In this document: one piece after another, positions 1 to 64,000 of the stretch
Layout: each line of letters begins with the position of its first letter
Numbering within the stretch: position 1 is the stretch's first letter
Assembly: GCA_902570265.1 (NCBI GenBank)
Contig: CACFXF010000009.1
Coordinates: forward strand, 1,231-65,230
Length of the DNA stretch: 64,000 bases
Direction: 5' to 3'
Source: an uncultured Alphaproteobacteria bacterium
Lineage (GTDB): Bacteria > Pseudomonadota > Alphaproteobacteria > Rhodobacterales > Rhodobacteraceae
Notes under the pieces: generated by a model
What the model saw: only the letters and a program-made list of their open reading frames with translations
Databases searched by the model: none
Told to the model about the DNA's origin: nothing
Translations under genes and position numbers: made by a program

Positions 1-804
1 GGAGGTCCTATTCATGAAATTTCCGCAGGTCTAATTAAAGAAATGAGTGGTTTTCCTACAGCTGATGTAATTTTCAAAGATGGATATGATAAAATAATAA
101 ATTTACTTGCCAAAAATCTTCAGATTCAAACTAATTCAATTGTTAAATCGGTAAACTACAGTAGTACTAATAATATTACAGTTTCTACTACATCCAAAAA
201 TTATGAATGTGACTATGTAATTTGCTCTGTTCCATTAGGAGTGCTCAAATTTAATTCTATAGAATTTAATCCTGCTCTACCTAGATATAAGCAGGATAGT
301 ATAGAAAACGTAGGCTTTGGAACAGTTACAAAATTAGCTTTAAAATTTAAAGATCAATTTTGGGATAGTGATGTTCAATATTATTATACTGTAGCCAAAG
401 AAACGGGAAGATGGCCTATATGGATGAATTATAGAACCTTTTCAAAAGAGAAAATTTTGATGGGTTTATGCATGGGTGATTATGCTAAAAAGGCAGATTT
501 AATGTCAAAAGAAGAATTAATAGAGGATGGCTTAAAAGTATTAAAAAATGTTTGGGAGGATGATGTTGGAGAAGTTCAAAATGTATTAAGAACTAGCTGG
601 CTTAATGACCCATTCACAAAAGGTGCCTATTCTTTTCCAAGAGTTGATAACTCTGAAGAAGATTTTGAAAATCTTGCTGAATCCGTTGATAATAGATTAT
701 TTTTTTGTGGAGAGCATACCGATCTCAAATATCTTGCAACAACTCATGGCGCTCTTTATACAGGAATACGAGCTGCCAAAGAAGTAATAAAGGCAAATAA
801 ATAA
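1..804 (+). CDS. Flavin-containing amine oxidase, C-terminal part (5' end lies outside the window)
   Basis: Frame 1 is open from base 1 (GGPIHEISAGLIKE precedes the listed Met at 43). The C-terminal FFCGEHT...THGALYTGIRAA is the typical FAD-contacting end of polyamine/monoamine oxidases. Confidence 0.7.
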   Translation, partial: GGPIHEISAGLIKEMSGFPTADVIFKDGYDKIINLLAKNLQIQTNSIVKSVNYSSTNNITVSTTSKNYECDYVICSVPLGVLKFNSIEFNPALPRYKQDSIENVGFGTVTKLALKFKDQFWDSDVQYYYTVAKETGRWPIWMNYRTFSKEKILMGLCMGDYAKKADLMSKEELIEDGLKVLKNVWEDDVGEVQNVLRTSWLNDPFTKGAYSFPRVDNSEEDFENLAESVDNRLFFCGEHTDLKYLATTHGALYTGIRAAKEVIKANK

Positions 805-859
805 AATTGAATCTTACTTAAGCTGATAGTATCATCATAAAAAATTAATAATTTAATGA

Positions 860-1792
860 ATGTTCCATATGACTTTATTTAAAAAAATCATCTTTAATTT
901 TATTAAGATTTTAATTTTAAAATTTCTAATTAGTACACCCATTTTTGCTAAGCAAAACGATTGTAAAATAACTGCGGAAATGAGTAATGTCCCTGAGGAA
1001 TTATATGTAGATACTTACCCTATCATTATAACAGGAATAAACGAACTAGAGTCAACTTTCGATTACCAATTCTACCTAGGTTACTGGTATGAAATTGGCG
1101 GTGATATGCCTTACTGTTTCTTTGAATCAAATAATTTAGAAGAAGGAATATTTAATCCCTATTTTGAATTTCAAAATGCTATTGATTTGGAAAGAGTCAC
1201 TTCATTTGGAGTAGAAATAGAGGAGGAAGGAGTATATGTAAGTGCTAAATATAAAGGTAAATTTAAAGGTAAGTTTGATTTCACTATGTATCCTTTTGAT
1301 ACTCAAGACTTACATGTTGACATATCATCAACTTATTCCACAGATGATTTCAAAATTTATCTTGAGGATCAAAAAAATTCATTATTAGACGCGTTGGAGG
1401 TTCAGGGTTGGGATAAAATTAATTTTGCAAAAAAAATAGGTGTTGAAAAATGGGATCAAGATGATGAAGAGTATGATTTGATAAGTTATACAATCACCTT
1501 AGATCGACAGGTTTTTTCAATTTCTTTACGGCTTTTTTTGCCCCTGTTAGTAATTGTATCTTTAAACTTTTTATCCTTATTGCTAGAAAGAAATGATTTT
1601 GAATCAAAAATTGAAATACAATTAGCTGCCTTGATAGCAGTAGCAGCTTATTCTATACTTATGGATACAAAAATACCTGATCTACCTTACCTTACAATTG
1701 CCGATTCAATAATTGCTTTATCGTTTTTTTCTTCGGCAATTATACTCGCAATTTCTATTCTTAAAAAAAGAAAAAGGGATTACCAAAATTAG
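860..1792 (+). CDS. GLIC/ELIC-like pentameric ligand-gated ion channel homologue that ends about 10 aa after M3 (no M4)
   Basis: A signal peptide is followed by a roughly 180-aa extracellular-type domain. FTMYPFDTQDLHVDISS matches the Cys-loop-equivalent RRYPFDSQTLHIYLIV of GLIC as I recall it, and GWDKINF is also present. M1 is FSISLRLFLPLLVIVSLNFLSLLL, M2 is IEIQLAALIAVAAYSIL, then comes the PDLPYLT linker and M3. The stop codon lies inside repeat R1. Confidence 0.7.
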   Translation: MFHMTLFKKIIFNFIKILILKFLISTPIFAKQNDCKITAEMSNVPEELYVDTYPIIITGINELESTFDYQFYLGYWYEIGGDMPYCFFESNNLEEGIFNPYFEFQNAIDLERVTSFGVEIEEEGVYVSAKYKGKFKGKFDFTMYPFDTQDLHVDISSTYSTDDFKIYLEDQKNSLLDALEVQGWDKINFAKKIGVEKWDQDDEEYDLISYTITLDRQVFSISLRLFLPLLVIVSLNFLSLLLERNDFESKIEIQLAALIAVAAYSILMDTKIPDLPYLTIADSIIALSFFSSAIILAISILKKRKRDYQN

Positions 1793-1868
1793 ACATTAAT
1801 AGGCCATGGTTTTTGGGGCACCCTCGGGATATTTCGTAGGGGTAGGTGGAACGATTGTTATGTTTAGG
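1783..1868. repeat. Island repeat copy R1 (central hairpin segment missing)
   Basis: CCAAAAT..TAATAGGCCATGGTTTTTGGGGCACCCTCGGGATATTTCGTAGGGGTAGGTGGAACGATTGTTATGTTT aligns by eye with R3-R5. It overlaps the last codons and stop of the channel gene. Confidence 0.7.
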
Positions 1869-1885
1869 CAATTTTTTTGGCAAAT

Positions 1886-2119
1886 TTATTTTAGCAACTG
1901 AGTAAATCTTTGACCTTTATCTATTATTTTTGCTTCTAATAAAACTTCTGTGATAGCGTCCATCATCCCAAGGTCCTGATCAGTATATTCACCTTTTTCA
2001 ACTCTGCGTGCAGCCATGTAAAAATTAAGTGCTCCTAATGCATGATGATCACGCTTTTCACCGCCAGCAATTATTGATCCAGCATAATGATTAATTTTAT
2101 TTTCAATGAATATATCCAT
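1886..2119 (-). CDS. Hypothetical protein, 77 aa
   Basis: It is the only sizeable ORF in the R1-R2 interval. I recognise no motif in it. Confidence 0.35.
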   Translation of the reverse strand: MDIFIENKINHYAGSIIAGGEKRDHHALGALNFYMAARRVEKGEYTDQDLGMMDAITEVLLEAKIIDKGQRFTQLLK

Positions 2120-2211
2120 TTTAAACCCTTTTTTATTATGTATCTTAAATTAATACTTTTTATTTATGTCATATTTTTTTTAAATAAAATTAGAACAAAT
2201 TCAAATAATTT

Positions 2212-2270
2212 CCACCAAAAATATGTGAGAAGTAGTACTTGCTAATAATAGACTATGGTTTTTTTAGGAG
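2212..2270. repeat. Island repeat copy R2 (short)
   Basis: CCACCAAAAATATGTGAGAAGTAGTACTTGCTAATAATAGACTATGGTTTTTTTAGG shares the CCAAAA..GTGAG.AGTAGTACTTGCTAA..ATAG.CTATGGTTTTT core with R3 and R5. Confidence 0.7.
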
Positions 2271-2286
2271 TAATTTCTTAATTTTT

Positions 2287-2736
2287 TCAATGGTGCTTAT
2301 GAAAATCTATTTCCATTTTTTTAGTTAAAGGTACTTTATCTGCCATAAAATGACCATGATCATTTGAGTTCAAAGTTATTTCGATAATATTTTTCCCATT
2401 TTGCAACAACCTAGAAGGGATATGAAAATACGGGGAATATTGTCTAAATTTTGTACCATTAATATAGATATGAGCATGTCCTTCATTGCCATTATTTTTT
2501 CCATTAACGTTTTGGGGAGAAAATATAAAATTAGATGTATTAATTATAAGGTTAAAACCATCCATTTTATCTTCAAATAATTCAAAACTTAAAGTTGGAT
2601 AGGGTTTTTCTGCTTTTATCATTTTGTGTTTATTCTCATGTTTATGACTACTGTCATGATCATGATCATGATTTTCACTAGCATTCATAATATTAGTTAA
2701 AAAAATAAATATACTGATCAAAACCAAATTCTTCAT
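2287..2736 (-). CDS. Secreted histidine-rich putative metal-binding protein
   Basis: The likely start is the internal Met (MKNLVLISIFIFLTNIMNA signal peptide), not the ORF-track start at 2847. The mature end is ENHDHDHDSSHKHENKH, with an EGHAHIYING motif and an HKHH C-terminus. Confidence 0.55.
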   Translation of the reverse strand: MKNLVLISIFIFLTNIMNASENHDHDHDSSHKHENKHKMIKAEKPYPTLSFELFEDKMDGFNLIINTSNFIFSPQNVNGKNNGNEGHAHIYINGTKFRQYSPYFHIPSRLLQNGKNIIEITLNSNDHGHFMADKVPLTKKMEIDFHKHH

Positions 2737-2830
2737 AAACTTACCCCGTAATATCCCTAGATAATTATGACTAACTATAGATAAAAGCAGCAAATTTAAA
2801 GTTAAAAAATTATTTCTAAATACTATTGTT

Positions 2831-3295
2831 TTATTGCTCAACCTCAAAATCTAATTCAATATTACCAGCTTTTTTAAAAATAAATTTAGCCAAGTGAGGA
2901 TCCAACCATTCTAAACCTTTTTTTTCATTAAAAAAAATTAATTTAAAAGTATCCTCGTCAAAATATATTGCTTCACCACCACTAATTTCTAATCCTTCAT
3001 TTAAATCAACTTTAATATAATTCTCTGAAGCACCTTTTCTCTTCCAAATTTCAAAAGACAAAGAAAATTTTGGAATTATATTCATTAAATATTCACTATC
3101 TTCACCAATATTTTCTATTGTTAAGAACCCATAAGATCTGGAAACTTCCTGTTCAGTTTCTTTTATTAAATAAGGATGATAGATTATTAATGAACCGTGT
3201 TGTTCTTCATGAGCATTAATAGGACTTAAAAATAGGATGAAAACTAAGAACGATAAAATTTTTAATCTGTAATTTTTAAGCTTTTTCATAAACAA
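2831..3295 (-). CDS. Secreted PCu(A)C/DUF461-like protein; canonical Cu ligands not evident
   Basis: It has a signal peptide ending SPINA-HEEQHG. The pattern SLIIYHPY..GFLTIENIG..L...FEIW...IKV.L.EGLEI.GGE.I.F....FKLIFFN...AKFIFKKAGNIELDFEV follows the PCuAC beta-sandwich pattern as I remember it. The H(M)..M..HxM ligand positions are not conserved. Confidence 0.35.
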   Translation of the reverse strand: MFMKKLKNYRLKILSFLVFILFLSPINAHEEQHGSLIIYHPYLIKETEQEVSRSYGFLTIENIGEDSEYLMNIIPKFSLSFEIWKRKGASENYIKVDLNEGLEISGGEAIYFDEDTFKLIFFNEKKGLEWLDPHLAKFIFKKAGNIELDFEVEQ

Positions 3296-3345
3296 AACAA
3301 TAAATAATTTTTATTATTTGGAAAGTTTATTTTGAATTGCACCTA

Positions 3346-3427
3346 CCAACCAAAATGTGTGAGCAGTAGTACTTGCTAAAATAGGCTATGGTTTTTGGGA
3401 TACCCTTGAGAAATATATTACGGGTGA
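3346..3427. repeat. Island repeat copy R3
   Basis: The sequence is CCAACCAAAATGTGTGAGCAGTAGTACTTGCTAAAATAGGCTATGGTTTTTGGGATACCCTTGAGAAATATATTACGGGTG. Confidence 0.75.
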
Positions 3428-3507
3428 ATTATGTAAAAACTTAACTTTTTATTTTTTTTAAGCAAATAATATAAGTACTAAATAAGACAAAAGGAGTTAA
3501 AATCAAA

Positions 3508-3813
3508 ATGGTTGGAATGATTAACTGTATGAGGTTTAGACCTAAAGAAGGTCAGGTGGAAGCTTTGTTTAAGGCTTATGCAGAATACGTTAAAGATTAT
3601 CCATTTGATGACATAATGCATCAAATTATTGATCTAGGAACTGGAGAATACGCCCTAATAGGATTACATCATAGCATTGATACTTTTGTAGATATTATGA
3701 ATAGAGATAATCGTGTAAGTGATATGTTGAGAGAGTTCGTAGAGCCCTATGAAGACGGAGAAAGTTTTCATTCATTCTCGGGTCCTGTTGTAAACTATAA
3801 TGACTATCTGTAG
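3508..3813 (+). CDS. Small cytoplasmic protein, possibly ABM/Dabb-like ferredoxin fold, 101 aa
   Basis: AAGGAG lies about 8 nt upstream of the ATG. The size and the pattern (RFRPKEGQVEALFKAY...ALIGLH...) are reminiscent of antibiotic-biosynthesis-monooxygenase-like domains. The match is weak. Confidence 0.4.
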   Translation: MVGMINCMRFRPKEGQVEALFKAYAEYVKDYPFDDIMHQIIDLGTGEYALIGLHHSIDTFVDIMNRDNRVSDMLREFVEPYEDGESFHSFSGPVVNYNDYL

Positions 3814-3835
3814 TAAACATAAAAAAACTTTAATT

Positions 3836-4345
3836 CTAAAAACCTTGTTCTTCAATGCATTTCACTAACTCACTTACAGATGCAGCAGACCCTTTTAAAG
3901 AGAAACTACTGATTATCTTATCATTATCATCTAAATGGAAAAGCTCTTGACCTTTTCGAATTTCTTGAATCAATTCAATCACTGCTTTATCAGATCCAGA
4001 GTTTAGATCCATTACTAACCATCCAGAATCTAGATAAGGGCTTTCTGTATTCCAACTTGCAAGATCATCAACTGCAAATTGGAATATTTTTAAGCTTTCA
4101 TTTACATCTGACTCATCATCAAAAATAGCTAATTCTTCAACTTTAGCATTAACGTAAATTTGAAATTCTTTATTACCTAAACCATTTCTTGCAATGCATG
4201 CTGTACGTCTATCATCATACCTTAAAAGTACAACTTCCCAATTTCCTTTTTTGAAAAGTACCTTTTCATCAAATACTTCAGCTGAAAAAGAAGGATAGGT
4301 AAAAAAGAGATAAAATAATAATGTACAAAACTTAAATAATTTCAT
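3836..4345 (-). CDS. Secreted hypothetical protein (weakly IalB-like)
   Basis: The start was moved to the internal Met, giving the signal peptide MKLFKFCTLLFYLFFTYPSFSA. GNWEVV...C and the C-terminal FSLKGSAASVSELVKC resemble invasion-associated-locus-B type proteins. Confidence 0.4.
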   Translation of the reverse strand: MKLFKFCTLLFYLFFTYPSFSAEVFDEKVLFKKGNWEVVLLRYDDRRTACIARNGLGNKEFQIYVNAKVEELAIFDDESDVNESLKIFQFAVDDLASWNTESPYLDSGWLVMDLNSGSDKAVIELIQEIRKGQELFHLDDNDKIISSFSLKGSAASVSELVKCIEEQGF

Positions 4346-4439
4346 TTTAAAACCCCAGTTACTAAAGCAAAAAATCAAGTATGACTTCAATATAAATAAT
4401 TGTAATAAAAAAAAGTTAAATTTTTTAAATTAAAAATTT

Positions 4440-4798
4440 CCAACCAAAAAGTGTTAGTTATATCACTTCCTTATAATAGGCTATGGTTTTTGGGGTACCT
4501 TCAAGGATATGTCTTAGGGGTGGGGGTCATAAGTGTTATGATTATTATGTTCTCACGAAAAATTGACCAACTGCCCCTTTTACTGCCCCCTTTTGCACAT
4601 TTTCCCTATATTTTTCATTTTACAGAAACCAATTTCTGGTCATATAATTTAATGAAAGCAAGTTTCAGAGATGGAGGAAACACCAATGAAATATAGTGCA
4701 AAATGCCATTGTGGTGAAATAACTGTCTAGATGGAACATGAATCCATGATGCAGTTTTTGTTTCATTGTTCTATATGCCATCAAAGAATTGGAACTTC
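4440..4798. repeat. Island repeat copy R4 (long form, about 359 bp), the left direct repeat of the adhesin block
   Basis: It is collinear with 12262-12621. After a divergent first 40 nt it is roughly 85-90% identical by eye. It includes the short-repeat core, a conserved C-rich leader and the first 37 codons of a GFA-family gene. Confidence 0.85.
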
Positions 4799-4808
4799 AT
4801 CGGAATAG
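4686..4808 (+). pseudogene. GFA/CENP-V family gene fragment (5' end only, in-frame TAG)
   Basis: It reads MKYSAKCHCGEITV*MEHESMMQFLFHCSICHQRIGTS. The TAG at 4728-4730 replaces the GAG seen in the second copy, and homology ends at 4798. Confidence 0.75.
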
Positions 4809-4901
4809 TAATCAATAGTCTCAGTAGTTATAGATATTCAATAAAATAAGGCATTATTGTTATCAGCACTCTCAGTAAAATCTTTAGCTAGCTATGGTAT
4901 T

Positions 4902-5111
4902 CTAAGCCAATCGCCCCCTCAATCGCACCCCTATATTATCTAAAGCAGTATCTAACTTATCATCATTTGTATTAAAGAAGTGAGCATAGATTTTCATTGT
5001 TATCTGTAGTTTAGCATGCCCTAGCCTCTGTTGAATTTTTGGTAGATATATTTCTTCAGAAACCAAATTGCTAGACTTGTGCTTTTTTGATTTTGGAATT
5101 TTTGCCGAGTT
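4902..5111 (-). pseudogene. Tyrosine recombinase (phage-type integrase) 3' remnant
   Basis: The minus-strand frame reads NSAKIPKSKKHKSSNLVSEEIYLPKIQQRLGHAKLQITMKIYAHFFNTNDDKLDTALDNIGV...*. LGHxxxxxTxxYxH is the Box II / catalytic-Tyr motif. There is no room for the N-terminal 250+ aa before the lipoprotein gene at 5175. Confidence 0.65.
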
Positions 5112-5174
5112 AAAAAAAAATTTAATAATTAGTAATTCTTAGTAAAAAGGTATTTAAATGCAATCAATTATTGA

Positions 5175-5993
5175 CTAGTTACCATTTTTTCCTAGGAAAG
5201 CTCCCCTTATTTCAATTGAACCAGTATCTGTATCGTCAACGGAAAAAACTCCTCCAATCTCAGCTGAATTGGGACCAAAAAATGTGCCATCAGATTCCAT
5301 CTGATATTGATTAGTCAAAGTATTAGTAATAATTCCATTTTTTAATTCTATTTTGTTAAGACAAATTCTATTTCCATTACAAATAGAACCACTTGGGAAT
5401 ATAATATCTACAGCATTAGAAATTGGACAATCCCTGCAACTTAAATTTAGCATAGACATCTTCCCAGATAGCGAAGTCAATTCACCAACCAGCTCCCCTT
5501 CTAATCCATTAAAATCAATTTGAATTTTACTGTTTCCAGTCAAGTCATATAATGCAGTCCCATCATTTATAAAAATTCTAGATGTTCCCAAGTAAGTATA
5601 ATTACCCTCAACTATGTCCCCTGAAGATTCAGGAATTCCTATAATTCCGAAAGAACCATTCAAAGTATTACCTTCAGGAATATAAGTCACAAAACTTGTA
5701 AGATCCTTGATTGGAATTCCATTCTCTACATTCTTACTAGGCGCACCATCTTTTTCATTAATAATAACCAAAGCAGATCCTTGTTTCCTTACAAATTCTC
5801 CCTCAATATTCTCTAAATCTAAGGTAGTTCCGTCAATAGTTATTAATTTTAAATTAGATACATCTAATGAATTTAAATCATACAGAGATCCCTTTTGCTC
5901 TTCCATTTTTTGTATGGATTGACCACTACATCCAGTCATAATGAAACCAAATATAATTAAAAATATTATATTAAATTCCTTGATAAGCGACAC
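5175..5993 (-). CDS. Lipoprotein with a TbpB/fHbp-type C-terminal beta-barrel (surface-lipoprotein-like)
   Basis: It has a GTG start with AAGGAG about 9 nt upstream and a lipobox FIMTGC. GNSKIQIDFNGLEGELVGEL and DGTFFGPNSAEIGGVFSV...GSIEIRGAFLGKN match the F.GP.A.E.GG.F....G.F signature of transferrin-binding-protein-like barrels. Confidence 0.55.
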   Translation of the reverse strand: MSLIKEFNIIFLIIFGFIMTGCSGQSIQKMEEQKGSLYDLNSLDVSNLKLITIDGTTLDLENIEGEFVRKQGSALVIINEKDGAPSKNVENGIPIKDLTSFVTYIPEGNTLNGSFGIIGIPESSGDIVEGNYTYLGTSRIFINDGTALYDLTGNSKIQIDFNGLEGELVGELTSLSGKMSMLNLSCRDCPISNAVDIIFPSGSICNGNRICLNKIELKNGIITNTLTNQYQMESDGTFFGPNSAEIGGVFSVDDTDTGSIEIRGAFLGKNGN

Positions 5994-6014
5994 AAATATT
6001 GCTCCTTTTATTAA

Positions 6015-9000
6015 TTAAATTAGAGTAAAGTTATCAGGTGTAAACTCCTCAACCCTAATGTCATAAATCAATACTGTACAATCTCTATCAGAAAATTCTG
6101 AATGACCGTCTGGGGTAGTTTCAATCTTAGTAAGAACTTCTTCAAATCCATTATAATTAAAAGACTTGAGGTCAATCTTATCTTTGTCAATTTCAAAGTC
6201 TCTTCCCACTGGCTCAAATGAGCTTATATTGTTAAAATTCAGATTAAATTTAGCAATAATATCGTTTCCATCAGAGGGTGAGAATATAAATAAATCTGAT
6301 CCATTTCCTCCTTCAAGCAAGTCATCTCCAGCTCCACCCTCAAGTGTATCATTTCCATAAAAATAATCCGAAAATAAAAGATCGCCAATTATATAATCAT
6401 TTTCTGAGTTACCACTTAAAGGATTATCGCCCGTACCTCCAATTAAAATATCTGCTCCAGAACCACCTTCTGCTCCACTATTTTTACCAGCAGCAACAAT
6501 GAGATCATCATATTGACTGCCTTTTATAAGTATATTACTAAATGCATCTTTGAAAACGTTCCTGATGCTCGGTGGTAAAATAGCTTGTTTTAAAGAAATA
6601 TTTAACCCTGAGCTGGAAATTACCTCCTCATTGAAACCAACTGAATCAATGAAACTTGCTTTTACTGTTAAATTCTTTCCTATATCTTCATTTTTTATTA
6701 CATAATCACGTTCAGTTGCACCTAATATCTCTACATTATTTCTAAACCATTGAAAATCTAAACTTCCATAACCATCAGGATCAATAAAATTAGGGATTGC
6801 AAGAAGGGTTTCACCAACATCTGCCCTCCCACTTATTGTAATATCTCCTTTAGCAGGAGTATTACTAGCTGCAACGTTAATAACAAATTGATCAGTTATT
6901 TGGCCGCCATTTCCATCGTTAACTGTTATTTCAAAGGTATTCAGACCAAAATTTGATCTAGATGGATTGACTGTCAAAATTGTGGAAGATCCATCAAAAT
7001 TACACCAAGAAGGTAATGCAGCACCCCCAGGAAGTGTAATGGACATAGTTAAGTTGTGATCATCTGGATCTGTGAAAAATTGGTTAAATGATAAATTTTC
7101 AGAAGTATTTTCATAAAGGTTCCAAATCGGTATTGTTTTCTTTAAAACAGGATTATCGTTCACATTAGAAATGTTTAATACAACTGCTTTTGAACCTGAT
7201 AAAGCACCTAATCCATCATCAGTAGCAATAACTGTAAAATCATATGAAGATTTAGTTTCATAATCTGCTGAAGCCTTTAATCTAACTTCTCCATCATCTG
7301 CATCAATTGTAAAATATGATGAATCAGCACCGGAAATAGAAAATGTTAGATTATCGCCTGAATCCACATCAGTCGCCGTGGCAGTATATAAAACAGAACT
7401 ATTTGCTTGGTTTTCCGCAGCAGTAACCGTTGCAGAAGAAGTTATTGAAGGCATTTCGTTTACATCATTTACACTTATCGTAACTGCTTCTGTATCACTT
7501 GATCCATCAGGATCAGTAGCGATGACATTAAAAGAGTAGGAATTTTTTGTTTCAAAATTTGCTGAAGAATTTAATCTAACTTCTCCATCATCTGAATCAA
7601 TAGCAACCAAAGAAGCATCTGTTCCAGAAACTGAGTAAGTCAAGATATCTGTAATATCTGCGTCGGAAGCAGAGACATCATATATCACAGTGTTAGTATT
7701 AGCATTTTCTTGGATACTACCAGTTAAACTAGTAGTATCAATCGTAGGACTGGACTCATTGACGTTACTAACTGTAACCGTAAGTACTTGAGTAGAAAAA
7801 ATTCCTGAACCGTCGGTAGTTGTTGCTTTTACTTCAACCTGATAGGTATTATTTCCATCTGAATCTAGTGGAACTTCAAAGTTTGGGGCGGAATTAAAGG
7901 TTAAATTACCTGATCCGTCTATACTGAACTTACTCCCATCCAAACCAGAGTTTATATCCCACGTCACTCCTACATTTGCTGAAAATGTAGTAACAGCGGT
8001 TTGATTTTCCTGCTTTGTTATTGCTGAAGTATCTGAACCTGCAGAATTACTAGGTCCAGTAATTAAGGGTGTCCTAACATTAACGGTTAAAATACCAGTA
8101 TCAGTCCCACCATTTCCATCAGATACAGTATAGTTTATTGTCTCACTAATATTCGCCGCACCAGAAGGAGGTGTATAGTTTATCGTTGTTCCATTATGAC
8201 TTACAGTACCACTTCCTCCGTAACTTATTGATTGTATAGTTAACCCATCACCATCCTCATCTGTATCATCATTAAGGACGACAATACTATTAAGTGCCGT
8301 ATTTATAGTAGTTATTCCTAGGTCATCTGTAACTTCAGGGCTATCATTTTGATCTGATATATTGATAGTAATAGCCTTACTAGTTGAGGATGGAGTACCT
8401 CCATCATCTGTTGCTATTACATTCAAACTATAAGAGTTTTTAACCTCAAAGTTTGCAGAATTATTTAATCTGATTTCCCCATCATCCGAGTCTATAGTCA
8501 CTAAGGAAGAATCCGTACCGCTAACGGAGAATGCTAATGATTGTCCAGAATCAGGGTCAGAGGCTGAAGCATCATAGGCTATGGTACCTATTGAAGCATT
8601 TTCTGCTATTGAACCGCTTGAACCTGAGGAAATTACTGGAGGGTCATTAAGATCATTAATATTTAGGGATATAGCTTGCGTATCAGAAAGATTTCCGCCA
8701 ACACCATTGTCTGTTACAGTAACGTTAAAACTATAAGAACTCTTATTCTCATAATCAGCTGAAGCTTTTAACCTAACTTCTCCGTCATCAGCATCAATTG
8801 TAAAGTGCGATGAATCAGCACCTGAAATCGAAAATGTCAAGGTGTCAGCAGTATCCAAATCTGTAGCTTCAGCATCATAAATCACAATGCTAGGGTTCTG
8901 GTTTTCATCAGCATTTACCACTGATCCAGATGTAATATTTGGGGCATCATTGATAGAAGTAAAATTAATGTCGAGGGTACCTGTCCCCGACTGTTCCGCT

Positions 9001-10556
9001 CCACTAATACCATTAATGCTGGTCCCTTTAACTGTTAAAGTTTTTGATGCTGGCGGATTATCTGAAGTGCTTTCATATTTTACCTTTCGAGCAATGTCTT
9101 GAACCATTCCATCAGTAATGGTTGTAGGAGCTGGAATACTTTCTGTTACACTCACATTATCTACATATAGTTGCGCACCTGCCCATCTACCTCCTGAAAA
9201 ATCAAAAGTTCCAGAGACAAATACAAAACGATAAGAGCCTGGATTAGTAACGGTGACAGTCTCTGTAGCCCAAGATGTTGTTGCACCTCCTGAAGAGCCC
9301 GTTTCATTTAATATTTCTACAAAGCTATTATCATCTTTATTGACGATATATCCAAAAACATCATAGGCATCGGACCCTCCTACGGCTTTCCAATCAAAGC
9401 TGACTTTATCATTTGCTCTTAAGAAAACAGTATTATCACTATAAAGTGCAGGACCTCTAACAATATCATAACCTGACTTTGCAATTATTCCAGTGCTTGT
9501 TAATCTAACAGAGTATTCTCCTCCACCATCATTATTCACTGCGGCTGAATAAGTTCCAACAGTAGTCGGAATATTTTGATCAGAAATAGCTCTTCCAATT
9601 GCTGGAGGGGTAGTGTCTGTTGGCGTATTCAAACCACCAATTTGGGTTACTCCAAAATAAATAGGGCCAGACTGTATTTGCCAGTTTCCAAAAGAGGAAG
9701 ATCCATCATTAGTTTCAAAATTTCCATTTTGAAAACTATTTGAAATATTTACCCTTAATGGATTACCATTTAATCCATTCTTAGTTGAATCAACGTTACC
9801 TAATATAGCAGCACCAGTTCCATTACCAACGTAAACAACAGATCCTATTATCGAGACCTGGCCGTTTATGGTCGAAGCTGCTCCATCATTAGAAAATCTA
9901 AGAAAGTCATGGCTATCAGAGGAAGAAAGACTAAATTCTAAATACCCCCCTGCATAATTATCACCACCAGCAGCTCCACCAGTAATTGATATGTCGCTAT
10001 CTATAACTGAAAGTGCAGCTTGTTCATTATAAGATAAGTCAGTAAGGTTGGTTATTGAGGGAGTGCCCAAAGTTCCTGGGATAGAAGAAGGATAGAGTGA
10101 AGCACTTTCAATTCTTCCAACTGTAGTTTCTAAATCCCAATCACCACCAAAGGATGGTGAGCCCGAAATATCATCTGATGCTGCAAAATCAACACCTGAA
10201 ATTCTTGAAAGAAGTTGTAAGAATTCTTCTCCTTTTCCACCACTACCAATGTCACATCCATAAAGATGGATATCTGCTTCCTTACCTAATGAATTACCTA
10301 TCGTGATTAAATCTTTGCTAAAATTTTTTGCATTATCAGTGGTTACTGAACCACTGGAAAATTTTAAAACACCTGATTCACCATGGCTAAAAATATGTAA
10401 GGAACCTAGATTACTGTCATTACCAATAATGTTAGCAATTTGACGAAGAGCATTTTGATTAGTATCTAAGATATGAACTAAATAGTGTTCAGATAACTCA
10501 TCTAATAAAGCCAAATATCCAGGCACACTTTTATCAATAAATACTACTGCCATCAT
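6015..10556 (-). CDS. Giant (1513 aa) DUF4347-cadherin-RTX repeat protein, putative T1SS-secreted adhesin
   Basis: The N-terminus (VVFIDKSVPGY...HIFSHGESG...HLYGCDIG) looks like DUF4347. At least 6 cadherin-like modules carry the ...D.D.GD.L.FS.SG.D...F.ID...G...L....D(Y/F)E....Y...V.A.D motif. The C-terminal nonapeptides are GGSGADILIGGTGDN and LEGGAGDDLLEGGNGSDLFIF (about 6280-6500). Confidence 0.85.
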   Translation of the reverse strand: MMAVVFIDKSVPGYLALLDELSEHYLVHILDTNQNALRQIANIIGNDSNLGSLHIFSHGESGVLKFSSGSVTTDNAKNFSKDLITIGNSLGKEADIHLYGCDIGSGGKGEEFLQLLSRISGVDFAASDDISGSPSFGGDWDLETTVGRIESASLYPSSIPGTLGTPSITNLTDLSYNEQAALSVIDSDISITGGAAGGDNYAGGYLEFSLSSSDSHDFLRFSNDGAASTINGQVSIIGSVVYVGNGTGAAILGNVDSTKNGLNGNPLRVNISNSFQNGNFETNDGSSSFGNWQIQSGPIYFGVTQIGGLNTPTDTTPPAIGRAISDQNIPTTVGTYSAAVNNDGGGEYSVRLTSTGIIAKSGYDIVRGPALYSDNTVFLRANDKVSFDWKAVGGSDAYDVFGYIVNKDDNSFVEILNETGSSGGATTSWATETVTVTNPGSYRFVFVSGTFDFSGGRWAGAQLYVDNVSVTESIPAPTTITDGMVQDIARKVKYESTSDNPPASKTLTVKGTSINGISGAEQSGTGTLDINFTSINDAPNITSGSVVNADENQNPSIVIYDAEATDLDTADTLTFSISGADSSHFTIDADDGEVRLKASADYENKSSYSFNVTVTDNGVGGNLSDTQAISLNINDLNDPPVISSGSSGSIAENASIGTIAYDASASDPDSGQSLAFSVSGTDSSLVTIDSDDGEIRLNNSANFEVKNSYSLNVIATDDGGTPSSTSKAITINISDQNDSPEVTDDLGITTINTALNSIVVLNDDTDEDGDGLTIQSISYGGSGTVSHNGTTINYTPPSGAANISETINYTVSDGNGGTDTGILTVNVRTPLITGPSNSAGSDTSAITKQENQTAVTTFSANVGVTWDINSGLDGSKFSIDGSGNLTFNSAPNFEVPLDSDGNNTYQVEVKATTTDGSGIFSTQVLTVTVSNVNESSPTIDTTSLTGSIQENANTNTVIYDVSASDADITDILTYSVSGTDASLVAIDSDDGEVRLNSSANFETKNSYSFNVIATDPDGSSDTEAVTISVNDVNEMPSITSSATVTAAENQANSSVLYTATATDVDSGDNLTFSISGADSSYFTIDADDGEVRLKASADYETKSSYDFTVIATDDGLGALSGSKAVVLNISNVNDNPVLKKTIPIWNLYENTSENLSFNQFFTDPDDHNLTMSITLPGGAALPSWCNFDGSSTILTVNPSRSNFGLNTFEITVNDGNGGQITDQFVINVAASNTPAKGDITISGRADVGETLLAIPNFIDPDGYGSLDFQWFRNNVEILGATERDYVIKNEDIGKNLTVKASFIDSVGFNEEVISSSGLNISLKQAILPPSIRNVFKDAFSNILIKGSQYDDLIVAAGKNSGAEGGSGADILIGGTGDNPLSGNSENDYIIGDLLFSDYFYGNDTLEGGAGDDLLEGGNGSDLFIFSPSDGNDIIAKFNLNFNNISSFEPVGRDFEIDKDKIDLKSFNYNGFEEVLTKIETTPDGHSEFSDRDCTVLIYDIRVEEFTPDNFTLI

Positions 10557-10847
10557 TATATTTTACATGAATATAATCTATAATCCAAATTTTCTCTTCT
10601 ATTAAGAAACGACTATTGTAAATTCGTATATCTAATTTATAGATAGTACATTTTTTTATAGGTGTTAATAGAAATTGGTAGTCAACAGTCTTAGCCACAA
10701 TATGCTCGTTACTATTGTTGATATAAATAGTTTTGCTTATTATTTGTGAATTAAAGTATTTTCAAAAATATCTTTTTAAGTAATTCAAAATTATAAATAT
10801 AAATATTATTCTTTATTTTTTTATTTATTTCATACATTTTATTTTCT

Positions 10848-11885
10848 ATGAAAAAGTTGGGGTTTTTAAATATAATATTTATAACATACTTTTTTTTACA
10901 TACTCCCTTAGTATACGGATCAGAAAGGTTAGAATTATATTTTCTTACTGAAAAATTATTAAATACAAAAATATTAAATACAAACGAATTTATACAATTT
11001 AGTTTAAATTCAAAATCTTTAGGCTTTAAATACTTAAAGGATAATAACAAAAAAAAATCTATATTTTTAATTAATAGAGCCTTTTATCCAATAATTACCT
11101 ATTCAGATAATATCAACGGAGGTAACCTATTCCAAACAATTCAGTTAGGTGAACTAACGTTTGAGGGTGAAGAGGAGGCCAAAGCAAAATCAGGTTTATT
11201 AATTGGTGGTGGTATCTTCTTAGATATCAAAAAACAATATGGGATAGGGAGATATCTTGATTTAAGAATGAATGCCTCATTATCTGCGGCACCCACTCAT
11301 GATTGGTTAAGCATTAGAGACAAATCCATAATTGCTTGTTCAAAAAATCATCTAAAAGAATGGTTTTTTTTTGATGCCTGTGCACATTGGGGACATAATA
11401 AAAGACAATATATAGATGAAATTAATAAAAATCTTTCAGTTTCATTAACAAGATTATTTATAACTAAAAAAGTCTTTAACGAAAGTATTTTTACAATAAA
11501 TAGACATATTTCTGATAAATATCATCAAATGCAAGGAATATTTGCATTAAATTCATTATTACCTAATGGTTACAAAACAAATTTCTCTATTACACTTGGT
11601 GAACCAATTAAAGAATTAATTTCATTAAATTACTCATTAAGTCTAGCTGTAAGCAAATATATAAAGAGAAAACCGTTGAGGCTTTCATTAAAGCAAACTC
11701 ATTATGATGGTGGAAAATTCCTTGGAATAGATAGGGAAGATACTACCCAACAAATATCTGTTTCATATCCCATCAATAACAGATTTAATATTGCTTTGGG
11801 ATATACTAGAAATAAATCTTCCATTAGTTCTTTTAGCCATAACGGACCCCACATAGAGTTTTCATTTCCTTTACGAAGTTTTTAA
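10848..11885 (+). CDS. Outer-membrane beta-barrel protein, 345 aa (possible minimal Slam/DUF560-like barrel)
   Basis: The signal peptide is MKKLGFLNIIFITYFFLHTPLVYG. It shows alternating hydrophobic strands and the C-terminal ...HIEFSFPLRSF with a terminal Phe. YSDNINGGN and the REDT...NKSSISSFSH tail are reminiscent of DUF560, recalled from memory only. Confidence 0.5.
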   Translation: MKKLGFLNIIFITYFFLHTPLVYGSERLELYFLTEKLLNTKILNTNEFIQFSLNSKSLGFKYLKDNNKKKSIFLINRAFYPIITYSDNINGGNLFQTIQLGELTFEGEEEAKAKSGLLIGGGIFLDIKKQYGIGRYLDLRMNASLSAAPTHDWLSIRDKSIIACSKNHLKEWFFFDACAHWGHNKRQYIDEINKNLSVSLTRLFITKKVFNESIFTINRHISDKYHQMQGIFALNSLLPNGYKTNFSITLGEPIKELISLNYSLSLAVSKYIKRKPLRLSLKQTHYDGGKFLGIDREDTTQQISVSYPINNRFNIALGYTRNKSSISSFSHNGPHIEFSFPLRSF

Positions 11886-11946
11886 TAAAATCTTTAAAAT
11901 TTAGCCTAAGCATATATAAAGTCTTGGAAGATCAGTTATTTTTTTA

Positions 11947-12165
11947 CTTAGAAAAGCTGTTCTTGAAGCTATTAAAGAAAATAATGATAAGACACAGAAA
12001 GAGTTAATAGAAATTATGACTAATGAAGGTTTTAAAACTTCAAAAGGTAAATCAATCAGCAAACAGCAAATGTCTGATTGTATTATTGGATTACTTGAAG
12101 AAGGTTTAATTGGGAAAACAGTTTTAGCGCATAAAGAGACTTATTACGATAGTCCACTTACTTAA
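11947..12165 (+). pseudogene. Start-less winged-helix-like ORF fragment
   Basis: The frame is open from 11920 with no ATG/GTG/TTG start. It reads LRKAVLEAIKENNDKTQKELIEIMTNEGFKTSKGKSISKQQMSDCIIGLLEEGLIGKTV, a wHTH-like pattern. Confidence 0.3.
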
Positions 12166-12261
12166 CTGACCGAACTTACTCACCATTCATTTGCATTAAC
12201 TGGTAAGCTTAGTAAGTGCAGTAAGTTCCATTCTAAATTAAAGCCACTTATTTTATATCTT

Positions 12262-12621
12262 CCATACCAAAATATGTAAGCAGTAGTACTTTCTAAGAAT
12301 AGGCTATGGTTTTTTGGGGTACCCTCAAGGATATGCCTTAGGGGTGGTGTTATGATTGTTATGTTTGTTATGTTCTCACGAAAAATTGACCAGCTGCCCC
12401 TTTTACTGCCCCCTTTTGCACGTTTTCCCTATATTTTTCATTTTATAAAAAATAATTTCTGATTGTATAATTTATTGAAAGTAAGTTTAAGAGATGGAGG
12501 AAACCCCAATGAAATATAGTGCGAAATGCCATTGTGGTGAAATAACTGTCGAGATAGAACATGACCCTATGATGCAGTTTATGTGTCACTAATCTATATG
12601 GCATCAAAGAATTGGAACTTC
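12262..12621. repeat. Island repeat copy R5 (long form, about 360 bp), the right direct repeat of the adhesin block
   Basis: It is collinear with 4440-4798. It contains the best copy of the short-repeat core (CCAAAATATGTAAGCAGTAGTACTTTCTAAGAATAGGCTATGGTTTTTTGGGGTACCCTCAAGGATATGCCTTAGGGGTGG). Confidence 0.85.
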
Positions 12622-12958
12622 TATTTCTGCTTTAGCTTGGCCTGAACATGAAATAATTATAACTGGTAATTTAAAACCTTATAAAATATTTGGTGGCATT
12701 GGTATGGATATGTATTACTATTACTGTCCATCTTGTAGTTGTTTTATATATAATAAACCTGATCTTCTTGAAGGAATGGTTTATATCCCAGCCGGATTAT
12801 TAGGAGAGCAAATAGAATTTAAACCAACAGTTGAATTATGGTCAGGCAATAGACCCAATTGGATGCAGAAAGCTCCCTCCATAATTGAGTCTTTTGCAGA
12901 CAATGGCACCTTAGAAAGACTTCAAGAGTTATTAGAAAATCTAGATCAAAGAGAATAA
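12509..12958 (+). pseudogene. GFA (glutathione-dependent formaldehyde-activating)/CENP-V family gene with an in-frame TAA
   Basis: A single 150-codon frame reads MKYSAKCHCGEITVEIEHDPMMQFMCH*SIWHQRIG...YYCPSCSCF... The TAA at 12590-12592 sits where copy R4 has Cys (CHCSIC), and the second Cys is changed to Trp. Confidence 0.7.
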
Positions 12959-12977
12959 TTTAATAACAATTTTATTT

Positions 12978-13565
12978 TTATGCTGATGCTAAAGAAAGTA
13001 TAACTACTAAAATCAAACTTATTGCCATCAAATATCTTACTATATTTTTGATAGTTTTACTCAAAGGTAATTCATAAAATAAAACTCCTGCATGTAACCA
13101 AATTAAATGTATAGGAATCCAAATTAAATTACTTATTAGCAGTTTTAATAAAATTTCTGTTAAAAAATTTGTGGGATAGAAAACAAAACCTGAATAAAAA
13201 GATAAATTAACTATGTAAGCTTTTGGATTAATAAGCTGTAAGAATATTCCATGCTTAATTCCAGGCATAGTTTGGGATTTTAAAAAATTGAAATTGGCAT
13301 CTTTAAAAATAATTTTTAATGATAGATATATAAAAAAAATTGACGATAAAAATAAACAAATAGTTCTAACTATGGGATAAGAAAAAATAACACTTGCTAG
13401 ACCAGAAATAACTAATAAAGCAACAATGTTAGTACCCAAAAAAAGTCCAAAAACATATCTTATTCCTGATTTAAACCCATAAGCGGCACCTACTCCAGCA
13501 GTTGATAAAACCCCGGGACCAGGAGTAATTATAAGGAAGAAAACACCAAAAGCGAAAATAATCAA
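12978..13565 (-). CDS. LysE/RhtB family amino-acid exporter
   Basis: It is 195 aa with 6 hydrophobic segments. The N-terminal FFLIITPGPGVLSTAGVGAAYGFKSG is typical of LysE-type translocators. Confidence 0.7.
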   Translation of the reverse strand: MIIFAFGVFFLIITPGPGVLSTAGVGAAYGFKSGIRYVFGLFLGTNIVALLVISGLASVIFSYPIVRTICLFLSSIFFIYLSLKIIFKDANFNFLKSQTMPGIKHGIFLQLINPKAYIVNLSFYSGFVFYPTNFLTEILLKLLISNLIWIPIHLIWLHAGVLFYELPLSKTIKNIVRYLMAISLILVVILSLASA

Positions 13566-13761
13566 AAGGATAAGTCTCTACTGAAAAAAGAAGATATTTA
13601 TGAATAAATAAAACATAAGTTAAGTATTTTAAAGAATAAAATAAATTTATCACTTTAAAGTAAAATCTTATTCTCTGACAATTTTAAAATTAGTTTACTC
13701 AAGTTATGAAAATATATAAAATATAAATGATATATTTTTTTTAATTAAGCAGAGAACATAA

Positions 13762-14735
13762 TTGGACGATAAAGAATTTGGCACTCGTGATAAACGTGGT
13801 GATTGGGCTCCAACTAAATTATTAGAGCCAGCTCCTCTTTGGTTATTCCCACCTAAACCAAAAAAAATATTGGCTTGGATACCTGCATATTTTTTTCCTT
13901 ATAACTTACTATTTATGATTTCCTCAATTATTTATTGGTTTCTTGTTATACCCCCAGTGGAAAATATGTCTAATTTTTCATGGGATTGGACTATTAATAT
14001 TTTAGTTATTAATATGGTTTTGGCTTTTATTTGGTATCAAGGATGGGAAGTTCCCCTTTACATAATGAAAAACAAGAAAATAGATTCAAATATAATAAAA
14101 GCTTTCCTCAGGATATTACAAATAAGTTTTTTTGGTTCAAAAACCAAACAATAGATAATATGACAAGATCAATGCTTTTTGGTGTTCCAATATGGTCTAT
14201 ACTTCAAATTCTAATGTTATGGACTTTTTCCAATGGATACATACCTTGGATTAATTTTTCAGAGAATAAAATATGGATCATTCTTATGATTTTATTTGTA
14301 CTTATAATTAATGATTTTCATTTTTACTGCATTCATAGACTAATACACATTCCTATACTATATAAATGGGTGCATTCTGTTCATCATAAATCAGTGAATC
14401 CAAGTCCATGGTCATCACTATCAATGCATCCAGTTGAACATATTTTATATTTTGGCACAGTTTTCTGGCATTTTTTGCTACCATCTAACCCAATTATAGC
14501 ACTTTATCAATTACATTTTGCAGGCTTTGGAGCTGTACCAGGTCATATTGGTTTTGATAAAGTTGAAATATCAGCGAAAAAAGCATTTGATACTCATGCT
14601 TATATGCATTACCTTCATCATTAATACTTTAACGTTAATTATGGTGGTGATGGGTTAGTACCATTTGATAGATTTTTTGGAACATACCACGATGGATCCA
14701 AAGATTCAGATAATAGATTTAAACCTAAGACTTAA
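13762..14735 (+). pseudogene. Fatty acid hydroxylase/sterol desaturase family gene with a frameshift and an in-frame TAA
   Basis: His boxes HRLIH, HSVHH and HYLHH are present. The reading frame switches near the C-run at 14053-14056 (ORFs 13762-14154 and 14031-14624). The TAA at 14622-14624 is followed in frame by the conserved YFNVNYGG..LVPFDRFFGTYH. Confidence 0.7.
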
Positions 14736-14782
14736 TTGACATAACTTTTCAGAAAAATATTTTAAATAATTATTTAAGAAAA

Positions 14783-15668
14783 ATGATATTTATTGAAGTT
14801 ATAGAGATTGTTTTTCCTGTTTTTTTTCTTTCATTTCTTGGTTTTTTTTGGGTTAAAAAGGGATTTGAATATCCTATGCAATTTGTAACTAGTTTGTGTA
14901 TGAACATAGCAGTTCCTTGCCTTGTATTCGTTTCACTAATGAATACTAAAATAGACATAAAACTTTTGTTCAATTTTACTCTGGCCACTCTTTTTACCTA
15001 TACATTTATAATTATAACCTTTTTTTTTATCATTAAATTAATTAAAATAAATTCTAAAACATATTTGGCTCCTTTATCTTTTGGCAATACTGGTAATATT
15101 GGTTTACCTTTAGCTTATTTTGCATTTGGAGAAATTGGCTTAGGTTATGCTGTTTTAGTTCTATCAATTACATCAATTTTATCTTTTTCTATTGGAATTT
15201 GGTTTGTTTCAGGAAAGATGTCATTACTTAAAACACTTAAAAATGAACCCCTGCTAACAGCAACATTTATAGGTTTATTTTTTTTAGTAACAGGATACCA
15301 AACTCCACATTTTTTAACCTCTACATTTGAGCTAATTGGACAAATGGCTATACCACTTATGCTAATTACACTTGGAGTAGCAGTAGCTAGTTTAAATGTT
15401 ACTCATTTTTTATTGGGCTCTAAAATTAAGTATTTTAAAGTTATTTATCTGCATATCATTATCTCTAATTATTGGGTACATTTTATATCTTGACCGTATT
15501 CCTTTTTCTATTCTTGTTTTGCAAATGTCTGCACCAGTTGCTGTAACTTCTTATCTTTTAGCAAAAAAATATAATGCTGATGATAAAGCGGTTGCTGGAA
15601 TTGTTATTGCATCCACAAGTTTATCAATTTTATATTTTCCAATAATTTTATATTTTCAATTGAGCTAA
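14783..15668 (+). pseudogene. AEC (auxin efflux carrier) family permease, frameshifted in a T6 run
   Basis: Two overlapping ORFs (14783-15493 and 15396-15668) together give a typical roughly 295-aa AEC protein. The frame change falls at the T-run 15406-15411. It could be a sequencing error. Confidence 0.6.
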
Positions 15669-15694
15669 AATTAAAAAGTATAAATAAAATCACA

Positions 15695-17479
15695 TCAGTA
15701 TATAATGGAACCTACATTAGGAAGAAAAATAACTGTATTTCCAGAAACAATTAAAAATAATCTATTTAATATTAAATTTTTACCAATCAAACCTTTACTA
15801 ACAAAAAATAATCCTACCCCAATTTGAATTGAGGTTAAAATACTTAAAAGTGGAAAATTGGCAAAATCAATTAACGAAGGGTGACGTATCATAGCAAGTG
15901 GAATGATATATAATCCTAGACCCAAAACTAGAGCAGTTTTGGCAACTTTTAACCAATTCTCTTCTACCATACTTGCTGCAATAAAAACACCTCCACAAAC
16001 AGGTGGTGTGATTGTAGACAAAAGTGCAAACCAGAAAATGAATAAATGTACTAATAGTGGTTTAAGGCCTAAATCAATAAGTGCTGGACCAGCTACAGAT
16101 ACACAGATTACATATGCTGCAGTTGTAGGAACTTCCATTCCTAAAATGAGACATGCAATGGCCGTTAGAAAAAGAGCTAACCATAAATTACCACCAGATA
16201 GGGTAATAATTGAAGATGTTACTTTTATTCCCAACCCTGTTATTCCTAGAACCCCAACTATTAGTGAAGCACAAAGAATAATAGATGCTATTATTGATAC
16301 TTGACGACCTGCAAATAACGATGCGTTAACAATTCTTGTTTTTGTCGTTTTCCAACTAAAATTTAAATTTATGTCAAAAAATAAAAGAAGTAATCCAGAT
16401 AGTATTGCAATTGCTGCTGAAAACTGAGGTGTGTAGCCTGAATACATAAATGCCAACAATACTGAAAATGGAATAAGAAAAAAAAGAGCAGTTTTAATAA
16501 CTGTAGAAATTTGAGGCAACATTTCTACTTTATAAGGTTTTAAATCATATAGTTCAGCATATCGATTAACACCAAGCCAGATAGCAAAAAAATATAGTAA
16601 CGCTGGAATAAAGGCAGCTATTATTATTTGGCTATATGGAATCCCTGTTAATTCAACCATTACGAAAGCACCCGCACCCATAAGTGGTGGCATTATTTGA
16701 CCACCTGTAGATGCAACAGCTTCTACTGCACCAGCAATTTTTTTTGAATATCCTAGTTTTATCATAGTAGGTAATGTAACCATACCAGTTGAAGCAACAT
16801 TAGCTGAAGCAGAACCTGAAATTGAACCAAATAAGGCAGAGGAAATTACTGAAACTTTTGCAGCACCACCCCTTAATCTTCCAGCAGCTACAATCGCAAT
16901 GTTCATAAATCCCTGACCTGCTTCACCTGCATTCAGAATGGCTCCAAAAATTACAAAAACTGCTACAATAGAGACAGATACACCTGTTAATTTTCCCCAT
17001 AATCCTCCTTCAGTAATGATTAAAGTACCCAAAAAACTATTAATTGGAATTCCAGGATGACCAAATTCACCAGGGATCTTATCACCAGTTAATCCATACA
17101 ATAGAAAAATTAGAGTGATCAATGGAAGAGGCCAACCCACTGTACGTCGAGCCATTTCTAGTGTGATAAAAATTAAAATTATCGAAATTAAAAATTGATT
17201 TGTCCCATCCAAAAAACCGTACTGTTCAGATAGTAGAGGCTCATTAATTACAATATAAACACAGCTTAAAATACCAAAAAACGAAAATATATATCCTAAA
17301 AATAGTTGAGGTTTATTTTGAGAAATAAAAATAAAAACCCAAGGTATTGCTAAAGCCATATGCAAAGGTCGAGAAATTAAACTGGGAACAAGTCCTGAGA
17401 AAATAAGATAGATATGAAATAAGATTGATAATAATCCTAGTCCAATCCATATATATTTTATTTCTTTAAGATTAATCAT
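15695..17479 (-). CDS. TRAP transporter fused 4TM/12TM permease (TAXI type)
   Basis: It is about 594 aa and highly hydrophobic, sitting downstream of a TAXI receptor. The start was chosen at MINLKE (AAGGA 9 nt upstream) rather than the ORF-track start at 17509. Confidence 0.8.
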   Translation of the reverse strand: MINLKEIKYIWIGLGLLSILFHIYLIFSGLVPSLISRPLHMALAIPWVFIFISQNKPQLFLGYIFSFFGILSCVYIVINEPLLSEQYGFLDGTNQFLISIILIFITLEMARRTVGWPLPLITLIFLLYGLTGDKIPGEFGHPGIPINSFLGTLIITEGGLWGKLTGVSVSIVAVFVIFGAILNAGEAGQGFMNIAIVAAGRLRGGAAKVSVISSALFGSISGSASANVASTGMVTLPTMIKLGYSKKIAGAVEAVASTGGQIMPPLMGAGAFVMVELTGIPYSQIIIAAFIPALLYFFAIWLGVNRYAELYDLKPYKVEMLPQISTVIKTALFFLIPFSVLLAFMYSGYTPQFSAAIAILSGLLLLFFDINLNFSWKTTKTRIVNASLFAGRQVSIIASIILCASLIVGVLGITGLGIKVTSSIITLSGGNLWLALFLTAIACLILGMEVPTTAAYVICVSVAGPALIDLGLKPLLVHLFIFWFALLSTITPPVCGGVFIAASMVEENWLKVAKTALVLGLGLYIIPLAMIRHPSLIDFANFPLLSILTSIQIGVGLFFVSKGLIGKNLILNRLFLIVSGNTVIFLPNVGSIIY

Positions 17480-17485
17480 TGTGAT

Positions 17486-17518
17486 GTTCCTTAGGTGTAT
17501 TTGATGCACCTAAGGAAC
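17486..17518 (-). promoter_or_regulatory. Perfect 12-bp stem / 9-nt loop hairpin between the TRAP receptor and permease genes
   Basis: GTTCCTTAGGTG (17486-17497) and CACCTAAGGAAC (17507-17518) are exact reverse complements. The stem contains the AAGGA upstream of the permease start. Confidence 0.6.
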
Positions 17519-17530
17519 TAATAAATCATT

Positions 17531-18481
17531 CTAATGGTGAGACTCTAACTTAGCACCAACTTCTTCATAATATTTTTTTGCACCTGGATGAATATCTGTG
17601 AGAATATTATTCAACATATCCATAGAGACACCATTCCACCATTTTGCTGCTTCACCTAAAGATTTTTTATTTTCCCAATAAGTTTTAGTAAGCAGGTAAG
17701 CTGTCTCTTCATTCATATCTAATGTTGTAAAAGCAATTACAGGAAGAGACGTTGTCATAATATCATTGTCTTGTCCAGCATAAGTACCAGCTGGAATTAT
17801 TAACTTTGTACGCTTAGATGCTTTAACCTGATCTTCACTCAAAGATATTACTATTGCACCAGAAGATGCAGCAGCTTCAATTACATTAGGTGCAGGAAAA
17901 GATCCAGCAGTTACAAAACCATCTATCTGTCCATTTTTTAATGCTGGAACTGCATTAGAAAGCTCTACTTCTGCTAATTTTACTTTTCCTTCAAGTCCAA
18001 AAAGTTTTAAGTACTTCGCACCTTCTTTTGCACCAAAGGAACCCTTTCCAAGAAGAATTGTTTTTCCTTCCATTTCTTCAAAACTATTTACCCCAGAGGA
18101 TTGTGACATCACAAAATGCATTGTTAATGACGGGATAGGAAACAAAGCTCTTATTTCATCAAATCTAGGATTTGATTTATCTTTAAACATTGCTTTTCCA
18201 TTTCGAGCTAATTTTATAAGCACAGGAGGTGTGGTGAAAACATAGTTATTAGTTCTACCAATTGCTTCCATAACATTTTGAACTGAGCCTTGGCTTTCTT
18301 CTATAGTTACAATTACCTCACCATTAGAACCTCTTTTCATTGCTTCTGCTATTTCTACTGCCATTTGATAGTATGAAGATGTGGATTTAGCTGACTTATA
18401 TGTAATTCTTGTTTCAGATATTCCATATGAAAAAAATCCAAAAAACAATAAAATGCTAACTGCAAATCTAATTAATTGCAT
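17531..18481 (-). CDS. TRAP transporter solute receptor, TAXI family
   Basis: It is 316 aa with a signal peptide. YYQMAVEIAE..., SQGSVQNV and GAKYLKLFGLEG are typical of TAXI (Imp-like) binding proteins, and the fused permease is adjacent. Confidence 0.8.
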   Translation of the reverse strand: MQLIRFAVSILLFFGFFSYGISETRITYKSAKSTSSYYQMAVEIAEAMKRGSNGEVIVTIEESQGSVQNVMEAIGRTNNYVFTTPPVLIKLARNGKAMFKDKSNPRFDEIRALFPIPSLTMHFVMSQSSGVNSFEEMEGKTILLGKGSFGAKEGAKYLKLFGLEGKVKLAEVELSNAVPALKNGQIDGFVTAGSFPAPNVIEAAASSGAIVISLSEDQVKASKRTKLIIPAGTYAGQDNDIMTTSLPVIAFTTLDMNEETAYLLTKTYWENKKSLGEAAKWWNGVSMDMLNNILTDIHPGAKKYYEEVGAKLESHH

Positions 18482-18629
18482 ATTTAACTCCCTATAAAAT
18501 AATTAATTTACTTTATATAGATTTACATTAAATTTAAGTTTTGAAAAGAAAAACTGTCTTAAAGTATTCTTTAACTCAAAATTTAAAAAGATTTTATTAC
18601 TGCAACCAAAAAAAGTAATCATTGATTAT

Positions 18630-19262
18630 ATGCATGAAATCAAAAAAATTATAGATGAGATAATAAAATATCTTGAAGAAAATATTAGAACTACCGAGGA
18701 AAAATTTGTTGTTAATTCAATAAAAAAATGTGTTTTAGATAAAAAAACACTCAACAGCGTTACACCAAATTCACCTCCAAAACATAAATCATTAATAAAA
18801 GGTTTGTTATCAATATCTTCAGAAAAAATAATACCTTTAAAAAATTCTATATTAGAAGGTTACACCAAATTGTACTGGAAAACTGATGATGGAGAGTATT
18901 ATGAGCAAAACTCGGATATAGGAAGAAATTATTTAAATGGAAATATGAACGCTGAACTTATTGGTCCAAATGATGGGTTTTTTAAATCTGATGAATTGAA
19001 GTTAGGAATTTTTTTATTAGAGCAGAATATATTTTATAAAGATCACAAACATGCGGCTCCAGAATTATATTTGAATTTAACCAATGGAATTAAATGGAGA
19101 ATTGGGGAAAAAAAATGGATAGAAAAGAAATCAGGCTCAATAATTTACAATTCCCCTTACAATCCTCATGGTATGAAAGTTGGGAAAATACCATTTATAT
19201 CAATATGGTGTTGGCCTTATAATCAAGATCAAAAATGTATAGTAATAAATAAAAAATTTTAA
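18630..19262 (+). CDS. Cupin-domain protein, DddL/DddQ-like candidate DMSP lyase
   Basis: HKHAAPELYLNLTNG gives the HxHxxxxExY cupin motif 1. NPHGMKV is motif 2, followed by PFISIWCW, which mirrors the ..LL.L.W.. tail I recall in DddL. At 210 aa it is in the DddQ/DddL size range. Confidence 0.4.
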   Translation: MHEIKKIIDEIIKYLEENIRTTEEKFVVNSIKKCVLDKKTLNSVTPNSPPKHKSLIKGLLSISSEKIIPLKNSILEGYTKLYWKTDDGEYYEQNSDIGRNYLNGNMNAELIGPNDGFFKSDELKLGIFLLEQNIFYKDHKHAAPELYLNLTNGIKWRIGEKKWIEKKSGSIIYNSPYNPHGMKVGKIPFISIWCWPYNQDQKCIVINKKF

Positions 19263-19355
19263 ATTAAAGAATACCAATATTAATGTTTTAATAATTTTTG
19301 TTGTTTTTAATAAGTTTTAGCATTAGTATTTATTTAGCAAGGTTTGGATACTTAA

Positions 19356-19790
19356 ATGTCTAAAAGTCTAGCCATAAAACTTAGTGAAAGAGAACTCATA
19401 ACTGTTGATGAAAATGATCAGTTGTTAGAGGCTATTAAGAAATTAGCAAAATATAACATTGGTGCAATTCCTGTAATAAACAGTAATAAGAAACTTACTG
19501 GGATTATATCAGAAAGAGATATTGTTAAAGAATTAGCCAAAAATGAAAATATGGATTATTCAATCTTATTTGTACATCAGCTTATGACAAAAAAAGTTAT
19601 ATGCTGTGAAAGTGATGTTCTCTCAGATAAGCTAATGGAGTTAATGACAAAAAATAAAGTCAGACATATTCCAATTGTCGACAATAGTAATCATCCCATC
19701 GGAATTGTATCTATTGGGGATGTAGTTAATAGATTAATCGAAAAAATTGAATATGAAAATATGATGTTAAAAGATTTTGTGAGTGGATAA
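19356..19790 (+). CDS. CBS-domain pair protein
   Basis: It is 144 aa with two CBS repeats (IGAIPVINSNKKLTGIISERDIV and VRHIPIVDNSNHPIGIVSIGDVV). Confidence 0.8.
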   Translation: MSKSLAIKLSERELITVDENDQLLEAIKKLAKYNIGAIPVINSNKKLTGIISERDIVKELAKNENMDYSILFVHQLMTKKVICCESDVLSDKLMELMTKNKVRHIPIVDNSNHPIGIVSIGDVVNRLIEKIEYENMMLKDFVSG

Positions 19791-19916
19791 TTCTTTTTTA
19801 AAAATATTTAATAATAAAATTTAGTAGTTAAATATCTATTTAATGAAGTAATTATGTATTATTTCAATATAAATAAAGATATAATTATCAAGAATTAAAA
19901 ATTGCATTATTATTCA

Positions 19917-20546
19917 TTATTTAGTTCCAAACATTCGATCTCCCGCGTCTCCTAATCCAGGCATTATATATCCAATATCGTTTAACTGACGATCAAGTGC
20001 TGCTGTAATGATTGGAACATCTGGATGAGCTTTATTTAAAGTTTGGACACCCTCTGGAGCGGCTAGCAAACAAAGGAACCTTATAGTTTTTGCACCAGCT
20101 TTTTTTAGTAGATCAATTGCTGCACAAGCAGAATTTCCTGTAGCAAGCATAGGGTCTAAAGTTATAACTACTCTCTCATTCAACTCGTTAGGAACCTTAA
20201 AATAATATTGAACAGGTTCTAAGGTTTTTTCATTTCTGTATAATCCAACATACCCTACTCTAGCAGAAGGAATAAGATCCAAAACACCATCAAGAAGGCC
20301 ATTACCAGCTCTTAATATAGAAATTAAAGCTAATTTTTTTCCATCCAAAGAGGGTGCATCAAAATTTTCTATTGGAGTATCAATATTAACTTTTGTCATA
20401 TCAAGGTTCCTAGTTATTTCATAGGCAAGTAATAAACTAGTCTCTCTCAATAACTGTCTAAAGTGATTAGTAGGGGTATCCTTTTTTCTCATTTTAGTTA
20501 ATTTGTGTTGCACAAGAGGGTGATCAACAATCTTTAAGTTTTGCAT
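19917..20546 (-). CDS. upp: Uracil phosphoribosyltransferase
   Basis: It is 209 aa with the PRPP motif [14 protein letters not shown] and the C-terminal [16 protein letters not shown]. Confidence 0.9.
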
Positions 20547-20563
20547 TTTTTCTCCAAATGTTA

Positions 20564-21784
20564 TTAAATTTTAAAAATATTTTTTCCTTCTAACTTTCCT
20601 TTTAAACGAAGAAACTCAGCCATAGTTGTGCCTACATCAGAAAAGAGTATTTTACCATTATTCCCTTTTTTTGCATAATCTCCAACCATTAATACAGGAA
20701 CTCTTTCTCTCGTATGATCGGTTCCTCTAAAAGTAGGATCATTGCCATGATCAGCAGTAATAATAAGAAAATCATTAGAATTTATTACGTTTAATAATTT
20801 TTCTATTTTTAAGTCAAATTTTTCTAGAGCTGAAGCAAAGCCAGCAACATCTCTCCTATGACCATATAATGAATCAAATTCGACAAAATTAGCAAAAATT
20901 AAATCACCGTCCTTTGCTTTTTTTATAACTTTTATCATCTCATTAAATAAATTATCATCACTTAAACCAGAAATACTCGTGGAAATACCTCTATGGGAAA
21001 AAATATCAGAAATCTTTCCAATAGCATGACATGATCTGTTATTTTCTAAAACTAAATCACAAAGTGTTTTATTAGAAGGAGGCAGTGTATAGTCCTTTCT
21101 ATTTTTTGTCCTATAAAAATTATTAACTTGACTACCCAAAAAAGGTCTAGCAATTACTCTACCTACTTTTAAAGAGTGAAAGACTTCTGCAGAAAACTGA
21201 CATAATTGATAAAGTTTTTCTAATCCAAAATATTTTTCATGACATGCTATTTGAACAACACTATCTCTAGATGTATAAAATATAGGTTTTAGGCTAAGAA
21301 TATGCTCATTACCAAATTTTTTAATTATTTCAGTTCCTGAAGAATGACAGTTTCCCAAAATACCAGACAATGCAAACTTACTAATAATTAGACTGATTTG
21401 CTTATCAGGAAAAGAATGTGATTTATTTTCAAAATACTTCCAATCCCACTGTAAGGGAGTCCCAGCTAATTCCCAATGACCTGTAGGTGTATCCTTACCC
21501 TTACTAACTTCTGTTGCACATGCAAATGAAGCCTTCTTTGAACAAAAATAATTATTATTTTCTGAATAATGATTATTAGCTAAAGCATGAGAAGCAAAAA
21601 TACCTAACTTAGCTAAGTGAGGTATCCTTAATTTACCAAATCGTTTTAAATTTGCTTCACCTTTCACACATGCTTTTCTAATATTACCTAATGTATCTGC
21701 GCCTTGATCATCAAAATTTTTTGCGTCAGGTGCACCACCTATTCCAACGGCATCTAAAACTATTAAAATTCCTTTTCCAATCAT
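20564..21784 (-). CDS. deoB: Phosphopentomutase
   Basis: It is 406 aa with [25 protein letters not shown] and [13 protein letters not shown]. It overlaps deoA by 4 bp. Confidence 0.9.
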
Positions 21785-23091
21785 TCAAAATGCTCAACAA
21801 TCATCTTTTTATTGAAATTTTCTTCACTTTCTCCAATTTCAAAAGATTCAATAATTTCTTTTTCGGCGATATTAAATGACTCTTGGTCTCGGGCATAAAG
21901 TGTACATATTGGTTGATTTTTCTCAACATAAGTACCTAATTCTATTAATAATTTCATCCCAACAGAAAAATCAATATCATCCTCAACCTTTTGACGACCT
22001 CCTCCTAAAAGGATTAAGATATTACCTAAATTTTTTGTATTAATTTTTTTTACATAACCAGATTTTTTACAGCATATATTTTTTTGTATATTTGATGGAG
22101 TTAAATAGTTTTTTGGTTTTTCAAAAAAGTCTTTTGCCCCTCCTAACTCACCAACCATTTGTGAAAATTTTTCAGCAGCTTTACCAGAAGATAAAACTGA
22201 AGAAATTAATGATTGAGCCTCCTTTTTATTTTTGCAGATATTTGAAGAACAAAGTATACTTACCCCAAGTGATTTTGATATTTCCAATAATCTATAATCT
22301 TTTGAACTTCCTTTTAAAATATCAATTGCAGCTAAAACCTCTAATGAATTTCCTATACTTTGAGATAGAGGCTGATTCATATCTGTGACTAATGCAGTTG
22401 TCTTACAGCCACTTTCATTAGAAACAGTAACAAGAGACTTAGCAAGATTACTAGCTTCATTAAAATCTTGCATAAATGCTCCATTCCCAAATTTAACGTC
22501 TATCACAAGTCCTTCCAAACCAGCTGCTAATTTTTTTGAAAGAATTGAAGCTGTTATCAAATCTATAGATTCAACTGTTCCTGTCACATCCCTTATGGCA
22601 TAGAGTCTTTTATCTGCGGGTGCTAACTCATTAGTTTGTCCAATTATTGCACACCCAACTTTGCTTACTACTCTTCTTAATAATGCCTCATTTGGTGAAG
22701 TATTATAACCAGGAATGGAGTCAAACTTATCTAATGTTCCACCAGTATGTCCTAAACCTCTACCCGAAATCATCGGAACATAAGCTCCACAAGCTGCTAA
22801 GACTGGTGCTAATATTAATGAAACAGTATCACCAACACCTCCTGTTGAATGTTTATCAATTATGGGTCCTGGTAAATCCCAAGATAGTGTTTTACCACTA
22901 TTCTTCATTGCCAAAGTAAGTTGAACTCTTTCTTCAAAAGTCATCCCTTTTAAACAAATAGCCATTGCTAAAGAAGCAATTTGTCCTTCAGAAAGATGAT
23001 TACTAGTAAGATTGGAAATAAACCAATTAATTTCGTTTTTAGTTAACTCTTTTCCTAATCTTTTTTTTAATATTAATTCTTTAAATAACAT
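21781..23091 (-). CDS. deoA: Thymidine (pyrimidine-nucleoside) phosphorylase
   Basis: It is 436 aa with IDKHSTGGVGDTVSL and SGRGLGHTGGTLDK. Confidence 0.9.
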   Translation of the reverse strand: MLFKELILKKRLGKELTKNEINWFISNLTSNHLSEGQIASLAMAICLKGMTFEERVQLTLAMKNSGKTLSWDLPGPIIDKHSTGGVGDTVSLILAPVLAACGAYVPMISGRGLGHTGGTLDKFDSIPGYNTSPNEALLRRVVSKVGCAIIGQTNELAPADKRLYAIRDVTGTVESIDLITASILSKKLAAGLEGLVIDVKFGNGAFMQDFNEASNLAKSLVTVSNESGCKTTALVTDMNQPLSQSIGNSLEVLAAIDILKGSSKDYRLLEISKSLGVSILCSSNICKNKKEAQSLISSVLSSGKAAEKFSQMVGELGGAKDFFEKPKNYLTPSNIQKNICCKKSGYVKKINTKNLGNILILLGGGRQKVEDDIDFSVGMKLLIELGTYVEKNQPICTLYARDQESFNIAEKEIIESFEIGESEENFNKKMIVEHFE

Positions 23092-23110
23092 GATTACTTT
23101 ATAATTAGTA

Positions 23111-23536
23111 TTATTTTAAATCATCAAATTCAGAAAAACTGTAAGGGAGAAGTTCTTCAAGAGAGAATAATTTATACTCCCATTTTATGTTACAAAGATA
23201 AATCTTAGTCTTTTCTGATGAAAATTCTCTAATTTTTTGCCTACATCCTCCACATGGACTTACTATATTTTCAGATTTAGAAATAATATAAATTTCTTTA
23301 ATAGTTTTGCATCCGCCTGCAATCATTGCACTTATTGCACCTGCTTCTGCACAGGTACCTTCTGGATAAGCTGCATTTTCGACATTACATCCACCAAACA
23401 ACCTATTTCTTTCTGATAAAATGGCCGCACCTACTGAGAAATTTGAATAAGGAGCATATGCATTTAACATCATTGAATGAGATAATTCTAATATCTTTTT
23501 ATTTTTTTCTGTTTTAATAAGTTTCAAATCTTGCAT
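23111..23536 (-). CDS. cdd: Cytidine deaminase
   Basis: It is 141 aa with the zinc motifs CAEAGAI and PCGGCRQ. Confidence 0.9.
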   Translation of the reverse strand: MQDLKLIKTEKNKKILELSHSMMLNAYAPYSNFSVGAAILSERNRLFGGCNVENAAYPEGTCAEAGAISAMIAGGCKTIKEIYIISKSENIVSPCGGCRQKIREFSSEKTKIYLCNIKWEYKLFSLEELLPYSFSEFDDLK

Positions 23537-23634
23537 CTCTTTGTATTTTCAAATTTTCTTTACCATAGAAAATATAAGAGGTAATATAAACATAGTTTTT
23601 TAATATTACCAAACAAATTGAAAGGCGCTAATAA

Positions 23635-24579
23635 TTGTCCCAGTCTCAACAATTTGATTTAGATATTAATCTAATTCTAAGTCAGAAAGTCAATTTAAGT
23701 GCTGTTGAAAGGCGCTGTGAGTCTATTATTAAAAGAAGGTCGGTTAAGAAAAAAAGTCAAGTAGAATGGTTATTAAATACTATCGAATTTATGGACTTAA
23801 CAACTTTAGCTGGTGATGATACGCCAGGAAGAGTAAGTCGTCTTTGTCATAAAGCATTAAATCCAGTAAGAAAAGATATTCTAAATGATTTAGGAATTTC
23901 AGATCATATCTCAGCAGCAGCTGTTTGTGTTTATCCTAATTTAGTTAAAGAAGCAAAATTATCTATTGGAAAATACAAAATCCCAATAGCCTCTGTTGCA
24001 ACAGGATTTCCCACAGGTCAAATTCCTGAAAGTATTAAAATATCTGAAATAAAAGCTGCAATTAGAGATGGAGCAAGAGAAATAGATGTTGTAATCAATA
24101 GAGATAAAGTTCTTACAGGTAAATGGAAAGCACTATATGAAGATATAAAACAATATAAAACAGTTTGTGGGCAAAACCATTTAAAAGTAATAATCGGTGC
24201 TGGCGATTTGGGAACATTACGAAATGTTGTCAAGGCTAGCTGGGTTTCTATGATGGCTGGAGCTGATTTTATTAAAACATCAACTGGTAAGGAACCTACC
24301 AATGCAACATTACCAGTTTCACTCGTAATGATTAGAGCTATAAGAGATTTTTATGATTTAACTGGTAAAAAAATTGGATTCAAAGCAGCTGGTGGTATTT
24401 CTAAATCCAAACAAGCGATTAATTATCTTATTCTAATGAGAGAAGAATTCGATAATGATTGGCTTAATAAAAACTTATTCAGAATAGGAGCTTCTTCTCT
24501 TCTGGCTGATGTTGAAAGACAATTAGAACATCATAGTACAGGGTCTTATTCTGCTGATAATCGCCATCCAATTGTATAG
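23635..24579 (+). CDS. deoC: Deoxyribose-phosphate aldolase (long form)
   Basis: It has a TTG start and is 314 aa. The Schiff-base region is ADFIKTSTGK, and GFKAAGGI is present. Confidence 0.85.
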   Translation: MSQSQQFDLDINLILSQKVNLSAVERRCESIIKRRSVKKKSQVEWLLNTIEFMDLTTLAGDDTPGRVSRLCHKALNPVRKDILNDLGISDHISAAAVCVYPNLVKEAKLSIGKYKIPIASVATGFPTGQIPESIKISEIKAAIRDGAREIDVVINRDKVLTGKWKALYEDIKQYKTVCGQNHLKVIIGAGDLGTLRNVVKASWVSMMAGADFIKTSTGKEPTNATLPVSLVMIRAIRDFYDLTGKKIGFKAAGGISKSKQAINYLILMREEFDNDWLNKNLFRIGASSLLADVERQLEHHSTGSYSADNRHPIV

Positions 24580-24588
24580 GATTTTGAT

Positions 24589-26943
24589 ATGAATAAAGAT
24601 ATACGTGAAATGAATTATGGTCCCTCTTTGGAGTCCTCCGAGTTAGCTCTTAAATGGCTATCAAAAAATAATAACAAATTTGGACACTTCATAAATGGAA
24701 AGATGACAACTCCAATAAATACTTTTGAAACTATTAATCCTGCTAACTTAGATATACTGGCTAGTATATCGAAAGGATCTCTTTCAGATGTTAATAATGC
24801 TGTAAAATCAGCAAAAGTTGCTTTTAAGAATTGGAAAAATTTAAAACCATTTGAAAGATCAAAATATTTATATGCTTTAGCAAGATTAATTCAAAAAAAT
24901 AGTAGGATTTTAGCAGTACTAGAAACTTTAGATAATGGTAAACCTATTAGAGAAACTAGAGATTTAGATATACCATTAGTAGCAAGACATTTTTATCACC
25001 ATGCTGGTTGGGCTGAAATTTTGAAAGATAAATTTCCAAAAAAAGAACCATTAGGTGTAATAGGACAAATAATTCCATGGAATTTCCCTTTGCTAATGCT
25101 ATCTTGGAAGATAGCACCCGCATTGGCTGCTGGAAATACAGTTGTTTTAAAACCAGCTGAAACCTCACCTCTAACCGCAATGTTTTTTGCAGAGCTTTGT
25201 ATTGAAGCACAAATTCCACCTGGTGTGGTGAATATAGTAAATGGAGACGGAGAAACAGGTGCATTTATTGTAAAAAATAAGCAAATTTCAAAAATTGCAT
25301 TTACTGGTTCAACTGAAGTTGGGAGATTAATCAGGAAAGAAACTGCAGGAAAAGATAAAAAAATAAGTTTAGAGCTTGGTGGAAAGTCAGCTTTTATAGT
25401 TTTTGAAGATTCTGACTTAGATAGCGCTATAGAGGGTGTTGTAGATTCAATTTGGTTTAATCAAGGAGAAGTTTGTTGTGCAGGTTCTAGATTACTTGTT
25501 CAAGAAGGAATTCAAAATAAATTCATCACTAAGCTCAAACGAAGAATGTCCAAATTAAGGTTAGGTAATCCTCTTGATAAATCTACAGACATTGGAGCCA
25601 TTAATTCACTTCAGCAATTAAAAAAGATCAAATCAATTGTAGCCAGTGGTTCAAAAGAAGGTGCCAATATTTATCAACCTAAAATTGAAATACCAAAAAA
25701 AGGCTTCTTTTACCCACCAACATTATTAGAGAATACTCATCAATCTATGAATATATGCCAAACAGAAATTTTTGGTCCAGTACTTAGTGTTATACCTTTT
25801 AGAACTCCAAAAGAAGCAGTTTCAATTGCCAATAATTCTAGATATGGTTTGTCATCAAGTATTTGGACTGAAAATATTAACCTTGGATTAGATATAGCCC
25901 CCAAAATAAAAGCAGGAGTAGTTTGGATTAATTCAACAAATCTATTTGATGCTTCAGCAGGTTTTGGTGGATATAGAGAGAGTGGTTTTGGTAGAGAAGG
26001 AGGAGAAGAAGGACTGTTAGATTATTTAAATGAATCTAGCAAACCATTAATTTCTGTTCAAAAGCAGAAAAAAAATAAAAATAAAAAAATAGAAAAAAAC
26101 AAACCAAAAACTATTGATAGAACCAGAAAACTATTTATTGGCGGTTTGCAAAAAAGAAGTGATAGTGGTTATGATAAACATATTTATTCATCCAATAAGT
26201 TAATTGGTCAAGTACCCCTTGGAAATAGAAAAGATATAAGAGATGCTGTTGAATCTGCTAGTAATGAAAGTAAATGGAGAAGTATGACGGCACATGCAAG
26301 AGCACAAGTACTTTATTACGCAGCTGAAAATTTAGATCTGAGAAAAGATGAATTTGCGCAAACTATTCAATTAATGACTGGAGAAAATGGAAAAGATGAA
26401 GTTGATCAAGCACTAGAAAATATTTTTTATTTTGCTTCCTGGGCTGATAAATTTGAAGGGACAATTCATAATGTGCCAATTAGAGGTGTATCACTAGCAA
26501 TGAAAGAGCCCTTAGGGGTTATAGCTATAGTATGTCCTGATAATAATCCTCTTTTATCATTTATACATCTAGTTTTTAGTGCTTTATGTATGGGTAATAC
26601 TGTAGTTGTTGTTCCATCAGAAAAACATCCTCTATGTGCTATAGATATGTATCAGATATTTGAAACATCTGATTTTCCACCTGGAGCCATAAATATAGTC
26701 ACAGGAAATAGAGATGAGTTATCAGAAACATTATCTAAGCATATGCAAGTTGATGGAATTTGGTATTTTGGATCTAAAGATGGATCAAAAAAAATTGAAG
26801 AAAACTCAAATTCTAATTTGAAACAAACTTGGGTTAATAATGGATTAAGTTATTCTTGGGTTGACTTACCAAAGGAAATTAAAATGAAATCTCTTCAAAA
26901 ATCTATACAGATAAAAAATATTTGGATACCTTATGGAGAGTAG
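24589..26943 (+). CDS. Aldehyde dehydrogenase fused to a second, truncated ALDH-like domain (784 aa)
   Basis: Domain 1 is complete (FTGSTEVG, ELGGKSA, catalytic GEVCCAGSR). A Lys-rich linker follows (QKQKKNKNKKIEKNKPK). Domain 2 keeps the NAD-binding half (KLFIGG..., PLGVIAIVCPDNNP) but ends where ELGGK and the Cys should follow. Confidence 0.8.
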   Translation: MNKDIREMNYGPSLESSELALKWLSKNNNKFGHFINGKMTTPINTFETINPANLDILASISKGSLSDVNNAVKSAKVAFKNWKNLKPFERSKYLYALARLIQKNSRILAVLETLDNGKPIRETRDLDIPLVARHFYHHAGWAEILKDKFPKKEPLGVIGQIIPWNFPLLMLSWKIAPALAAGNTVVLKPAETSPLTAMFFAELCIEAQIPPGVVNIVNGDGETGAFIVKNKQISKIAFTGSTEVGRLIRKETAGKDKKISLELGGKSAFIVFEDSDLDSAIEGVVDSIWFNQGEVCCAGSRLLVQEGIQNKFITKLKRRMSKLRLGNPLDKSTDIGAINSLQQLKKIKSIVASGSKEGANIYQPKIEIPKKGFFYPPTLLENTHQSMNICQTEIFGPVLSVIPFRTPKEAVSIANNSRYGLSSSIWTENINLGLDIAPKIKAGVVWINSTNLFDASAGFGGYRESGFGREGGEEGLLDYLNESSKPLISVQKQKKNKNKKIEKNKPKTIDRTRKLFIGGLQKRSDSGYDKHIYSSNKLIGQVPLGNRKDIRDAVESASNESKWRSMTAHARAQVLYYAAENLDLRKDEFAQTIQLMTGENGKDEVDQALENIFYFASWADKFEGTIHNVPIRGVSLAMKEPLGVIAIVCPDNNPLLSFIHLVFSALCMGNTVVVVPSEKHPLCAIDMYQIFETSDFPPGAINIVTGNRDELSETLSKHMQVDGIWYFGSKDGSKKIEENSNSNLKQTWVNNGLSYSWVDLPKEIKMKSLQKSIQIKNIWIPYGE

Positions 26944-26947
26944 ATCT

Positions 26948-28843
26948 TTAACTCTTTTTTGGATAGTCTAAATCAATTAAAGCTTTTTTTATTTCCTCTA
27001 AAATTGAAGGATCATCTATTGTAGCTGGAACTTTAAAATTTTCACCATTTGCAATTTTAAGCATTGTACCTCTAAGAATCTTTCCAGATCTTGTTTTAGG
27101 AAGTCTTTCTATAATCACAGCCATTTTAAAACTTGCTACCGGACCAATTTTGTCTCTCACCAGTGATATGGATTCTTCAATTATTTCTTCATGATTTCTA
27201 TTTACACCTGCATTGAGACAAATAAATCCTAGTGGCAATTGTCCTTTGAGATCGTCACTAACACCTATTACAGCACATTCAGCTATATCAGGATGTTCTG
27301 AAAGAACCTCTTCCATAGCTCCAGTTGATAATCTATGTCCGGCGGTATTTATAACATCATCTGTACGTGCCATTATTGAAATGTAACCATCACTATCAAT
27401 AAAACCTGCGTCACCAGTATCATAATGACCAGGAAATCTTGATAAATAAGATTGTTTAAACCTATCATCTGCATTCCAAAGGGTTGGCAAAGTTCCTGGA
27501 GGAAGAGGTAATTTCACAACTATTGATCCCAATTCATTAGTTCCAGAAGTTCTACTTCCCTCATCTAACACTTTTACATCAAAACCAGGCATGGCTAAAC
27601 CAGCTGTACCAATTTTTACTGGTGGTGAATTTAAACCTTGAGGGCACCCAACCATTGGGAATCCAGTTTCTGTTTGCCACCAATGATCAATTACTGGAAC
27701 TTTTAGTTTATTTGAAGCCCAATTTATTGTATCAGAATCTGCTCTTTCACCAGCTAAGAATAAAGTTTTAAGCGAACTAGTATCATATTTTTTTATAAAT
27801 TTACCTACAGGATCACTTCGCTTTATTGCTCTAAAAGCAGTTGGAGCAGTAAATAGTATATCCACATTATATTCTTCAATTATTCTCCAAAAAGTTCCAG
27901 GATCTGGTGTTCCAACTGGTTTTCCTTCAAATAAAATCGTAGTATTTCCAGCAAACAATGGGGCATAAACTATATAAGAGTGTCCTACTACCCAACCAAC
28001 ATCAGAAGCTGCCCAAAATATATCGTTTTCGCCAGCTCCATAGAAATTTTTCATAGTCCACATTAAGCTAACTAGATGACCCGCTGTTGGTCTTACTACT
28101 CCTTTCGGCTGCCCTGTTGTTCCTGAAGTATATAATATATATAAAGGCTCATTTCCAAAGACTGGTATACATGTACATTCAGATGATGATTTTTGAAACT
28201 CATACCAATCATAATCTCGATTAGAAACTAAAGGAGCTTGAAGCTCGTCTCTTTGGAAGATAACACAAAAATTTGGCTTATGATTTGCTTGTTCAATAGC
28301 TTTATCAAGTAAAGGTTTATATGGAATAATACTCGTTGGTTCTATGCCACAGGATCCAGCAATAATAGCTTTAGGTTTAGCATCATCTATCCTAACAGCT
28401 AACTCATTAGAAGCAAAACCCCCAAAAACAACTGAATGAATAGCACCTATTCTTGAGCACGCAAGCATTGATACTATTGCTTCTGGGATCATTGGCATAT
28501 AAATAATTACTCTATCACCTTTTGTGATACCAGCGTTACTCATTGCATGCGCAAATTTAGTTACTCTTTCAAGTAATTGGCTATAAGTGATTTTTTCTTT
28601 AACGCTTCTGATAGCACTATCATATATAATTGCAGTTTTTTCACCTTTTCCTTTTATCACGTGACGATCCACAGCATTGTAGCATGTATTTACTAAACCA
28701 TCAGGAAACCATTTATAAAACGGTTTATTGGAAGAATCTAAAGCAAAACTTGGAAAGTTTATCCAATCTATATTTTGTGCAGCATTAATCCAGAATTTCT
28801 CAGGATCATTTTTCCATTCATTATATAAGTCTTCATATCTCAT
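26948..28843 (-). CDS. prpE: Propionate-CoA ligase / acyl-CoA synthetase (Acs family)
   Basis: It is 631 aa with the AMP-binding motif YTSGTTGQPKG. The symbol is inferred from the size and the adjacent methylmalonyl-pathway genes. Confidence 0.65.
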   Translation of the reverse strand: MRYEDLYNEWKNDPEKFWINAAQNIDWINFPSFALDSSNKPFYKWFPDGLVNTCYNAVDRHVIKGKGEKTAIIYDSAIRSVKEKITYSQLLERVTKFAHAMSNAGITKGDRVIIYMPMIPEAIVSMLACSRIGAIHSVVFGGFASNELAVRIDDAKPKAIIAGSCGIEPTSIIPYKPLLDKAIEQANHKPNFCVIFQRDELQAPLVSNRDYDWYEFQKSSSECTCIPVFGNEPLYILYTSGTTGQPKGVVRPTAGHLVSLMWTMKNFYGAGENDIFWAASDVGWVVGHSYIVYAPLFAGNTTILFEGKPVGTPDPGTFWRIIEEYNVDILFTAPTAFRAIKRSDPVGKFIKKYDTSSLKTLFLAGERADSDTINWASNKLKVPVIDHWWQTETGFPMVGCPQGLNSPPVKIGTAGLAMPGFDVKVLDEGSRTSGTNELGSIVVKLPLPPGTLPTLWNADDRFKQSYLSRFPGHYDTGDAGFIDSDGYISIMARTDDVINTAGHRLSTGAMEEVLSEHPDIAECAVIGVSDDLKGQLPLGFICLNAGVNRNHEEIIEESISLVRDKIGPVASFKMAVIIERLPKTRSGKILRGTMLKIANGENFKVPATIDDPSILEEIKKALIDLDYPKKS

Positions 28844-28854
28844 TTGAAGTACAG

Positions 28855-31149
28855 CTAACTATATGTTTGAACAGGTGTACCTGCTAAAGCAGCTATATTA
28901 AGCAATCCTCTTGCAGTAATTGAAGAGGTTACAATATGGGCTTTGTTTCCCATCCCCATAAGAATAGGGCCTACTTCAAGACCATTAGCACACATTTTTA
29001 AGATGTTCCTGACACCGCTAGCTGCGTCAGTATTGGCAAAAACTAAAGCATTTGCTGCACCATCTAATCGGCTATTAGGCATTATTCTTGATCTCAGTTC
29101 AGGGTCTAGAGCTGCATCAGAATGCATTTCGCCTTCATATAAAAAATCACATTTACTCTCATCCAAAATTCTAAGAGCATCTCGCATATTTCGACCTGAA
29201 TCACTATCCAAATTACCAAACTGTGAGTGAGAACATAATGCTATCTTTGGTTCAATACCAAAACGTCTAGCATGCCTTGCTGTTGCAATTACTGTTTGGG
29301 AAATTTGATCTGGTGACGGAATAGCGTTAACCTGAGTATCAGCTATTAATAAAGGACCATTTTCTAAAATCATAAGTGAAAGGGCCCCTATGGCATTTAA
29401 TCCACCATTTTCAAGGACCTCTTTTATGTATTTAAGATGCCATAGGTATTGTCCAAATGTTCCACAAATCATACTATCAGCTTCTTTTCTATAGACCATG
29501 ATTGCAGCAATAGCTGTACTATTGGTTCTCATTATGGCTTTTGCAAGTGCTGGAGTTACACCCCGCCTCTCCATAATTTTATGATAGGTTTCCCAATATT
29601 CTCGAAAACGGGGATCACTTTCAGGATTAACTAATTCAAAGTCTTTATTAATTCTTAATGGAAGACCGTATTTTTCTATTCTACTCATTACTACTTCTGG
29701 CCGACCTATTAATATAGGTCTATCACCAGTTTCTTCAATCATAGAAAAAGAGGCTCTTAAAACACGTTCGTCTTCTCCTTCTGAAAAAACAATCTTTCTA
29801 CTTGCAGATCTTGCAGCTTCAAATACTGGGCGCATCAATAGTGAAGATTTATAAGCTGAATGCTCTAGTTTTTTTGTATATTCTAATATTGAACCAATCT
29901 TTTTTGTAGCCACACCGGTTTCAATTGCAGCCTTTGCAACTGCCGAGGCAACGAATGGCAGTAATCTTGGATCAAAAGGTTTAGGAATTACATAATTAGG
30001 TCCAAATTTCATATCTTCACCTTGATAAGCAGCTGCAGCTTCTGCCGAAGAGTGCTCCCTAGCTAGCTTTGCAATTGCCTCAACACATGCTATTTTCATT
30101 TTTTCATTTATTTCAGTAGCCGCTATATCAAGTGCACCTCTGAAAATGAATGGAAAACATAATACATTATTTACTTGGTTTGGATAGTCAGACCTGCCCG
30201 TAGCCACAATCGCATTAGGGAAAACCTCGTAAACAATTTCTGGCATAATTTCAGGTATTGGGTTGGCAAGTGCAAAAACAATTGGGGATTCATTCATTTT
30301 TTTTAACATACTTTTTGATAGAGTATTAGGACCTGATAATCCTAGAAAGAAATCTGCTCCTTCAATAACTGTTTCTAATGAACTACTATCAGATTTCTGT
30401 GCAAAAGCAGCCTTATATATATTTTTATCTTTACGATCTTCTGTTACTAAACCTGATCTATCACAAAGCCAGATATTTTTCTTTTTACACCCTAAACTTA
30501 CTAACATCTCCAAACATGCAATACCAGCGGCACCACCACCTGTACATACAACTTTTATTTCAGAAATTTTTTTGTCTACAAGGTTAAGTGAATTTACTAA
30601 TGCTGCCCCAACAACAATTGCTGTACCATGTTGATCATCATGGAAAACAGGAATACTCATCTTATCTTTACAAATCTTTTCAATAACAAAACAATCAGGA
30701 GCTTTTATATCCTCAAGATTAATAGCTCCAAAAGTTGGTTCTAAAGAAACAATGATTTCGGCTAATTTGTCAGGATTATTCTCGTTTATTTCTATATCAA
30801 AACAATCAATACCTGCAAATTTTTTAAATAATACTGCCTTACCTTCCATGACGGGTTTAGCAGCTAAAGCCCCAATATTACCTAATCCCAAAACTGCGGT
30901 CCCGTTCGAAATAACTGCTACTAAATTTGATTTCGATGTATAATTACCAGATTTCTCAAAGTTTTTTTTAATTTCTAAACATGCTTCAGCTACTCCCGGT
31001 GAATATGCTTTAGCTAAATCACTTTGGTTTGCTAATGGTTTAGTAGCCCTAATTTCTAACTTTCCTGGTTTTGGAAACTCATGAAAATCTAAGGCCGCTT
31101 TTCTGACTGTCTCATTTTTAATTTTACTCATTTTTTTCCTTCTAAGCAT
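28855..31149 (-). CDS. maeB: NADP-dependent malic enzyme with a C-terminal phosphotransacetylase-like domain
   Basis: It is about 760 aa. The malic enzyme N-terminal half has FHDDQHGTAIV and GGGAAG, followed by a PTA-like C-terminal half. The true start may be the Met at 31131. Confidence 0.85.
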   Translation of the reverse strand: MLRRKKMSKIKNETVRKAALDFHEFPKPGKLEIRATKPLANQSDLAKAYSPGVAEACLEIKKNFEKSGNYTSKSNLVAVISNGTAVLGLGNIGALAAKPVMEGKAVLFKKFAGIDCFDIEINENNPDKLAEIIVSLEPTFGAINLEDIKAPDCFVIEKICKDKMSIPVFHDDQHGTAIVVGAALVNSLNLVDKKISEIKVVCTGGGAAGIACLEMLVSLGCKKKNIWLCDRSGLVTEDRKDKNIYKAAFAQKSDSSSLETVIEGADFFLGLSGPNTLSKSMLKKMNESPIVFALANPIPEIMPEIVYEVFPNAIVATGRSDYPNQVNNVLCFPFIFRGALDIAATEINEKMKIACVEAIAKLAREHSSAEAAAAYQGEDMKFGPNYVIPKPFDPRLLPFVASAVAKAAIETGVATKKIGSILEYTKKLEHSAYKSSLLMRPVFEAARSASRKIVFSEGEDERVLRASFSMIEETGDRPILIGRPEVVMSRIEKYGLPLRINKDFELVNPESDPRFREYWETYHKIMERRGVTPALAKAIMRTNSTAIAAIMVYRKEADSMICGTFGQYLWHLKYIKEVLENGGLNAIGALSLMILENGPLLIADTQVNAIPSPDQISQTVIATARHARRFGIEPKIALCSHSQFGNLDSDSGRNMRDALRILDESKCDFLYEGEMHSDAALDPELRSRIMPNSRLDGAANALVFANTDAASGVRNILKMCANGLEVGPILMGMGNKAHIVTSSITARGLLNIAALAGTPVQTYS

Positions 31150-31173
31150 GAATAATTTGTAGACAATAAAAAA

Positions 31174-33303
31174 TTAATTTCCTAATAAAATATCCAACAA
31201 ATTATTTGCAGCATCTAAAATATTTGTACCGGGACCAAAAATAGCTCTAACCCCAATATCAGAAAGGAAATCATAATCTTCTCTAGGAATTACACCCCCA
31301 CAAACAACTATTATTTCTTCTCCATTAATCTTTTTTAATTGATCGATGAGAATAGGTACTAAAGTTTTATGAGCAGCAGCTTGTGATGAAATACCAATTA
31401 TATGAACGTCATTATCAACAGCATCTTGAGCGGCTTCCTCTGGAGTTTGGAATAAAGGGCCTACATCTACATCAAAACCAATATCTGCAAATGCAGTTGC
31501 TATGACTTTTGCACCTCTATCATGTCCATCTTGTCCAAGCTTAATTACTAATATCCTTGGTCTTCTACCTTGATTTTTTTCAAAAAGTTCAACTTTGTTT
31601 TGAATTTTCAAAAAATTCTCATCATTTTCATAAGCATTTTTATATACACCAGATAATGTTCTATTATTTGCTCTATATCTACCAAAAACATTTTCTAAAG
31701 CTGATGAAATTTCCCCAACAGTGGCTCTATTTCTAGCAGCATCAACAGCAAATTCTAATATATTACCAGATTTATTTCTACATATATTCTCAAGATCTTC
31801 TAATTTTTTTTGACATATATTATCATCTCTAGTTGCCCTAATTTGATTTAATCTATCAATTTGATTTTTTCTTACAGAAATATTATCTACATTCAGTATT
31901 TCAACATTCTCATGGTCTTTGGGTTTATATTTATTGACACCGACTATTACCTCTAAACCTTGGTCTATAGCAGCTTGTTTTTTAGCAGCAGATTCTTCTA
32001 TTCTTGACTTAGGCAAACCTGCAGATACAGCTTCGGTCATACCCCCTAAATTTTCAACTTCTTGTATTAATTTCCAAGCCTTTTCTGTTAATTCATTAGT
32101 CAAATTTTCAACATAATAACTTCCAGCCAATGGGTCAATAACCTTAGTTATTCCTAACTCTTCTTGCATAATCAGCTGAGTATTTCTTGCTATTCTAGAC
32201 GAAAACTCTGTTGGAAGCCCCATAGCTTCGTCAAATGCATTTGTGTGTAGGCTCTGTGTTCCACCTAATGTAGCAGCTAATGCTTCATAAGAAGTTCTTA
32301 CAATATTATTGTAAGGATCTTTTTCTTGCAAACTCACACCTGATGTTTGGCAATGCACTCTCAATAGTGAAGAACTAGGTTTTTTTGGATTGAACTCCTT
32401 CATTATCTTAGACCATAAAATCCTAGCAGCTCTTAATTTAGCAACTTCCATAAAAAAATTCATACCTATAGCAAAGAAAAATGAAAGGCGACCAGCAAAA
32501 GCATCAATATCCATCCCCTTAGAAAGAGCTGCTTTTACATACTCTTTTCCATCTGCCAATGTAAAGGCTAACTCCTGTACTAGATTTGCACCAGCTTCAT
32601 GCATATGGTAACCAGAAATAGAAATTGAATTAAACTTAGGCATTTCTTTACTTGTATATTCAATTATATCAGAAACTATTCTCATAGATGGCTCAGGTGG
32701 ATATATATAAGTATTCCTAACCATAAATTCTTTAAGAATATCATTCTGAATTGTTCCAGTTAAATTTGATTTTGCAACACCTTGTTCCTCTGCAGCCACA
32801 ATAAAGTTTGCCATTATTGGAATTACTGCACCATTCATTGTCATCGAAACAGACATTTTATCTAATGGTATATTTGAAAATAAAATTTTCATATCCTCTA
32901 CACTATCAATTGCAACACCAGCTTTTCCTACATCGCCAAGGACTCTTGGGTGATCACTGTCATATCCTCTATGAGTCGGCAAATCAAAAGCTACTGAAAT
33001 TCCTTTCTGTCCAGCCTCTAAGTTTTTTCTATAAAATGCATTACTTTCTTCAGCCGTTGAAAATCCAGCATACTGTCTTACAGTCCAAGGTCTTCCAGCG
33101 TACATTGTTGCTCTAGGTCCTCTACTGTAGCTATCTAAACCAGGTAATTCATTTAAATGATTTATGTTTTCTAAATCATTTTCTGTATAGAGCGGTTTTA
33201 TAGTAATGTCCTCTGGTGTTAACCAGTTTAAGGAATCAATGGTTTTATCTTTTAGCTCTTTATTAGCTAATGTTTCCCACCTATTAATCTGATCTTTATT
33301 CAC
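31174..33303 (-). CDS. Methylmalonyl-CoA mutase (single large subunit with a B12-binding domain)
   Basis: It is 709 aa. [18 protein letters not shown] is present, and the B12 motif is [23 protein letters not shown]. It overlaps pccA by 4 bp. Confidence 0.9.
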
Positions 33304-35300
33304 TCAAACTCCAATATTGTGTCACCATCTGATAGAATATCGCCCAATTTAAACTTAATAGATTTTATTGTTCCACTTCTCTCAGCATAAATAACATTTT
33401 CCATTTTCATTGCCTCTATTGCACATAATCTTTGTCCTTCATCGATTAAATCACCAACATTAACATCCACAGAGACTAACAAGCCAGGCATTGGAGAAAT
33501 AATTTCTTTTGAATTATTAATACTACTTTTTCCTGGAACTATTGTAAAATGAGAAGACAAGAACTCTGGAAAGATTTTTATTCCTCCTTCATAACCATTC
33601 CATCTAACAAAAAATCCATCAGTTATTTTTTTACACCAAAAAGTTAAAATTTCTGAATTTACTTCTAATTCAACAGGTTCAGTAAATAAAAATTTTAAAA
33701 TTTTAATATTAAAATTTATATTATCTTTTCCAGAAATTTCATGATTTCCGTTTCTTATATTCCAGGACAGACTAAATTGATCTAATCCTGTATCAACAAA
33801 AAAATTAAAATTACTTAATTCAGTTTTAATAATTTTCTTTTCATCAGTTTGTGTTAAAATTTCGTAATTTTTATAAATTGCTAAAACTGCAGCCGATAAT
33901 TTACATAATTCATTTTTATTTAATTGATAACTTTTGAACCCGCTGGGATATTCCATTTCTAAAAATTTTGTAGAGAAAGTACCTTTATTGAAATTCTTAT
34001 TAATCAAAATCGTAGACAAAAAATTTAAATTATTTTTTATTCCATCTATAGAAAATTTATTAATTGCATTAATTAATAATTCTATTGTTTTATCTCTTTT
34101 TTCACTCCATGCACAAAGTTTTGATATCATTGGGTCATAATGCAATGAAATAGTGCTACCCTCAAAAACACCTGTGTCATTTCTTATAATTTCTGATTTT
34201 GATGAAAATTGCTCTGGGGATTTGTATTTTATTAATCTACCAGCTGATGGCATAAAATCTCTAGCTGGATCTTCTGCATAAACTCTAGCCTCTATGGCAG
34301 AACCTTTAAAAGATATTTCACTTTGCTTCAAATTCAATTTTTCTTTTGATGCTATTCGTATCATCATTTCAACAATGTCAATACCAGTAACCATTTCTGT
34401 AACAGGATGTTCTACTTGAAGACGTGTATTCATCTCTAAAAAATAAAAATCTTTATTTTTATCTACAATAAATTCTACAGTACCAGCTGAGAAATAATTA
34501 ACTGATTTAGCCAATGCAATAGCTTGACCGGCCATTAAATCTCTTATCTTCGTATTAATAAAAGGACTTGGACTTTCTTCAATTATTTTTTGATTACGCC
34601 TTTGGATAGAACAATCCCTTTCACCCAAATGCAAATAATTTCCAAATTGATCACCAACTATTTGTATCTCGATATGACGTGGCTCTTCAATAAATTTTTC
34701 AATAAATACTCTTGAGTCTCCAAAACTAGTTTCCGCCTCATTTTTTGCAGACTTAAATTTATCTTTAAGTTCCTTTTTTTCGCAGACAATTCTCATTCCT
34801 TTACCACCACCACCAGCTGAAGCTTTTATCATTAAGGGAAATCCAATTTTATCTGCAGCTTTGATAGCATCTTCATAGCTTTTTATTTCATCTTGCAAAC
34901 CTGGGATTGTAGATACATCAATATTTTTAGCATGTTTTTTTGAAATTATTTTGTCTCCCATAATTTCTATAGCTTTATATGGAGGACCAATAAATTTAAT
35001 TCCAGTATCTTCAACTAGTTTTGCGAAGTTTGAGTTTTCTGAAAGAAACCCATATCCAGGATGGACTGCTTCTATTTTATTCTTTTGTGCAATGCTAATG
35101 ATTTGCTCACCATCTAAATATTCCTTTTTTTCAGTACAAGTAGATTTTAATAAAAAAGCTTTATCAGCCAATTTAACAGCTAAAGAACTTTCATCTTCGG
35201 TGGAATAAATTACATAACTTTTTATTCCAAGTTTTTTGGCAGTTCTTATAATTCTACAGGCTATTTCACCTCGATTAGCAATTAATATACTCTTTATCAT
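33300..35300 (-). CDS. pccA: Propionyl-CoA carboxylase alpha (biotin carboxylase/BCCP) subunit
   Basis: It is 666 aa. The ATP-grasp region has [12 protein letters not shown], and the biotinyl motif is EAMKME near the C-terminus. Confidence 0.85.
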
Positions 35301-35315
35301 TTACTTATAACTTAA

Positions 35316-35660
35316 TTAAATTTGAATTAATTCTGGATAATTTGCCTTAACAGCATCAAAATCTATTTTTAGCATAGCATTATAATCATCTGGACTAAAA
35401 TTTTCTTCTGCAGGCACAACTTCACTTCCAAACAACCAACTTAACCTTGCTGTGTCAAGGTTTCCTCTTACAAAAGGTCTATTGCCAAAATAATCGATTA
35501 AACATTTTAAAAAAGTTGTATCCGCTTTGATATGAATTGGAAGGGCGTCATTTTTTCTTTTTCTCTTAATTATAGTTGAAGCTTTTTTTTTCATATGTCT
35601 CACAGTAAATTGGAAATCTGTTCCTGGCATTCTTGAAGGGAAACCCTTATGTTTAATCAT
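35316..35660 (-). CDS. Hypothetical protein (114 aa) between pccB and pccA
   Basis: It is an intact ORF packed 9 and 15 bp from its neighbours. It has a basic N-terminal half (KKKASTIIKRKRKN). I recognise no family. Confidence 0.5.
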   Translation of the reverse strand: MIKHKGFPSRMPGTDFQFTVRHMKKKASTIIKRKRKNDALPIHIKADTTFLKCLIDYFGNRPFVRGNLDTARLSWLFGSEVVPAEENFSPDDYNAMLKIDFDAVKANYPELIQI

Positions 35661-35669
35661 CTGGACCTT

Positions 35670-37202
35670 TTAAAGTGGGATATTGTCATGTTTCTTCCAT
35701 GGGTTAGTAATTTTTTTTCCTCTTAAACTTTTAAAAGCCCTAACTAACCTTTTTCTTGAACTTCTAGGCATAATAACCTCATCAATGTAGCCCTTCTCAG
35801 CTGCAATAAATGGATTTGCAAATCTTTCTTCATATTGTTTAGTTTTATTAAGGATTTTTTCTTTATCTTCCAAATCTGACCTATAAATTATTTCAACTGC
35901 TCCTTTTGCTCCCATAACTGCAATTTCTGCTGATGGCCATGCATAATTTATATCACCTCGTAGATGCTTTGAAGACATAACATCATAAGCACCACCATAA
36001 GCTTTCCTAGTAATAATGGTTACTTTAGGAACTGTTGCTTCACCATAGGCAAAAAGTAATTTTGCTCCATGTTTTATTATACCACCATATTCTTGCTGGG
36101 TACCTGGTAGAAATCCAGGAACATCAACTAATGTGAGAATAGGAATATTAAATGCATCACAAAATCTAACAAACCGAGCTGCTTTTCTTGAACTGTCTAC
36201 ATCAAGACATCCAGCAAGTACCTTAGGCTGATTAGCAACTACGCCTATAGTATCACCGTCTAACCTAATAAAACCTATCAAAATGTTTCTTGCAAAATCT
36301 TTTTGCAGCTCAAAAAAATCATTTTCATCAGAAATTTTTAAAATAAGTTCTTTCATATCATAAGCAATATTTGCATTATTTGGTATTAAATTATCTAAAC
36401 TACTTTCTAATCTATTTGGATCATCAATTACTTTTCTACTGGGTGTCTTAGATCGATTATTAGATGGCAAAAAAGAAAGTAATTTTCTAACTTCTCTTAA
36501 TGCCAATATATCGTTATCAAATGCTAAATCAGCTACTGAAGACTTTGAAGTATGTGTTTTAGCACCACCTAAATCTTCTGAGGAGACTGATTCATTTGTT
36601 ACTGTTTTAACTACATCTGGACCTGTAACAAACATATAAGAGCTTTTTCTTACCATAAATATAAAATCTGTTATTGCAGGAGAATATACTGCACCCCCAG
36701 CACAAGGCCCCATTATAACGCTAATTTGGGGGATCACACCTGATGACAAAATATTTCGTTTAAAGACTTCCGCATAGCCTCCTAGTGATGACACCCCCTC
36801 CTGTATTCTTGCACCACCACTATCATTTAATCCAATGAAAGGCGCACCATTTTGCAAAGCCATATCCATGACTTTACAAATTTTTTGGGCATTCGTTTCA
36901 GATAAAGAACCACCAAAAACTGTAAAATCCTGACTAAATAAGTAAATCAATTGATTATTTACTGTTGCCCATCCAGTGATTACTCCATCGCCTGGATAAG
37001 ATTTTTTGTTTAAATCAAAGTCAGTACATCTATGAGTAACAAACATATCAAACTCTTCAAAAGAGCCTGGGTCAACCAGTATTTCTATTCTTTCTCTTGC
37101 TGTTAGTTTTCCTTTTTTATGTTGGGATAATATACGTTCTTTCCCTCCACCTTTTTTAGCTTCAGACCTTCTATTTTCTAGCTCAAGTAAAATCTTATTC
37201 AT
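35670..37202 (-). CDS. pccB: Propionyl-CoA carboxylase beta (carboxyltransferase) subunit
   Basis: It is 510 aa with [13 protein letters not shown], the acyl-CoA carboxyltransferase motif, and [14 protein letters not shown]. Confidence 0.9.
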
Positions 37203-37301
37203 CTATAAATAACCCAAAAAATTGATATAACCAAAGTAAGATCAATTCAATTTAAATAATAAAAACATTATAAAACGAAATAAGTTATATTGCCAATATT
37301 A

Positions 37302-38024
37302 TTAATCATTTAATAATGTATTGGTATATATATTTTGAACATCGTCATCGTTTTCCAGCGCATCCATTAATCTAATCAATTTTTGTTGCTGATCATGAGA
37401 TATTGATAAATAATTCTTGGGTTTCCAAATTAATTTTACTAATTCACTTTCACCAAGTTTTTTTTCTAATCCTTCAGCTACTAGTGACAGAGACTTATCA
37501 TTACAGTAAAATGAATAAGTTTCTTTATCTATTTCTAAATCTACTGCTTCGACTTCAATTGCTAATTCCATCATGTTTTCTTCATCACCAGTTGAAAGGC
37601 TGAAAACAACAACTCCTAGACGATCAAACATAAAAGAAACTGAATTACTTTCGCCAAGATTACCACCATATTTTACAAATAAAGATCTAACATTTGAAGC
37701 AGTTCTATTTCTATTATCAGTTAAAGCTTCTACAATTATTGCGACACCGCCTGGAGCATATCCTTCATATCTAATATCTTCGTAATTAGAATTTTCAGAT
37801 CCTTGAGACTTTTTTATAGCTCTTTCAATAACATCTTTAGGAACGGAATTGGAACGTGCTTCTTTTACTGCTAATCTCAATCTTGGGTTTTTATCCACAT
37901 CTGGGTCTCCCATTTTGGCAGCAACAGTAATTTCTTTTGAAATTTTTGAAAATAACTTTGACCTAACAGCGTCTTGTCTACCTTTTCTATGTTGTATATT
38001 AGCCCATTTTGAGTGACCAGCCAT
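37302..38024 (-). CDS. YebC/PmpR family DNA-binding transcriptional regulator
   Basis: The N-terminal [15 protein letters not shown] is diagnostic. It is 240 aa. Confidence 0.9.
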
Positions 38025-38089
38025 TTTAGAACCTCAATCTAATTTTGAATTTAATAATATTTTTTTTTAAAAAAATCAAATTAAATGGA

Positions 38090-39859
38090 TTAGGTATACA
38101 TATAAGTAATAATAATCGAAGTTACTATTCCAAATATTAGATTTAAGGGCAACCCAACTTTTATAAAGTCAGTGAATTTATACCCTCCAGCAGCATAAAC
38201 CATAGTATTAGTCTGGTAACCAATAGGTGTAGCAAAACTGGCTGACGCTGCTATCATTATAACCATTATAAATGCTCTAGGATCATAGCCTAAACTACTA
38301 GCTAAAGTAATTGCAAAAGGAGTAATTACTACTGCTACTGCATTATTAGAAATAGTTTCTGTAAGAACAGAAGTAAGAAAATATAAAAACCAAATAATAA
38401 AAAATAGAGGTAAAAAGTTTAAATATGGATCAACAAACTTTGTTAGTCCACTAATTAAACCATTGAACTCTAAAGATCGACCGATTGCAAGCATTGAAAA
38501 AATAAGTACTAAAATTTTACCATCAATAAATTCATATGCCTCTTCAATATCTATACATCTTGAACATAATACAAAAACCACAGCTGTTATTGCCAAAACA
38601 AATAATGGTGCAAGACCTAATGATGAAAACAAAATTAGTCCAATGAAAGCACTCAAAACTAAAGGAGCGTGTTTTCTTCTATATGCTCTAACATTAGATT
38701 CAGCAAGAATTACTAAATCCACATCAGTAGCCATTTTCTGAATATCTTCTATTGCGCCCTCTATTAAAAGAGTATCCCCTACTTTAATAACTACATTTTC
38801 TAGTTGTTTACTAAGATTTCTGTTTCTTCTGTGTATAGCTAAGGCATATACTCCAAATCGTCTTCTCAATCTTAAACTACCCAAAGACCTACCAACTATC
38901 CTACAACCAGGTGGAACGAGGGTTTCTACTGTAATTGTTTGTTTAGAAGTTAATGTATCAACCATTCTTAAGTCATTGCTTTCCTTTAAGCTGATAAGCT
39001 CATCCATTTGTGTTCTTAAAACAATCCTATCACCTGCTTTAAATGAAATTTCATCTGAAAAATTACTTCCTAAGGAATTATCATTCCTTAAAATATTTAT
39101 CACTCTCATACCATCTCTATTAAAAATATTTGTCTCTGTAGAAATTTTGTCGACTAGTGGAGATCCCCTTGGAATAACTACTTCTGTTAGAAAACTCATA
39201 TTATCTCTGCCAGATAAAATATCACTCATAGAACTTCTTTCAGGAAGAAGAATTGATGAAAATAAAAACAAATAAATAACTCCAATTATAGCAAGGACAG
39301 CTGCTATTGGGGTAATTTCAAACATACCGAAAGGTTCTAAATCATATGATTGTGCTACACCGTCTATCAATAAATTTGTGGAAGTTCCAATTAATGTAAG
39401 CATTCCACCCATAATAGCTAAATATGATAAAGGAATTAAAAGTTTTGAAGCAGAAATTTTCATTTCATTAGCTAATTTTAAAACTATTGGTATTAGAACT
39501 AATACAACTGGAGTATTGTTTATAAATGCTGATGATATGATAGTTATTACTATTAATAAGAAAATTACAAACAAAGGACTTTTTTTAGTATTAGATGAAA
39601 TAAAATCGCCTACTTTATCCAATACACCTGTCCTAACCAAAGCTCCCGATAGAACAAACATACATATAATAGTCCATGGTGCAGGATTTGAAAGAATATT
39701 TAAAAATTCTTTGCTAGGAAGAATCCCCAAAATTACCATTAGAACAGCAGTACTTAAAGCTGTAACTTCTATAGGTACTATTTCAGTAATAAAAAAAACA
39801 ATCATTGTAACAAGTAAAATTAAAGAAATAACTACTTCAAAATTTTCCAATAAGATCAT
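38090..39859 (-). CDS. SLC13/DASS-type permease with two central TrkA-C (RCK_C) domains
   Basis: It is 589 aa with hydrophobic N- and C-terminal halves. A soluble insert at about aa 210-390 has two repeats (VIPRGSPLVDK... and LVPPGCRIVGRSLGSL...). Confidence 0.75.
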   Translation of the reverse strand: MILLENFEVVISLILLVTMIVFFITEIVPIEVTALSTAVLMVILGILPSKEFLNILSNPAPWTIICMFVLSGALVRTGVLDKVGDFISSNTKKSPLFVIFLLIVITIISSAFINNTPVVLVLIPIVLKLANEMKISASKLLIPLSYLAIMGGMLTLIGTSTNLLIDGVAQSYDLEPFGMFEITPIAAVLAIIGVIYLFLFSSILLPERSSMSDILSGRDNMSFLTEVVIPRGSPLVDKISTETNIFNRDGMRVINILRNDNSLGSNFSDEISFKAGDRIVLRTQMDELISLKESNDLRMVDTLTSKQTITVETLVPPGCRIVGRSLGSLRLRRRFGVYALAIHRRNRNLSKQLENVVIKVGDTLLIEGAIEDIQKMATDVDLVILAESNVRAYRRKHAPLVLSAFIGLILFSSLGLAPLFVLAITAVVFVLCSRCIDIEEAYEFIDGKILVLIFSMLAIGRSLEFNGLISGLTKFVDPYLNFLPLFFIIWFLYFLTSVLTETISNNAVAVVITPFAITLASSLGYDPRAFIMVIMIAASASFATPIGYQTNTMVYAAGGYKFTDFIKVGLPLNLIFGIVTSIIITYMYT

Positions 39860-39868
39860 TTTTTTGAT

Positions 39869-40678
39869 TTATTCCATACCGCTTTGGCTTAACAAACCTT
39901 TATACCTGAATGGTGATATTTTATTTGCTAATCCATCATTATTAATATCAACAACTATACCTGATAATGTTGCCTCTCCTTCGGCAGGCCTAAACCTTTC
40001 CTTTGTCATACCTGTAATAAATCTCCTAATCGGTTCAGTTTTTTCCATACCTATAACGCTCTGATAGTCTCCACACATTCCTAAGTCTGTTTGATAAGCT
40101 GTTCCATTTGGCAAAATTCTTGTATCTGATGTAGGAATATGAGTATGTGTACCAGCAATGACCGAAACTTTCCCATCAAAATGTAATGCTAGTGCATTTT
40201 TTTCTGAAGTAGCTTCTGCATGAAAATCAATAATTATAGCATCAACATTGGATTTTAAACTATATTTTTGCAAGTAGGATTCAATTGCTTCAAAAGGATC
40301 AGAAAACGGTTTTTTCATAAATACTTGACCTAGTACTTGAAGAATTAAAATTTTTTTACTCTCTAAATTAAATAATCTAAAACCTGATCCTGGTGAAAAT
40401 TTTGCATAATTGATTGGTCTTACTATCCTGCTATCTTTTTCTGCAAAATTTATCATTTCATTTTGATCAAAAGCGTGATCTCCTAAGGAGATACAATTAA
40501 CACCAGATTCAAAGAGTAATTTAGCATGAGATACAGAAAGACCCACTCCGGAAGTAGCATTCTCAGCATTTACAAGGACAAAATCTATTGATAACTTTTT
40601 TTTGATAATAAGTAAATTTTCAGCTATTGAAATTCTAGCCGTTTTACCAACAATATCTCCTAGAAACAATAACCGCAT
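39869..40678 (-). CDS. YmdB-like metallophosphoesterase (TIGR00282 type)
   Basis: MRLLFLGDIVGK, VNAENATSGVGL, GDHAFDQ and GTHTHIPT are metallophosphoesterase motifs. Confidence 0.8.
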   Translation of the reverse strand: MRLLFLGDIVGKTARISIAENLLIIKKKLSIDFVLVNAENATSGVGLSVSHAKLLFESGVNCISLGDHAFDQNEMINFAEKDSRIVRPINYAKFSPGSGFRLFNLESKKILILQVLGQVFMKKPFSDPFEAIESYLQKYSLKSNVDAIIIDFHAEATSEKNALALHFDGKVSVIAGTHTHIPTSDTRILPNGTAYQTDLGMCGDYQSVIGMEKTEPIRRFITGMTKERFRPAEGEATLSGIVVDINNDGLANKISPFRYKGLLSQSGME

Positions 40679-40723
40679 ATTCCCTTATAAGGCTTTGAAG
40701 AAATTTATACAACTAATTAAGAA

Positions 40724-41326
40724 TTAGTTTGCAGTATCGAAGAATTGAAATCCATTTTCAGTGAGAATAGAGTCAATTTTTTCATCATTTTTATCAATAG
40801 GTAGTTTTCCAGAGTATTTTTGACAACTGAAGGCTAACCCAACTGTAAATATTTTTTTTTCAACATTTTGCTTAAAATTTAAAATTGTTCTATCATAGAA
40901 GCCTCCACCATAACCTAACCTATACCCAAAATCATCATATGCTAATAGTGGAATTAACATTAAATCTGGAACTAAAAAGGCTCCATTAGATGGTATTTTA
41001 GCTCCAAAATTTGATATAACTAATTTAGTGTCTTCTTTCCATTCCCTAAAAATCAGTGGTGAATTTAATTTTTGCACAACAGGCAAACAATAATTTAAAT
41101 TTCTTTCTTTTAATAACCGTGCAATTGGAAAAGGATCAACTTCTGTATTTATTGGATAATAAAAAGCCAGGTTATTTATGTTTTTTTGATTTTTAAACCA
41201 ACTATAAAAATGATTGGATATAATTTCAGCAAAAATAACACCATTATTAAGAAAAATTTCTTTTCGCTTTTTCTTTAAAACACCCCTCAAATGTTGTTTT
41301 TTTTTAGATATGGGCATAGAGAACAA
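40724..41326 (-). CDS. 5-formyltetrahydrofolate cyclo-ligase
   Basis: It is about 197 aa and carries the family signature GYGGGFYDR. Confidence 0.8.
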   Translation of the reverse strand: MFSMPISKKKQHLRGVLKKKRKEIFLNNGVIFAEIISNHFYSWFKNQKNINNLAFYYPINTEVDPFPIARLLKERNLNYCLPVVQKLNSPLIFREWKEDTKLVISNFGAKIPSNGAFLVPDLMLIPLLAYDDFGYRLGYGGGFYDRTILNFKQNVEKKIFTVGLAFSCQKYSGKLPIDKNDEKIDSILTENGFQFFDTAN

Positions 41327-41354
41327 GTTAATCCTAAATATTAATAATTCCTTT

Positions 41355-41520
41355 AAGTGAGATCCAACACAAACGTTAATTATAACCCTCGAGAGCCTGT
41401 TTTACCAGGTGGGCACCGGTATATTATGGACCACGATCCAAAACAGAGCCAGTTCCCTTTCGAGAATTTAAGGCCACTAGGATATTTCTTAACTGAGAGG
41501 CCAGAACTCACATCTATAAA
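41355..41520 (-). ncRNA. ssrS: Probable 6S RNA
   Basis: It is a visibly G+C-richer noncoding patch directly upstream of, and co-oriented with, the 5-FCL gene, matching the conserved ssrS-ygfA arrangement. The ends are complementary (GTGAGTTCTGG / TTGGATCTCAC on the minus strand). There is an internal TACCAGGTGGGCACCGGTA hairpin. The boundaries are approximate. Confidence 0.55.
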
Positions 41521-41649
41521 ATATCAAATATATTTTTCTAATTAAAGAAAAAAAATTATTAAAATTATGTAAATAATTTTTTTCACCAATTTTTTTTTAT
41601 TCTTTAGATGACTTGTAATTATATATTTTTTTTTGTATTTTTTTTTTGT

Positions 41650-41724
41650 GCCGAGGTAGCTCAGTGGTAGAGCAGGAGTTTGTGGAGCTCTTGGTCGTAG
41701 GTTCGATCCCTACCCTCGGTACCA
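41650..41724 (+). tRNA. tRNA-His (GTG), no encoded G-1, A73, CCA encoded
   Basis: The cloverleaf was built by hand. The acceptor is GCCGAGG/CCTCGGT (G1-U72). The anticodon loop is TTGTGGA (GTG at 41682-41684). The T arm is GTAGG-TTCGATC-CCTAC. Base -1 (41649) is T. Confidence 0.9.
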
Positions 41725-41744
41725 CTTTATGGGATAATTTTTTT

Positions 41745-43151
41745 ATGGATTTAAATACCTCAAAAATAAATAACAAACCAACTTCGTTTTTACAAGAACT
41801 TGATCTTGAACACCATTTACATCCGTTCACAGATCATAAAGAATTGAAATCAAAAAAACCAAGAGTAATAGTCCGTGGTGATGGTGTATTTATATATGAT
41901 AATGACGGCAATAGATATTTAGACGCTATGTCTGGACTTTGGTGTGTGAATATAGGTTATGGAAGAAAAGAATTAGCCCTGGTGGCAAAAAAACAAATGG
42001 AAGAATTACCTTATTATAATACTTTTTTTCAAACCAGTCACCCACCTGTTATAGAGCTTTCCACAAAAATTGCATCCTTGGCTCCAAAAGATATGAATAC
42101 AATCTTTTTTAGTAGTTCTGGTTCTGAAGCTAATGAAACAAACATAAGACTTGTAAGACATTATTGGGCAAGCATAGGCAAGCCATCCAAAAAAATTATA
42201 ATATCTAGAAGAAATGCATATCATGGTTCATCAATGGGAGCAGCAAGCCTAGGTGGGATGTCTTCAATGCATTCTCAAGGTGGCTTACCGATTCCGAATA
42301 TAGAACATATAAACCAGCCTTATTGGTATGGTGAAGGAAAAAATCAGGCTCCCGAAGATTTTGGAAAGCAACGGGCTTTAGAATTAGAAGAAAAAATAAA
42401 TGAATTGGGTTCAGAAAATGTAGCTGCATTTATTGGAGAGCCTGTTCAAGGTGCTGGAGGTGTTATAATACCACCAGACACATACTGGCCTGAAATCCAG
42501 CGTATATGTGATGAGCACAATATATTACTTATATCAGATGAGGTTATTTGTGGTTTTGGTAGACTAGGTTTTTGGTTTGGATCTGAAAGTTTTAAGATCA
42601 AACCTGATATTATGACAATTGCAAAGGGACTTTCATCTGGATACCAACCAATAGGAGGCTCAATTATTTCTAACAAAATTGCTGAAACTTTGGAACAAGA
42701 AGGAGGAGAATTTAATCATGGATATACTTACTCCGCTCATCCTGTTGCAGCAGCAGTAGCTTTAGAAAATATTAGAATACTAGATGAAGAAAAAATTGTA
42801 GAAAAAGTTCAAAATACTACCTCTAAATATCTTGAGGAAAAATGGCTTTTATTAAATGATCATCCACTTATTGGAGAAGCTAGGATTAAAGGTATGATGG
42901 GAGCATTAGAGCTTACACCAGAAAAATCAAAAAGATCACCTTTTCCTTTACCTGAAGGAGAGGCAGGTATGATAACAAGAGAAATTTGTATAAAAAATGG
43001 TTTAATTATGCGCGCAGTTGGCGATAAAATGATAATTTCACCTCCTCTAATTATTGAAAAAAATGAAATAGATGAATTAATTGATTTGATTTGGAAATCT
43101 CTTGAGGAATCAAAAAATCATTTAGAAAAATTAGGGATTGCTTTTAATTAA
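41745..43151 (+). CDS. Class-III (omega) aminotransferase, amine:pyruvate type
   Basis: The start was moved to the ATG at 41745 (MDLNTSK), because the ORF-track start overlaps the tRNA. LWCVNIGYGR, DEVICGFGRLG and the PLP-lysine region TIAKGLSSGYQPIG are present. Confidence 0.85.
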   Translation: MDLNTSKINNKPTSFLQELDLEHHLHPFTDHKELKSKKPRVIVRGDGVFIYDNDGNRYLDAMSGLWCVNIGYGRKELALVAKKQMEELPYYNTFFQTSHPPVIELSTKIASLAPKDMNTIFFSSSGSEANETNIRLVRHYWASIGKPSKKIIISRRNAYHGSSMGAASLGGMSSMHSQGGLPIPNIEHINQPYWYGEGKNQAPEDFGKQRALELEEKINELGSENVAAFIGEPVQGAGGVIIPPDTYWPEIQRICDEHNILLISDEVICGFGRLGFWFGSESFKIKPDIMTIAKGLSSGYQPIGGSIISNKIAETLEQEGGEFNHGYTYSAHPVAAAVALENIRILDEEKIVEKVQNTTSKYLEEKWLLLNDHPLIGEARIKGMMGALELTPEKSKRSPFPLPEGEAGMITREICIKNGLIMRAVGDKMIISPPLIIEKNEIDELIDLIWKSLEESKNHLEKLGIAFN

Positions 43152-43680
43152 AAAAATTGAAATAGTTTTCAAGCTCAATTTCTGAATTATAAAATAAATC
43201 CTTACTGTTGGATAAACTGTTAGCTAATTCGAGAAAATAACCACTTAAGCTTTGAGGTAGAATAAAATAACCTAAATTATCTTCTGCAAAAAAATATACA
43301 CTGTTTGAATTAATAAGAACTAACTTACATGTTTGATTATCAAAAGTATTGAGATCAAAACCCAAAACTCCAAATATTTTATAGCTTGTTTTAATGTTTG
43401 CAGTTATTATTTCCTTACCTGATGAAAAATTGCGAATAGTACCAATTTTTTGAATATCTTTTTTAAAATACTGATATTTTTTAAATTTGATATTTATAAA
43501 TATCAAATCATTACAATCTGGATTTAAAATTTTACCAGATTCCCAACTTTCATAAAACCCAATTTGAGGGTATTTTATATTATGTTTCATAAATAGTTTA
43601 TAAAGTTTTTGCTCAAAACTTTTTATATTATGATTAAATATCCAAATTTCTTTAGGTCTTAATATTTTTTCGTTTTTCAA
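43144..43680 (-). CDS. Hypothetical protein, 178 aa (in the position of a sarcosine oxidase gamma subunit)
   Basis: It lies 22 bp downstream of the soxA-like gene and is very N/K/F/I rich. I recognise no motif, so the assignment is positional only. Confidence 0.4.
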   Translation of the reverse strand: MKNEKILRPKEIWIFNHNIKSFEQKLYKLFMKHNIKYPQIGFYESWESGKILNPDCNDLIFINIKFKKYQYFKKDIQKIGTIRNFSSGKEIITANIKTSYKIFGVLGFDLNTFDNQTCKLVLINSNSVYFFAEDNLGYFILPQSLSGYFLELANSLSNSKDLFYNSEIELENYFNFFN

Positions 43681-43702
43681 ATTTCTAACCTTTTATATTC
43701 AA

Positions 43703-46528
43703 TTAATAAGTCTCTGAAAAAAGTTCATTATATTTTTTAACCTCGCATAATGTTTGATAATTTTTAGATATATTTTCAACTAATACTAAATCAAAGTTCA
43801 TATTCTGTTTTGAGAAAAAAATAAAAGCTATCATTTTTTTAATTCTTTTTGAATAAAAACAAAAAACTACTTTTCCTAATAATGAAATTTTTTTTCCATT
43901 TAAATAATGATATACATTAGAACCTTTTACAATATTCTTGGTTAACCCTTTTGGTATCAAACAAACCATCTTAGAATATATAAATTCATCAAAATAAATC
44001 TTATAATAATTGTCAGAAAATTTTGTATTATTATCAGGTATATACCTATTAATAATAGTTGGGGGTTGCAACTTGGTTTTATTTAAATTCTTCCATGATA
44101 TTATACCACTATCTAATTTTATTTTTTCAAAAGATTCTCTTCCAATCAATCCACCTTTTATATCTAATAAATTAGGATAAATATCTTTCAGAAATTGCAC
44201 TGCACATATTGAATTAATTATTATATTTATAAAATAAATAGATCCTATATTTCGAACGGTAATAAATAAATTATGGCCAAGGTAATTTATTTTATGAATA
44301 CTATTCTTTGATTTTAAAGATAATAAAGATTTAATTGTTTTAAATTTATCAGCTATAATTTTATTAGCTAATTTACCAACTAGAGAGAAGACCTGAAAAA
44401 TATCACTTTCTTTAAATATGTTACATTTAAATTCATTTTGCTTTACTGATAATTTTGAAGATAAGTAATCATAAAATTCATCCTCAATTTGAGTATCGAA
44501 AAGCAATAAAATATACTCTTTATTTAAAACTAAAACTAATAAACTATCAAAAAATAAATTATCGTCTTTTGCCAAAATAAAAGAAAAAAAACGGTTTTTA
44601 TCAAAATTGATACTATTAAAGTTTATTATACTTTGAAGAAACCCGATAGCATCCTTACCAATAATTGAAATTTTGGCAAGATCTGAATAATCAGCTATGC
44701 CAACTGTATCAATCAATGATAGCTCATGATCAATATTTGAGAGAGCATCAGTTTCATCTTTGCTTTTATAAAAATATTTTGGTATTAACCAACCATTATT
44801 AAAATAATTTGTGCTTCCAATTTCGTTATAAAAATCATTACATTTCATTAAACGATAAGGAGTTTTTAATTCATTAAAGGAATGATCTCTTATTAAATTT
44901 TTATTAACCATAAATGATAACTTTATCTCATTTCCTTTTTCATCAAAAAATAGATTATTTTCTATTTCTTTTTGAATGAGTTTATCCTTTGAAAAAGATC
45001 TTAAAGCATTAAGCTTCAAATCAATAAATCTATTATTAGTTTGCCTATTGAAAAAATTATTAAATATAAACTTTGGAGAAGTTATCTCTTTAAATTTATT
45101 AAATAAATAAAATCTCAAGTTTTTATAGTAATCAATATCTTTAAGTAGTTCACTATCTAGTTTATATTTTTCAAAAGTAGGAAATTGATAACTACTAACT
45201 TTAAGGTTATGCTTTCTTAAAATTTTGGATGAAATGTTTGCAGTATTTTGTAATAATGAATTTGTACAAAATATGTTATTAAAATCACTTAAAATATCAA
45301 TATTATTATTATATTTATCGGGGATGAATGTTAAGTTTTTTGAGCACCAACTTAAACTGTCAATAACCTCCGTAATAGAGCCTAAATTTAAATCAAAACC
45401 ACCTGAAACTATCAAGTGAGAAGTTTTTAAATTAACAGTTTTACCACTACTATTTAAAATTTTTAACGATTGTGAATTTGAATTACTGTGAATTCTAACA
45501 ATCTGTGCACCTCTGAAAACAGGGCATGATATAGAGAAGTCACAGTCTTCTCTCGTATCGATTACAGCTTTTATTTCAATTCCTAATGATAAAAGTTTAA
45601 ATGCTGTATCCCAACCAAAATTATTATTTGTATAGATAATAATACCATTTGGCAATGTTAGGCCAAAACGATAAATTAATTGCTGTACTTTTCCAGCTAA
45701 CATAATGTTCGGATTATCAAATTTTATACTATAAATTGGTCTTTCTTTAAGCCCTGTTGCTATAATAGCATGTTCAGCAACAATTTTTAGCAATGTAAAT
45801 GAGTGCTTAAGACAACTCTTATTTTGGTTATGATAAACTTTTCTTACAGCAAAAAAATTGCTTTTATCATCTGCATGAATTAATTTTGTATTTTTAAAAA
45901 TTTTACAATTGCCGCTATTTTTTAAACCACTAATTAAATTTTTTGTCCAACTTCTCAAGTTTTGGTTAGCAGTATAAATAACTCCACCAAGTATGAAATC
46001 TCTTTCAATCAGGACCACCTTCAGACCAGCATTTACTAGTATTGAAGCTGCAAATAGACCAGAAATCCCTGCACCAACAATCAAAATTTGTGATGACATA
46101 AACTCAATACGTTCTACAGAGTTCAAATTTGATTGATTATTTTTCTTTTGGAGAAAAAAATTACCAAAAATTTTATTATAATTTTGGGGAAAAAGCATAT
46201 AAAATTCGTTCAAAAAATTAGAACTGAAATTATCAATTAAATTGTTTGCTCTTATTTCAAGACCTGGGTAGGCCTCTTGTTCTAATAAATCATCAAAACC
46301 CAAATTCACATTACGACTTTCATCTTTCAAAAAAAGTTCATTTATTTTTTTTGAAAAAATAAGATCTCTTTTCCCATAAATTTTTATTTTTTCATTTAAT
46401 TGTTTTTTATTATAATAAAATGCAGAACTTACGCTGTCCCCAGGACTAGCTGTTATTTTATGGCTACCTATTTTAATAGGAAATGTTATATCTCTATTAA
46501 TAATACTATTTTTTACTTTTTTAGTCAT
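43703..46528 (-). CDS. Highly divergent sarcosine oxidase alpha subunit-like protein (SoxA-like: N-terminal domain + FAD/NAD Rossmann + GcvT-like folate domain)
   Basis: ITASPGDSVSSAFYYN resembles the GDT(L)ASALLANG region. The dinucleotide motif is ILIVGAGISGLFAASILVNAGLKVVLIERDFILGGV. The C-terminal part is aminomethyltransferase-like (LIDTVGIADYSDLAKISIIGKDAIGFLQ). It is an intact 941-codon ORF in extremely AT-rich DNA. Confidence 0.6.
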   Translation of the reverse strand: MTKKVKNSIINRDITFPIKIGSHKITASPGDSVSSAFYYNKKQLNEKIKIYGKRDLIFSKKINELFLKDESRNVNLGFDDLLEQEAYPGLEIRANNLIDNFSSNFLNEFYMLFPQNYNKIFGNFFLQKKNNQSNLNSVERIEFMSSQILIVGAGISGLFAASILVNAGLKVVLIERDFILGGVIYTANQNLRSWTKNLISGLKNSGNCKIFKNTKLIHADDKSNFFAVRKVYHNQNKSCLKHSFTLLKIVAEHAIIATGLKERPIYSIKFDNPNIMLAGKVQQLIYRFGLTLPNGIIIYTNNNFGWDTAFKLLSLGIEIKAVIDTREDCDFSISCPVFRGAQIVRIHSNSNSQSLKILNSSGKTVNLKTSHLIVSGGFDLNLGSITEVIDSLSWCSKNLTFIPDKYNNNIDILSDFNNIFCTNSLLQNTANISSKILRKHNLKVSSYQFPTFEKYKLDSELLKDIDYYKNLRFYLFNKFKEITSPKFIFNNFFNRQTNNRFIDLKLNALRSFSKDKLIQKEIENNLFFDEKGNEIKLSFMVNKNLIRDHSFNELKTPYRLMKCNDFYNEIGSTNYFNNGWLIPKYFYKSKDETDALSNIDHELSLIDTVGIADYSDLAKISIIGKDAIGFLQSIINFNSINFDKNRFFSFILAKDDNLFFDSLLVLVLNKEYILLLFDTQIEDEFYDYLSSKLSVKQNEFKCNIFKESDIFQVFSLVGKLANKIIADKFKTIKSLLSLKSKNSIHKINYLGHNLFITVRNIGSIYFINIIINSICAVQFLKDIYPNLLDIKGGLIGRESFEKIKLDSGIISWKNLNKTKLQPPTIINRYIPDNNTKFSDNYYKIYFDEFIYSKMVCLIPKGLTKNIVKGSNVYHYLNGKKISLLGKVVFCFYSKRIKKMIAFIFFSKQNMNFDLVLVENISKNYQTLCEVKKYNELFSETY

Positions 46529-46667
46529 TGATGAACATTCCTAAAATAATTTAAAATCAGACTATTTCTTAAATCAAGGATAAATATAATTTCTTTAAGT
46601 TTTAATAAGTAAATCTTGATGACAATGATTTTTTTTTATAAAAGAAACTAAAAATAAGGAATTAACC

Positions 46668-47231
46668 ATGGTAAAGATAAACGGTAATGAGATTAGACCA
46701 GGAAATGTTCTAGAACACAATGATGGATTATGGGTCGCTGTTAAAATCTCACACGTAAAACCAGGCAAGGGAGGTGCATTCGCACAAGTAGAATTAAAAA
46801 ATTTGAGAAATGGTTCCAAATTAAATGAGAGATTTAGATCTGCAGATAAAGTTGAAAAGGTTAGATTAGAACAAAAAGAGCAACAATTCTTATATGAAAG
46901 TGACAACTCACTTTTTTTTATGGATCAAACAACTTTTGAGCAAATTGATTTACCAACTGAGATTATATCAGATAGGCGACCATTTTTAGTTGAAGGTATG
47001 ATAGTTCAGATTGAATATTTTGAAGATGAGCCATTAAGTGTCACTTTACCTGAGAAAGTAACATGTAAAGTAAAAGAAACTGAGCCAACTGTTAAAGGGC
47101 AAACTGCTTCTAATAGCTTTAAACCTGCTACTTTAGAGAACGGCTTTAGGATTTCTGTACCACCATTTGTTCAACAAGATGAAGAAATAGTAGTCTCCAC
47201 TGAAACATTAGAGTATGTAGAACGAGCATAA
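46668..47231 (+). CDS. efp: Elongation factor P
   Basis: It is 187 aa with [17 protein letters not shown]. Confidence 0.9.
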
Positions 47232-47255
47232 TCAAAAAAAATAGTTAGGATTGAA

Positions 47256-48044
47256 GTGCCTAATCAAAGTGCAACAATAAATGTTATGATACAAGCTGCA
47301 AGAAAAGCAGCTAAGAGTTTATTAAAAGATTTTGCTGAAGTAGAAAACTTACAAGCATCAACAAAATCTCCAGGTGATTTTGTATCCAAAGCAGACTTAA
47401 GGGCAGAAAAAATAATAAGATATGAGTTAGAGAAAGCTCGTCCCTACTATGGTTGGGTGGGTGAGGAAAGTGAAGAAACTATTGGTAAAGATCCAACTAG
47501 GAGATGGATAGTTGATCCTTTAGATGGAACTAGTAACTTTCTTCATGGAATACCACATTGGGCAATTTCAATTGCCTTAGAACATAAAAATGAAATTACT
47601 ACAGGTGTGATTTATGACCCCATTAGAGATGAATGCTTTTTTGCTGAAAAAGGAAATGGTGCTTGGTTAAATGATAAAAGGTTGAGAGTATCCGGCAGAA
47701 CTCAAATGATTGAGATGTTATTTTCAACTGGAATTCCTTTTGCAAATAAATCAGGATTATCTTTAACACTTAAAGAAATAGAATCTATTATGCCAAAGTG
47801 TTCTGGGTTACGTAGAGATGGTTCAGCGGCATTAGATCTAGCCTATGTAGCTTCTGGTAGATTTGATGGATACTGGGAAAGAGGTCTTAATAGCTGGGAT
47901 ATAGCAGCTGGAATTATTATTGTAAAAGAATCAGGTGGTATAATTAGCTCATTAAAAAAAGGAGAAAATCCCATTTCAAATGGATCAATTCTTGCCGCAA
48001 GTGGTAAAGTTTTTGAAGAGTTTTCAAACTTGATTATGACTTAA
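47256..48044 (+). CDS. suhB: Inositol monophosphatase family protein
   Basis: It has a GTG start. The family motifs WIVDPLDGTSNF and WDIAAG are present. Confidence 0.85.
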   Translation: MPNQSATINVMIQAARKAAKSLLKDFAEVENLQASTKSPGDFVSKADLRAEKIIRYELEKARPYYGWVGEESEETIGKDPTRRWIVDPLDGTSNFLHGIPHWAISIALEHKNEITTGVIYDPIRDECFFAEKGNGAWLNDKRLRVSGRTQMIEMLFSTGIPFANKSGLSLTLKEIESIMPKCSGLRRDGSAALDLAYVASGRFDGYWERGLNSWDIAAGIIIVKESGGIISSLKKGENPISNGSILAASGKVFEEFSNLIMT

Positions 48045-48046
48045 TA

Positions 48047-48853
48047 CTATCCTTTATTTAATACCTTTAATTCAGTCTCTCCGCAAAATAGTTTCCCTTT
48101 TGAATAAATGAACTTAATAAGGCCAAGCCCTTTATTGTTTAAAGAAGAAGTTATACTACCTACTGGTTTACCATTTTCATTGGTTATTTGGCTATTTAAT
48201 TCTAATACTTGGGTTGCACTTTGCAATATCACTAATCCATTTTTTAAAGCTGTTTTGTGTCTCATTCTAGCAGTAACTTCTTGACCAACAAAACATCCTT
48301 TAGTGAAACTTACTCCATTTATTTTATCAAAACCGGTTTCAAGTATATAAGTATCACCACTTTTTAGTTCGTACCCACATTTGGGAATACATAAATCAAT
48401 CCTTTTTTTTTCATATTCTTTAAAGAAATTTTCCTCATCTTCTAAATCATGGTTAATTAAATTCCTAAGGACAATTTTTCTCCAACCTAGTTTTTTGTTT
48501 CTTGGATCGTTAAAACTACCTTTAATACTTTCACCAAAACCAAGAATAATTGATGACTCAATTTCTTCAAATGAAACATTAGATCTTAATTTATATAAAT
48601 TTAATTTATCCAAAAATCCTTTATAGTTTTCCAAATTGATATCTATAAAAAAATTTTCTTCATCTAAACCAGCAATAAAAAAATCAAATAAATATTTTCC
48701 CTGAGGTGTAAGTAATGCAGAATATATTAATGATGAGATTGATTCCTCAATATTATTAGTTATTATCCCTTGCAGAAATTTTTTTGCATCTGTACCAGAA
48801 ACTTTTACTAACTTTCTCGATTTGTCTAAAAATTGTCCTCTTTCAAGATTCAA
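48047..48853 (-). CDS. ygfZ: YgfZ-type folate-binding protein (GcvT-like)
   Basis: It is 268 aa with GTDAKKFLQGIITNNI and the KGCFVGQE motif. Confidence 0.75.
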   Translation of the reverse strand: MNLERGQFLDKSRKLVKVSGTDAKKFLQGIITNNIEESISSLIYSALLTPQGKYLFDFFIAGLDEENFFIDINLENYKGFLDKLNLYKLRSNVSFEEIESSIILGFGESIKGSFNDPRNKKLGWRKIVLRNLINHDLEDEENFFKEYEKKRIDLCIPKCGYELKSGDTYILETGFDKINGVSFTKGCFVGQEVTARMRHKTALKNGLVILQSATQVLELNSQITNENGKPVGSITSSLNNKGLGLIKFIYSKGKLFCGETELKVLNKG

Positions 48854-50646
48854 TTAACTTTACCCTCTATTTGTTGTAAATTATATAAATCATAATATAG
48901 TTTTTTATTATTTATTAAATTTTTGTGAATACCTTCCTCTACTACTTTACCTTTATCAATAACTACTATTTTATTCGCATTTTTTATATTTGATATTTTG
49001 TGTGATATGTAGATCGTTGTCTTTTTTAAAGATGCTTTTTTAAAAGCCTTTTGTAACAACTCTTCTGATTTTGAGTCTAAAGCAGTGGTAGGTTCATCAA
49101 GCAACAATATAGGACAATTTCTAACTAATGCTCTTGCAATATTTACTCTTTGTCTTTGCCCACCTGATAAGTTAGATCCTCTAGGTCCTACTTTTGTGTA
49201 AAGTTTTTTAGGCATATTATCTGAAAATTCTTTTACATAAGAAATATCACAGGCATTTAGGATCTCTGTTTTTGTAGCATCTAATTTACCAATTTTAATA
49301 TTCTCATATATAGTTTCATCAAATAGCTGATTTTCTTGTATTATGATTGAGATATTGGATCTGAGTTCATTTGGTTCAATACAAGAAATATCAACTCCAT
49401 CAATAAAAATTTTACCTCTAGTTGGAATTAAAATTCCTGTTATAAGTTTTAAAATAGAACTTTTTCCTGCACCTGATTTTCCAACTAAAGCAACTAACTG
49501 ACCTGAAGGTATTGAAAAAGTAATATCATCTAATATTTTTTTATTTCCCTTGATTAATGATACATTTTCAAAATTAATATCACCCAGAAAGTTTATTTTT
49601 TTATTTATATATTTTAAACCATTAGTTGCCGGTAATGGACTTTGCACCATGAATAGTTCATGTACTTTATCTGCACTTGCAAGCATAACTTGAAAATTAC
49701 CAGCTACATTACTTAATCTACGTAGTGGCTCAAAAATTAAGGCCATTGCAGTAAAAAAAGCCATAAAATCACCAATAGATTTTTCGCCAGAAACAATCTG
49801 TGCTCCACCAAAAATCATTACACCTAAAAAACCGATCCCTGCAATAAAATCAATTAACGCAGGTGTTGAAGCAACTCCACCCTCAATTTTTAATTTAATC
49901 TTTCTAACTTTTTCTAATAACTTTTTAAAAGAATTAAGTCTATATGTTTGAAGTGAGTATAATTTTAAAATTGATATACCATGAAAAATTTCATCTAAAG
50001 AGATACTTAAATCTGCCTCAATATTTCTATTTTCTCCAGATATTTTACGGATCCATTTTTGCAATAAAAAAATTGGGATTACGAGTATAGGAGCACCAAT
50101 AAAAGCAATAACAGTCCATTTCCAATCTACATATAATGCAACGGTTATTAACGAAACGAGGGCAATACCATCCTTCACTAAAGTCATAAATATTGAACCA
50201 GCAGAACTTGTAATTAATCTTGTATCAACCCTCATTCTTTCAATCAATACACCAGGTGAAGTTTTATCATAAAAAGGAAGACCCAAATTAATTAATTTCT
50301 CTAAAAGCTTTTGCTGTAATGATTTTTCAACTTTTTGTCCTACCCAAGTTACAATTAATCGTTGGATAAGACCGGCACATGATCTAAGAAAAAAAATTAA
50401 AAATATAATAAAACCCACTGAAATTAAAGCAGATTGATTGCTTGGGATAAAAACTTTGTCAAACATAGATTTTATAGAATAGGAAAGTAATCCCAACATA
50501 CTTCCTTCAAGACTCATAAAAAATATCCCGATAACTAATATTGGCCAATATTTTTTGAAATAATTAGTCCAATACCACTTTATGACTAAATAAGGATCCT
50601 CTTTTAACTTTTTTGAAGTTTTTTTTAATTTACCACTTGGCATCAA
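48850..50646 (-). CDS. ABC exporter, fused permease/ATPase (MsbA-like)
   Basis: It has a 6-TM N-terminal half. Walker A is GKSGAGKSS and the signature is LSGGQRQR. No C39/CLD domain is present and there is no adjacent MFP gene. Confidence 0.8.
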   Translation of the reverse strand: MMPSGKLKKTSKKLKEDPYLVIKWYWTNYFKKYWPILVIGIFFMSLEGSMLGLLSYSIKSMFDKVFIPSNQSALISVGFIIFLIFFLRSCAGLIQRLIVTWVGQKVEKSLQQKLLEKLINLGLPFYDKTSPGVLIERMRVDTRLITSSAGSIFMTLVKDGIALVSLITVALYVDWKWTVIAFIGAPILVIPIFLLQKWIRKISGENRNIEADLSISLDEIFHGISILKLYSLQTYRLNSFKKLLEKVRKIKLKIEGGVASTPALIDFIAGIGFLGVMIFGGAQIVSGEKSIGDFMAFFTAMALIFEPLRRLSNVAGNFQVMLASADKVHELFMVQSPLPATNGLKYINKKINFLGDINFENVSLIKGNKKILDDITFSIPSGQLVALVGKSGAGKSSILKLITGILIPTRGKIFIDGVDISCIEPNELRSNISIIIQENQLFDETIYENIKIGKLDATKTEILNACDISYVKEFSDNMPKKLYTKVGPRGSNLSGGQRQRVNIARALVRNCPILLLDEPTTALDSKSEELLQKAFKKASLKKTTIYISHKISNIKNANKIVVIDKGKVVEEGIHKNLINNKKLYYDLYNLQQIEGKVN

Positions 50647-50664
50647 ATTTTCTGCTCATACTAA

Positions 50665-51336
50665 TTATCCCCTATATTCTTTTGTAAGTTTATTAGGGTC
50701 GTATTTATTTTTAATCCAAGAACGAAAACTTAAACCAGAAATTTTTTGTTCCTTTTCATATGTATCTAACATAAAATCCAGTATACCAGATCTTGAGAAC
50801 TTAAGATGTAAAAATCTTAAAGAAAGTTGCTTTCTAGCAATTGCGAAAGGTGTGTTTAATACTATCAAGTGATACATAACTGATGCTAACCCAGCCCTAT
50901 CAGCTCCAGATTTACAATGTAACAAAATAGGATAAGTAACTCTTTCAAAAATATCGGCTAAACCAAGCAACTCTTTTGAACTAGCTAGTCTTGTGGCATA
51001 AAGAGGATGATCTATTAATTTTATTCCTAAATCTTTACATTTTTGTAATTCTAAAAAATAAGATCCTTGATTACTTGCTCCTCTTAAATTTATAACTGTT
51101 TTTATACCACTTTTAGCCCAAGTTTTTAACCTATCTGGAGAAGGCTGATTAGACCTAAAAACTCCAGGTGCGACCTCTGCTTTGTTATGATAAAAAAATC
51201 TTAAAAACTCGTGATCAATCCAAAAAGCATGGCGCTTTGCTGAATTAAATTGTTTTTTTGAACCATCCAAATTTTCTATAGATTTTCTCCAATCTAAATC
51301 AAACTTATTAAATCTATTTTTTATAGTGGAAAACAA
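50665..51336 (-). CDS. Protein tyrosine/dual-specificity phosphatase-like protein
   Basis: The CX5R active-site loop is HCKSGADRAG. Confidence 0.7.
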   Translation of the reverse strand: MFSTIKNRFNKFDLDWRKSIENLDGSKKQFNSAKRHAFWIDHEFLRFFYHNKAEVAPGVFRSNQPSPDRLKTWAKSGIKTVINLRGASNQGSYFLELQKCKDLGIKLIDHPLYATRLASSKELLGLADIFERVTYPILLHCKSGADRAGLASVMYHLIVLNTPFAIARKQLSLRFLHLKFSRSGILDFMLDTYEKEQKISGLSFRSWIKNKYDPNKLTKEYRG

Positions 51337-51450
51337 TCTAAACTCATTATAAATATTAATATGAATTTTTAATAGTTAACTTTATAATCAAAAATAAGCA
51401 ACCTTTGTTAACATCTGTGAATATTAAATAAAGTAATTAATAATCTGTAA

Positions 51451-52689
51451 ATGGAAAAAATACAAAAAATCAATTTATCGTTTGGAAAAGACCATCTTGC
51501 TATCCCAGGACCTTCAAATATTCCACAAAGGGTTTTACAAGCCATGAATCAGCCTTCACCAAATATTTATGGTGAAGAAATAATTGATACAACGCAAAAA
51601 GTGATGAGTGGGATTAAAGATTTTGCTAATACTTCAGGAAGCGTGATTATTTATATTTCCAATGGCCATGGAGTATGGGAGGCAACATTAGTAAACTTAT
51701 TCAAAGAAGGTGACAAAATTTTACTTTGCTGCAATGGTCATTTTGGACATAAGTGGGGTAAAATAGCAAAAAAATTAAAATTAAAAATTGAATATCTTGA
51801 TGTTGGTTTTTCTGAAGCAATAGACCCAGGTAAAATTGAGGCAATTTTAAAAAAAGACAGAAAACAGGAAATAAAAGGTGTTCTAACTACATATACCGAT
51901 ACATCTAGTTCAGGTAAAAATAATGTCAAAGAATTTAAAAATGCTATTAATTTGGCAAATCACGGCGCTCTATTAATAATAGACTGTATTGCATCTTTTG
52001 GGTGTGAAAGGATTGAGATGGATCCTTGGGGAATTGATGTCTTAATAACCGCTTCACAGAAGGGTTTAATGACACCTCCAGGACTTGGTTATTGTATAAT
52101 TAGCGAAAACGTTAAAGAAAATATAAATAATTACAAATCTAGTAATAAAATAATATCTCCATATTGGGATTGGCACCCACGACTTAACCCAGAGAGATTT
52201 TATGAAATTTTTTCTGGTACACCACCAACAAATCTTTTGATCGGACAACTAGAAGCCCTTAAAATGTTAAATGAAGAAGGAAGAGAAAATGTTTTTTTAA
52301 GACATAAAATTCTATCTGGAATGGTTTGGACTTGTATAGAGCACTTGGGTTCAGATGGTAATGCTTTAGAACTTAATATCAAAAAAATTAAAGAAAGATC
52401 AAATGCAGTCACAACAGTATTTTCAAAAGGCTTTGATTTTACGAAAACACGAGAATGGATATCTGAACAAGGTGGTGTAGACCTAGGAATTGGGTTAGGT
52501 TTTACATCCTTAGAGTTACTGGGAGGTAAGTCAGTTTTTAGGATTGGACATATGGGTCATTTAAATCCTCACATGATTTTAGGTGTTTTATCTTTACTAG
52601 AAGCTGGATTAACTATGAATAAAATACCCCATCGATCAGGTGGGGTAACTGCAGCAAACAATTTTATGCTGAAAATGATAAAACAATAA
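51451..52689 (+). CDS. Class-V aminotransferase (serine/alanine-glyoxylate type)
   Basis: It is 412 aa with the PLP-lysine region ITASQKGLMTPPGLG. Confidence 0.75.
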   Translation: MEKIQKINLSFGKDHLAIPGPSNIPQRVLQAMNQPSPNIYGEEIIDTTQKVMSGIKDFANTSGSVIIYISNGHGVWEATLVNLFKEGDKILLCCNGHFGHKWGKIAKKLKLKIEYLDVGFSEAIDPGKIEAILKKDRKQEIKGVLTTYTDTSSSGKNNVKEFKNAINLANHGALLIIDCIASFGCERIEMDPWGIDVLITASQKGLMTPPGLGYCIISENVKENINNYKSSNKIISPYWDWHPRLNPERFYEIFSGTPPTNLLIGQLEALKMLNEEGRENVFLRHKILSGMVWTCIEHLGSDGNALELNIKKIKERSNAVTTVFSKGFDFTKTREWISEQGGVDLGIGLGFTSLELLGGKSVFRIGHMGHLNPHMILGVLSLLEAGLTMNKIPHRSGGVTAANNFMLKMIKQ

Positions 52690-52703
52690 CTTGAAATAAT
52701 TTA

Positions 52704-53792
52704 TTATAGTGCAAGTTTAAGAGAAGAAGCGAAATAATCTAAATCTAAGTCATTTCCAACAGTTAGTCTAATACACCTATTTAAAGGAGCTACTGATGGC
52801 ATCCTAATAAAAACACCAAGATTTATCAAATTTTCCATTACCTTTTTAGCATATTCACTGTTTTTCCCACAGTCTATTGCTACAAAATTTGTGAATGATT
52901 TAATATATGTTAGGTCATTTATTTCAGAAATTTTATATATTTTAGATTTTGCTAACTCTACATTTTTAAGAATATTATTAAGATATTTTTTATCATTTAG
53001 TGAAGCTAGAGCACCACATTGAGCAACTCTATTAACTCCAAAATGATTTCTTATTTTGTCAAAATTTCTTATCAGGTTATCTTCACCAAAAGCATATCCT
53101 ATTCTTGCTCCCGCTAAGCCATAAGCCTTTGAAAAAGTTCTAAATCTAATTACTTTTTCATTATTGATATCTATATCAGGAATATATTTTAATGGTGCAA
53201 AATCAGAATATGCTTCATCTAAGCAAAGCAAGCAATCCTCTGGTAAATTTTTTATAAAATCATAAATTTTTTTTCCTTCAAGAGCAGTTCCCATAGGATT
53301 ATCTGGATTAGCCAAATAAACTAATTTAGCATTATTTTTTTTAACAGCATCTAAAAGTGCATCTAAGTTTTCATGATCATTACTATATGGAACAAGAATA
53401 AGCTGGCCACCGGATGCATTTACATGGTAATTAAATGTAGGATATGCTCCTAAAGATGTAATAACTTTAGTATTAGTTTTTACTAATAATCTTACCAAAT
53501 ACCCAAGTAAGGCATCAATGCCTTCACCTATCATTATATTTTTAATACTAATTTTTAATTTTTTTGAAAGTGCAACCTTAAGATCAAAATTTTCTGGATC
53601 TCCATATTTCCAAATATCTTTTGCAATACAGGTTTTCATTGCATTAATAACACTTTCGGAAGGACCAAATACACTTTCATTTGCTCCCAAACGAGATTTA
53701 AACTTCTTACCTAAGTTTCTTTCCTGAGTTTCTGGACCAATAAATGGTACATCAGCAGATAATTTCTTTATTATATTTGTGTAAGAAGGCAT
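52704..53792 (-). CDS. hisC: Histidinol-phosphate aminotransferase-like (class II) aminotransferase
   Basis: It is 362 aa with RTFSKAYGLAGARIGY and LANPDNPMG. Confidence 0.75.
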   Translation of the reverse strand: MPSYTNIIKKLSADVPFIGPETQERNLGKKFKSRLGANESVFGPSESVINAMKTCIAKDIWKYGDPENFDLKVALSKKLKISIKNIMIGEGIDALLGYLVRLLVKTNTKVITSLGAYPTFNYHVNASGGQLILVPYSNDHENLDALLDAVKKNNAKLVYLANPDNPMGTALEGKKIYDFIKNLPEDCLLCLDEAYSDFAPLKYIPDIDINNEKVIRFRTFSKAYGLAGARIGYAFGEDNLIRNFDKIRNHFGVNRVAQCGALASLNDKKYLNNILKNVELAKSKIYKISEINDLTYIKSFTNFVAIDCGKNSEYAKKVMENLINLGVFIRMPSVAPLNRCIRLTVGNDLDLDYFASSLKLAL

Positions 53793-53803
53793 AATATTTT
53801 TTA

Positions 53804-56500
53804 TTAATTTAATCTATCGATTGCTTTTAATTTTGTGTCTATTTCAGTAACTAAAATAGAACTTCTTATTCTTATTTTATCAACAACATCTTTTGGAGCT
53901 TTTTCTAGAAAGATTTTATTTTTAAGTTTATTATTTAACATAATTTGTTCGGATTTAAGTTTTTTGTAAGTTTTGTCTAACCTAGACTTTTCTTTAGATA
54001 TATCAATTAAATTTTCTAATGGAATAAAGCACTCAATACCTGGAATAGTTATATTTATAGACCCACTTTGTATTAAAATTTCATGCTCAATACTTTCCAC
54101 TCTTGCAAGTCGTTTAATTATAATTTCATTATTCTTCAAACACTGAAGAAATTTCTTATTTAAACTTACAATTTTAAGGTTAATTTTTAGGCTAGCAGGA
54201 ATATTTACTTCAGATCTAGCAGATCGAATTTCTTGTATTAAATCAATCAACCAATTTATTTCTTTTTGAGATTCATCATCACTATGAAGTACATTTGGGA
54301 AATCAGGCCATGTTTCATGCACAATCATATTTTTACGATTTTTATTCTGCTGCCAAATTTCTTCAGTAATAAAAGGCATGAAAGGATGTAACATAATTAA
54401 ACATTGATCTAATACCCATGCAAATGTTAGTTGAGTTTCTTTCTTTAATTTGACATTATCTCCAGAAAAAAGCGACTTTGAAAATTCAATATACCAATCA
54501 CAAAACTTTGACCAAACATGACTATATAAATGATTTGCTGCATCATTAAAACGGAAAGTTTCTATAGCACTATCAACTTCTCTTTTTAGATCAGTAGTTT
54601 GAAAAATAATCCATTTATTTATGCTATTTGTTACAGTATTTGGGTTAAAATTGGTTGAAGACTCACAATTATTTAATTGTGCATACCTTGCAGCATTCCA
54701 AATTTTTGTTCCGAAGTTCCTATAACCTACAACCCGGTCAGTTGATAATCTTAGATCTCTACCCATCGCAGCCATTGAAGACAAAGTGAAACGAACAGCA
54801 TCAGCTCCATATTTATCAATTAATTCTAGCGGATCTAAAACGTTACCGAGAGATTTAGACATTTTTTTTCCTTTTTCATCCCTTACTAAAGCGTGTACAT
54901 AAACTTTTTTAAATGGAACGTTATCAACTAAAACCAATTGCATCATCATCATCCTAGCCACCCAAAAAAACAAAATGTCAAATCCAGTGACTAAAACACT
55001 TGTAGGAAAATATTTATCGAGTTCACTATTGTTATTAGGCCACCCTAATGTTGCGATTGGCCATATTCCAGATGAAAACCATGTATCTAAAACATCAGTA
55101 TCTCTAACCAATTTTTTATTACCAGATATTTCTTGAGCTTTTTTTTCTGATAAAGCACAATAATAATTCCCATTCTCATCATACCAAACAGGGATCTGGT
55201 GACCCCACCATAATTGCCGACTAATGCACCAGGGTTCAATATTTTCCAACCAATTAAGATAAGTCTTAACATCTCTTTTTGGATAAATTTTTGTCCTGCC
55301 ATCCTTTACTGCATCAATAGCTGGTTGAACAATTTTTTTTGTATCCACGAACCACTGTTTTGTTAAAAAAGGTTCAACTACTACTTTTGATCTATCACCA
55401 AATGGTTGAATAATTTTCTTTTGCTCTGTTTTAAGTAAAAAACTGCCTTTATCTAATTCCTCTAAAAGCATTTCCCTTGCTTTAAATCTTTCAAGTCCCC
55501 TATATTTCTGAGGAATGAAATCCTCGTTAAGTAGGCAAGCTGATTCATCCATTAATTTAAAAAATTCCAATTTATGTTTTTTTGCTACGTTGTAATCATT
55601 AAAATCATGTGCCCCAGTTATTTTAACAGCTCCTGATCCAAAATTTGGATCAGCAAATTCATCAGCTATTATTGGAATAGATCTATTCGCAATTGGAATA
55701 ATTACTTCTTTACCAACAATATTTTTATATCTTTCGTCATTAGGATTTACAGCAATTGCACCATCACCAAGCATAGTTTCTGGTCTAGTTGTAGCAATCG
55801 AAATGTAACTCCTATTATCTTTAAAACTTATTTTACCATTTTCATCAAGTTCAAGATAATCATAATTCTCGCCATTTTTTAGAGGATATTTTATGTGCCA
55901 AAAATATCCATCAACCTCAATATTCTCAACTTCTAAATCAGAGATAGCTGTTTTAAAGTGTGGATCCCAATTAACTAACCTTTCACCTTTGTAGATATAT
56001 CCCATTTCGTACATTTTCACAAAGGCAGTAAGGACTGAATTTTGAAAATCAGTATCCATTGTAAAACGATTTCTTTCCCAATCACAAGAGGCTCCTAATC
56101 TTTTTAATTGTTCAATTATCATTCCACCACTTTGAGCTTTCCATTCCCAAATTTTTTCTAGAAATTTTTCTCTACCAATTTCCTCTCTTGAAACACCCTC
56201 TTTTTTCTCTAAATCTCTCTCAACAACCATTTGAGTTGCGATGCCTGCATGATCTTGGCCAGGCTGCCATAAAGTATCAAATCCACGCATTCTGTGCCAA
56301 CGTACTAAAATATCTTGGATAGTATTATTGAAAGCATGTCCCATATGTAAATTACCTGTTACATTGGGTGGTGGAATTACTATTGAAAAGGGAAAGCTAG
56401 ATGATTTTTTCGAATGAATACCTGCACGAAAAGAATTTGTTTCTTCCCATTTTTTAAGCAACCGAGCTTCAACTTCTGTGTGTTTAAAAGTTTTTTCCAT
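53804..56500 (-). CDS. valS: Valyl-tRNA synthetase
   Basis: It is 898 aa with PPPNVTGNLHMGHA, KMSKSLGN and a C-terminal coiled coil. Confidence 0.95.
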   Translation of the reverse strand: MEKTFKHTEVEARLLKKWEETNSFRAGIHSKKSSSFPFSIVIPPPNVTGNLHMGHAFNNTIQDILVRWHRMRGFDTLWQPGQDHAGIATQMVVERDLEKKEGVSREEIGREKFLEKIWEWKAQSGGMIIEQLKRLGASCDWERNRFTMDTDFQNSVLTAFVKMYEMGYIYKGERLVNWDPHFKTAISDLEVENIEVDGYFWHIKYPLKNGENYDYLELDENGKISFKDNRSYISIATTRPETMLGDGAIAVNPNDERYKNIVGKEVIIPIANRSIPIIADEFADPNFGSGAVKITGAHDFNDYNVAKKHKLEFFKLMDESACLLNEDFIPQKYRGLERFKAREMLLEELDKGSFLLKTEQKKIIQPFGDRSKVVVEPFLTKQWFVDTKKIVQPAIDAVKDGRTKIYPKRDVKTYLNWLENIEPWCISRQLWWGHQIPVWYDENGNYYCALSEKKAQEISGNKKLVRDTDVLDTWFSSGIWPIATLGWPNNNSELDKYFPTSVLVTGFDILFFWVARMMMMQLVLVDNVPFKKVYVHALVRDEKGKKMSKSLGNVLDPLELIDKYGADAVRFTLSSMAAMGRDLRLSTDRVVGYRNFGTKIWNAARYAQLNNCESSTNFNPNTVTNSINKWIIFQTTDLKREVDSAIETFRFNDAANHLYSHVWSKFCDWYIEFSKSLFSGDNVKLKKETQLTFAWVLDQCLIMLHPFMPFITEEIWQQNKNRKNMIVHETWPDFPNVLHSDDESQKEINWLIDLIQEIRSARSEVNIPASLKINLKIVSLNKKFLQCLKNNEIIIKRLARVESIEHEILIQSGSINITIPGIECFIPLENLIDISKEKSRLDKTYKKLKSEQIMLNNKLKNKIFLEKAPKDVVDKIRIRSSILVTEIDTKLKAIDRLN

Positions 56501-56522
56501 TATTATAATTCTATCATATGGT

Positions 56523-56852
56523 TTATTTAGAAAATTTTTTTTCTATTTCTTCTATTGCAATTTCTCTTATAATTTTCTTCAACTCATTTAAATTTAGTTG
56601 AATTTTTTCTAAATCTTTTTCTGAGTCTTCAGAAATTAATTGATCACTTCTTAAATATAAGATGTTATTGGCATCTAAATTCTCTTCGTCAAATTTATGC
56701 AACTCATTTGACACAAAATTTTCAATTTTTTCAGTTTTATCTCTCAAATCTTTTTTATTATTTAATGATTTACCAATGGATTTAGAAACCTTTGATCCTT
56801 TTTGTATTGAAGAAACTGTAGGATTATTTATTTTTTTTTGTTCATTAGGCAA
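56523..56852 (-). CDS. Hypothetical charged protein, 109 aa (possibly DUF2497/PopZ-position protein)
   Basis: It has low-complexity K/E/N-rich sequence with a C-terminal amphipathic LNELKKIIREIAIEEIEKKF. It sits between tolC and valS. Confidence 0.45.
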   Translation of the reverse strand: MPNEQKKINNPTVSSIQKGSKVSKSIGKSLNNKKDLRDKTEKIENFVSNELHKFDEENLDANNILYLRSDQLISEDSEKDLEKIQLNLNELKKIIREIAIEEIEKKFSK

Positions 56853-56928
56853 TTAATTATATCCTGGTACTAAAATTAAGTTTAGAAATATATATTCATT
56901 ATGTTTTTAAATTAAATAAATTTTAAAA

Positions 56929-58233
56929 TTAGTTTATTTTTGGAACTGACATATTTAATTTTTTTAAATTAAGTTCACCAGTAGCAGCTAATAAAGAAAA
57001 CCTTGCATATGTATGTTCCCTTTCAGCAGAAGCAAGCTGAGTTCTGGCATCTAAAAGACTTTGCTCTGCGTTAATTACATCAAGAGTAGTTCTAGTGCCT
57101 AATTTTTCTTCAACTACAACACCATCATATGCTAAACTTGAGGCTTCTACTTGTTGTTTTCTAGCCTCTATACTTGCTTTTGAAACCAAGACATTTGACC
57201 AAGCTAAGGCGATTTCTTGTTCAACTAATCTCTTTACCAATAATGTACTTTCCTTTTGTGCTTTATAATTTATTTTAGCTTGATTAATTTCACTATCAAT
57301 TCTTCCTGAATTAAATATTGGTATAGAGCCTTCTAATCTAAATGTTACTGAATTGCTATTTCCCGATGAGCTATTATAACCATTTGAAAAAATTGACTTG
57401 AAACTAATTAAAGGAGATTTTTGACTTTTAGCAATGTCAATTCTAATTCTAGCAATTTGTTCTTCAATTTTAGCAGCTATAATTTTTGTATGGGTTTTTA
57501 ATGAATTTTGTTTGGCAATTTCTAAAGACGAAGGTAATTTAAAATTGGTTTTAATATTCATTAATTTATAAGGCTTAATTCCCACTAAACTTAAAAACAA
57601 TTCACTACTAATTTTAAGTGAACCAACTTTTGCTGTAAGATTAGCTTTTGCAGCAGCTAGTGCAGATTCAGCTTGAGAAACATCAGTTCTAGTAACTTCT
57701 CCTAGTTGAAATCGATCTCTTATTTCAAGAAACTGTCGCTCAAGAACTGCAACATTGTTATTACTTAACTCAACAAATTTTTGGTCACGCAAAACATTTA
57801 AATAAGAATTAATAGTATCTAATAATACTTTTTGTTCTAATTCATGCAATTGCAATTTTGCAATTTTATATAAAGATTCATCTATAAGAACTTTACTTTT
57901 GGACAAATTTCCATCTGATATATTGTAACTACCAGTTAAAGAACTTGAGTAACTATCACTTTTTGAAGTTTCATTAATATTCCAACCTCTAGATCCATTA
58001 ATTGATGCTGAAAAATTTAATCCTAATGCAGACTTCGAAATATCAATCGCAGTTTTAGAAGATTGCAGTTGAGTTCTTGATAATAAAAGCTGTTTATTAG
58101 TTGAAAAAGTTAATCTTAAAACTTCATCTAATGTATCAGCGTTCAAATATGGACTTAAGGCCAAAAAACACCATAACATTATTAGCCATATTTTAAATAA
58201 ATTTAATTTTATTTTTTTCAACACATCTATCAT
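56929..58233 (-). CDS. tolC: TolC-family outer membrane efflux protein
   Basis: It is 434 aa with a signal peptide. It has two internally repeated coiled-coil/beta halves and many Q/A/L heptads typical of TolC. Confidence 0.85.
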   Translation of the reverse strand: MIDVLKKIKLNLFKIWLIMLWCFLALSPYLNADTLDEVLRLTFSTNKQLLLSRTQLQSSKTAIDISKSALGLNFSASINGSRGWNINETSKSDSYSSSLTGSYNISDGNLSKSKVLIDESLYKIAKLQLHELEQKVLLDTINSYLNVLRDQKFVELSNNNVAVLERQFLEIRDRFQLGEVTRTDVSQAESALAAAKANLTAKVGSLKISSELFLSLVGIKPYKLMNIKTNFKLPSSLEIAKQNSLKTHTKIIAAKIEEQIARIRIDIAKSQKSPLISFKSIFSNGYNSSSGNSNSVTFRLEGSIPIFNSGRIDSEINQAKINYKAQKESTLLVKRLVEQEIALAWSNVLVSKASIEARKQQVEASSLAYDGVVVEEKLGTRTTLDVINAEQSLLDARTQLASAEREHTYARFSLLAATGELNLKKLNMSVPKIN

Positions 58234-58259
58234 ACAAAACTTATTTTAATCATATATTG

Positions 58260-58910
58260 TTAGAAAATGAATCTTTTCTCAATAGAAAAATCACCTAATA
58301 ATGGAGCATAAGCATCAAAACCGTAATTCCAGTCAATACTATTTGTTTTTTTTATACCTAATCTACATTCTCCTTTACCACCTTCCAGAAAAATTGCTAC
58401 TATTCTACCACCTTTTTTAACTTGTTCTTGAATATTCAAAGGAATAGTTTCGACTCCACCTTGTATAATTAAAGCATCAACCTTTTCTTCATAATTTATT
58501 CCATCTGAAAGACTTCCTTCATAAATTACAGTATTTTCAATAGAAGTTTCCGAGAGAAGTTTTTGTGCACTTTTAAAGAAGAATTCTTCTTCTAAGGCAA
58601 TAACTACCTCTGCTATTTGAGATAGTATTGCAGATGAATATCCTAATCCACAACCTATATCTAACACTAAATCATTAGAATTAACTCTTAATAATTCTAG
58701 CATTTTTGCAAAAATTCTTGGTTCTAATAAGTATCTGTCTTTTCCTAAAAAAATGTTGGTTTCACCGTAAGCAATTGAAGCATATTCATCAGGAACAAAT
58801 TTTTCACGAGCAACCATTGATAGTGCTTGTAAAATTGAATAATTAGTAACATCAGCAGTTCTTATTTGACAATCAACCATTTCTTTTCTTGCTTTAGAGA
58901 AATCAAACAT
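58260..58910 (-). CDS. pcm: Protein-L-isoaspartate O-methyltransferase family protein
   Basis: The start was chosen at MFDFSKARKEMVDCQIR. The SAM motif is VLDIGCGLGYSS. Confidence 0.75.
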   Translation of the reverse strand: MFDFSKARKEMVDCQIRTADVTNYSILQALSMVAREKFVPDEYASIAYGETNIFLGKDRYLLEPRIFAKMLELLRVNSNDLVLDIGCGLGYSSAILSQIAEVVIALEEEFFFKSAQKLLSETSIENTVIYEGSLSDGINYEEKVDALIIQGGVETIPLNIQEQVKKGGRIVAIFLEGGKGECRLGIKKTNSIDWNYGFDAYAPLLGDFSIEKRFIF

Positions 58911-59076
58911 CCAATCCCCATGATTTATTATAGAATAATATATGGCATATGTAACAAATAGTATCAATATTAGTTATATTTTAATTAGTAATTTTTTAAA
59001 AAAACCTATTAATAAATTTTTTATCTTTTACAGACCTTGTATTTGTTTTATCAAATGCTATTAATTAAATGGTTTT

Positions 59077-59150
59077 GGCGTGTTGGCAGAGTGGTGATGC
59101 AGCGGATTGCAAATCCGTAAACACGTGTTCGATTCACGTACACGCCTCCA
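59077..59150 (+). tRNA. tRNA-Cys (GCA)
   Basis: The acceptor is GGCGTGT/ACACGCC. The anticodon arm is GCGGA-TTGCAAA-TCCGT. The T arm is ACGTG-TTCGATT-CACGT. The discriminator is T and CCA is encoded. Confidence 0.9.
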
Positions 59151-59520
59151 AATTAAGAATATTCTCTCTACTTATTACCTTTTAAAAAGTTATGTACTAG
59201 GTCAAACCTAAAATATAATTTAAAGGTAAATATTATTCATTATTTAAACCCTCCCTTTTATAGATATAAGTAGTACAATCGAAAATTAGGTAAGAACAGA
59301 ACCTACTTTCACAATTTTATGATCAATATGTCTCTCCTTTTTAAAAACCTAATCTATAGTAGAGGTTTTATATACGTACCTATTTACGTGGATTAACACT
59401 TGAGTAGATTTATATCTTTTTTTTAAGTGTTAATTTAAATCAAGAGAAAAGAACATTTTTGTTTTTATTTATTTAATTACTTGTATAATTTCATAGAAAT
59501 AATTATAGTATCAAACTACT

Positions 59521-62262
59521 ATGAAGTTTTTTTTTATAAATTTGATAGTTGTCTTTTTATCATCAAAATTTTTGTTTGCAGAACAATTAGTAAGACAAGC
59601 GCAAAGTTACCTTTTAATCTCAGGGTTTGATGTTGGTAATGTAGACGGTATAATAGGACCAAAAACCATTAAAGCATTAAAAAAAGCTTATAGTTTAGAC
59701 GAAATAAACAATAATTATAAAATCAAAAAATCAGATATTAAAGAATTAAGATATTTATATTTTAAAAGAAAATTTGAACAATGGTCACAACAACCTCATT
59801 TGAATAAAAAAATGAGTATTTCTGATGCTAGACATCTTTTAGAGCGAACGGGTATCGGTGCTAATTATATTGAAATATTAAGATTCTCAAATTTAAGTCG
59901 TGCAGAAGGTATATTTCATATTTTAAAAAATTTTAATACTTTTCCTCAATATAAGCCTCCTAATTTTATTTATGAAGAATTACCTGAATACTGGATCAGG
60001 TGGGATTATGATGAACCAGATCGACAATCATTTCGAGTTGCTAGAGATAATGAGATATATCAACTAAAGAACTGGTGGATAAAAGAAATGATTTCAACTC
60101 CCTATCCACAAAATGAAAGATTATTACTGTTTTGGACAAATCATTTTCCTGTTGAATATTCATCTATTTCAGAAGAATCCATTTCTATTGCCAGACAACA
60201 TTTAATGTTCAGAGAAAATGGCTTTGGAAATTTTAAAGTTCTTGTAAAAGAAATTATAAGAGATCCAGCCATGCTTAATTATTTAGATGCTGAAAGTAGT
60301 AAGAAGGGTGCACCTAATGAAAATTTAGGAAGAGAATTAATGGAATTGTTTGTTTTAGGTGAAGGGAATTATACTGAAAAAACAGTAAAAGAGGCGTCTA
60401 GAGCATTAACTGGCTACAGATATAATAGACTTAGAGATTTTGAAGTTAATTTTAGTAGAGCACATTGGGCTCACGATAAAAAACAAAAGTCTCTTTTGGG
60501 TAAAAAAGGTAATTTTGATGGAGACGATTTAATTGATATTTTATTTCTTGAACCTGAAGCGGCAACTTTTTTAACAAAAAAATTCTGGAAGTATTATATT
60601 TCTGAGACCTTCGAAAATGAAGACGAAGTTGAAAAAATAGCAGAAAGATTTAAAAAATCTGATTTCGAAGTTCCTGTTTTATTATCAGAAATTATTTCAT
60701 CTGAAAGCTTTTGGGATATTAAATATCGTGGAACAATTATTAAATCTCCAGTCGATCTTGTAATTGGAACAATAAGGTCAACTGGTTTTCTTCCATTGGG
60801 TTGGCAAAGAATACCAGGTGTCCTAGCAAATTTAGGTCAAAATATATTTGAACCTCCAAATGTGGGCGGATGGTCAAGAGGATCTTCATGGATTACACCT
60901 GCTAGATTATTGAATAGAAATAAGTTTTTAGCAAACTTTTTTGATAATGAAGGTACTTCATTAATTGATTTAGATAAAAATGATCCTGAAATAACTATGT
61001 CTAGAAATGATAATCTTATATTAAGATATGGTGCTGAAAATTTTGAAGGTCCCCCAAAATTTAAAATCATGCTATTAGAAAAACAAAATAATCCTTATCA
61101 AAATAAACTTAAATGGAAATCACCTATAATTTATGCAAAAAATGGTCATGATACAGAATTATTTGGAAGAGTTAATGGAGAAGAGATACCTTGGACAATA
61201 CAAACTTTTGATATTAATCCTAATATTGAATTCAACAAGGTTTCTGTTCATTTTGTTAATGATCATTGCTGTGGTCCAGGAGGACCTGATGGAGGCGATC
61301 GAAATTTCTTCTTAGATTGGATAAAAATTGGAAAATATTTATTTTTAGCAAAAGATGGTAGACAAAAATCTAATTGTCCTAACAACAACAATAATCCTGG
61401 ATTTTTGTATTGCAGTGGTAATGTCACTATGGATATCAATAAATCAATTAAGATTGAAAATAATAAGAAAGTTAATGATGTGGAAAATAAGAAAGATCAA
61501 TTAATCTTAGAAAGGGTTGCTTTTGACTGGGGAGAAAAATACAGTGAAAATGACAATTGGAATGAGATTAATATTTCACTCTTAAACGTAAAGTTCAATT
61601 CTCATTATCAATCAGGTATTAAATTAAAAATTGTTCATGATCCAAATCGAGATTTTAAAATTGTGTTAACAAGTGATAATTGTTCCGAATCTTGTATTTC
61701 TGGAGTTTGGCCAAAATCAACTTTTACTTGGGAAGCAGGAAGAGTAAAAGTACTAGAGTTTTCAATTGGCCCCAAAGAAAACTCTTCACAAAAAAAACAT
61801 TTTAATGAACTGAACAAGTACGACCAAAAGTTTATTTCAGCATTATGGACGGCTATACCTTCTTTGTTGAAAAAAATGCAAGCTGGTAGAAATTTTAAAG
61901 AAAGAAATGGTAAAGATATTTTATATAGTTGGCAAAACGTAATTGAAAAAATGTATAATCAATTAGAAAAATCTAAATATGTACAAAACAATAATTTTCC
62001 TAAGGTTCTTTTTGTTTCGAATAATAAAAAGAAATCTGAAGGAATGATGTCCATGGCGATGTCTTCTATCAATCAAGACATACCAATTCCTGCTTCAATG
62101 AAACTGAATAAAGATTTAAATGAGTGGCAGACATCCCTTAACAATTCTATTGGTTATATAAATATCAAATCAGCAATTTTAGCTGATAATCCAGTTACTT
62201 TATTAAATAATCAATTATCACCAAAAAACCTTATTACGAATCCAGTATTTCATCTTAAGTAA
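59521..62262 (+). CDS. DUF1800 family protein with an N-terminal peptidoglycan-binding domain and a roughly 430-aa C-terminal extension
   Basis: It has a signal peptide. The PG_binding_1-like segment is QAQSYLLISGFDVGNVDGIIGPKTIKALKKAY. The DUF1800 core is LLERTGIGA and NENLGRELMELFVLGEGNYTEKTVKEASRALTGY. The extension carries HFVNDHCCGPGGPDGGDRNFFLDWIKIG, a CBM-like motif. Confidence 0.75.
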   Translation: MKFFFINLIVVFLSSKFLFAEQLVRQAQSYLLISGFDVGNVDGIIGPKTIKALKKAYSLDEINNNYKIKKSDIKELRYLYFKRKFEQWSQQPHLNKKMSISDARHLLERTGIGANYIEILRFSNLSRAEGIFHILKNFNTFPQYKPPNFIYEELPEYWIRWDYDEPDRQSFRVARDNEIYQLKNWWIKEMISTPYPQNERLLLFWTNHFPVEYSSISEESISIARQHLMFRENGFGNFKVLVKEIIRDPAMLNYLDAESSKKGAPNENLGRELMELFVLGEGNYTEKTVKEASRALTGYRYNRLRDFEVNFSRAHWAHDKKQKSLLGKKGNFDGDDLIDILFLEPEAATFLTKKFWKYYISETFENEDEVEKIAERFKKSDFEVPVLLSEIISSESFWDIKYRGTIIKSPVDLVIGTIRSTGFLPLGWQRIPGVLANLGQNIFEPPNVGGWSRGSSWITPARLLNRNKFLANFFDNEGTSLIDLDKNDPEITMSRNDNLILRYGAENFEGPPKFKIMLLEKQNNPYQNKLKWKSPIIYAKNGHDTELFGRVNGEEIPWTIQTFDINPNIEFNKVSVHFVNDHCCGPGGPDGGDRNFFLDWIKIGKYLFLAKDGRQKSNCPNNNNNPGFLYCSGNVTMDINKSIKIENNKKVNDVENKKDQLILERVAFDWGEKYSENDNWNEINISLLNVKFNSHYQSGIKLKIVHDPNRDFKIVLTSDNCSESCISGVWPKSTFTWEAGRVKVLEFSIGPKENSSQKKHFNELNKYDQKFISALWTAIPSLLKKMQAGRNFKERNGKDILYSWQNVIEKMYNQLEKSKYVQNNNFPKVLFVSNNKKKSEGMMSMAMSSINQDIPIPASMKLNKDLNEWQTSLNNSIGYINIKSAILADNPVTLLNNQLSPKNLITNPVFHLK

Positions 62263-62266
62263 ATTT

Positions 62267-63436
62267 ATGAACAGAAGAAAAATAATTAAAGCATTTTTAA
62301 GTGGATTAATCTTACCATTAGTTCCGATCAAAATTGATGCAGCGGCCAAAAAATCAGGTAGAAGATTAATTTTAATTGAGCTTTCTGGTGCCAACGATGG
62401 TCTAAATACTGTTATACCTTATTCTGATGATCGTTACTACGGTTTGAGACCTGAGTTAGCAATAAAAAAAGATGATAGTATAAGTATAACAGATGATTTT
62501 TCCCTACATTCAGCTTTAAAAAATTTAGTTAACGTTTTTGAAGATAATGATTTGGCAATAATTCATGGTTTAGGCTACCCTGGAGCTAATAGATCACACT
62601 TTAAATCAATTGCTCTTTGGGAAACTGGTGGAGATGGTTCAGCAAGTGGAAGGTCAGGTTGGTTAACAGAAGACATTGAAGACTTAATGGGCGATAAACA
62701 CTTAGACGCTCATGGGATAAGTCTTGACGGTGGTATGGGAGTGTTTACTTCTCCAGATGGTATATGGTTATCAATGACATCAGCTAATCAATTTCTACAG
62801 CTTAGTGAAAACCAATTTGTTTTGTCTGAGAAAACTAAAAATCCATCTCTTAATTTACTTTTAAATAGGGCTTTAGATTTAAATACATCTATGGAGAGAA
62901 TATCACAAAAACTTTCAGCGTCTTTTAAATATCCAAAATCAAGAGTAAATGCTGGTGATTTAGGACGTCAATTATCCTCAGCTGCAAGATTAATTGCAGC
63001 TGGCATAAATACTCCAATTTTTAAGGTTAAAATTAATGGTTTTGATACTCATGAAAACCAGCTTTGGCGTCATAATGATTTACTCAGAAATCTAGGTAAT
63101 GCGATCTCTGGTTTTAAAAAGCAAATGGTTGAATTAGGAGAATGGGAAAATACTTTGGTTTTTACATATTCTGAGTTTGGAAGAAGAGCAATTGAAAACT
63201 TTAATAGTGGGACTGATCATGGAACTGCTGCACCACACTTTTTAATAGGCGGTAAAGTAAATGGAGGTATTTATGGTAAACATCCTGACCTAGGTAATCT
63301 TATAGAAGGAGACATGAGGTATACTTTAGATTATAGAGCGATTTATGAATTAATTTTAGGCAAATGGTTTTCAATTCAGGATAATAAATTTAAGTCATAT
63401 AGATCTGACAACTTAAATAAAAAATTAATACTGTAA
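62267..63436 (+). CDS. DUF1501 family (sulfatase/phosphatase-fold) protein with a Tat-like signal
   Basis: The N-terminus is MNRRKIIKAFLSG. INGFDTHENQ and SEFGRRAIENFNSGTDHGTAAPHFLIGGKVNGGIYG are DUF1501 hallmarks. Confidence 0.8.
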   Translation: MNRRKIIKAFLSGLILPLVPIKIDAAAKKSGRRLILIELSGANDGLNTVIPYSDDRYYGLRPELAIKKDDSISITDDFSLHSALKNLVNVFEDNDLAIIHGLGYPGANRSHFKSIALWETGGDGSASGRSGWLTEDIEDLMGDKHLDAHGISLDGGMGVFTSPDGIWLSMTSANQFLQLSENQFVLSEKTKNPSLNLLLNRALDLNTSMERISQKLSASFKYPKSRVNAGDLGRQLSSAARLIAAGINTPIFKVKINGFDTHENQLWRHNDLLRNLGNAISGFKKQMVELGEWENTLVFTYSEFGRRAIENFNSGTDHGTAAPHFLIGGKVNGGIYGKHPDLGNLIEGDMRYTLDYRAIYELILGKWFSIQDNKFKSYRSDNLNKKLIL

Positions 63437-63914
63437 GATTTTATATTGACCAATAAAAGAAAAAAGGATTGAATATTTTTACTTCAAGTCACGAATAAAA
63501 CTAATAGAATTATCTAGTAGTAAAATAATATAAATATTCTCTAAGGATACTTGCACCTATTTTTTTGTATTTACTAAGATTAGAAATCTTATCCTGATAT
63601 AACTCTTGTTTTAAAAAGTTTTTGAAGGGATAGCAATGAATACTATAGATATTGTCATCGTGTCATGTAAAGCCTCCAGCTACTATCAGTCACCCTTGCA
63701 GCCTTAAAAATAGACTTCTACTACGTAGATCATAATTCAATTACATAGATATTAGTGGAGTTTCTAGGCGCATAACTTTATGGCGGAGTAAAGTGTTGCA
63801 CTGATTTTATATAAGACTACTGAACTCAATTATTTTAATTATTAAAACTTCATATATTCAGTGAAATGGTATATTAGGACATTTAAATTGTTTAAATTTG
63901 ACAGTAGTGATGTG

Positions 63915-64000
63915 ATGGAACTTACACTAGATCAAGCATTAATAAAGGGTGTTGAAGCCCAAAAAGCTGGTAAGTTGCAAGAGGCTGATCATTATTATAC
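63915..64000 (+). CDS. 5' end of a probable TPR-repeat protein (continues beyond the window)
   Basis: MELTLDQALIKGVEAQKAGKLQEADHYY looks like the first helix pair of a TPR motif. Only 28 codons are visible. Confidence 0.35.
   Translation, partial: MELTLDQALIKGVEAQKAGKLQEADHYY

Follow-up and report, generated by a model that had tools for sequence, protein, structure and literature searches.

A repeat resembling a composite attP site as the probable border mark of gene cassettes in islands of a marine alphaproteobacterium

The repeat that divides an 11-kb island of a marine alphaproteobacterium into gene cassettes appears to be the composite attP-like site of a family of small integrative elements using a phage-type tyrosine integrase, a reading to which we assign a probability of roughly three in four. 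On this reading, the repeats were left by serial insertion of small mobile elements and therefore mark the borders of swappable cassettes, and our verdict is that the island is a tycheposon-like or additive genomic island. Serial insertion, or tandem accretion, had been one of the possibilities raised by a sequence-only reading of this DNA. It is well supported by the linkage of the repeat to integrase genes and integrase remnants, by an intact element flanked by two copies, and by cassette changes between strains.

Repeat copies and cassettes in the window

The window is the whole stretch of DNA analysed here, 64 kb in length; its host is an AT-rich marine alphaproteobacterium. The five plus-strand copies described by the sequence-only reading (R1 to R5) were all recovered at the positions given for them, and a profile search detected only these five in the entire window, all of them clustered in 11 kb, with the remaining 52 kb empty. 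Two 21-nt cores, AATAGGCTATGGTTTTTGGGG and GTGAGCAGTAGTACTTGCTAA, gave 4 and 3 matches in the window with up to 3 mismatches, as compared with 0.00 and 0.01 in shuffled sequences. The island sits between two convergent protein genes and has no adjoining tRNA gene. Its parts and the adjoining right flank are as follows.

1783-1868, plus: R1, left-truncated copy with the 25-nt block (1798-1822), a degenerate inverted repeat (1823-1845) and a partial direct-repeat arm; left end of the island, abutting the stop codon of the conserved flank gene 860-1792; junction kept in four near-identical strains (L059-L062)
1869-2211: cassette 1, a 77-aa ORF (1886-2119, minus strand), kept in sister strains
2212-2270, plus: R2, left arm (2215-2246) and degenerate block, without right arm
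2271-3345: cassette 2, two minus-strand ORFs of 186 aa (His-rich) and 154 aa
3346-3427, plus: R3, left arm (3350-3380), block (3380-3404) and degenerate inverted repeat, without direct-repeat arm
3428-4439: cassette 3, a 101-aa ORF (plus) and a 184-aa ORF (minus)
4440-4550, plus: att part of R4, with a variant left arm, block (4475-4499), GATATGT inverted repeat (4499-4523) and three tandem direct repeats of mixed GTCATA/GTTATG flavour
4551-4798, plus: duplicated flank after R4, with the distal direct-repeat pair (two copies of CTGCCCCTTTTA, 4571-4595), a promoter-like site (4619-4648) and a dead 5' fragment of a GFA gene (4686-4798)
4799-12261: cassette 4, an integrase remnant, ORFs of 272 aa (lipoprotein-like), 1513 aa (adhesin-like) and 345 aa, and the remnant of an HTH-like ORF without a start (11920-12165)
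4932-5075, minus: C-terminal remnant of a tyrosine integrase (LGHAKLQITMKIYAHFF), 3' end towards R4
12262-12375, plus: R5, full copy with left arm (12267-12297), block (12298-12323), inverted repeat (12324-12347) and three direct repeats of GTTATG type
12376-12958, plus: conserved right flank, with a distal direct-repeat pair (12394-12418), a promoter-like site (12442-12471) and a GFA-family gene (12509-12958) carrying one in-frame TAA (12590-12592)

The copies proved to be intergenic, as had been proposed, with exceptions at the edges of the island, where R1 shares the last 10 nt of ORF 860-1792 and R5 extends into the 5' end of the GFA-family gene; ORF 4451-4696, inside the R4 repeat, is probably spurious. 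Their variable truncation was likewise confirmed, R1 lacking the left-arm palindrome and R2 all sequence past its degenerate block, and the right hairpin of R3 is degenerate. The longer extents attributed to R4 and R5 stood only in part, since their first ~110 nt belong to the repeat family but the remaining ~250 nt, 88% identical between the two (4551-4798 versus 12376-12621), are a duplicated flank that holds 113 nt from the start of the GFA gene as well as the distal direct-repeat pair and the promoter-like site. The most plausible origin of these extra 250 nt is an 'att + GFA' cassette present twice, with one copy presumably shortened by a later deletion. Of the five copies in the window, R4 and R5 qualify as full sites, R2 and R3 as decayed sites inside the island, and R1 as its distal junction.

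Family anatomy, integrase linkage and cassette turnover

In total, the family comprises 114 copies at 45 loci in related marine alphaproteobacterial single-cell genomes, MAGs and metagenome contigs, with 100% co-orientation inside each locus and a median spacing of 1227 nt, the intervals mostly holding one gene. Assemblies often break at the repeat. The repeated unit is ~110-190 nt long. A full copy opens with a palindromic left arm, which leads into the invariant 25-nt block and then into an imperfect inverted repeat (ACCCTCAAG-GATATGT-CTTAGGGGT); next come three tandem direct repeats of 9-10 nt and a distal repeat pair, beyond which a tyrosine integrase gene, encoded on the opposite strand, has its 3' end. 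Across copies and genomes, the left arm and block average 82% column identity, many columns reaching at least 90%, and the GATATGT spacer is kept in 40 of 66 copies. The direct repeats occur in at least four flavours (GTTATG, GTCATA, TGACAT and ATGTCCA), and a single flavour runs throughout the arm in 16 of the 22 typable arms. The recurring repeat is not a tRNA fragment; it has neither terminal inverted repeats nor a transposase, and runs straight into integrase genes.

Two integrase genes, one full-length and the other apparently 5'-truncated, were found among the 114 copies. Those of loci L012 (PF00589, E = 6e-19) and L039 (P0003, 418 aa; PF00589, E = 1e-21; phrog_1 integrase, E = 6e-52) lie directly 3' of a full copy, share 67% identity, display the R, H-x-x-R and H...Y motifs and both adjoin the TGACAT flavour. 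At L039, an element of about 6.4-6.5 kb (5130-11455) is enclosed by co-oriented full copies (4975-5129 and 11455-11650) and encodes the integrase, an HTH_17 excisionase-like protein, an HTH_36 protein and an AAA_25/DnaB-like helicase; on contig L068, which carries a related element, the gene order is circularly permuted with respect to that of the integrated L039 element. Integrase C-terminal remnants were also detected just downstream of copies in the window (4932-5075) and at L001, L002, L005 and L029, together with a sixth at L034, which is located at the contig start and therefore has no visible adjacent copy. The remnant of the window matches the L012 integrase (tblastn, E = 1e-8) and PF00589 at E = 4e-4, below the family cut-off. 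Most of the 114 copies examined have no detectable integrase remnant. The Arm-DNA-binding domain is recognisable only in the homologue P0007, and related integrases (39-45% identity) are associated with a canonical attP composed of a tRNA 3' half flanked by direct-repeat pairs. Phage genomes and viral contigs yielded no match, no phage genes were found, and identity to phage integrases does not exceed 28%. The recombinase is an ordinary phage-type tyrosine integrase, with no new enzymology.

The junctions of the copies with surrounding DNA fall into those classes expected of site-specific recombination, namely about 50 full sites, about 15 sites in which left arm and block are followed by unrelated sequence, and 16 in which unrelated sequence is followed by GATATGT and the right arm, with breakpoints concentrated in the ~15 nt that follow the 25-nt block on its right. 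Four of the ~15 sites with left arm and block reach tRNA-Asn or tRNA-Ser genes within 110-180 nt, arrays abut such genes at L008, L017, L023 and L038, and three further copies (L013, L020 and L029) abut a tRNA-Thr-like 3' fragment. Since GATATGT is not kept at the junctions with left arm and block, and the tRNA-Thr junction falls on the opposite, left border of the block, there may be more than one recombinase or point of crossover.

Comparison of gene content across strains, which the sequence-only reading had proposed as a check, revealed that near-identical strains do differ in their cassettes at the repeat borders. Four such strains agree from the flank through R1 and cassette 1 up to the block of R2, its left arm included, and diverge directly after GGGGTACC; in the sister strains the block of R2 is intact and is followed by three different continuations, and other genes occupy the position of cassette 2 in L059 and L061. 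At the other end of the island, the direct-repeat flavours and the cassettes upstream of the conserved GFA gene vary by strain, the flavour at the R5 position included, with the downstream flank constant and the GFA-LysE adjacency kept in every strain examined. The same cassettes recur in another order or context (L003 versus L009, L008 versus L011, L005 versus L030), and the adhesin segment of cassette 4 is 94% identical to a segment of L004 (MAG LRMED-261). A more distant relative, L063, has neither island nor repeats at this site.

As for the mechanism, the palindromic left arm and the invariant 25-nt block would constitute the P arm, the core region would lie beside or within the imperfect inverted repeat around GATATGT, and the three tandem arm-type direct repeats plus the distal repeat pair would form the P' arm, beyond which the integrase gene reads towards the site. 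By analogy, the direct repeats are predicted to bind the N-terminal arm-binding domain of the integrase. Elements would insert into an att copy already present in the chromosome, so that each round of insertion would lengthen a co-oriented array in which neighbouring elements are separated by a full P-core-P' site and half sites stand where non-element DNA begins. Integrase and backbone genes would presumably be deleted later, leaving cargo genes split by att copies, and the surviving copies could still be recombined, by RecA or by integrases working in trans; this would account for the gain, loss and reordering of cassettes at the borders. The R4-R5 block retains an integrase stump. At a median of 1.2 kb and one ORF, however, most intervals could never have accommodated both an integrase and cargo, and for this reason, together with the lack of integrase remnants beside most copies, pure accretion followed by decay may not account for every cassette.

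Alternative explanations

Dense and strictly co-oriented arrays, with this short median interval and usually one ORF in each, could also be produced by an integron-like platform, in which integrase-less single-gene cassettes, bearing one composite att site each, would be excised as circles and put back by a small number of integrases working in trans, the array deriving mainly from mobile cassettes and not from decayed complete elements. The strong conservation of left arm and block, the occurrence of identical repeat-bounded cassettes in varied orders and contexts, and the ratio of two integrase genes to 114 sites agree with such a platform. It nevertheless seems unlikely to us, as the integrase 3' stumps beside several copies show that at least some cassettes came with their own integrase, and no platform integrase appeared at any array end among the loci seen. 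Moreover, the integrase is not IntI, scoring 34.8 and 27 bits against the integron integrase model TIGR02249, whose cut-off is 265; ORFs lie on the same strand as the sites in 60 cases and on the opposite strand in 74; and the sites are conserved by sequence, not by fold. We consider it similarly doubtful that the arrays are a working, integron-like capture system of another molecular kind, in which single-gene cassettes tagged with composite att sites of ~150 nt would be cut out and put back in trans by few phage-type tyrosine integrases, with interchangeable arm flavours as compatibility groups. Somewhat easier to entertain, though still with the odds against it, is the notion that the repeats now serve mainly as portable homology, RecA recombination between near-identical copies of ~100-150 nt, inside one genome or with DNA entering the cell, deleting, duplicating and swapping cassettes, and site-specific recombination being relevant only to the original insertions. 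Homologous recombination at conserved flanks has been proposed for islands of streamlined marine bacteria (PMC2217521), and breakpoints of shared cassettes do fall at various positions within the repeats and not at one nucleotide. The 360 nt common to R4 and R5 extend far beyond an att core, and the strain-variable direct-repeat flavour beside a constant downstream flank at the GFA locus points in the same direction. What homology alone leaves unexplained are the half-site junction classes, their concentration in the ~15 nt right of the block, the co-varying direct-repeat flavours and the strict integrase linkage.

The internal symmetry described earlier is present in the sequence as inverted repeats, but compensatory changes are absent, and the suggestion of a structured RNA family is unsupported, since there is neither an Rfam match nor covariation. 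A non-coding or cis-regulatory RNA, transcribed from the plus strand and duplicated between genes, might be read into the three inverted repeats, the tolerance of G-T pairs on the plus strand and the ~90% of cells that can pair. Such an origin is very improbable, given that no Rfam family was hit at gathering or permissive thresholds, that RNAalifold returned no consensus structure (energy -0.04 kcal/mol, covariation term zero), and that helix covariation does not exceed that of shuffled controls: across the three proposed helices, a double change occurs at 1 pair where 2.4 would be expected, and pairing is equal or better in 466 of 500 shuffles. Hairpin halves are deleted from several otherwise conserved copies, copies are found alike at gene 5' ends, at gene 3' ends and between convergent genes, and there is no enrichment of promoter-like or terminator-like sites. 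A REP/BIME- or MITE-like selfish repeat, spreading independently into intergenic regions, would likewise be short, intergenic, palindrome-containing and multi-copy, and would account for frequent assembly breaks. We regard it as extremely improbable in view of the confinement of the window copies to the island, their uniform orientation in every locus, the lack of terminal inverted repeats and transposase, and the continuation of the unit into integrase genes. The generic REP-like element with fixed gene order that had been named as the counter-case is thus not what was found in the loci covered, the copies being clustered and the cassettes turning over.

Comparison with known systems and implications

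One near counterpart of the island is provided by the tycheposons of Prochlorococcus, with their remnant arrays in genomic islands (Hackl et al., bioRxiv 10.1101/2020.12.28.424599). Here as there, small integrative elements combine a tyrosine recombinase, an excisionase, a helicase/primase module and cargo, repeated integration at one site would drive older elements deeper into the island, integrase fragments and att copies are scattered in the islands of a streamlined marine bacterium, and several arrays begin at tRNA genes. In contrast to tycheposons, the unit is a composite site of ~110-190 nt with both arms, block and direct repeats instead of a partial tRNA, copies are much denser, at about one per 1.2 kb, and the host is an alphaproteobacterium. 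Additive flexible genomic islands similarly hold variable, strain-specific content at fixed sites, with att direct repeats splitting the cassettes, as in 'Ca. Methylopumilus', where these are 20-bp repeats of tRNA-Lys (PMC10872708), and in SAR11, whose islands contain partial tRNA repeats (PMC11796062). Their repeats are short tRNA 3' ends, whereas here a whole attP-like architecture not derived from tRNA is repeated, and the island of the window lies between convergent protein genes and not beside a tRNA.

A lambda-type attP shares with this site an adjoining integrase gene, a 7-nt spacer enclosed by an imperfect inverted repeat, tandem direct repeats of presumed arm type on the side of the integrase with others farther off, and an N-terminal arm-binding domain, seen here in the homologue P0007. 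It differs in that the present elements carry no phage genes and that one chromosome keeps many att copies in tandem. Chromosomal integrons (attC arrays and CALINs) resemble these loci in their long co-oriented site arrays, their mostly single-gene, promoter-less-looking cassettes and the variation of cassette order and content by strain; they differ in their IntI integrase, and the present arrays combine sequence-conserved sites with a lack of ORF orientation bias and with integrase stumps inside the array. The proposal of a new kind of cassette-boundary element survives as regards the unusually dense, integron-like layout, but not as regards the machinery, where the site resembles a lambda-type composite att site and the integrase is an ordinary phage-type enzyme.

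Streamlined ocean bacteria maintain large flexible gene pools although canonical mobile elements are difficult to find in them; for SAR11 islands, no attC sites and almost no integrases have been reported (PMC2217521, PMC11796062). If the capture-system reading were true, the arrays would represent a dedicated cassette exchange for streamlined marine alphaproteobacteria, which have been reported to be without integrons and most mobile elements. The co-varying flavours of the arm repeats offer a natural system in which to follow the diversification of integrase arm specificity, and the 25-nt block can be used to search metagenomes for island borders and cassettes; short-read assembly breaks at these borders because the repeat sits there. 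On the present reading, the tycheposon/additive-island model is extended from cyanobacteria to a marine alphaproteobacterium, and in a form that repeats a complete attP and not a tRNA stub. The repeat family provides a sequence-level handle on how islands are built and reshuffled in one such lineage, comprising a composite att site that marks the borders, a matching integrase family, at least one intact element and strain differences at the borders.

Repeat copies in the window and anatomy of the unit

Direct sequence comparison of the window bore out the sequence-only reading of five repeats, all of them on the + strand, and a profile built from many copies recovered these five and no others from the 64-kb window, leaving its remaining 52 kb empty. 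Two 21-nt sub-motifs gave four and three matches at ≤3 mismatches, against 0.00 and 0.01 in dinucleotide shuffles. The intergenic location that had been proposed for the copies was likewise confirmed, since they are placed between ORFs, with R1 and R5 touching neighbouring genes.

Repeat copies (R1-R5) and adjoining features in the window
1783-1868, + strand: R1, the distal junction, adjoining the conserved flank gene 860-1792 and overlapping its last codons
2212-2270, + strand: R2, an eroded internal site
3346-3427, + strand: R3, an eroded internal site
4440-4798, + strand: R4, head of a 7.5-kb block still holding an integrase stump
4932-5075: the integrase stump, directly after R4 (tblastn E = 1e-8)
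12262-12621, + strand: R5, head of the GFA cassette or flank, entering the GFA-family gene 12509-12958 (Pfam GFA E = 2e-19)

R4 and R5 have 360 nt in common at 88% identity, of which only the first ~110 nt are the family repeat, the remainder running through the distal direct-repeat pair and a promoter-like site into the GFA gene, whose first 113 nt it includes. The simplest explanation of this additional duplication would be two 'att-GFA' cassettes, the upstream one having lost the 3' part of GFA and the next att site to a deletion that came within ~130 nt of the integrase stop codon.

Several features of the neighbouring genes were also recorded. The GFA-family gene of the window, located beside LysE, contains one in-frame TAA at 12590-12592 where its relatives have Cys (CHCSICHQ), which marks it as a pseudogene or else is an error in the sequencing; in the GFA 5' fragment duplicated after R4 (4686-4798) the Cys codon is kept and other stop codons are present. 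An 81-aa ORF at 4451-4696 lies wholly within R4 and is probably not a gene, a similar frame appearing in another locus (L027) only through conservation of the repeat sequence. The product of flank gene 860-1792 is a membrane protein of 310 aa that matches PF02931, the neurotransmitter-gated ion-channel ligand-binding domain, weakly and below the family cut-off (E = 3e-4); it may be a bacterial relative of pentameric ligand-gated channels. Base composition does not single out the island, with 32.2% GC against 30.4% in the rest of the window.

Alignment of the copies revealed a modular unit of six parts in fixed order.

Parts of the repeat unit, in order
Part 1: left extension, AAGATTAGAGAT.TTTACCT.CCC
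Part 2: left-arm palindrome, CCAAAATGTGTGAGCAGTAGTACTTGCTAAT
Part 3: nearly invariant 25-nt block, AATAGGCTATGGTTTTTGGGGTACC
Part 4: imperfect inverted repeat, ACCCTCAAG-GATATGT-CTTAGGGGT
Part 5: three tandem direct repeats of 9-10 nt
Part 6: distal pair of ~12-nt direct repeats

The 7-nt centre of the inverted repeat is GATATGT in 40 of 66 copies. The triple repeat occurs in at least four flavours (TGTTATGAT, TGTCATAAG, GTGACATNT and ATGTCCAGT), and a single flavour extends across all three units in 16 of the 22 typeable arms, a joint change that would be expected of protein-binding sites co-evolving with the protein that binds them. Most full copies show a single TACCC after the block; a 5-nt tandem duplication at this point (GGGG TACCC TACCC ...) recurs at many loci, among them L008:3940-3955, L032, L002:6514 and L039, and could be a recombination footprint.

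About seven AT-rich alphaproteobacterial single-cell genomes or MAGs contain the exact 25-nt core pattern, at 13 loci in all and frequently on several contigs of one genome; 25 marine metagenome contigs contain it as well. The host of the window (30.7% GC) is an AT-rich marine alphaproteobacterium; repeat-bearing records are labelled 'uncultured Alphaproteobacteria', MAG LRMED-261 being the only one with a family-level name, Rhodobacteraceae (GTDB r220). A SAR11 host, which the ~31% GC had suggested, was discarded in view of this name. Profile searches uncovered repeat arrays at every locus, amounting to 114 copies at 45 loci and up to eight in 8 kb, with uniform orientation within each locus and a median spacing of 1227 nt. 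Most intervals contain a single ORF, whose strand varies: 60 ORFs run with the repeat and 74 against it. Short-read metagenome contigs from this lineage very often stop at or within a repeat (L050, L051, L054, L056, L059-L062 and many of L014-L038), so that the island is systematically under-assembled.

Integrase genes, junctions and tRNAs

The repeat is consistently and physically linked to a tyrosine integrase gene. An all-against-all comparison of ORFs across the loci picked out this recombinase, whose gene in L012 encodes 294 aa as called, is probably 5'-truncated, and reads towards a full copy, with its stop ~240 nt away. A 418-aa integrase (P0003), 67% identical to that of L012, is found in L039, where two co-oriented full copies of the repeat flank an intact element of ~6.5 kb. 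This element comprises the integrase, a 225-aa ORF, an HTH_17 excisionase-like gene, an HTH_36 gene, four small ORFs, an AAA_25/DnaB-like helicase and a 260-aa ORF. Copies in L001, L002, L005, L029 and the window have a C-terminal integrase stump (...YAHFFDKHDKKMVDTLEEIQGG...) just past their right arm; a further stump in L034 stands at the contig start, so that no adjoining copy is visible. The repeat-linked integrase is a generic phage-type enzyme, with 25-28% identity at most to phage integrases, and its homologue P0007 has an N-terminal arm-DNA-binding domain. Both integrases found have the TGACAT flavour beside them; the remnants have no N-terminal domain.

Three classes of junction were seen in addition to full sites, which number about 50. 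In the first, with about 15 copies, left arm, block and CT(ACCC) give way to unrelated DNA. Four such loci reach a tRNA 3' end on the opposite strand within 110-180 nt (Asn in L008, Ser-UGA in L017 and L023, Ser-GGA in L038), with core genes beyond the tRNA. Another 16 copies have neither left arm nor block and open with a weak CTNAAG, which is followed by GATATGT and then by the right arm. In three copies the left edge of the block adjoins an inverted 3' piece, 46 nt long, of a tRNA-Thr(UGU)-like gene. To judge from their sequences, these classes would be the attR-like, attL-like and tRNA-junction forms expected of integrase-mediated recombination, the crossover position being approximate.

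Distant relatives of the integrase (39-45% identity) have a textbook attP beside the gene, made up of a tRNA 3' half with 9-nt direct-repeat pairs on either side. One of them (L068:760-1680, also in L069; 39% identical) is carried by a 4.9-kb metagenome contig in the order integrase, attP (tRNA-Cys 3' half, ATGTTGCCA direct-repeat pairs), helicase ... HTH_17. Compared with the integrated L039 element this order is a circular permutation, so that L068 may represent either a tandem copy or an excised circle; the ends of the contig showed no overlap. At L012:470-545 and on the reverse strand of L039 (~11290-11370), the stretch that separates the integrase stop codon from the att copy contains a tRNA-Gln(UUG)-like 5' half (GGGGTGTAGCCAAGTGGTAAGGCAACGGTTTTTGGTATCGT), with no 3' partner nearby in either locus. 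The 25-nt block resembles a tRNA-Gln anticodon arm (AGGCAACGGTTTTTGGTA.C versus AGGCTATGGTTTTTGGGGTACC), and may derive from an ancestral tRNA-Gln target. The left arm was also considered as a degenerate tRNA 3' half and discarded, its Smith-Waterman alignment to the tRNA-Thr fragment being no better than shuffles.

Cassette turnover between strains

Differences between strains start at the repeat. On the left side, R1, cassette 1 and the part of R2 made up of left arm and block are common to four strains whose flanks are 99% identical. Right after GGGGTACC these strains split into three continuations, all unlike that of the window; both island and repeats are missing from a relative whose flank gene is 76% identical. 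On the right side, all strains keep GFA-LysE and do not vary between GAAAAATTGACC and the GFA start; upstream of this segment, arms of the GTTATG-, GTCATA- or TGACAT-type and the neighbouring cassettes vary by strain, and the block is wholly missing in two strains. Repeat-bounded cassettes recur in changed order or context (L003 versus L009, L008 versus L011, L005 versus L030), and in L016 the GFA gene is itself a cassette with a repeat on each side.

Individual cassette genes were also traced. The 1513-aa adhesin-like ORF (6015-10556), with cadherin-like repeats and C-terminal RTX-like Gly-Asp repeats, is 94% identical in nucleotides to its counterpart in MAG LRMED-261 (L004:1-1807), and this large cassette is therefore common to different genomes. 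The HTH-like remnant 11920-12165, tested as a recurrent element gene, matched only one other locus (L037). A homologue of the 101-aa cassette gene (3508-3813) is present in a very abundant organism of 26.7% GC (L042-L049, 10001-10306) at a fixed locus with no repeats; the 82.5% nucleotide identity is limited to the CDS and its protein cluster spans >1700 assembly blocks, which suggests that lineages have exchanged the gene or that it is a small gene shared widely.

Alternative readings and a proposed mechanism

The structured RNA family that the sequence-only reading had entertained was not borne out by any consensus fold or covariation. Rfam searches at the gathering threshold over the window, and permissively over 1700-4900, returned only two tRNAs elsewhere and noise, and RNAalifold gave -0.04 kcal/mol with a covariation term of 0. 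Pair counting on 42 copies for the three helices proposed earlier yielded one double-sided change where 2.4 were expected, pairing was equally good or better in 466 of 500 shuffles, and hairpin halves are absent from otherwise conserved copies. A REP or MITE is opposed by clustering, uniform orientation and continuity with integrase genes. The layout is like that of an integron, but integrase type (34.8 bits with the IntI model versus a cut-off of 265), nature of the site and ORF orientation fail the defining tests. A phage origin was rejected, as blastn of the att region against 50,697 phage genomes gave no match, the 25-nt core pattern does not occur in 2.9 M viral contigs, and the integrase has only the low identity to phage integrases given above. 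Consensus scans for a promoter or terminator function showed no enrichment, the sole strong promoter-like site being in the GFA-proximal flank, outside the family unit.

Co-oriented arrays, several anchored at tRNAs, together with the integrase linkage, lead us to propose that each repeat unit would be a complete attP-type site, in which the triple and distal direct repeats would serve as arm-type integrase sites and crossover would take place within the inverted repeat around GATATGT, or in the ~15 nt around it. Resident att copies would be the insertion targets of new elements, and later deletion would remove the integrase and backbone genes. One-gene cassettes may be such decayed elements, or alternatively integrase-less circles moving in trans, and RecA-driven recombination between the ~100-150-nt copies may account for some share of the reshuffling.

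Searches of open-access literature text yielded no account of the repeat or of the integrase family. The tycheposons of Prochlorococcus, including decayed arrays of them (bioRxiv 10.1101/2020.12.28.424599), are the closest systems, along with additive flexible genomic islands in which tRNA-end repeats recur (PMC10872708, PMC11796062). The arrays described here appear to work alike, but differ from both in their integron-like density, in their interchangeable arm-repeat flavours and in a recurring unit that would be a whole attP of ~110-190 nt, not tRNA-derived.

Follow-up and report, generated by a model that had tools for sequence, protein, structure and literature searches.

The closest described counterparts of the protein treated here are the bacterial pLGICs (pentameric ligand-gated ion channels) GLIC and ELIC, for neither of which do we know of an established physiological role or native ligand. 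The fourth transmembrane helix (M4) is needed for folding and function in GLIC, and a version with only three transmembrane helices (3-TM) might therefore not conduct. M4 counts as a constant of the family, viewed as a sensor of lipids and an element of assembly. The literature regards it as a component of every pLGIC (PMC8119899), and primary amines are reported to gate ELIC (PMC3119659). M4 deletions in ELIC change desensitisation and do not abolish function (PMC8327344), and this tolerance of M4 shortening makes a working 3-TM channel plausible.

Near the start of the 64,000-nt stretch of DNA analysed here (the window) we found a gene for a pLGIC relative that ends after M3, downstream of an amine oxidase gene (Table 1). 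The best explanation of this locus, and one that we regard as probable, is that it holds an intact, selected gene of a naturally M4-less pLGIC clade, the product being a putative cation channel operating together with the oxidation of amines in the periplasm.

Table 1. Features of the channel locus; positions are those of the window.
Feature	Position	Strand	Basis
Flavin amine oxidase gene, 3' two-thirds	1..804	+	Pfam Amino_oxidase, E=4e-53
3-TM (M4-less) pLGIC gene, intact	860..1792	+	ORF, homology, AF2 model, dN/dS
Signal peptide, predicted cleavable, ~aa 1-30, ending ...STPIFA/KQNDC	860..949	+	AF2 and relatives
Periplasmic ligand-binding-type beta-sandwich domain, aa 31-217	950..1510	+	AF2 strands, Neur_chan_LBD in clade
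Pro-loop (Cys-loop equivalent) FDFTMYPFDTQ, aa 139-149	1274..1306	+	aligned with GLIC DFRRYPFDSQ
M1 helix, aa 218-240, after invariant pre-M1 Arg216	1511..1579	+	GLIC alignment, AF2
M2 pore-lining helix, aa 247-271	1598..1672	+	residue-by-residue GLIC M2 alignment
M3 helix, aa 280-309, into basic cytoplasmic tail KKRKRDYQN	1697..1786	+	AF2, alignments
Repeat copy R1, dispersed genus-specific intergenic repeat of ~100 nt	1798..1865	+	BLAST vs other copies
Convergent 77-aa ORF, no family assignment	1886..2119	-	syntenic with channel gene in G005

Identity and architecture of the channel protein

The channel gene is an uninterrupted ORF that encodes 310 residues, with an alternative ATG at position 869 that is the start in a database entry 99% identical to the channel (P0001). 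Its product matches GLIC with an E-value of 7e-17 (residues 95-296 against GLIC 69-271), the alignment covering pre-M1, M1, M2 and most of M3; the Pro-loop FDFTMYPFDTQDLHV pairs with GLIC DFRRYPFDSQTLHI, and the YPFD of the channel falls on GLIC Y119-D122. The initial annotation, made from the sequence alone, had described a gene aligning with GLIC through the Cys-loop equivalent and on to M3, and had called it GLIC-like; the homology is borne out, but the label is too narrow, as a profile of the 3-TM clade lies equally close to ELIC (7e-28) and to GLIC (~1e-27). Orthology to the proton-gated GLIC (Glr4197) was considered and rejected, identity being ~25%, the clade separate, and GLIC H235 corresponding to Val261.

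Searches with family models, which had been suggested as a check on the family call, gave a divided answer. NCBIfam LGIC_1 matched the channel protein (6e-15), Pfam Neur_chan_LBD fell short of its 26-bit cut-off with 20.6 bits, and Neur_chan_memb (PF02932) gave no match at E≤1. Within the clade, Neur_chan_LBD was found in nine of 11 members (best E-value 7.9e-10) and Neur_chan_memb in none of the 11 at E≤0.01, the latter being present in some 4-TM bacterial relatives (P0172, P0173). Despite these weak Pfam HMMs, direct sequence, profile and fold evidence agree, and they establish the channel protein as a member of the pLGIC superfamily, as first proposed. It has the ligand-binding-type beta-sandwich with a Pro-loop, and M1-M2-M3 with a pore-lining M2 and the coupling residues, that define pLGICs; it has neither the M4 nor the extracellular C-terminus of a canonical 4-TM subunit, and because M4 is absent we file it as a superfamily variant and not as a canonical 4-TM member. 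Neither the channel nor the 77-aa ORF had a PADLOC match, and a defence-system reading was dropped.

An AF2 model built on a 43-sequence alignment that included 4-TM relatives (pLDDT 85.6, replacing an earlier run on a shallow 18-sequence alignment with pLDDT 59.8) has exactly three C-terminal helices, and its top Foldseek matches were DeCLIC, ELIC, sTeLIC and GABA-A, with probability 1.0. The strands of the beta-sandwich have pLDDT values of mostly 89-96, and this domain carries two clade-invariant cysteines (C35 and C86) as well as a clade-specific insertion around residues 86-100. Across the 43 aligned pLGICs, P145, F146, D147 and Q149 of the Pro-loop are invariant, as are R216, P273 and T279, with Y277 and D282 nearly so. 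In M2, in GLIC prime numbering, E248 is -2', K250 is 0', I259 is 9' and I266 is 16', and the M2-M3 loop reads IPDLPYLT; E248, Q254, A263, P273, Y277 and T279 are conserved across the clade, and the -2' Glu is nearly invariant among its 3-TM proteins.

Absence of the fourth transmembrane helix

The channel protein ends ...SILKKRKRDYQN, 14 residues past the last aligned M3 residue, with the stop codon at 1790-1792 and no M4 after it, whereas GLIC and ELIC continue for ~32 and ~34 residues beyond that M3 point and form M4 with them. The absence of a fourth helix had been correctly seen in the initial annotation, which offered two explanations, a fresh pseudogene or a natural M4-less pLGIC, and proposed looking for full-length orthologues that likewise end after M3. 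These were found. Some 30 homologues (25-99% identity) share the end point of the channel, and they come from unrelated contexts, among them high-GC genomes that do not have the repeat described below. Of 17 homologues with identities of 46-99%, one is garbled; each of the other 16 closes with KKRxRD plus 2-10 residues, and seven further cluster representatives (25-44% identity) end within ~12 residues of M3; 4-TM relatives extend ~40 residues further than the 3-TM cluster representatives. When we counted extra residues in the representative pLGIC hits that reach M3 (n=144), 11 had 12 or fewer, none had 13-24, and 133 had at least 25. In GTDB species genomes M4 is missing from three of 44 homologues, all three of them close relatives, and no longer orthologue of the channel was found there or in collections of 5.8 billion proteins and 1.84 billion representatives. 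A word-indexed profile search recovered only two of the distant 3-TM clusters, so that sampling of genomic contexts is thin for these distant clusters.

On the tree, the 13 proteins of the 3-TM type group as a single clade (SH-aLRT 100) that is set apart from all 4-TM relatives, with a single change of state. Because the whole clade shares the same C-terminal end, this comparison shows a single loss of M4 that happened long ago and not at the channel locus. Purifying selection acts on the gene: dN/dS against the same-genus G005 orthologue is 0.13 overall and 0.135 in the transmembrane domain (TMD), as low as in the extracellular domain (ECD). A tblastn search with 15 M4 tails, of the kind the initial annotation had called for downstream of the gene, gave only noise in the whole window (E≥0.05), and no conserved hydrophobic ORF or M4-like coding potential was seen in the three frames after the channel stop. 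At other loci the downstream gene, often convergent, is 21-50 nt from the channel stop (L010, L094, L097 and L102), too close for an M4 exon or ORF to fit in between. The channel ORF is thus very probably a natural, intact 3-TM pLGIC gene, the second of the two explanations offered at the outset, and the 3-TM clade is a small group of pLGIC relatives from marine bacteria that had not been described before; in the open-access full-text literature searched, a natural M4-less pLGIC was nowhere reported.

The place of M4 might be taken by another helix, either an uncleaved N-terminal signal anchor or a separately encoded small membrane protein. The AF2 model has a helix at residues 3-24, modelled with fair confidence and followed by a low-confidence linker; as an anchor it would run in-to-out, as M4 does, and we reckon that the ~20-residue linker to beta1, pinned by the invariant Cys35, would just span the ECD on its outside. 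However, the hydrophobic cores of the clade are short (~11-15 residues, and only ~11 in the L102 protein) and unconserved, and are followed by small residues at -3/-1 of the signal-peptidase type (AFA/Q, ALA/Q, SFG/Q and others) and then by the invariant Cys, from which we infer that the precursor is cleaved. As for a separate protein, the downstream neighbours vary with context and include no recurring small TM ORF, and a 31-codon ORF within R1 (MVFGAPSGYFVGVGG...), which we had also weighed and rejected as an M4 remnant, is not conserved in G005. We therefore think it very unlikely that either kind of helix fills the M4 site.

The repeat and the downstream region

A repeat directly after the channel gene had been noted initially, and R1 does begin 6 nt past the stop. 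The initial assignment of the final codons and the stop to R1 was not borne out: BLAST comparison with the remaining copies gives support for R1 solely over the interval given in Table 1, outside the gene. Upstream of 1798 only the 8-mer ACCAAAAT resembles the 5' motif of the repeat, of which ~20 nt are missing, and five of the six bases of CAAAAT recur as the Gln-Asn codons CAAAAC in the relative L110 (...KQN and stop), which is without the 8-mer. The genome has at least 35 copies of the repeat; G005 (a degenerate copy) and L110 each have one in the corresponding place after the stop, and all more distant channel loci lack it. Considered as an integron attC, the repeat has no RYYYAAC/GTTRRRY ends recognizable by eye, and the genome has no integron integrase, only Xer-like matches far below the cut-off. 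Nor does it look like a structured RNA or a terminator (folding z-scores of -0.7 to +0.6): there is a single weak terminator-like hairpin at 1811-1829, and the only Rfam matches in the window are two distant tRNAs.

Collinearity with a genus-mate genome extends from window position 1 to ~2194 and then breaks, so that the conserved 77-aa gene sits between the channel and the variable part. The initial placing of the channel at the edge of an accessory region is thus broadly correct, the two being separated by this gene.

These observations bear on the first of the two explanations, that a 4-TM GLIC-like gene recently lost its M4 end when R1 and the variable region were inserted. The position of R1 just after the stop would fit such an event, as would the hypervariable stretch adjoining the locus, the decayed genes and integrase remnant a few kb off, and the loss of the whole channel gene in three genus-mates. 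Against it, the end point is shared by homologues down to 25% identity, among them repeat-free lineages and a high-GC genome, and synteny with G005 takes in the downstream 77-aa gene; the proposal that the 3' end was replaced on insertion finds no support. With no longer orthologue, no M4 remnant and the low dN/dS given above, we rejected a truncated pseudogene as extremely unlikely.

The upstream amine oxidase and a proposed function

The oxidase gene lies 55 nt upstream of the channel gene on the same strand, and in full encodes 454 residues, its start falling 561 nt before the window (at G000:C9:670). The protein begins with a twin-arginine (Tat) signal, MKLSRRYALKSLL..., and its PDB matches include LSD1 (5e-43), spermine oxidase (2.5e-40) and maize polyamine oxidase (7e-37); it is a predicted polyamine/spermine-oxidase-like flavoenzyme. 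Orthologues (45-93% identity) lie directly upstream of the channel in all near-family contexts (channel identity of 53% or more) with a readable upstream flank, and in L010 there is an 11-nt overlap between the two. For the 3-TM members farthest from the channel no oxidase link was seen: P0171 has an SNase gene upstream, and P0030 and P0177 have no readable upstream flank. Elsewhere, a 44%-identical 3-TM member comes after a soxBDAG-type sarcosine oxidase operon, and a 4-TM relative adjoins a gene for a Tat-signal agmatine deiminase. Three genus-mates keep the oxidase (81-91% identity) without a channel gene, so the oxidase is independent of the channel and the channel dispensable. The pairing suggests what such bacterial channels may sense.

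The mature protein comprises an ELIC/GLIC-type periplasmic beta-sandwich, M1, a pore-lining M2, M3 and a short Lys/Arg-rich cytoplasmic tail. It would assemble as a homopentamer around a cation-selective pore lined by M2, with Glu at -2' and hydrophobic gate positions at 9' and 16', and M1 and M3 would be in direct contact with lipid. G000 and G005 have one pLGIC each, the channel alone, and there is therefore no 4-TM partner subunit. The periplasmic domain would bind an amine related to the substrate or product of the oxidase, opening would couple the presence of this amine to cation flux or membrane potential, and ammonium released by the oxidase could possibly enter through the channel. The profile alignment places ELIC E131 and F133, the loop-B positions implicated in the binding of primary amines, on Ser156 and Thr158, at 20% identity and in an unreliable loop alignment; on this basis the ligand site may differ from that of ELIC, and an ELIC-like pocket finds no support in the profile alignment.

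The channel protein is somewhat more likely than not to be a functional gated channel. It could instead be a non-conducting, membrane-anchored periplasmic binding or regulatory protein, with its TMD as an anchor or oligomerisation module, that might tether or regulate the oxidase or sense through protein contacts. The acetylcholine-binding protein AChBP is a precedent for a pLGIC ligand-binding domain working without a channel, channel function might have been lost along with M4, and a tight pairing with an enzyme, and not with transport or signalling genes, would fit. However, the parts most conserved in the clade are the -2' Glu, P..PY.T in the M2-M3 loop, the Arg before M1 and the Asp of the Pro-loop, which line the pore or couple the ECD to the TMD and would be useless to an anchor, and the TMD is under as much constraint as the ECD; we consider a non-conducting protein unlikely. 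For the gated channel, an amine-type ligand linked to the oxidase is a tentative proposal that could well prove wrong. More doubtful still, we speculate that the M4-less clade consists of working pentameric cation channels gated by polyamine-type or methylated amines, which with the exported oxidase make up an amine-sensing and nitrogen-scavenging module in the periplasm.

If true, this would mean that nature can dispense with the 'universal' fourth helix, and would provide the first native ligand and physiological role for a bacterial pLGIC. Removal of M4 is only partly tolerated in engineered ELIC, and a deep M4-less clade under purifying selection is a natural experiment on the role of this helix, showing which M1/M3 surfaces can meet lipid and how gating and desensitisation proceed without the sensor. 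The oxidase next to the channel, with the sarcosine oxidase operon and the agmatine deiminase next to relatives, points to a short, concrete list of candidate ligands, and the channel-oxidase pair is set in abundant, low-GC marine Rhodobacteraceae. With ~280 mature residues, the channel would rank among the smallest pLGIC scaffolds for structural work.

Comparison with known systems

ELIC (Erwinia/Dickeya; PDB 2VL0) resembles the channel in being a prokaryotic pLGIC without an extra N-terminal domain; the clade profile aligns with it from beta1 through M3 (E=7e-28), with a fold match probability of 1.0. It differs in having a full M4, with ~34 more residues, and identity is only ~20%; its presumed loop-B amine-binding positions, as far as the unreliable loop alignment can be followed, are not conserved in the channel, and the 3-TM clade has an additional ECD insertion with an invariant Cys pair. 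ELIC proteins with truncated M4 (e.g., 6HJY, Delta8) are laboratory constructs, whereas those of the 3-TM clade are natural proteins.

GLIC (Gloeobacter, proton-gated; PDB 3EAM/4HFI) is the best single-sequence match (E=7e-17), and shares with the channel the YPFD(S/T)Q.LH motif, the pre-M1 Arg, the -2' Glu, hydrophobic residues at 9' and 16', and P..PY.T in the M2-M3 loop. Its M2 has a His at 11', implicated in proton gating, where the channel has Val261. GLIC also differs in possessing M4, and its folding and function depend on aromatic contacts between M4 and M1/M3 (cf. PMC5428567).

DeCLIC (TMq 0.59-0.61) and sTeLIC (0.55) were the top Foldseek matches; both have M4, and the large N-terminal domain of DeCLIC has no counterpart in the channel. 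The molluscan AChBP is likewise a natural pLGIC relative missing part of the canonical architecture, but its entire membrane domain has gone and the protein is soluble, whereas the channel misses only the peripheral helix and keeps the pore-forming helices, which are conserved.

Assignment to the pentameric ligand-gated channel superfamily

A phmmer search of all PDB chains with the protein encoded downstream of the amine oxidase gene (P0001, a 99% identical database entry, starts from an alternative ATG, at 869) identified GLIC as the best match (E = 7e-17). The initial annotation had seen a likeness to GLIC from the Pro-loop through M3, and this alignment bears it out: query residues 95–296 pair with GLIC 69–271, spanning the Pro-loop (FDFTMYPFDTQDLHV in the channel protein, DFRRYPFDSQTLHI in GLIC), the pre-M1 Arg, M1, M2, the M2–M3 loop and most of M3. 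A profile of the related three-helix (3-TM) proteins matched ELIC (2VL0; E = 7e-28, profile positions 36–303 to ELIC 5–287) and GLIC (about 1e-27) equally well. The NCBIfam LGIC_1 match (6e-15) scored far below the family cut-off; of the Pfam models on which the family assignment was to rest, Neur_chan_LBD matched at 20.6 bits (cut-off 26) and Neur_chan_memb not at all, the former matching 9/11 clade members and the latter 0/11, and it is the phmmer, profile and fold matches that carry the call. An AlphaFold2 model from a 43-sequence alignment (pLDDT 85.6, pTM 0.73) comprised an N-terminal helix (3–24), a beta-sandwich and then exactly three helices (218–240, 247–271 and 280–309), and Foldseek matched it to DeCLIC, ELIC, sTeLIC and GABA-A subunits in the PDB (probability 1.0, TM-scores 0.53–0.63). 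Because the sequence, profile, AlphaFold2 and Foldseek matches agree, membership of the pLGIC superfamily is secure. Across 43 pLGICs, P145, F146 and D147 of the Pro-loop, R216 before M1, and P273 and T279 of the M2–M3 loop are invariant or nearly so, and Y277 is nearly so. Aligned to GLIC, M2 carries Glu at -2', Lys at 0' and Ile at 9' and 16' (GLIC prime numbering).

Features of the channel locus (window coordinates)
Feature	Position	Strand	Remarks
Flavin amine oxidase gene	1-804	+	full length 454 aa in contig
Channel gene	860-1792	+	open frame of 310 codons
Repeat copy (R1)	1798-1865		
77-aa ORF	1886-2119	-	MDIFIENKINHYAGSIIAGGEKRDHH...; syntenic in G005, about 90% identity
Repeat copy	2197-2267		
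Repeat copy	3346-3425		
Repeat copy	4425-4800		
54-aa ORF	4902-5066	-	ends in tyrosine-recombinase C-terminal motif LGHAKLQITMKIYAHF
Repeat copy	12248-12621		

Absence of the fourth helix

The channel protein stops 14 residues past its last aligned M3 residue, at a point from which GLIC and ELIC run on for about 32–34 residues more (M4), in agreement with the earlier observation that the gene ends shortly after M3 and lacks a fourth helix. Two readings of this had been offered, a fresh pseudogene whose 3' end was replaced when the variable region was inserted, and a naturally M4-less pLGIC. The refuting condition named in the initial annotation, that full-length orthologues also end after M3, settles which one holds. 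A search of 5.8 billion proteins returned 21 relatives of 210–328 residues, and all non-garbled sequences (17 relatives aligned) share the C-terminus S-I-(L/I)-K-K-R-x-(R/S)-D followed by 2–10 residues. To these an exhaustive search of 1.84 billion representatives added the clusters P0022, P0023, P0025, P0026, P0027, P0029 and P0030 (25–44% identity), which all stop no more than about 12 residues past M3; the gene for P0177 is complete according to its source flag. Ordinary 4-TM pLGICs appear from an E-value of about 1e-18 on, are about 40 residues longer and have a clear M4. When only representative matches with an alignment reaching M3 were counted (n = 144), 11 had ≤12 residues past M3, none had 13–24 and 133 had ≥25. 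P0134 (289 aa), one of the 11, is a single pLGIC-like sequence placed outside the 3-TM clade. It ends about 20 hydrophilic residues past M3 without an M4, which may mean that M4 was lost independently or that the sequence is a fragment or a broken gene call.

Our scan of GTDB took one genome per species, and 44 of the 80 pLGIC loci kept were checked for M4. It was absent in three, all close relatives (a Paracoccaceae MAG, an Amylibacter MAG and a short contig binned as Flavobacteriaceae), and the remaining 41 had 28–64 more residues. A 53%-identical 3-TM channel gene lies on a 2.8-kb contig binned as Flavobacteriaceae (L016, JABAYZ010000051.1); all other placed 3-TM members are Alphaproteobacteria (Rhodobacterales), and this placing probably reflects faulty binning, not transfer between phyla.

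When 13 3-TM proteins were placed with 37 4-TM proteins in a maximum-likelihood tree, they formed a single clade (SH-aLRT 100), with one change of state and an internal divergence of more than 1 substitution per site. Against the 91% identical orthologue of the genus-mate G005 ('Paracoccaceae bacterium LRMED-261'), dN/dS is 0.13 overall and 0.135 in the membrane domain. The search for an M4 segment past the stop came back empty: all frames of the window downstream of the channel were free of M4-like sequence. Several contexts have a convergent gene whose end is 21–50 nt past the channel stop, and hence there is no space for M4 to be encoded in its own ORF or by a recoded extension; nor is the 3-TM state an artefact of AT-rich sequence, since one member sits on a high-GC contig of 83 kb. 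With a 3-TM end common to its relatives, a single clade, such a dN/dS and no M4 remnant, a pseudogene made by insertion is excluded for practical purposes, and the family is natively 3-TM. The sequences indicate that M4 was lost once, long ago, and that the gene has been maintained ever since. At 50% identity the clade, a small one, makes up about eight clusters out of about 1,700 pLGIC-like representatives, and it comes, as far as records show, from uncultured, mostly marine organisms.

The R1 repeat and the stability of the locus

R1 belongs to a genus-specific repeat of about 100 nt (core ...AATAGGCTATGGTTTTTGGGGTACCC...) with at least 35 copies in the 2.16-Mb assembly, mostly in same-orientation arrays. 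The window has five copies within its first 12.6 kb, and others lie on contigs C30, C26 and C52 of the same assembly (G000) and on L008 in G005, which has about 9 copies within 10 kb downstream of its channel gene. The copies within the arrays, 0.5–3.5 kb from one another, divide variable regions into blocks of 1–4 genes. No integron integrase was identified in the genome, and RNA folding of the repeat was not significant. The 54-aa ORF beside the long repeat copy looks, from its sequence, like an integrase remnant.

The initial annotation had placed the last codons and the stop within R1. BLAST, however, supports R1 only over 1798–1865, starting 6 nt past the stop, and the segment cited, TACCAAAATTAG, shares with the repeat only the 8-mer ACCAAAAT. 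In the locus L110, whose protein is 80% identical and ends ...KQN*, the final codons are AAACAAAACTAG; the same junction comes next, TAG-ACATTAATAGG, and leads into an R1 copy. The Gln-Asn codons therefore belong to the coding sequence, and R1 has long been adjacent to the stop, in synteny. A degenerate copy occupies the same post-stop place in G005. The repeat is limited to the genus-level group, with 0 copies at all more distant 3-TM channel loci.

The window and G005 are collinear over 1–2194 (oxidase, channel gene and the convergent 77-aa ORF) and then break. A variable stretch is indeed nearby, but the channel gene, described as sitting at the edge of an accessory region, is thus in the conserved flank and not at the breakpoint. 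Three genus-mates, G011, G014 and G004, keep the oxidase at 81–91% identity and lack both the channel and the 77-aa ORF (L107 = G011:C14:18000-24000, L108 and L109), so the locus is unstable, and the channel is dispensable in the genus and was deleted beside a recombination hotspot. In G011 the oxidase is followed by 2.5 kb of other genes and then by the GFA-LysE-fatty-acid-hydroxylase block found from window 12704 onward; the whole of 860–12700 therefore behaves as replaceable. The 77-aa ORF matched no Pfam, NCBIfam or PADLOC family and was present neither in L110 nor in any other channel locus.

Association with amine-metabolizing enzymes

The oxidase carries a twin-arginine signal (MKLSRRYALKSLL), and its nearest solved relatives are spermine oxidase, plant polyamine oxidase and the LSD1 oxidase domain (E-values 1e-37 to 5e-43). 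Orthologous oxidases (45–93% identity), mostly with SRR/KR signal motifs, lie directly upstream on the same strand in all near-family contexts with a readable upstream flank (G005, L009, L010-L012, L013, L015, L098 and L110); the two genes overlap by 11 nt in L010-L012, and the downstream neighbours vary. On the metagenome contig L013 (L013:2034-3404) the oxidase is called as two ORFs (335 and 115 aa), which may come from a frameshift or faulty assembly, or mark a copy in decay. We predict that the oxidase and the channel ectodomain share the periplasm.

The gene for the 44% identical 3-TM protein P0022, on an 83-kb contig of high GC content (L102:1-5795), follows a soxB/D/A/G-type sarcosine oxidase operon at a distance of 270 nt; as called (264 aa) it starts too late, since the frame continues upstream to MATLVFMTGAVAAGGKC... 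and takes in a signal peptide as well as the conserved Cys. L017:3333-5972, from a high-GC alphaproteobacterial MAG, encodes a 4-TM pLGIC (366–386 aa) that has the same Cys-bearing insertion in the periplasmic domain as the clade, and a KNKRRDD motif past M3. The gene directly upstream of it codes for a Tat-signal agmatine deiminase, so that here too a channel is paired with an enzyme of a polyamine pathway. Among the few contexts sampled for them, the most distant 3-TM members have other neighbours (SNase, GST, GAF-cyclase) or an unread upstream flank.

Proposed function

Primary amines open ELIC (PMC3119659). Based on this, on the oxidase pairing and on the conserved coupling and M2 residues, we propose that the protein forms a homopentamer, a cation channel that would be opened by an amine linked to the reaction of the oxidase; a possible refinement is that it would pass the ammonium freed by the oxidase. 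No second pLGIC that might serve as a partner subunit was identified in G000 or G005. Lipid would be in direct contact with M1 and M3, and the KKRKRD cluster would hold the C-terminus in the cytoplasm. Signal-peptide cleavage and a C35-C86 disulfide are likewise predictions, as are the ion selectivity and the ligand. That the N-terminal helix takes the place of M4 is unlikely, as the hydrophobic cores there are short, show no conservation and precede signal-peptidase motifs, with an invariant Cys right after these; as to a separate substitute, no small membrane ORF recurs alongside the channel gene. A non-conducting binding or anchor protein is a less likely alternative that fits poorly, since the pore and coupling residues are the best-conserved parts and the membrane and periplasmic domains are equally constrained.

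Comparison with known channels

The channel protein descends from ELIC/GLIC-type channels and would work in the same way. M4 is regarded in the pLGIC field as a lipid sensor. The open-access papers searched, among them PMC549065 and PMC4795631, the two main inventories of prokaryotic pLGICs, describe no natural M4-less pLGIC, and PMC8119899 gives the membrane domain as four helices. ELIC with engineered M4 deletions desensitises faster (PMC8327344). Whereas the canonical pLGIC subunit has a fourth helix, the channel protein described here does without it.

Follow-up and report, generated by a model that had tools for sequence, protein, structure and literature searches.

Comparative sequence evidence for a decayed mobile element, bringing its own promoter and gene start, at a GFA-family gene of an uncultured alphaproteobacterium

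The window analyzed here is the whole 64,000-nucleotide stretch of DNA from an uncultured Alphaproteobacteria bacterium (GCA_902570265.1 CACFXF010000009.1:1231-65230). Between positions 4440 and 12958 we found two direct repeats carrying the start of a GFA-family gene, with the end of a tyrosine recombinase gene and an adhesin block between them; copies of a dispersed intergenic repeat (REP) lie within and upstream of this region. The features are as follows.

1699-1914, + strand: REP copy 1 (pattern search; nhmmer model positions 12-227)
2189-2263, +: REP copy 2, left half and centre only
3278-3431, +: REP copy 3, left half and centre, with the proximal right part
4440-4798, +: left direct repeat, attL-type (repeat search, MAFFT, sequence comparison)
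4443-4527, +: REP copy 4, in the left repeat; GTNAYAT iterons (+) lie between it and the arm-type repeats
4570-4577 and 4582-4589, +: predicted arm-type direct repeats ACTGCCCC
4619-4648, +: promoter-like TTTACA-18-TATAAT
4686, +: start of the left GFA copy, 37 codons, with TAG at 4728-4730
4782-4798, +: putative core site CAAAGAA/TTGGAAC/TTC, from our own reading of the sequence rather than a tool result
4799-4904, +: P' arm (ATCGGAATAGTAATCAATAGTCTCAG...); nhmmer P' profile match at 4800-4933, E=5.6e-32
4902-5066, -: tyrosine recombinase remnant, stop codon and last 55-57 codons; LGH...YAHFF, catalytic Tyr region
4911-4931: predicted P' arm-type repeats TCGCCCCC and TCGCACCCC, just past the P' span and within the last integrase codons
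5067-10618, -: adhesin block (Pfam), a separate block elsewhere
5175-5993, -: TbpB-like lipoprotein (Pfam)
6015-10556, -: 1513-aa DUF4347/cadherin/RTX adhesin (Pfam)
10848-11885, +: 345-aa ORF, guessed to be an outer-membrane protein
11944-12165, +: 73-codon winged-helix-like ORF fragment (weak Pfam HTH_61, E=0.008)
12262-12621, +: right direct repeat (repeat search, MAFFT, sequence comparison)
12266-12346, +: REP copy 5, in the right repeat, with iterons next to it
12394-12400 and 12405-12413, +: predicted arm-type repeats
12442-12471, +: promoter-like TTTATA-18-TATAAT
12509, +: start of the right GFA copy
12509-12958, +: full-length gene of the GFA family that has become a pseudogene, with TAA at 12590-12592 and Trp in place of Cys at codon 32
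12605-12621, +: putative core in the right repeat

The repeat search and pairwise MAFFT alignment revealed that 4440-4798 and 12262-12621 were collinear direct repeats with approximately 88% identity overall and 88.5% over their last 208 bp, and that the homology ended sharply at 4798 versus 12621, just past GFA codon 37, as an earlier note on this DNA had described. Only the right copy ran on to 12958, also in line with that note, and its full-length frame (12509-12958) matched Pfam GFA (PF04828, E=2.4e-19) after the stop codon was repaired. Intact relatives (92-93% identity) showed the zinc-binding Cys motifs CHC...CHCSIC...CPSC; these motifs and the profile match of the repaired copy place this small zinc-enzyme gene in the GFA/CENP-V family (PF04828). 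Both copies in the window were inactivated, as had been claimed: the TAG at 4728-4730 is codon 15 of the left copy, which is GAG in 10 of 10 intact relatives, and the TAA at 12590-12592 is codon 28 of the right copy, where the consensus is TGT. Three codons past this TAA, a TGC-to-TGG change replaced Cys with Trp, and two Cys codons of the zinc motif were destroyed in the window GFA. Against intact GFA 5' regions from the population, the left copy was 94-95% identical. Additionally, the promoter-like site within the duplicated arm was conserved in all 13 sequences covering that region; the arm holds TTTACA-18-TATAAT together with the GFA start, which agrees with the proposal that the element carried a replacement 5' end.

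An alignment of 14 sequences fixed the position of the junction. The identical junction GGAACTTC/ATCGGAA was found in six independent sequences (the window's left copy, L075 twice, L076, L080 and L081), in the context ...CAAAGAATTGGAACTTC/ATCGGAAYAGTAATCA..., and the intact GFA genes (n=10) read ...GGAACTTC/TATTTCTGC at this position. Position 4798 is the final base common to attL and attB before the two diverge, and imperfect inverted repeats, read by eye, lie on both sides of 4789-4795, a candidate overlap of 7 bp. In L076, L080 and L081, the integrase gene directly adjoined the 37-codon GFA fragment across exactly the same junction, and these represent the intact elements for which a search had been suggested. 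The direct repeats therefore end at a fixed, integrase-adjacent junction.

The integrase remnant beside this junction had been described as about 65 codons reaching 5111. The remnant proved to be real, at 86% identity to the C-terminus of the integrase on metagenome contig L076, but not at that length: the integrase-homologous part extended from 4905 to about 5066-5075 (55-57 codons), and the N-terminal approximately 350 codons were absent. The break between the remnant and the adhesin block, at 5066/5067, was placed by comparison with L078. Alone, the remnant gave a weak match to Pfam Phage_integrase (E=5.7e-4, 20.1 bits, below the cutoff of 27 bits, covering positions 137-168 of the 172 in the profile). 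The 86% identity covered 57 residues and corresponded to residues 349-405 of the intact 405-aa protein, and an HMM of integrase C-termini matched the remnant with E=1.5e-28. The sub-threshold Pfam match would suit an ancient tandem duplication that affected the GFA 5' region and had nothing to do with the intervening genes, the integrase-like frame having arisen by chance. That explanation is refuted by the identity to an intact integrase C-terminus, by one breakpoint shared among six sequences from different samples and by the empty site in L067 (below), and we give it virtually no credence.

The L076 integrase itself matched PF00589 with 83.9 bits (E=1.5e-23, cutoff 27.1), contained Phage_int_SAM_3 and Arm-DNA-bind_4 domains, and matched PHROG phrog_1 integrase (E=4.8e-54) and the PDB integrase 3nkh (E=1.4e-10); the closest phage integrases were just 25-29% identical. 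Its catalytic residues, read from the protein (TGARRGE, FHDLRHS, RLGHAK and KIYAHFF), comprise the set of Arg, His-x-x-Arg, His/Trp and the Tyr nucleophile. The window remnant retains just RLGHAK and KIYAHFF and therefore cannot be active.

L076 (approximately 5.6 kb) had a 77-bp exact overlap between its termini, an indirect sign of circularity because of which it is probably a circle. Its other genes encode an HTH_17 excisionase-like protein, an HTH_36 replication-initiator-like protein and an AAA_25 helicase-type ATPase, and PHROGs labeled the element genes as integrase, replication initiation and helicase/primase. In L076 and L081, the order was AAA_25 stop codon, arm, GFA' (37 codons), junction, P' and integrase, which is that of an excised or circular form with attP. 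The arm on the GFA side was approximately 290 bp long and held three iterons and a pair of arm-type direct repeats, as well as a sigma-70-like promoter and the GFA leader with the first 37 GFA codons. On the P' side, an arm of approximately 105 bp continued into the integrase gene at its 3' end. The window P' arm had homologs in the arms next to the integrase in L076, L080, L081 and L075, and more distant ones in L052, L060 and L038.

This architecture resembles a lambda-type attP in the N-terminal arm-binding domain of the integrase (Pfam Arm-DNA-bind_4, Phage_int_SAM_3), in a span of approximately 400 bp with direct arm-type repeats, as predicted sites, on both arms, and in an integrase gene whose 3' end abuts P' with the HTH_17 excisionase-like gene nearby. 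In contrast to lambda, one arm is long because it includes the promoter, leader and 37 target codons, and the candidate P' arm-type sites lie inside the last integrase codons, with which the arm-type repeats co-vary in three of three elements (L081, L076 and L075). L075 contained GFA'/P', 8 kb of transporter and sulfatase cargo, and then REP, arm and a second GFA'/P', that is, a tandem accretion. Sister integrases shared the same architecture at other targets, namely the tRNA-Gln 5' half (L060 versus the intact tRNA-Gln in L036) and a site of approximately 100 nt ending GGGTATCGATTAATCTTTG. From these sequence comparisons, the left junction (4798/4799) is very probably an attL of a lambda-type tyrosine recombinase element with a fixed site in GFA codons 33-38.

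The empty site for which the earlier note had suggested a search was found in a relative, L067, which contained an amine oxidase gene, a single repeat, an intact GFA gene and the same right-flank genes. Window positions 1-832 matched L067 at 89% and 12269-16000 at 93.9%, with 108 bp between them in L067; window 833-12268 was missing, and the two sequences were collinear from 12269 on. The right flank was common to L069, L072 and L074. The unoccupied target was present in L067 and nine further intact GFA loci, and L067 lacks the entire 11.4-kb array, beyond 4799-12621. The interval between the amine oxidase and GFA genes is an additive hotspot, with 11.4 kb of REP-bounded segments in the window versus 108 bp in the relative. 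The observation made in the earlier note at 4440-12958 was confirmed, and its interpretation was supported across the three tests proposed there, namely repeat alignment, an integrase profile search and a search of relatives for empty sites and intact elements.

The cargo showed a more mixed origin. The adhesin block was 97.8% identical to L078 and 92% identical to L077, and its neighbors differed in both; in the 97.8%-identical contig, the adhesin/lipoprotein block had another left neighbor, and in a related MAG it lay behind a different att type. The 345-aa ORF at 10848-11885 had no family match and was 53% identical to an ORF upstream of the adhesin in LRMED-261, with its orientation inverted compared with LRMED-261. 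The 73-codon ORF fragment had no relative among the fetched loci and could be a leftover element gene. None of the element backbone genes sought in 5067-12246 (AAA_25, xis and HTH_36) survive. A 184-aa ORF, like the adhesin block, recurred in different arrays. The island is composite, and its adhesin block moves independently. The 7.4 kb between the repeats, described in the earlier note as an island, are not shown to be one element, the adhesin block having other contexts.

The short repeat core, which the earlier note had assigned to the GFA 5' region, belongs to the REP, a lineage-wide intergenic repeat that delimits cassette arrays and is not GFA-specific. The window holds five copies, each in + orientation, near 1780, 2215, 3349, 4443 and 12266; in copy 1, which overlaps the stop codon of a Cys-loop-channel-like ORF (860-1792), the centre and right arm were present and the left half was degenerate. 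REP arrays have one orientation with one or few genes, on either strand, between the repeats, in left-only, right-only and full forms; each genome contains many such arrays, and the same cassettes occur in differing orders across genomes. Three genomes shared a 91-aa cassette at 99% identity, flanked by REPs that were not identical, and this recently exchanged cassette ended at the outer edges of the REPs rather than at the centre. Same-orientation short repeats and variable cassette order are also features of integron cassette arrays. In contrast to integrons, RNAalifold on 62 REPs, run on one strand, gave 0 consensus pairs and no attC-like conserved hairpin, genes occur on either strand, and each genome has many arrays; the integrases found were of the arm-binding lambda type, with no IntI-type one among them. 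REP conservation lies in sequence rather than structure.

The array organization and the range of REP forms would accord with crossover at the REP centre (AATAGGCTATGGTTTTTGGGGTRCCCT), acting as an integron attC-like or secondary tRNA-like att site with the GFA fragment as a mere passenger. This centre resembles the tRNA-Gln anticodon arm, the crossover place of a sister integrase, and L058 and L038 each have the REP left half and centre joined to the 3' half of a tRNA. However, no REP is present in the free elements L076 and L081, the six identical junctions lie approximately 300 bp downstream of the REP, the 91-aa cassette has its boundaries at the outer edges, and only 20 of 142 REPs (about 14%) have a P'/integrase remnant next to them, so that we regard crossover at the REP centre as very improbable.

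The preferred reading is integration at the GFA site, and comparison of the attP, attB and attL sequences shows how it would proceed. The free element would be a circle of approximately 5.6 kb with the integrase, HTH_17 excisionase-like, HTH_36 initiator-like and AAA_25 ATPase genes. Recombination with the chromosomal GFA gene would strand the old promoter and 5' end at attL beside the integrase gene, and the remainder of GFA would be re-fused at attR to the promoter and 5' end of the element, so that the gene is predicted to stay expressible. In this genome, the backbone would then have been lost, leaving P' and the last 55-57 integrase codons; other DNA, including the separately mobile adhesin/lipoprotein block, would have come to lie between the GFA 5' copies, and both copies would later have gained stop codons. 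All of the evidence for excision and integration comes from sequence comparison.

Several observations run against this reading, among them the Pfam match of the remnant alone under the curated cutoff. A REP precedes the arm in the right repeat, whereas the arm in L076 and L081 begins straight after the AAA_25 stop codon; insertion of a REP-less arm in one step would therefore not yield the observed right end. Both window arms are ACTGCCCC-type and P' is TCGCACCCC-type, an arm-site mismatch, and 5067-12246 holds no backbone gene and an adhesin block with other neighbors elsewhere. A pre-formed junction may instead have moved in, without integration into this genome's own GFA copy. Shuffling of cassettes or arrays, or homologous recombination between repeats, would have placed a decayed segment of attL type (with REP, arm, GFA', P' and integrase remnant), together with the adhesin block, in front of a REP-arm-GFA cassette that was already resident, and the two GFA 5' copies would be independent cassettes rather than the attL and attR of one event. 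The REP of the right repeat, like that of the empty site in L067 and unlike attP, is consistent with such a route, as are the mismatch between the island-flanking arm-type repeats and the P' of the integrase remnant, the recurrence of the adhesin block and 184-aa ORF in various arrays, the exchanged 91-aa cassette between non-identical REPs, and the finding that the REP-arm-GFA unit precedes LysE in one chromosomal context and an integrase-remnant/480-aa operon in another. We nevertheless consider it rather unlikely. L075 shows that genuine tandem junctions of the Int type, with a REP ahead of the arm, do arise at GFA, so a REP at the right copy would fit accretion; the left copy resembles the intact GFA 5' regions as closely as expected of a resident copy; and a pre-formed junction would still stem from the same site-specific integration.

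SXT/R391 ICEs at prfC and islands with dusA-specific integrases are inserted by tyrosine recombinases near conserved gene starts; they carry a replacement promoter and 5' coding segment, which leaves the target functional and produces direct repeats of the gene 5' region. The element described here likewise supplies a new gene 5' end with resulting 5'-region direct repeats, but its target is a GFA/CENP-V-type zinc protein in another host lineage, the restored target gene is here a pseudogene, and, at about 5.6 kb with a replication module, it is much smaller than a conjugative ICE. CIMEs are cis-mobilizable, integrase-less remnants flanked by att sites, as in the Streptococcus ICESt family. 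The window island similarly lies between attL-/attR-like repeats with its recombination module lost, although its arm sites are mismatched on the two sides. In principle, a CIME-like segment of this kind could become mobile again through accretion of intact relatives in tandem, the arrangement present in L075.

The element also appears close to tycheposon-like elements, as well as to integrative elements targeting gene 5' ends. Tycheposons are described from Prochlorococcus and further marine bacteria as integrative elements that insert at seven tRNA/tmRNA genes and leave partial tRNAs, and related elements are reported in Alphaproteobacteria (Hackl et al., bioRxiv 10.1101/2020.12.28.424599). 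The similarities comprise an inward-facing tyrosine recombinase at one end with a small replication module (helicase/primase-type ATPase and initiator-like HTH), cargo-bearing or minimal forms, repeated same-site integration that displaces older elements inward, with partial target repeats and integrase fragments left behind, and additive islands built up in streamlined ocean bacteria. The one-end integrase, small replication module and tandem accretion with integrase fragments were all found here. The target was GFA codons 33-38 and not a tRNA/tmRNA gene: it lies inside a protein-coding gene whose 5' end and promoter the element replaces. A REP-like repeat is present here, and none appears to be described for tycheposons (bioRxiv 10.1101/2020.12.28.424599). 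Sister elements in the same genomes used tRNA-Gln. As judged from sequence, the locus is a decayed mobile element that had one exact insertion spot close to where a GFA gene begins, and that supplied a promoter and gene start itself; it occupies a hotspot of gene swapping of the kind typical for a low-GC marine alphaproteobacterium.

Pairwise alignment, together with a repeat search, revealed that segments 4440-4798 and 12262-12621 were collinear direct repeats with approximately 88% identity; as the earlier note had described, the alignment showed their homology ending abruptly at 4798 and 12621. Only the right copy continued into a complete GFA frame (12509-12958; Pfam GFA, E=2.4e-19), and the left copy ended after 37 codons. 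The claim that both GFA copies are inactivated was also borne out. The left copy contained TAG at 4728-4730 instead of GAG, and the right copy contained TAA at 12590-12592 instead of TGT, followed three codons later by a change of TGC to TGG (Cys to Trp); in a 14-sequence alignment, all ten intact GFA relatives had the consensus codons at these positions. In the last 208 bp ahead of the junction, identity to the intact copies of the population was 94-95% for the left repeat and 90-93% for the right; between the two repeats it was 88.5%. By these values the left copy is slightly nearer to the intact copies, but pseudogene decay confounds the difference as a guide to which repeat is original. 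The two repeats had the same order of components, in which REP is a dispersed intergenic repeat and the arm is the promoter-side segment upstream of the GFA start.

Components of the two direct repeats
REP core, about 85 nt: leftmost part of each repeat
Iterons, three GTNAYAT: each repeat, after the REP core
Arm-type direct repeats, two ACTGCCCC one helical turn apart: each repeat, after the iterons
Promoter-like site, TTTACA-18-TATAAT: 4619-4648, left repeat
Promoter-like site, TTTATA-18-TATAAT: 12442-12471, right repeat
Leader with ribosome-binding site, then 37 GFA codons: right end of each repeat

A minus-strand frame just inside the left junction showed a weak Pfam Phage_integrase match (E=5.7e-4, 20 bits, profile positions 137-168 of 172), which was backed by an alignment with the C-terminal end of the intact 405-aa integrase on the metagenome contig L076 (57 residues, 86% identity). 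The integrase remnant proposed previously was thus real but shorter than the 65 codons assigned to it, as the homologous part ran from 4905 to approximately 5066-5075, i.e., 55-57 codons. When IMG/VR was scanned with the integrase, the single relative was only 26% identical, and there was therefore no sign of packaging in viral contigs.

A metagenome scan using the repaired GFA protein as the query yielded 13 loci, and both an empty site and an intact element were found among the relatives. The gene order of L067 was amine oxidase, one REP and arm, intact GFA, LysE and then the window's downstream genes. In the DNA comparison, window 1-832 matched L067 at 89% and window 12269-16000 at 93.9%, with 108 bp between the matched flanks in L067 versus 11.4 kb in the window; on this comparison, L067 is an empty-site relative. 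Exact-protein look-ups with the window LysE and 184-aa ORFs gave no match, probably owing to start-codon choice. In L076, a 37-codon GFA fragment was followed, at exactly the window's junction, by the P' arm (the element arm on the integrase side, 4799-4904 in the window) and the intact integrase, which contained PF00589 (E=1.5e-23), SAM_3 and Arm-DNA-bind_4 domains. Past the integrase were a 249-aa ORF, an HTH_17 excisionase-like ORF and an HTH_36 replication-initiator-like ORF, and the gene of an AAA_25 helicase-type ATPase, which lay on the opposite side, stopped right where the arm began. Because the first and last 77 bp of this 5683-bp contig are identical, forming an exact terminal overlap, L076 is probably a circle of approximately 5.6 kb carrying attP; if circular, it would be a cargo-free integrative element that has its own replication module. 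The attP arrangement was the same in L081, which came from a separate sample, and the junction in L080 adjoined an integrase of the L076 type. In L075, two GFA/P' junctions were separated by 8 kb with cargo genes (transporter, sulfatase and amidohydrolase), and the first integrase of this contig was cut down to approximately 35 codons.

As evident from the 14-sequence alignment, the junction-type sequences all broke at one base (...GGAACTTC/ATCGGAAYAGTAATCA), after which the ten intact GFA genes ran on as TATTTCTGC. The end of homology falls in CAAAGAA/TTGGAAC/TTC, where an imperfect inverted repeat flanking 7 bp was read by eye; tyrosine-recombinase cores usually take this form, and we infer that this is the core. 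Comparison of these loci shows how the att sites are built: in attP, the core lies between P', which holds the 3' end of the integrase gene, and the arm with its iterons, arm repeats, promoter, leader and 37 GFA codons; attB is the resident GFA gene; and attL is the 5' part of the resident GFA joined to P' and the integrase gene. Integration would leave the old GFA 5' end stranded at attL, and at attR the GFA body would be re-fused to the element's promoter and 5' end, which would keep GFA expressible. The comparison of attP, attB and attL supports the earlier proposal of insertion into the 5' end of a gene by an element carrying a replacement 5' end. In three elements, the arm-type repeats in the arm co-varied with the codons for the last residues of the integrase, and because of this co-variation they fit putative binding sites of the Arm-DNA-binding domain.

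Repeats shared by the arm and the integrase end
L081 (1151-1560): ACTGCCCC in the arm and in the integrase end
L076 (1930-2340): CGCACCC in the arm and in the integrase end
L075 (527-960): ACTGCCCAAT in the arm and in the integrase end

Several features were poorly matched to a one-step insertion. The free elements L076 and L081 had no REP, as in both the AAA_25 stop codon was followed immediately by the iterons with which the arm begins; REP was present on the window's right repeat and on the empty-site chromosome. Both window arms contained ACTGCCCC-type repeats (left, 4570-4590), and the P' beside the integrase remnant (4911-4931) was of the TCGCACCCC type, as in L076, and mismatched to those arms. 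No surviving backbone gene of the element was found between the window repeats. The adhesin module had been regarded as the cargo of the island; it does lie between the repeats, but the block has other neighbours elsewhere. The lipoprotein/adhesin block (5067-10618) was 97.8% identical to L078, where the left neighbour differed from base 5066/5067 on, and 92% identical to the metagenome-assembled genome (MAG) LRMED-261, where it stood behind a decayed tRNA-Gln-type junction. Within window 5175-10556, the TbpB-like lipoprotein and the 1513-aa DUF4347/cadherin/RTX adhesin moved together as a block (compare L077:8684-15382). The 345-aa ORF at 10848-11885 was 53% identical to that of LRMED-261 and inverted relative to it; in LRMED-261, this ORF shared a strand with the adhesin block in an apparent operon. 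Because backbone genes are absent, the adhesin block occurs with other neighbours, and REP and the arm types are mismatched, the interior of the island is, by these alignments, composite. The winged-helix ORF at 11944-12165 was considered as the C-terminus of the element's AAA_25 protein, and no similarity was found. In a variable region absent from L067, a 310-aa ORF (860-1792) had a weak match to a neurotransmitter-gated ion-channel ligand-binding domain (E=3e-4).

The REP-arm-leader-GFA unit was found in two chromosomal contexts (L065, L066 and L068 versus the window, L067, L069, L072 and L074), either before LysE or before an integrase remnant and an operon of 480-aa, 320-aa, 266-aa and 244-aa genes, and GFA itself therefore behaves as a movable cassette. 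The two GFA 5' copies may be the attL and attR of one event; in a less probable alternative, to which this mobility and the REP and arm-type mismatches point, they are separate cassettes that were juxtaposed afterwards.

Integrases of the same family, with full-length members of approximately 391-414 aa, kept their position and orientation beside other targets. In L060 (255-830), a sister integrase adjoined the 5' half of a tRNA-Gln, broken off within the anticodon loop, and in L036 (3600-4100, from LRMED-261) an intact tRNA-Gln was preceded by the same arm; the L060-type element therefore seems to replace the tRNA-Gln 5' half and its upstream region, the opposite of the 3'-end replacement usual at tRNA genes. 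At the L036 tRNA-Gln, REP-arms approached from both sides. Another target was a site of approximately 100 nt ending GGGTATCGATTAATCTTTG. All 11 integrase remnants outside the window kept only the last 28-57 codons, as did the window remnant (4905-5066), and their truncation points clustered just upstream of the catalytic Tyr codon; a remnant with only the N-terminal part was found in none of the 11 among the fetched loci. This pattern suggests that the P' arm within the integrase 3' end is preferentially kept, although some remnants may share ancestry.

Integrase remnants outside the window
L009, L011, L023, L025 (two), L027, L030, L038, L054, L057 and L075: query start at residue 357 or later (at least 357)

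The short repeat core that the earlier note placed in both direct repeats occurred well beyond them. REP (CCAAACCAAAATGTGTGAGCAGTAGTACTTGCTAATAATAGGCTATGGTTTTTGGGGTACCCTCAAGGATATGTCTTAGGGGTGG) is a conserved intergenic repeat of approximately 85 nt that is not GFA-specific and recurs across genomes: a pattern scan of GTDB representative genomes found its core dozens of times, and a profile search found 142 copies in the fetched loci. The hosts were low-GC (28-36%) single-cell genomes labelled uncultured Alphaproteobacteria and LRMED-261, labelled Paracoccaceae.

REP copies in the window
About 1780-1870
2215-2270
3349-3420
4443-4527
12266-12346

REP arrays had copies in the same orientation at 0.5-3 kb spacing; the intervals held a single gene or a few, on either strand, and these cassette genes recurred in an order that differed among genomes. 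Copies were also seen across L009-L062, e.g., in L026, L011, L012 and L054. A P'/integrase remnant followed REP in only 20 of the 142 copies. One 91-aa cassette was 99% identical in three genomes; its ends coincided with the outer edges of the REPs on either side, and these REPs were only approximately 90% alike. A 104-aa DUF6974 gene lay inside a REP, between AATAGG and CCTATAGGATATG (L001:374-840, L065:1242-1840, L046, L041 and L027), with identical junctions in at least five loci and a different arm after each. The leader and core were considered as a riboswitch or another structured RNA, and this was rejected: Rfam gave no family at either threshold, single sequences folded no better than their shuffled versions (z about +0.65), and RNAalifold on one strand of 62 REPs gave 0 pairs and no consensus secondary structure. 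The central 15 nt of REP resembled the tRNA-Gln anticodon arm (13/15), where the sister integrase crosses over (L060 versus L036), and two REP copies were fused to a tRNA 3' half; ARAGORN found no tRNA or tRNA fragment at any REP. The REP centre was also rejected as the crossover site of the island, as the free elements lack REP and cassette identity breaks at the REP edges.

In SXT at prfC and dusA-specific islands at dusA, the 5' end of the target is replaced and the gene is kept expressible, and the GFA element is functionally similar to them in its 5'-end replacement. The window island resembles a CIME in its decayed state, and the REP arrays resemble integrons, although the REPs failed an attC test. 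The closest concept is the tycheposon, likened by features rather than by recombinase clade: both have a tyrosine recombinase that faces inward, a compact replication module and cargo, and both show tandem accretion, partial repeats of the target and fragments of integrases; the tycheposon preprint also reports relatives in Alphaproteobacteria (bioRxiv 10.1101/2020.12.28.424599). The GFA element differs in not using the tRNA target that defines tycheposons.

The island is an ordinary decayed integrative element without new biochemistry; what is new here is the protein-gene target, and the island lies in an unusually repeat-structured additive hotspot. The REP/cassette organisation and the family of 5'-end-replacing integrases across the lineage are the more novel lead. 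We tentatively propose, as a possible though doubtful reading when its features are taken jointly, that the island is a visible part of a system of gene shuffling that spans this lineage of low-GC marine Alphaproteobacteria. Such a system may consist of small replicative integrative elements whose integrase subfamilies are each aimed at the 5' part of a different gene, the targets seen being GFA (codons 33-38), tRNA-Gln (anticodon loop, with replacement of the 5' half) and the site of approximately 100 nt. These elements may share a modular arm and the conserved REP, and may decay to integrase-less REP-bounded cassettes, always with the P' arm in the last 28-57 integrase codons. Re-mobilisation of the cassettes in trans may then give an integron-like cassette economy on lambda-type att sites.

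The attP, attB, attL and tandem forms were all obtained from public data, and the integrase and its core of approximately 17 bp are therefore directly testable and might become a genetic tool for the lineage. The REP arrays suggest that cassettes are organised at a second level, for which we know of no published explanation. Streamlined uncultured marine alphaproteobacteria are usually regarded as poor in classical mobile elements; the island provides a sequence-resolved mechanism for flexible-gene addition in such an alphaproteobacterium, the flexible genes being the 1513-aa cadherin/RTX adhesin in the window and transporters and a sulfatase in a sister contig.
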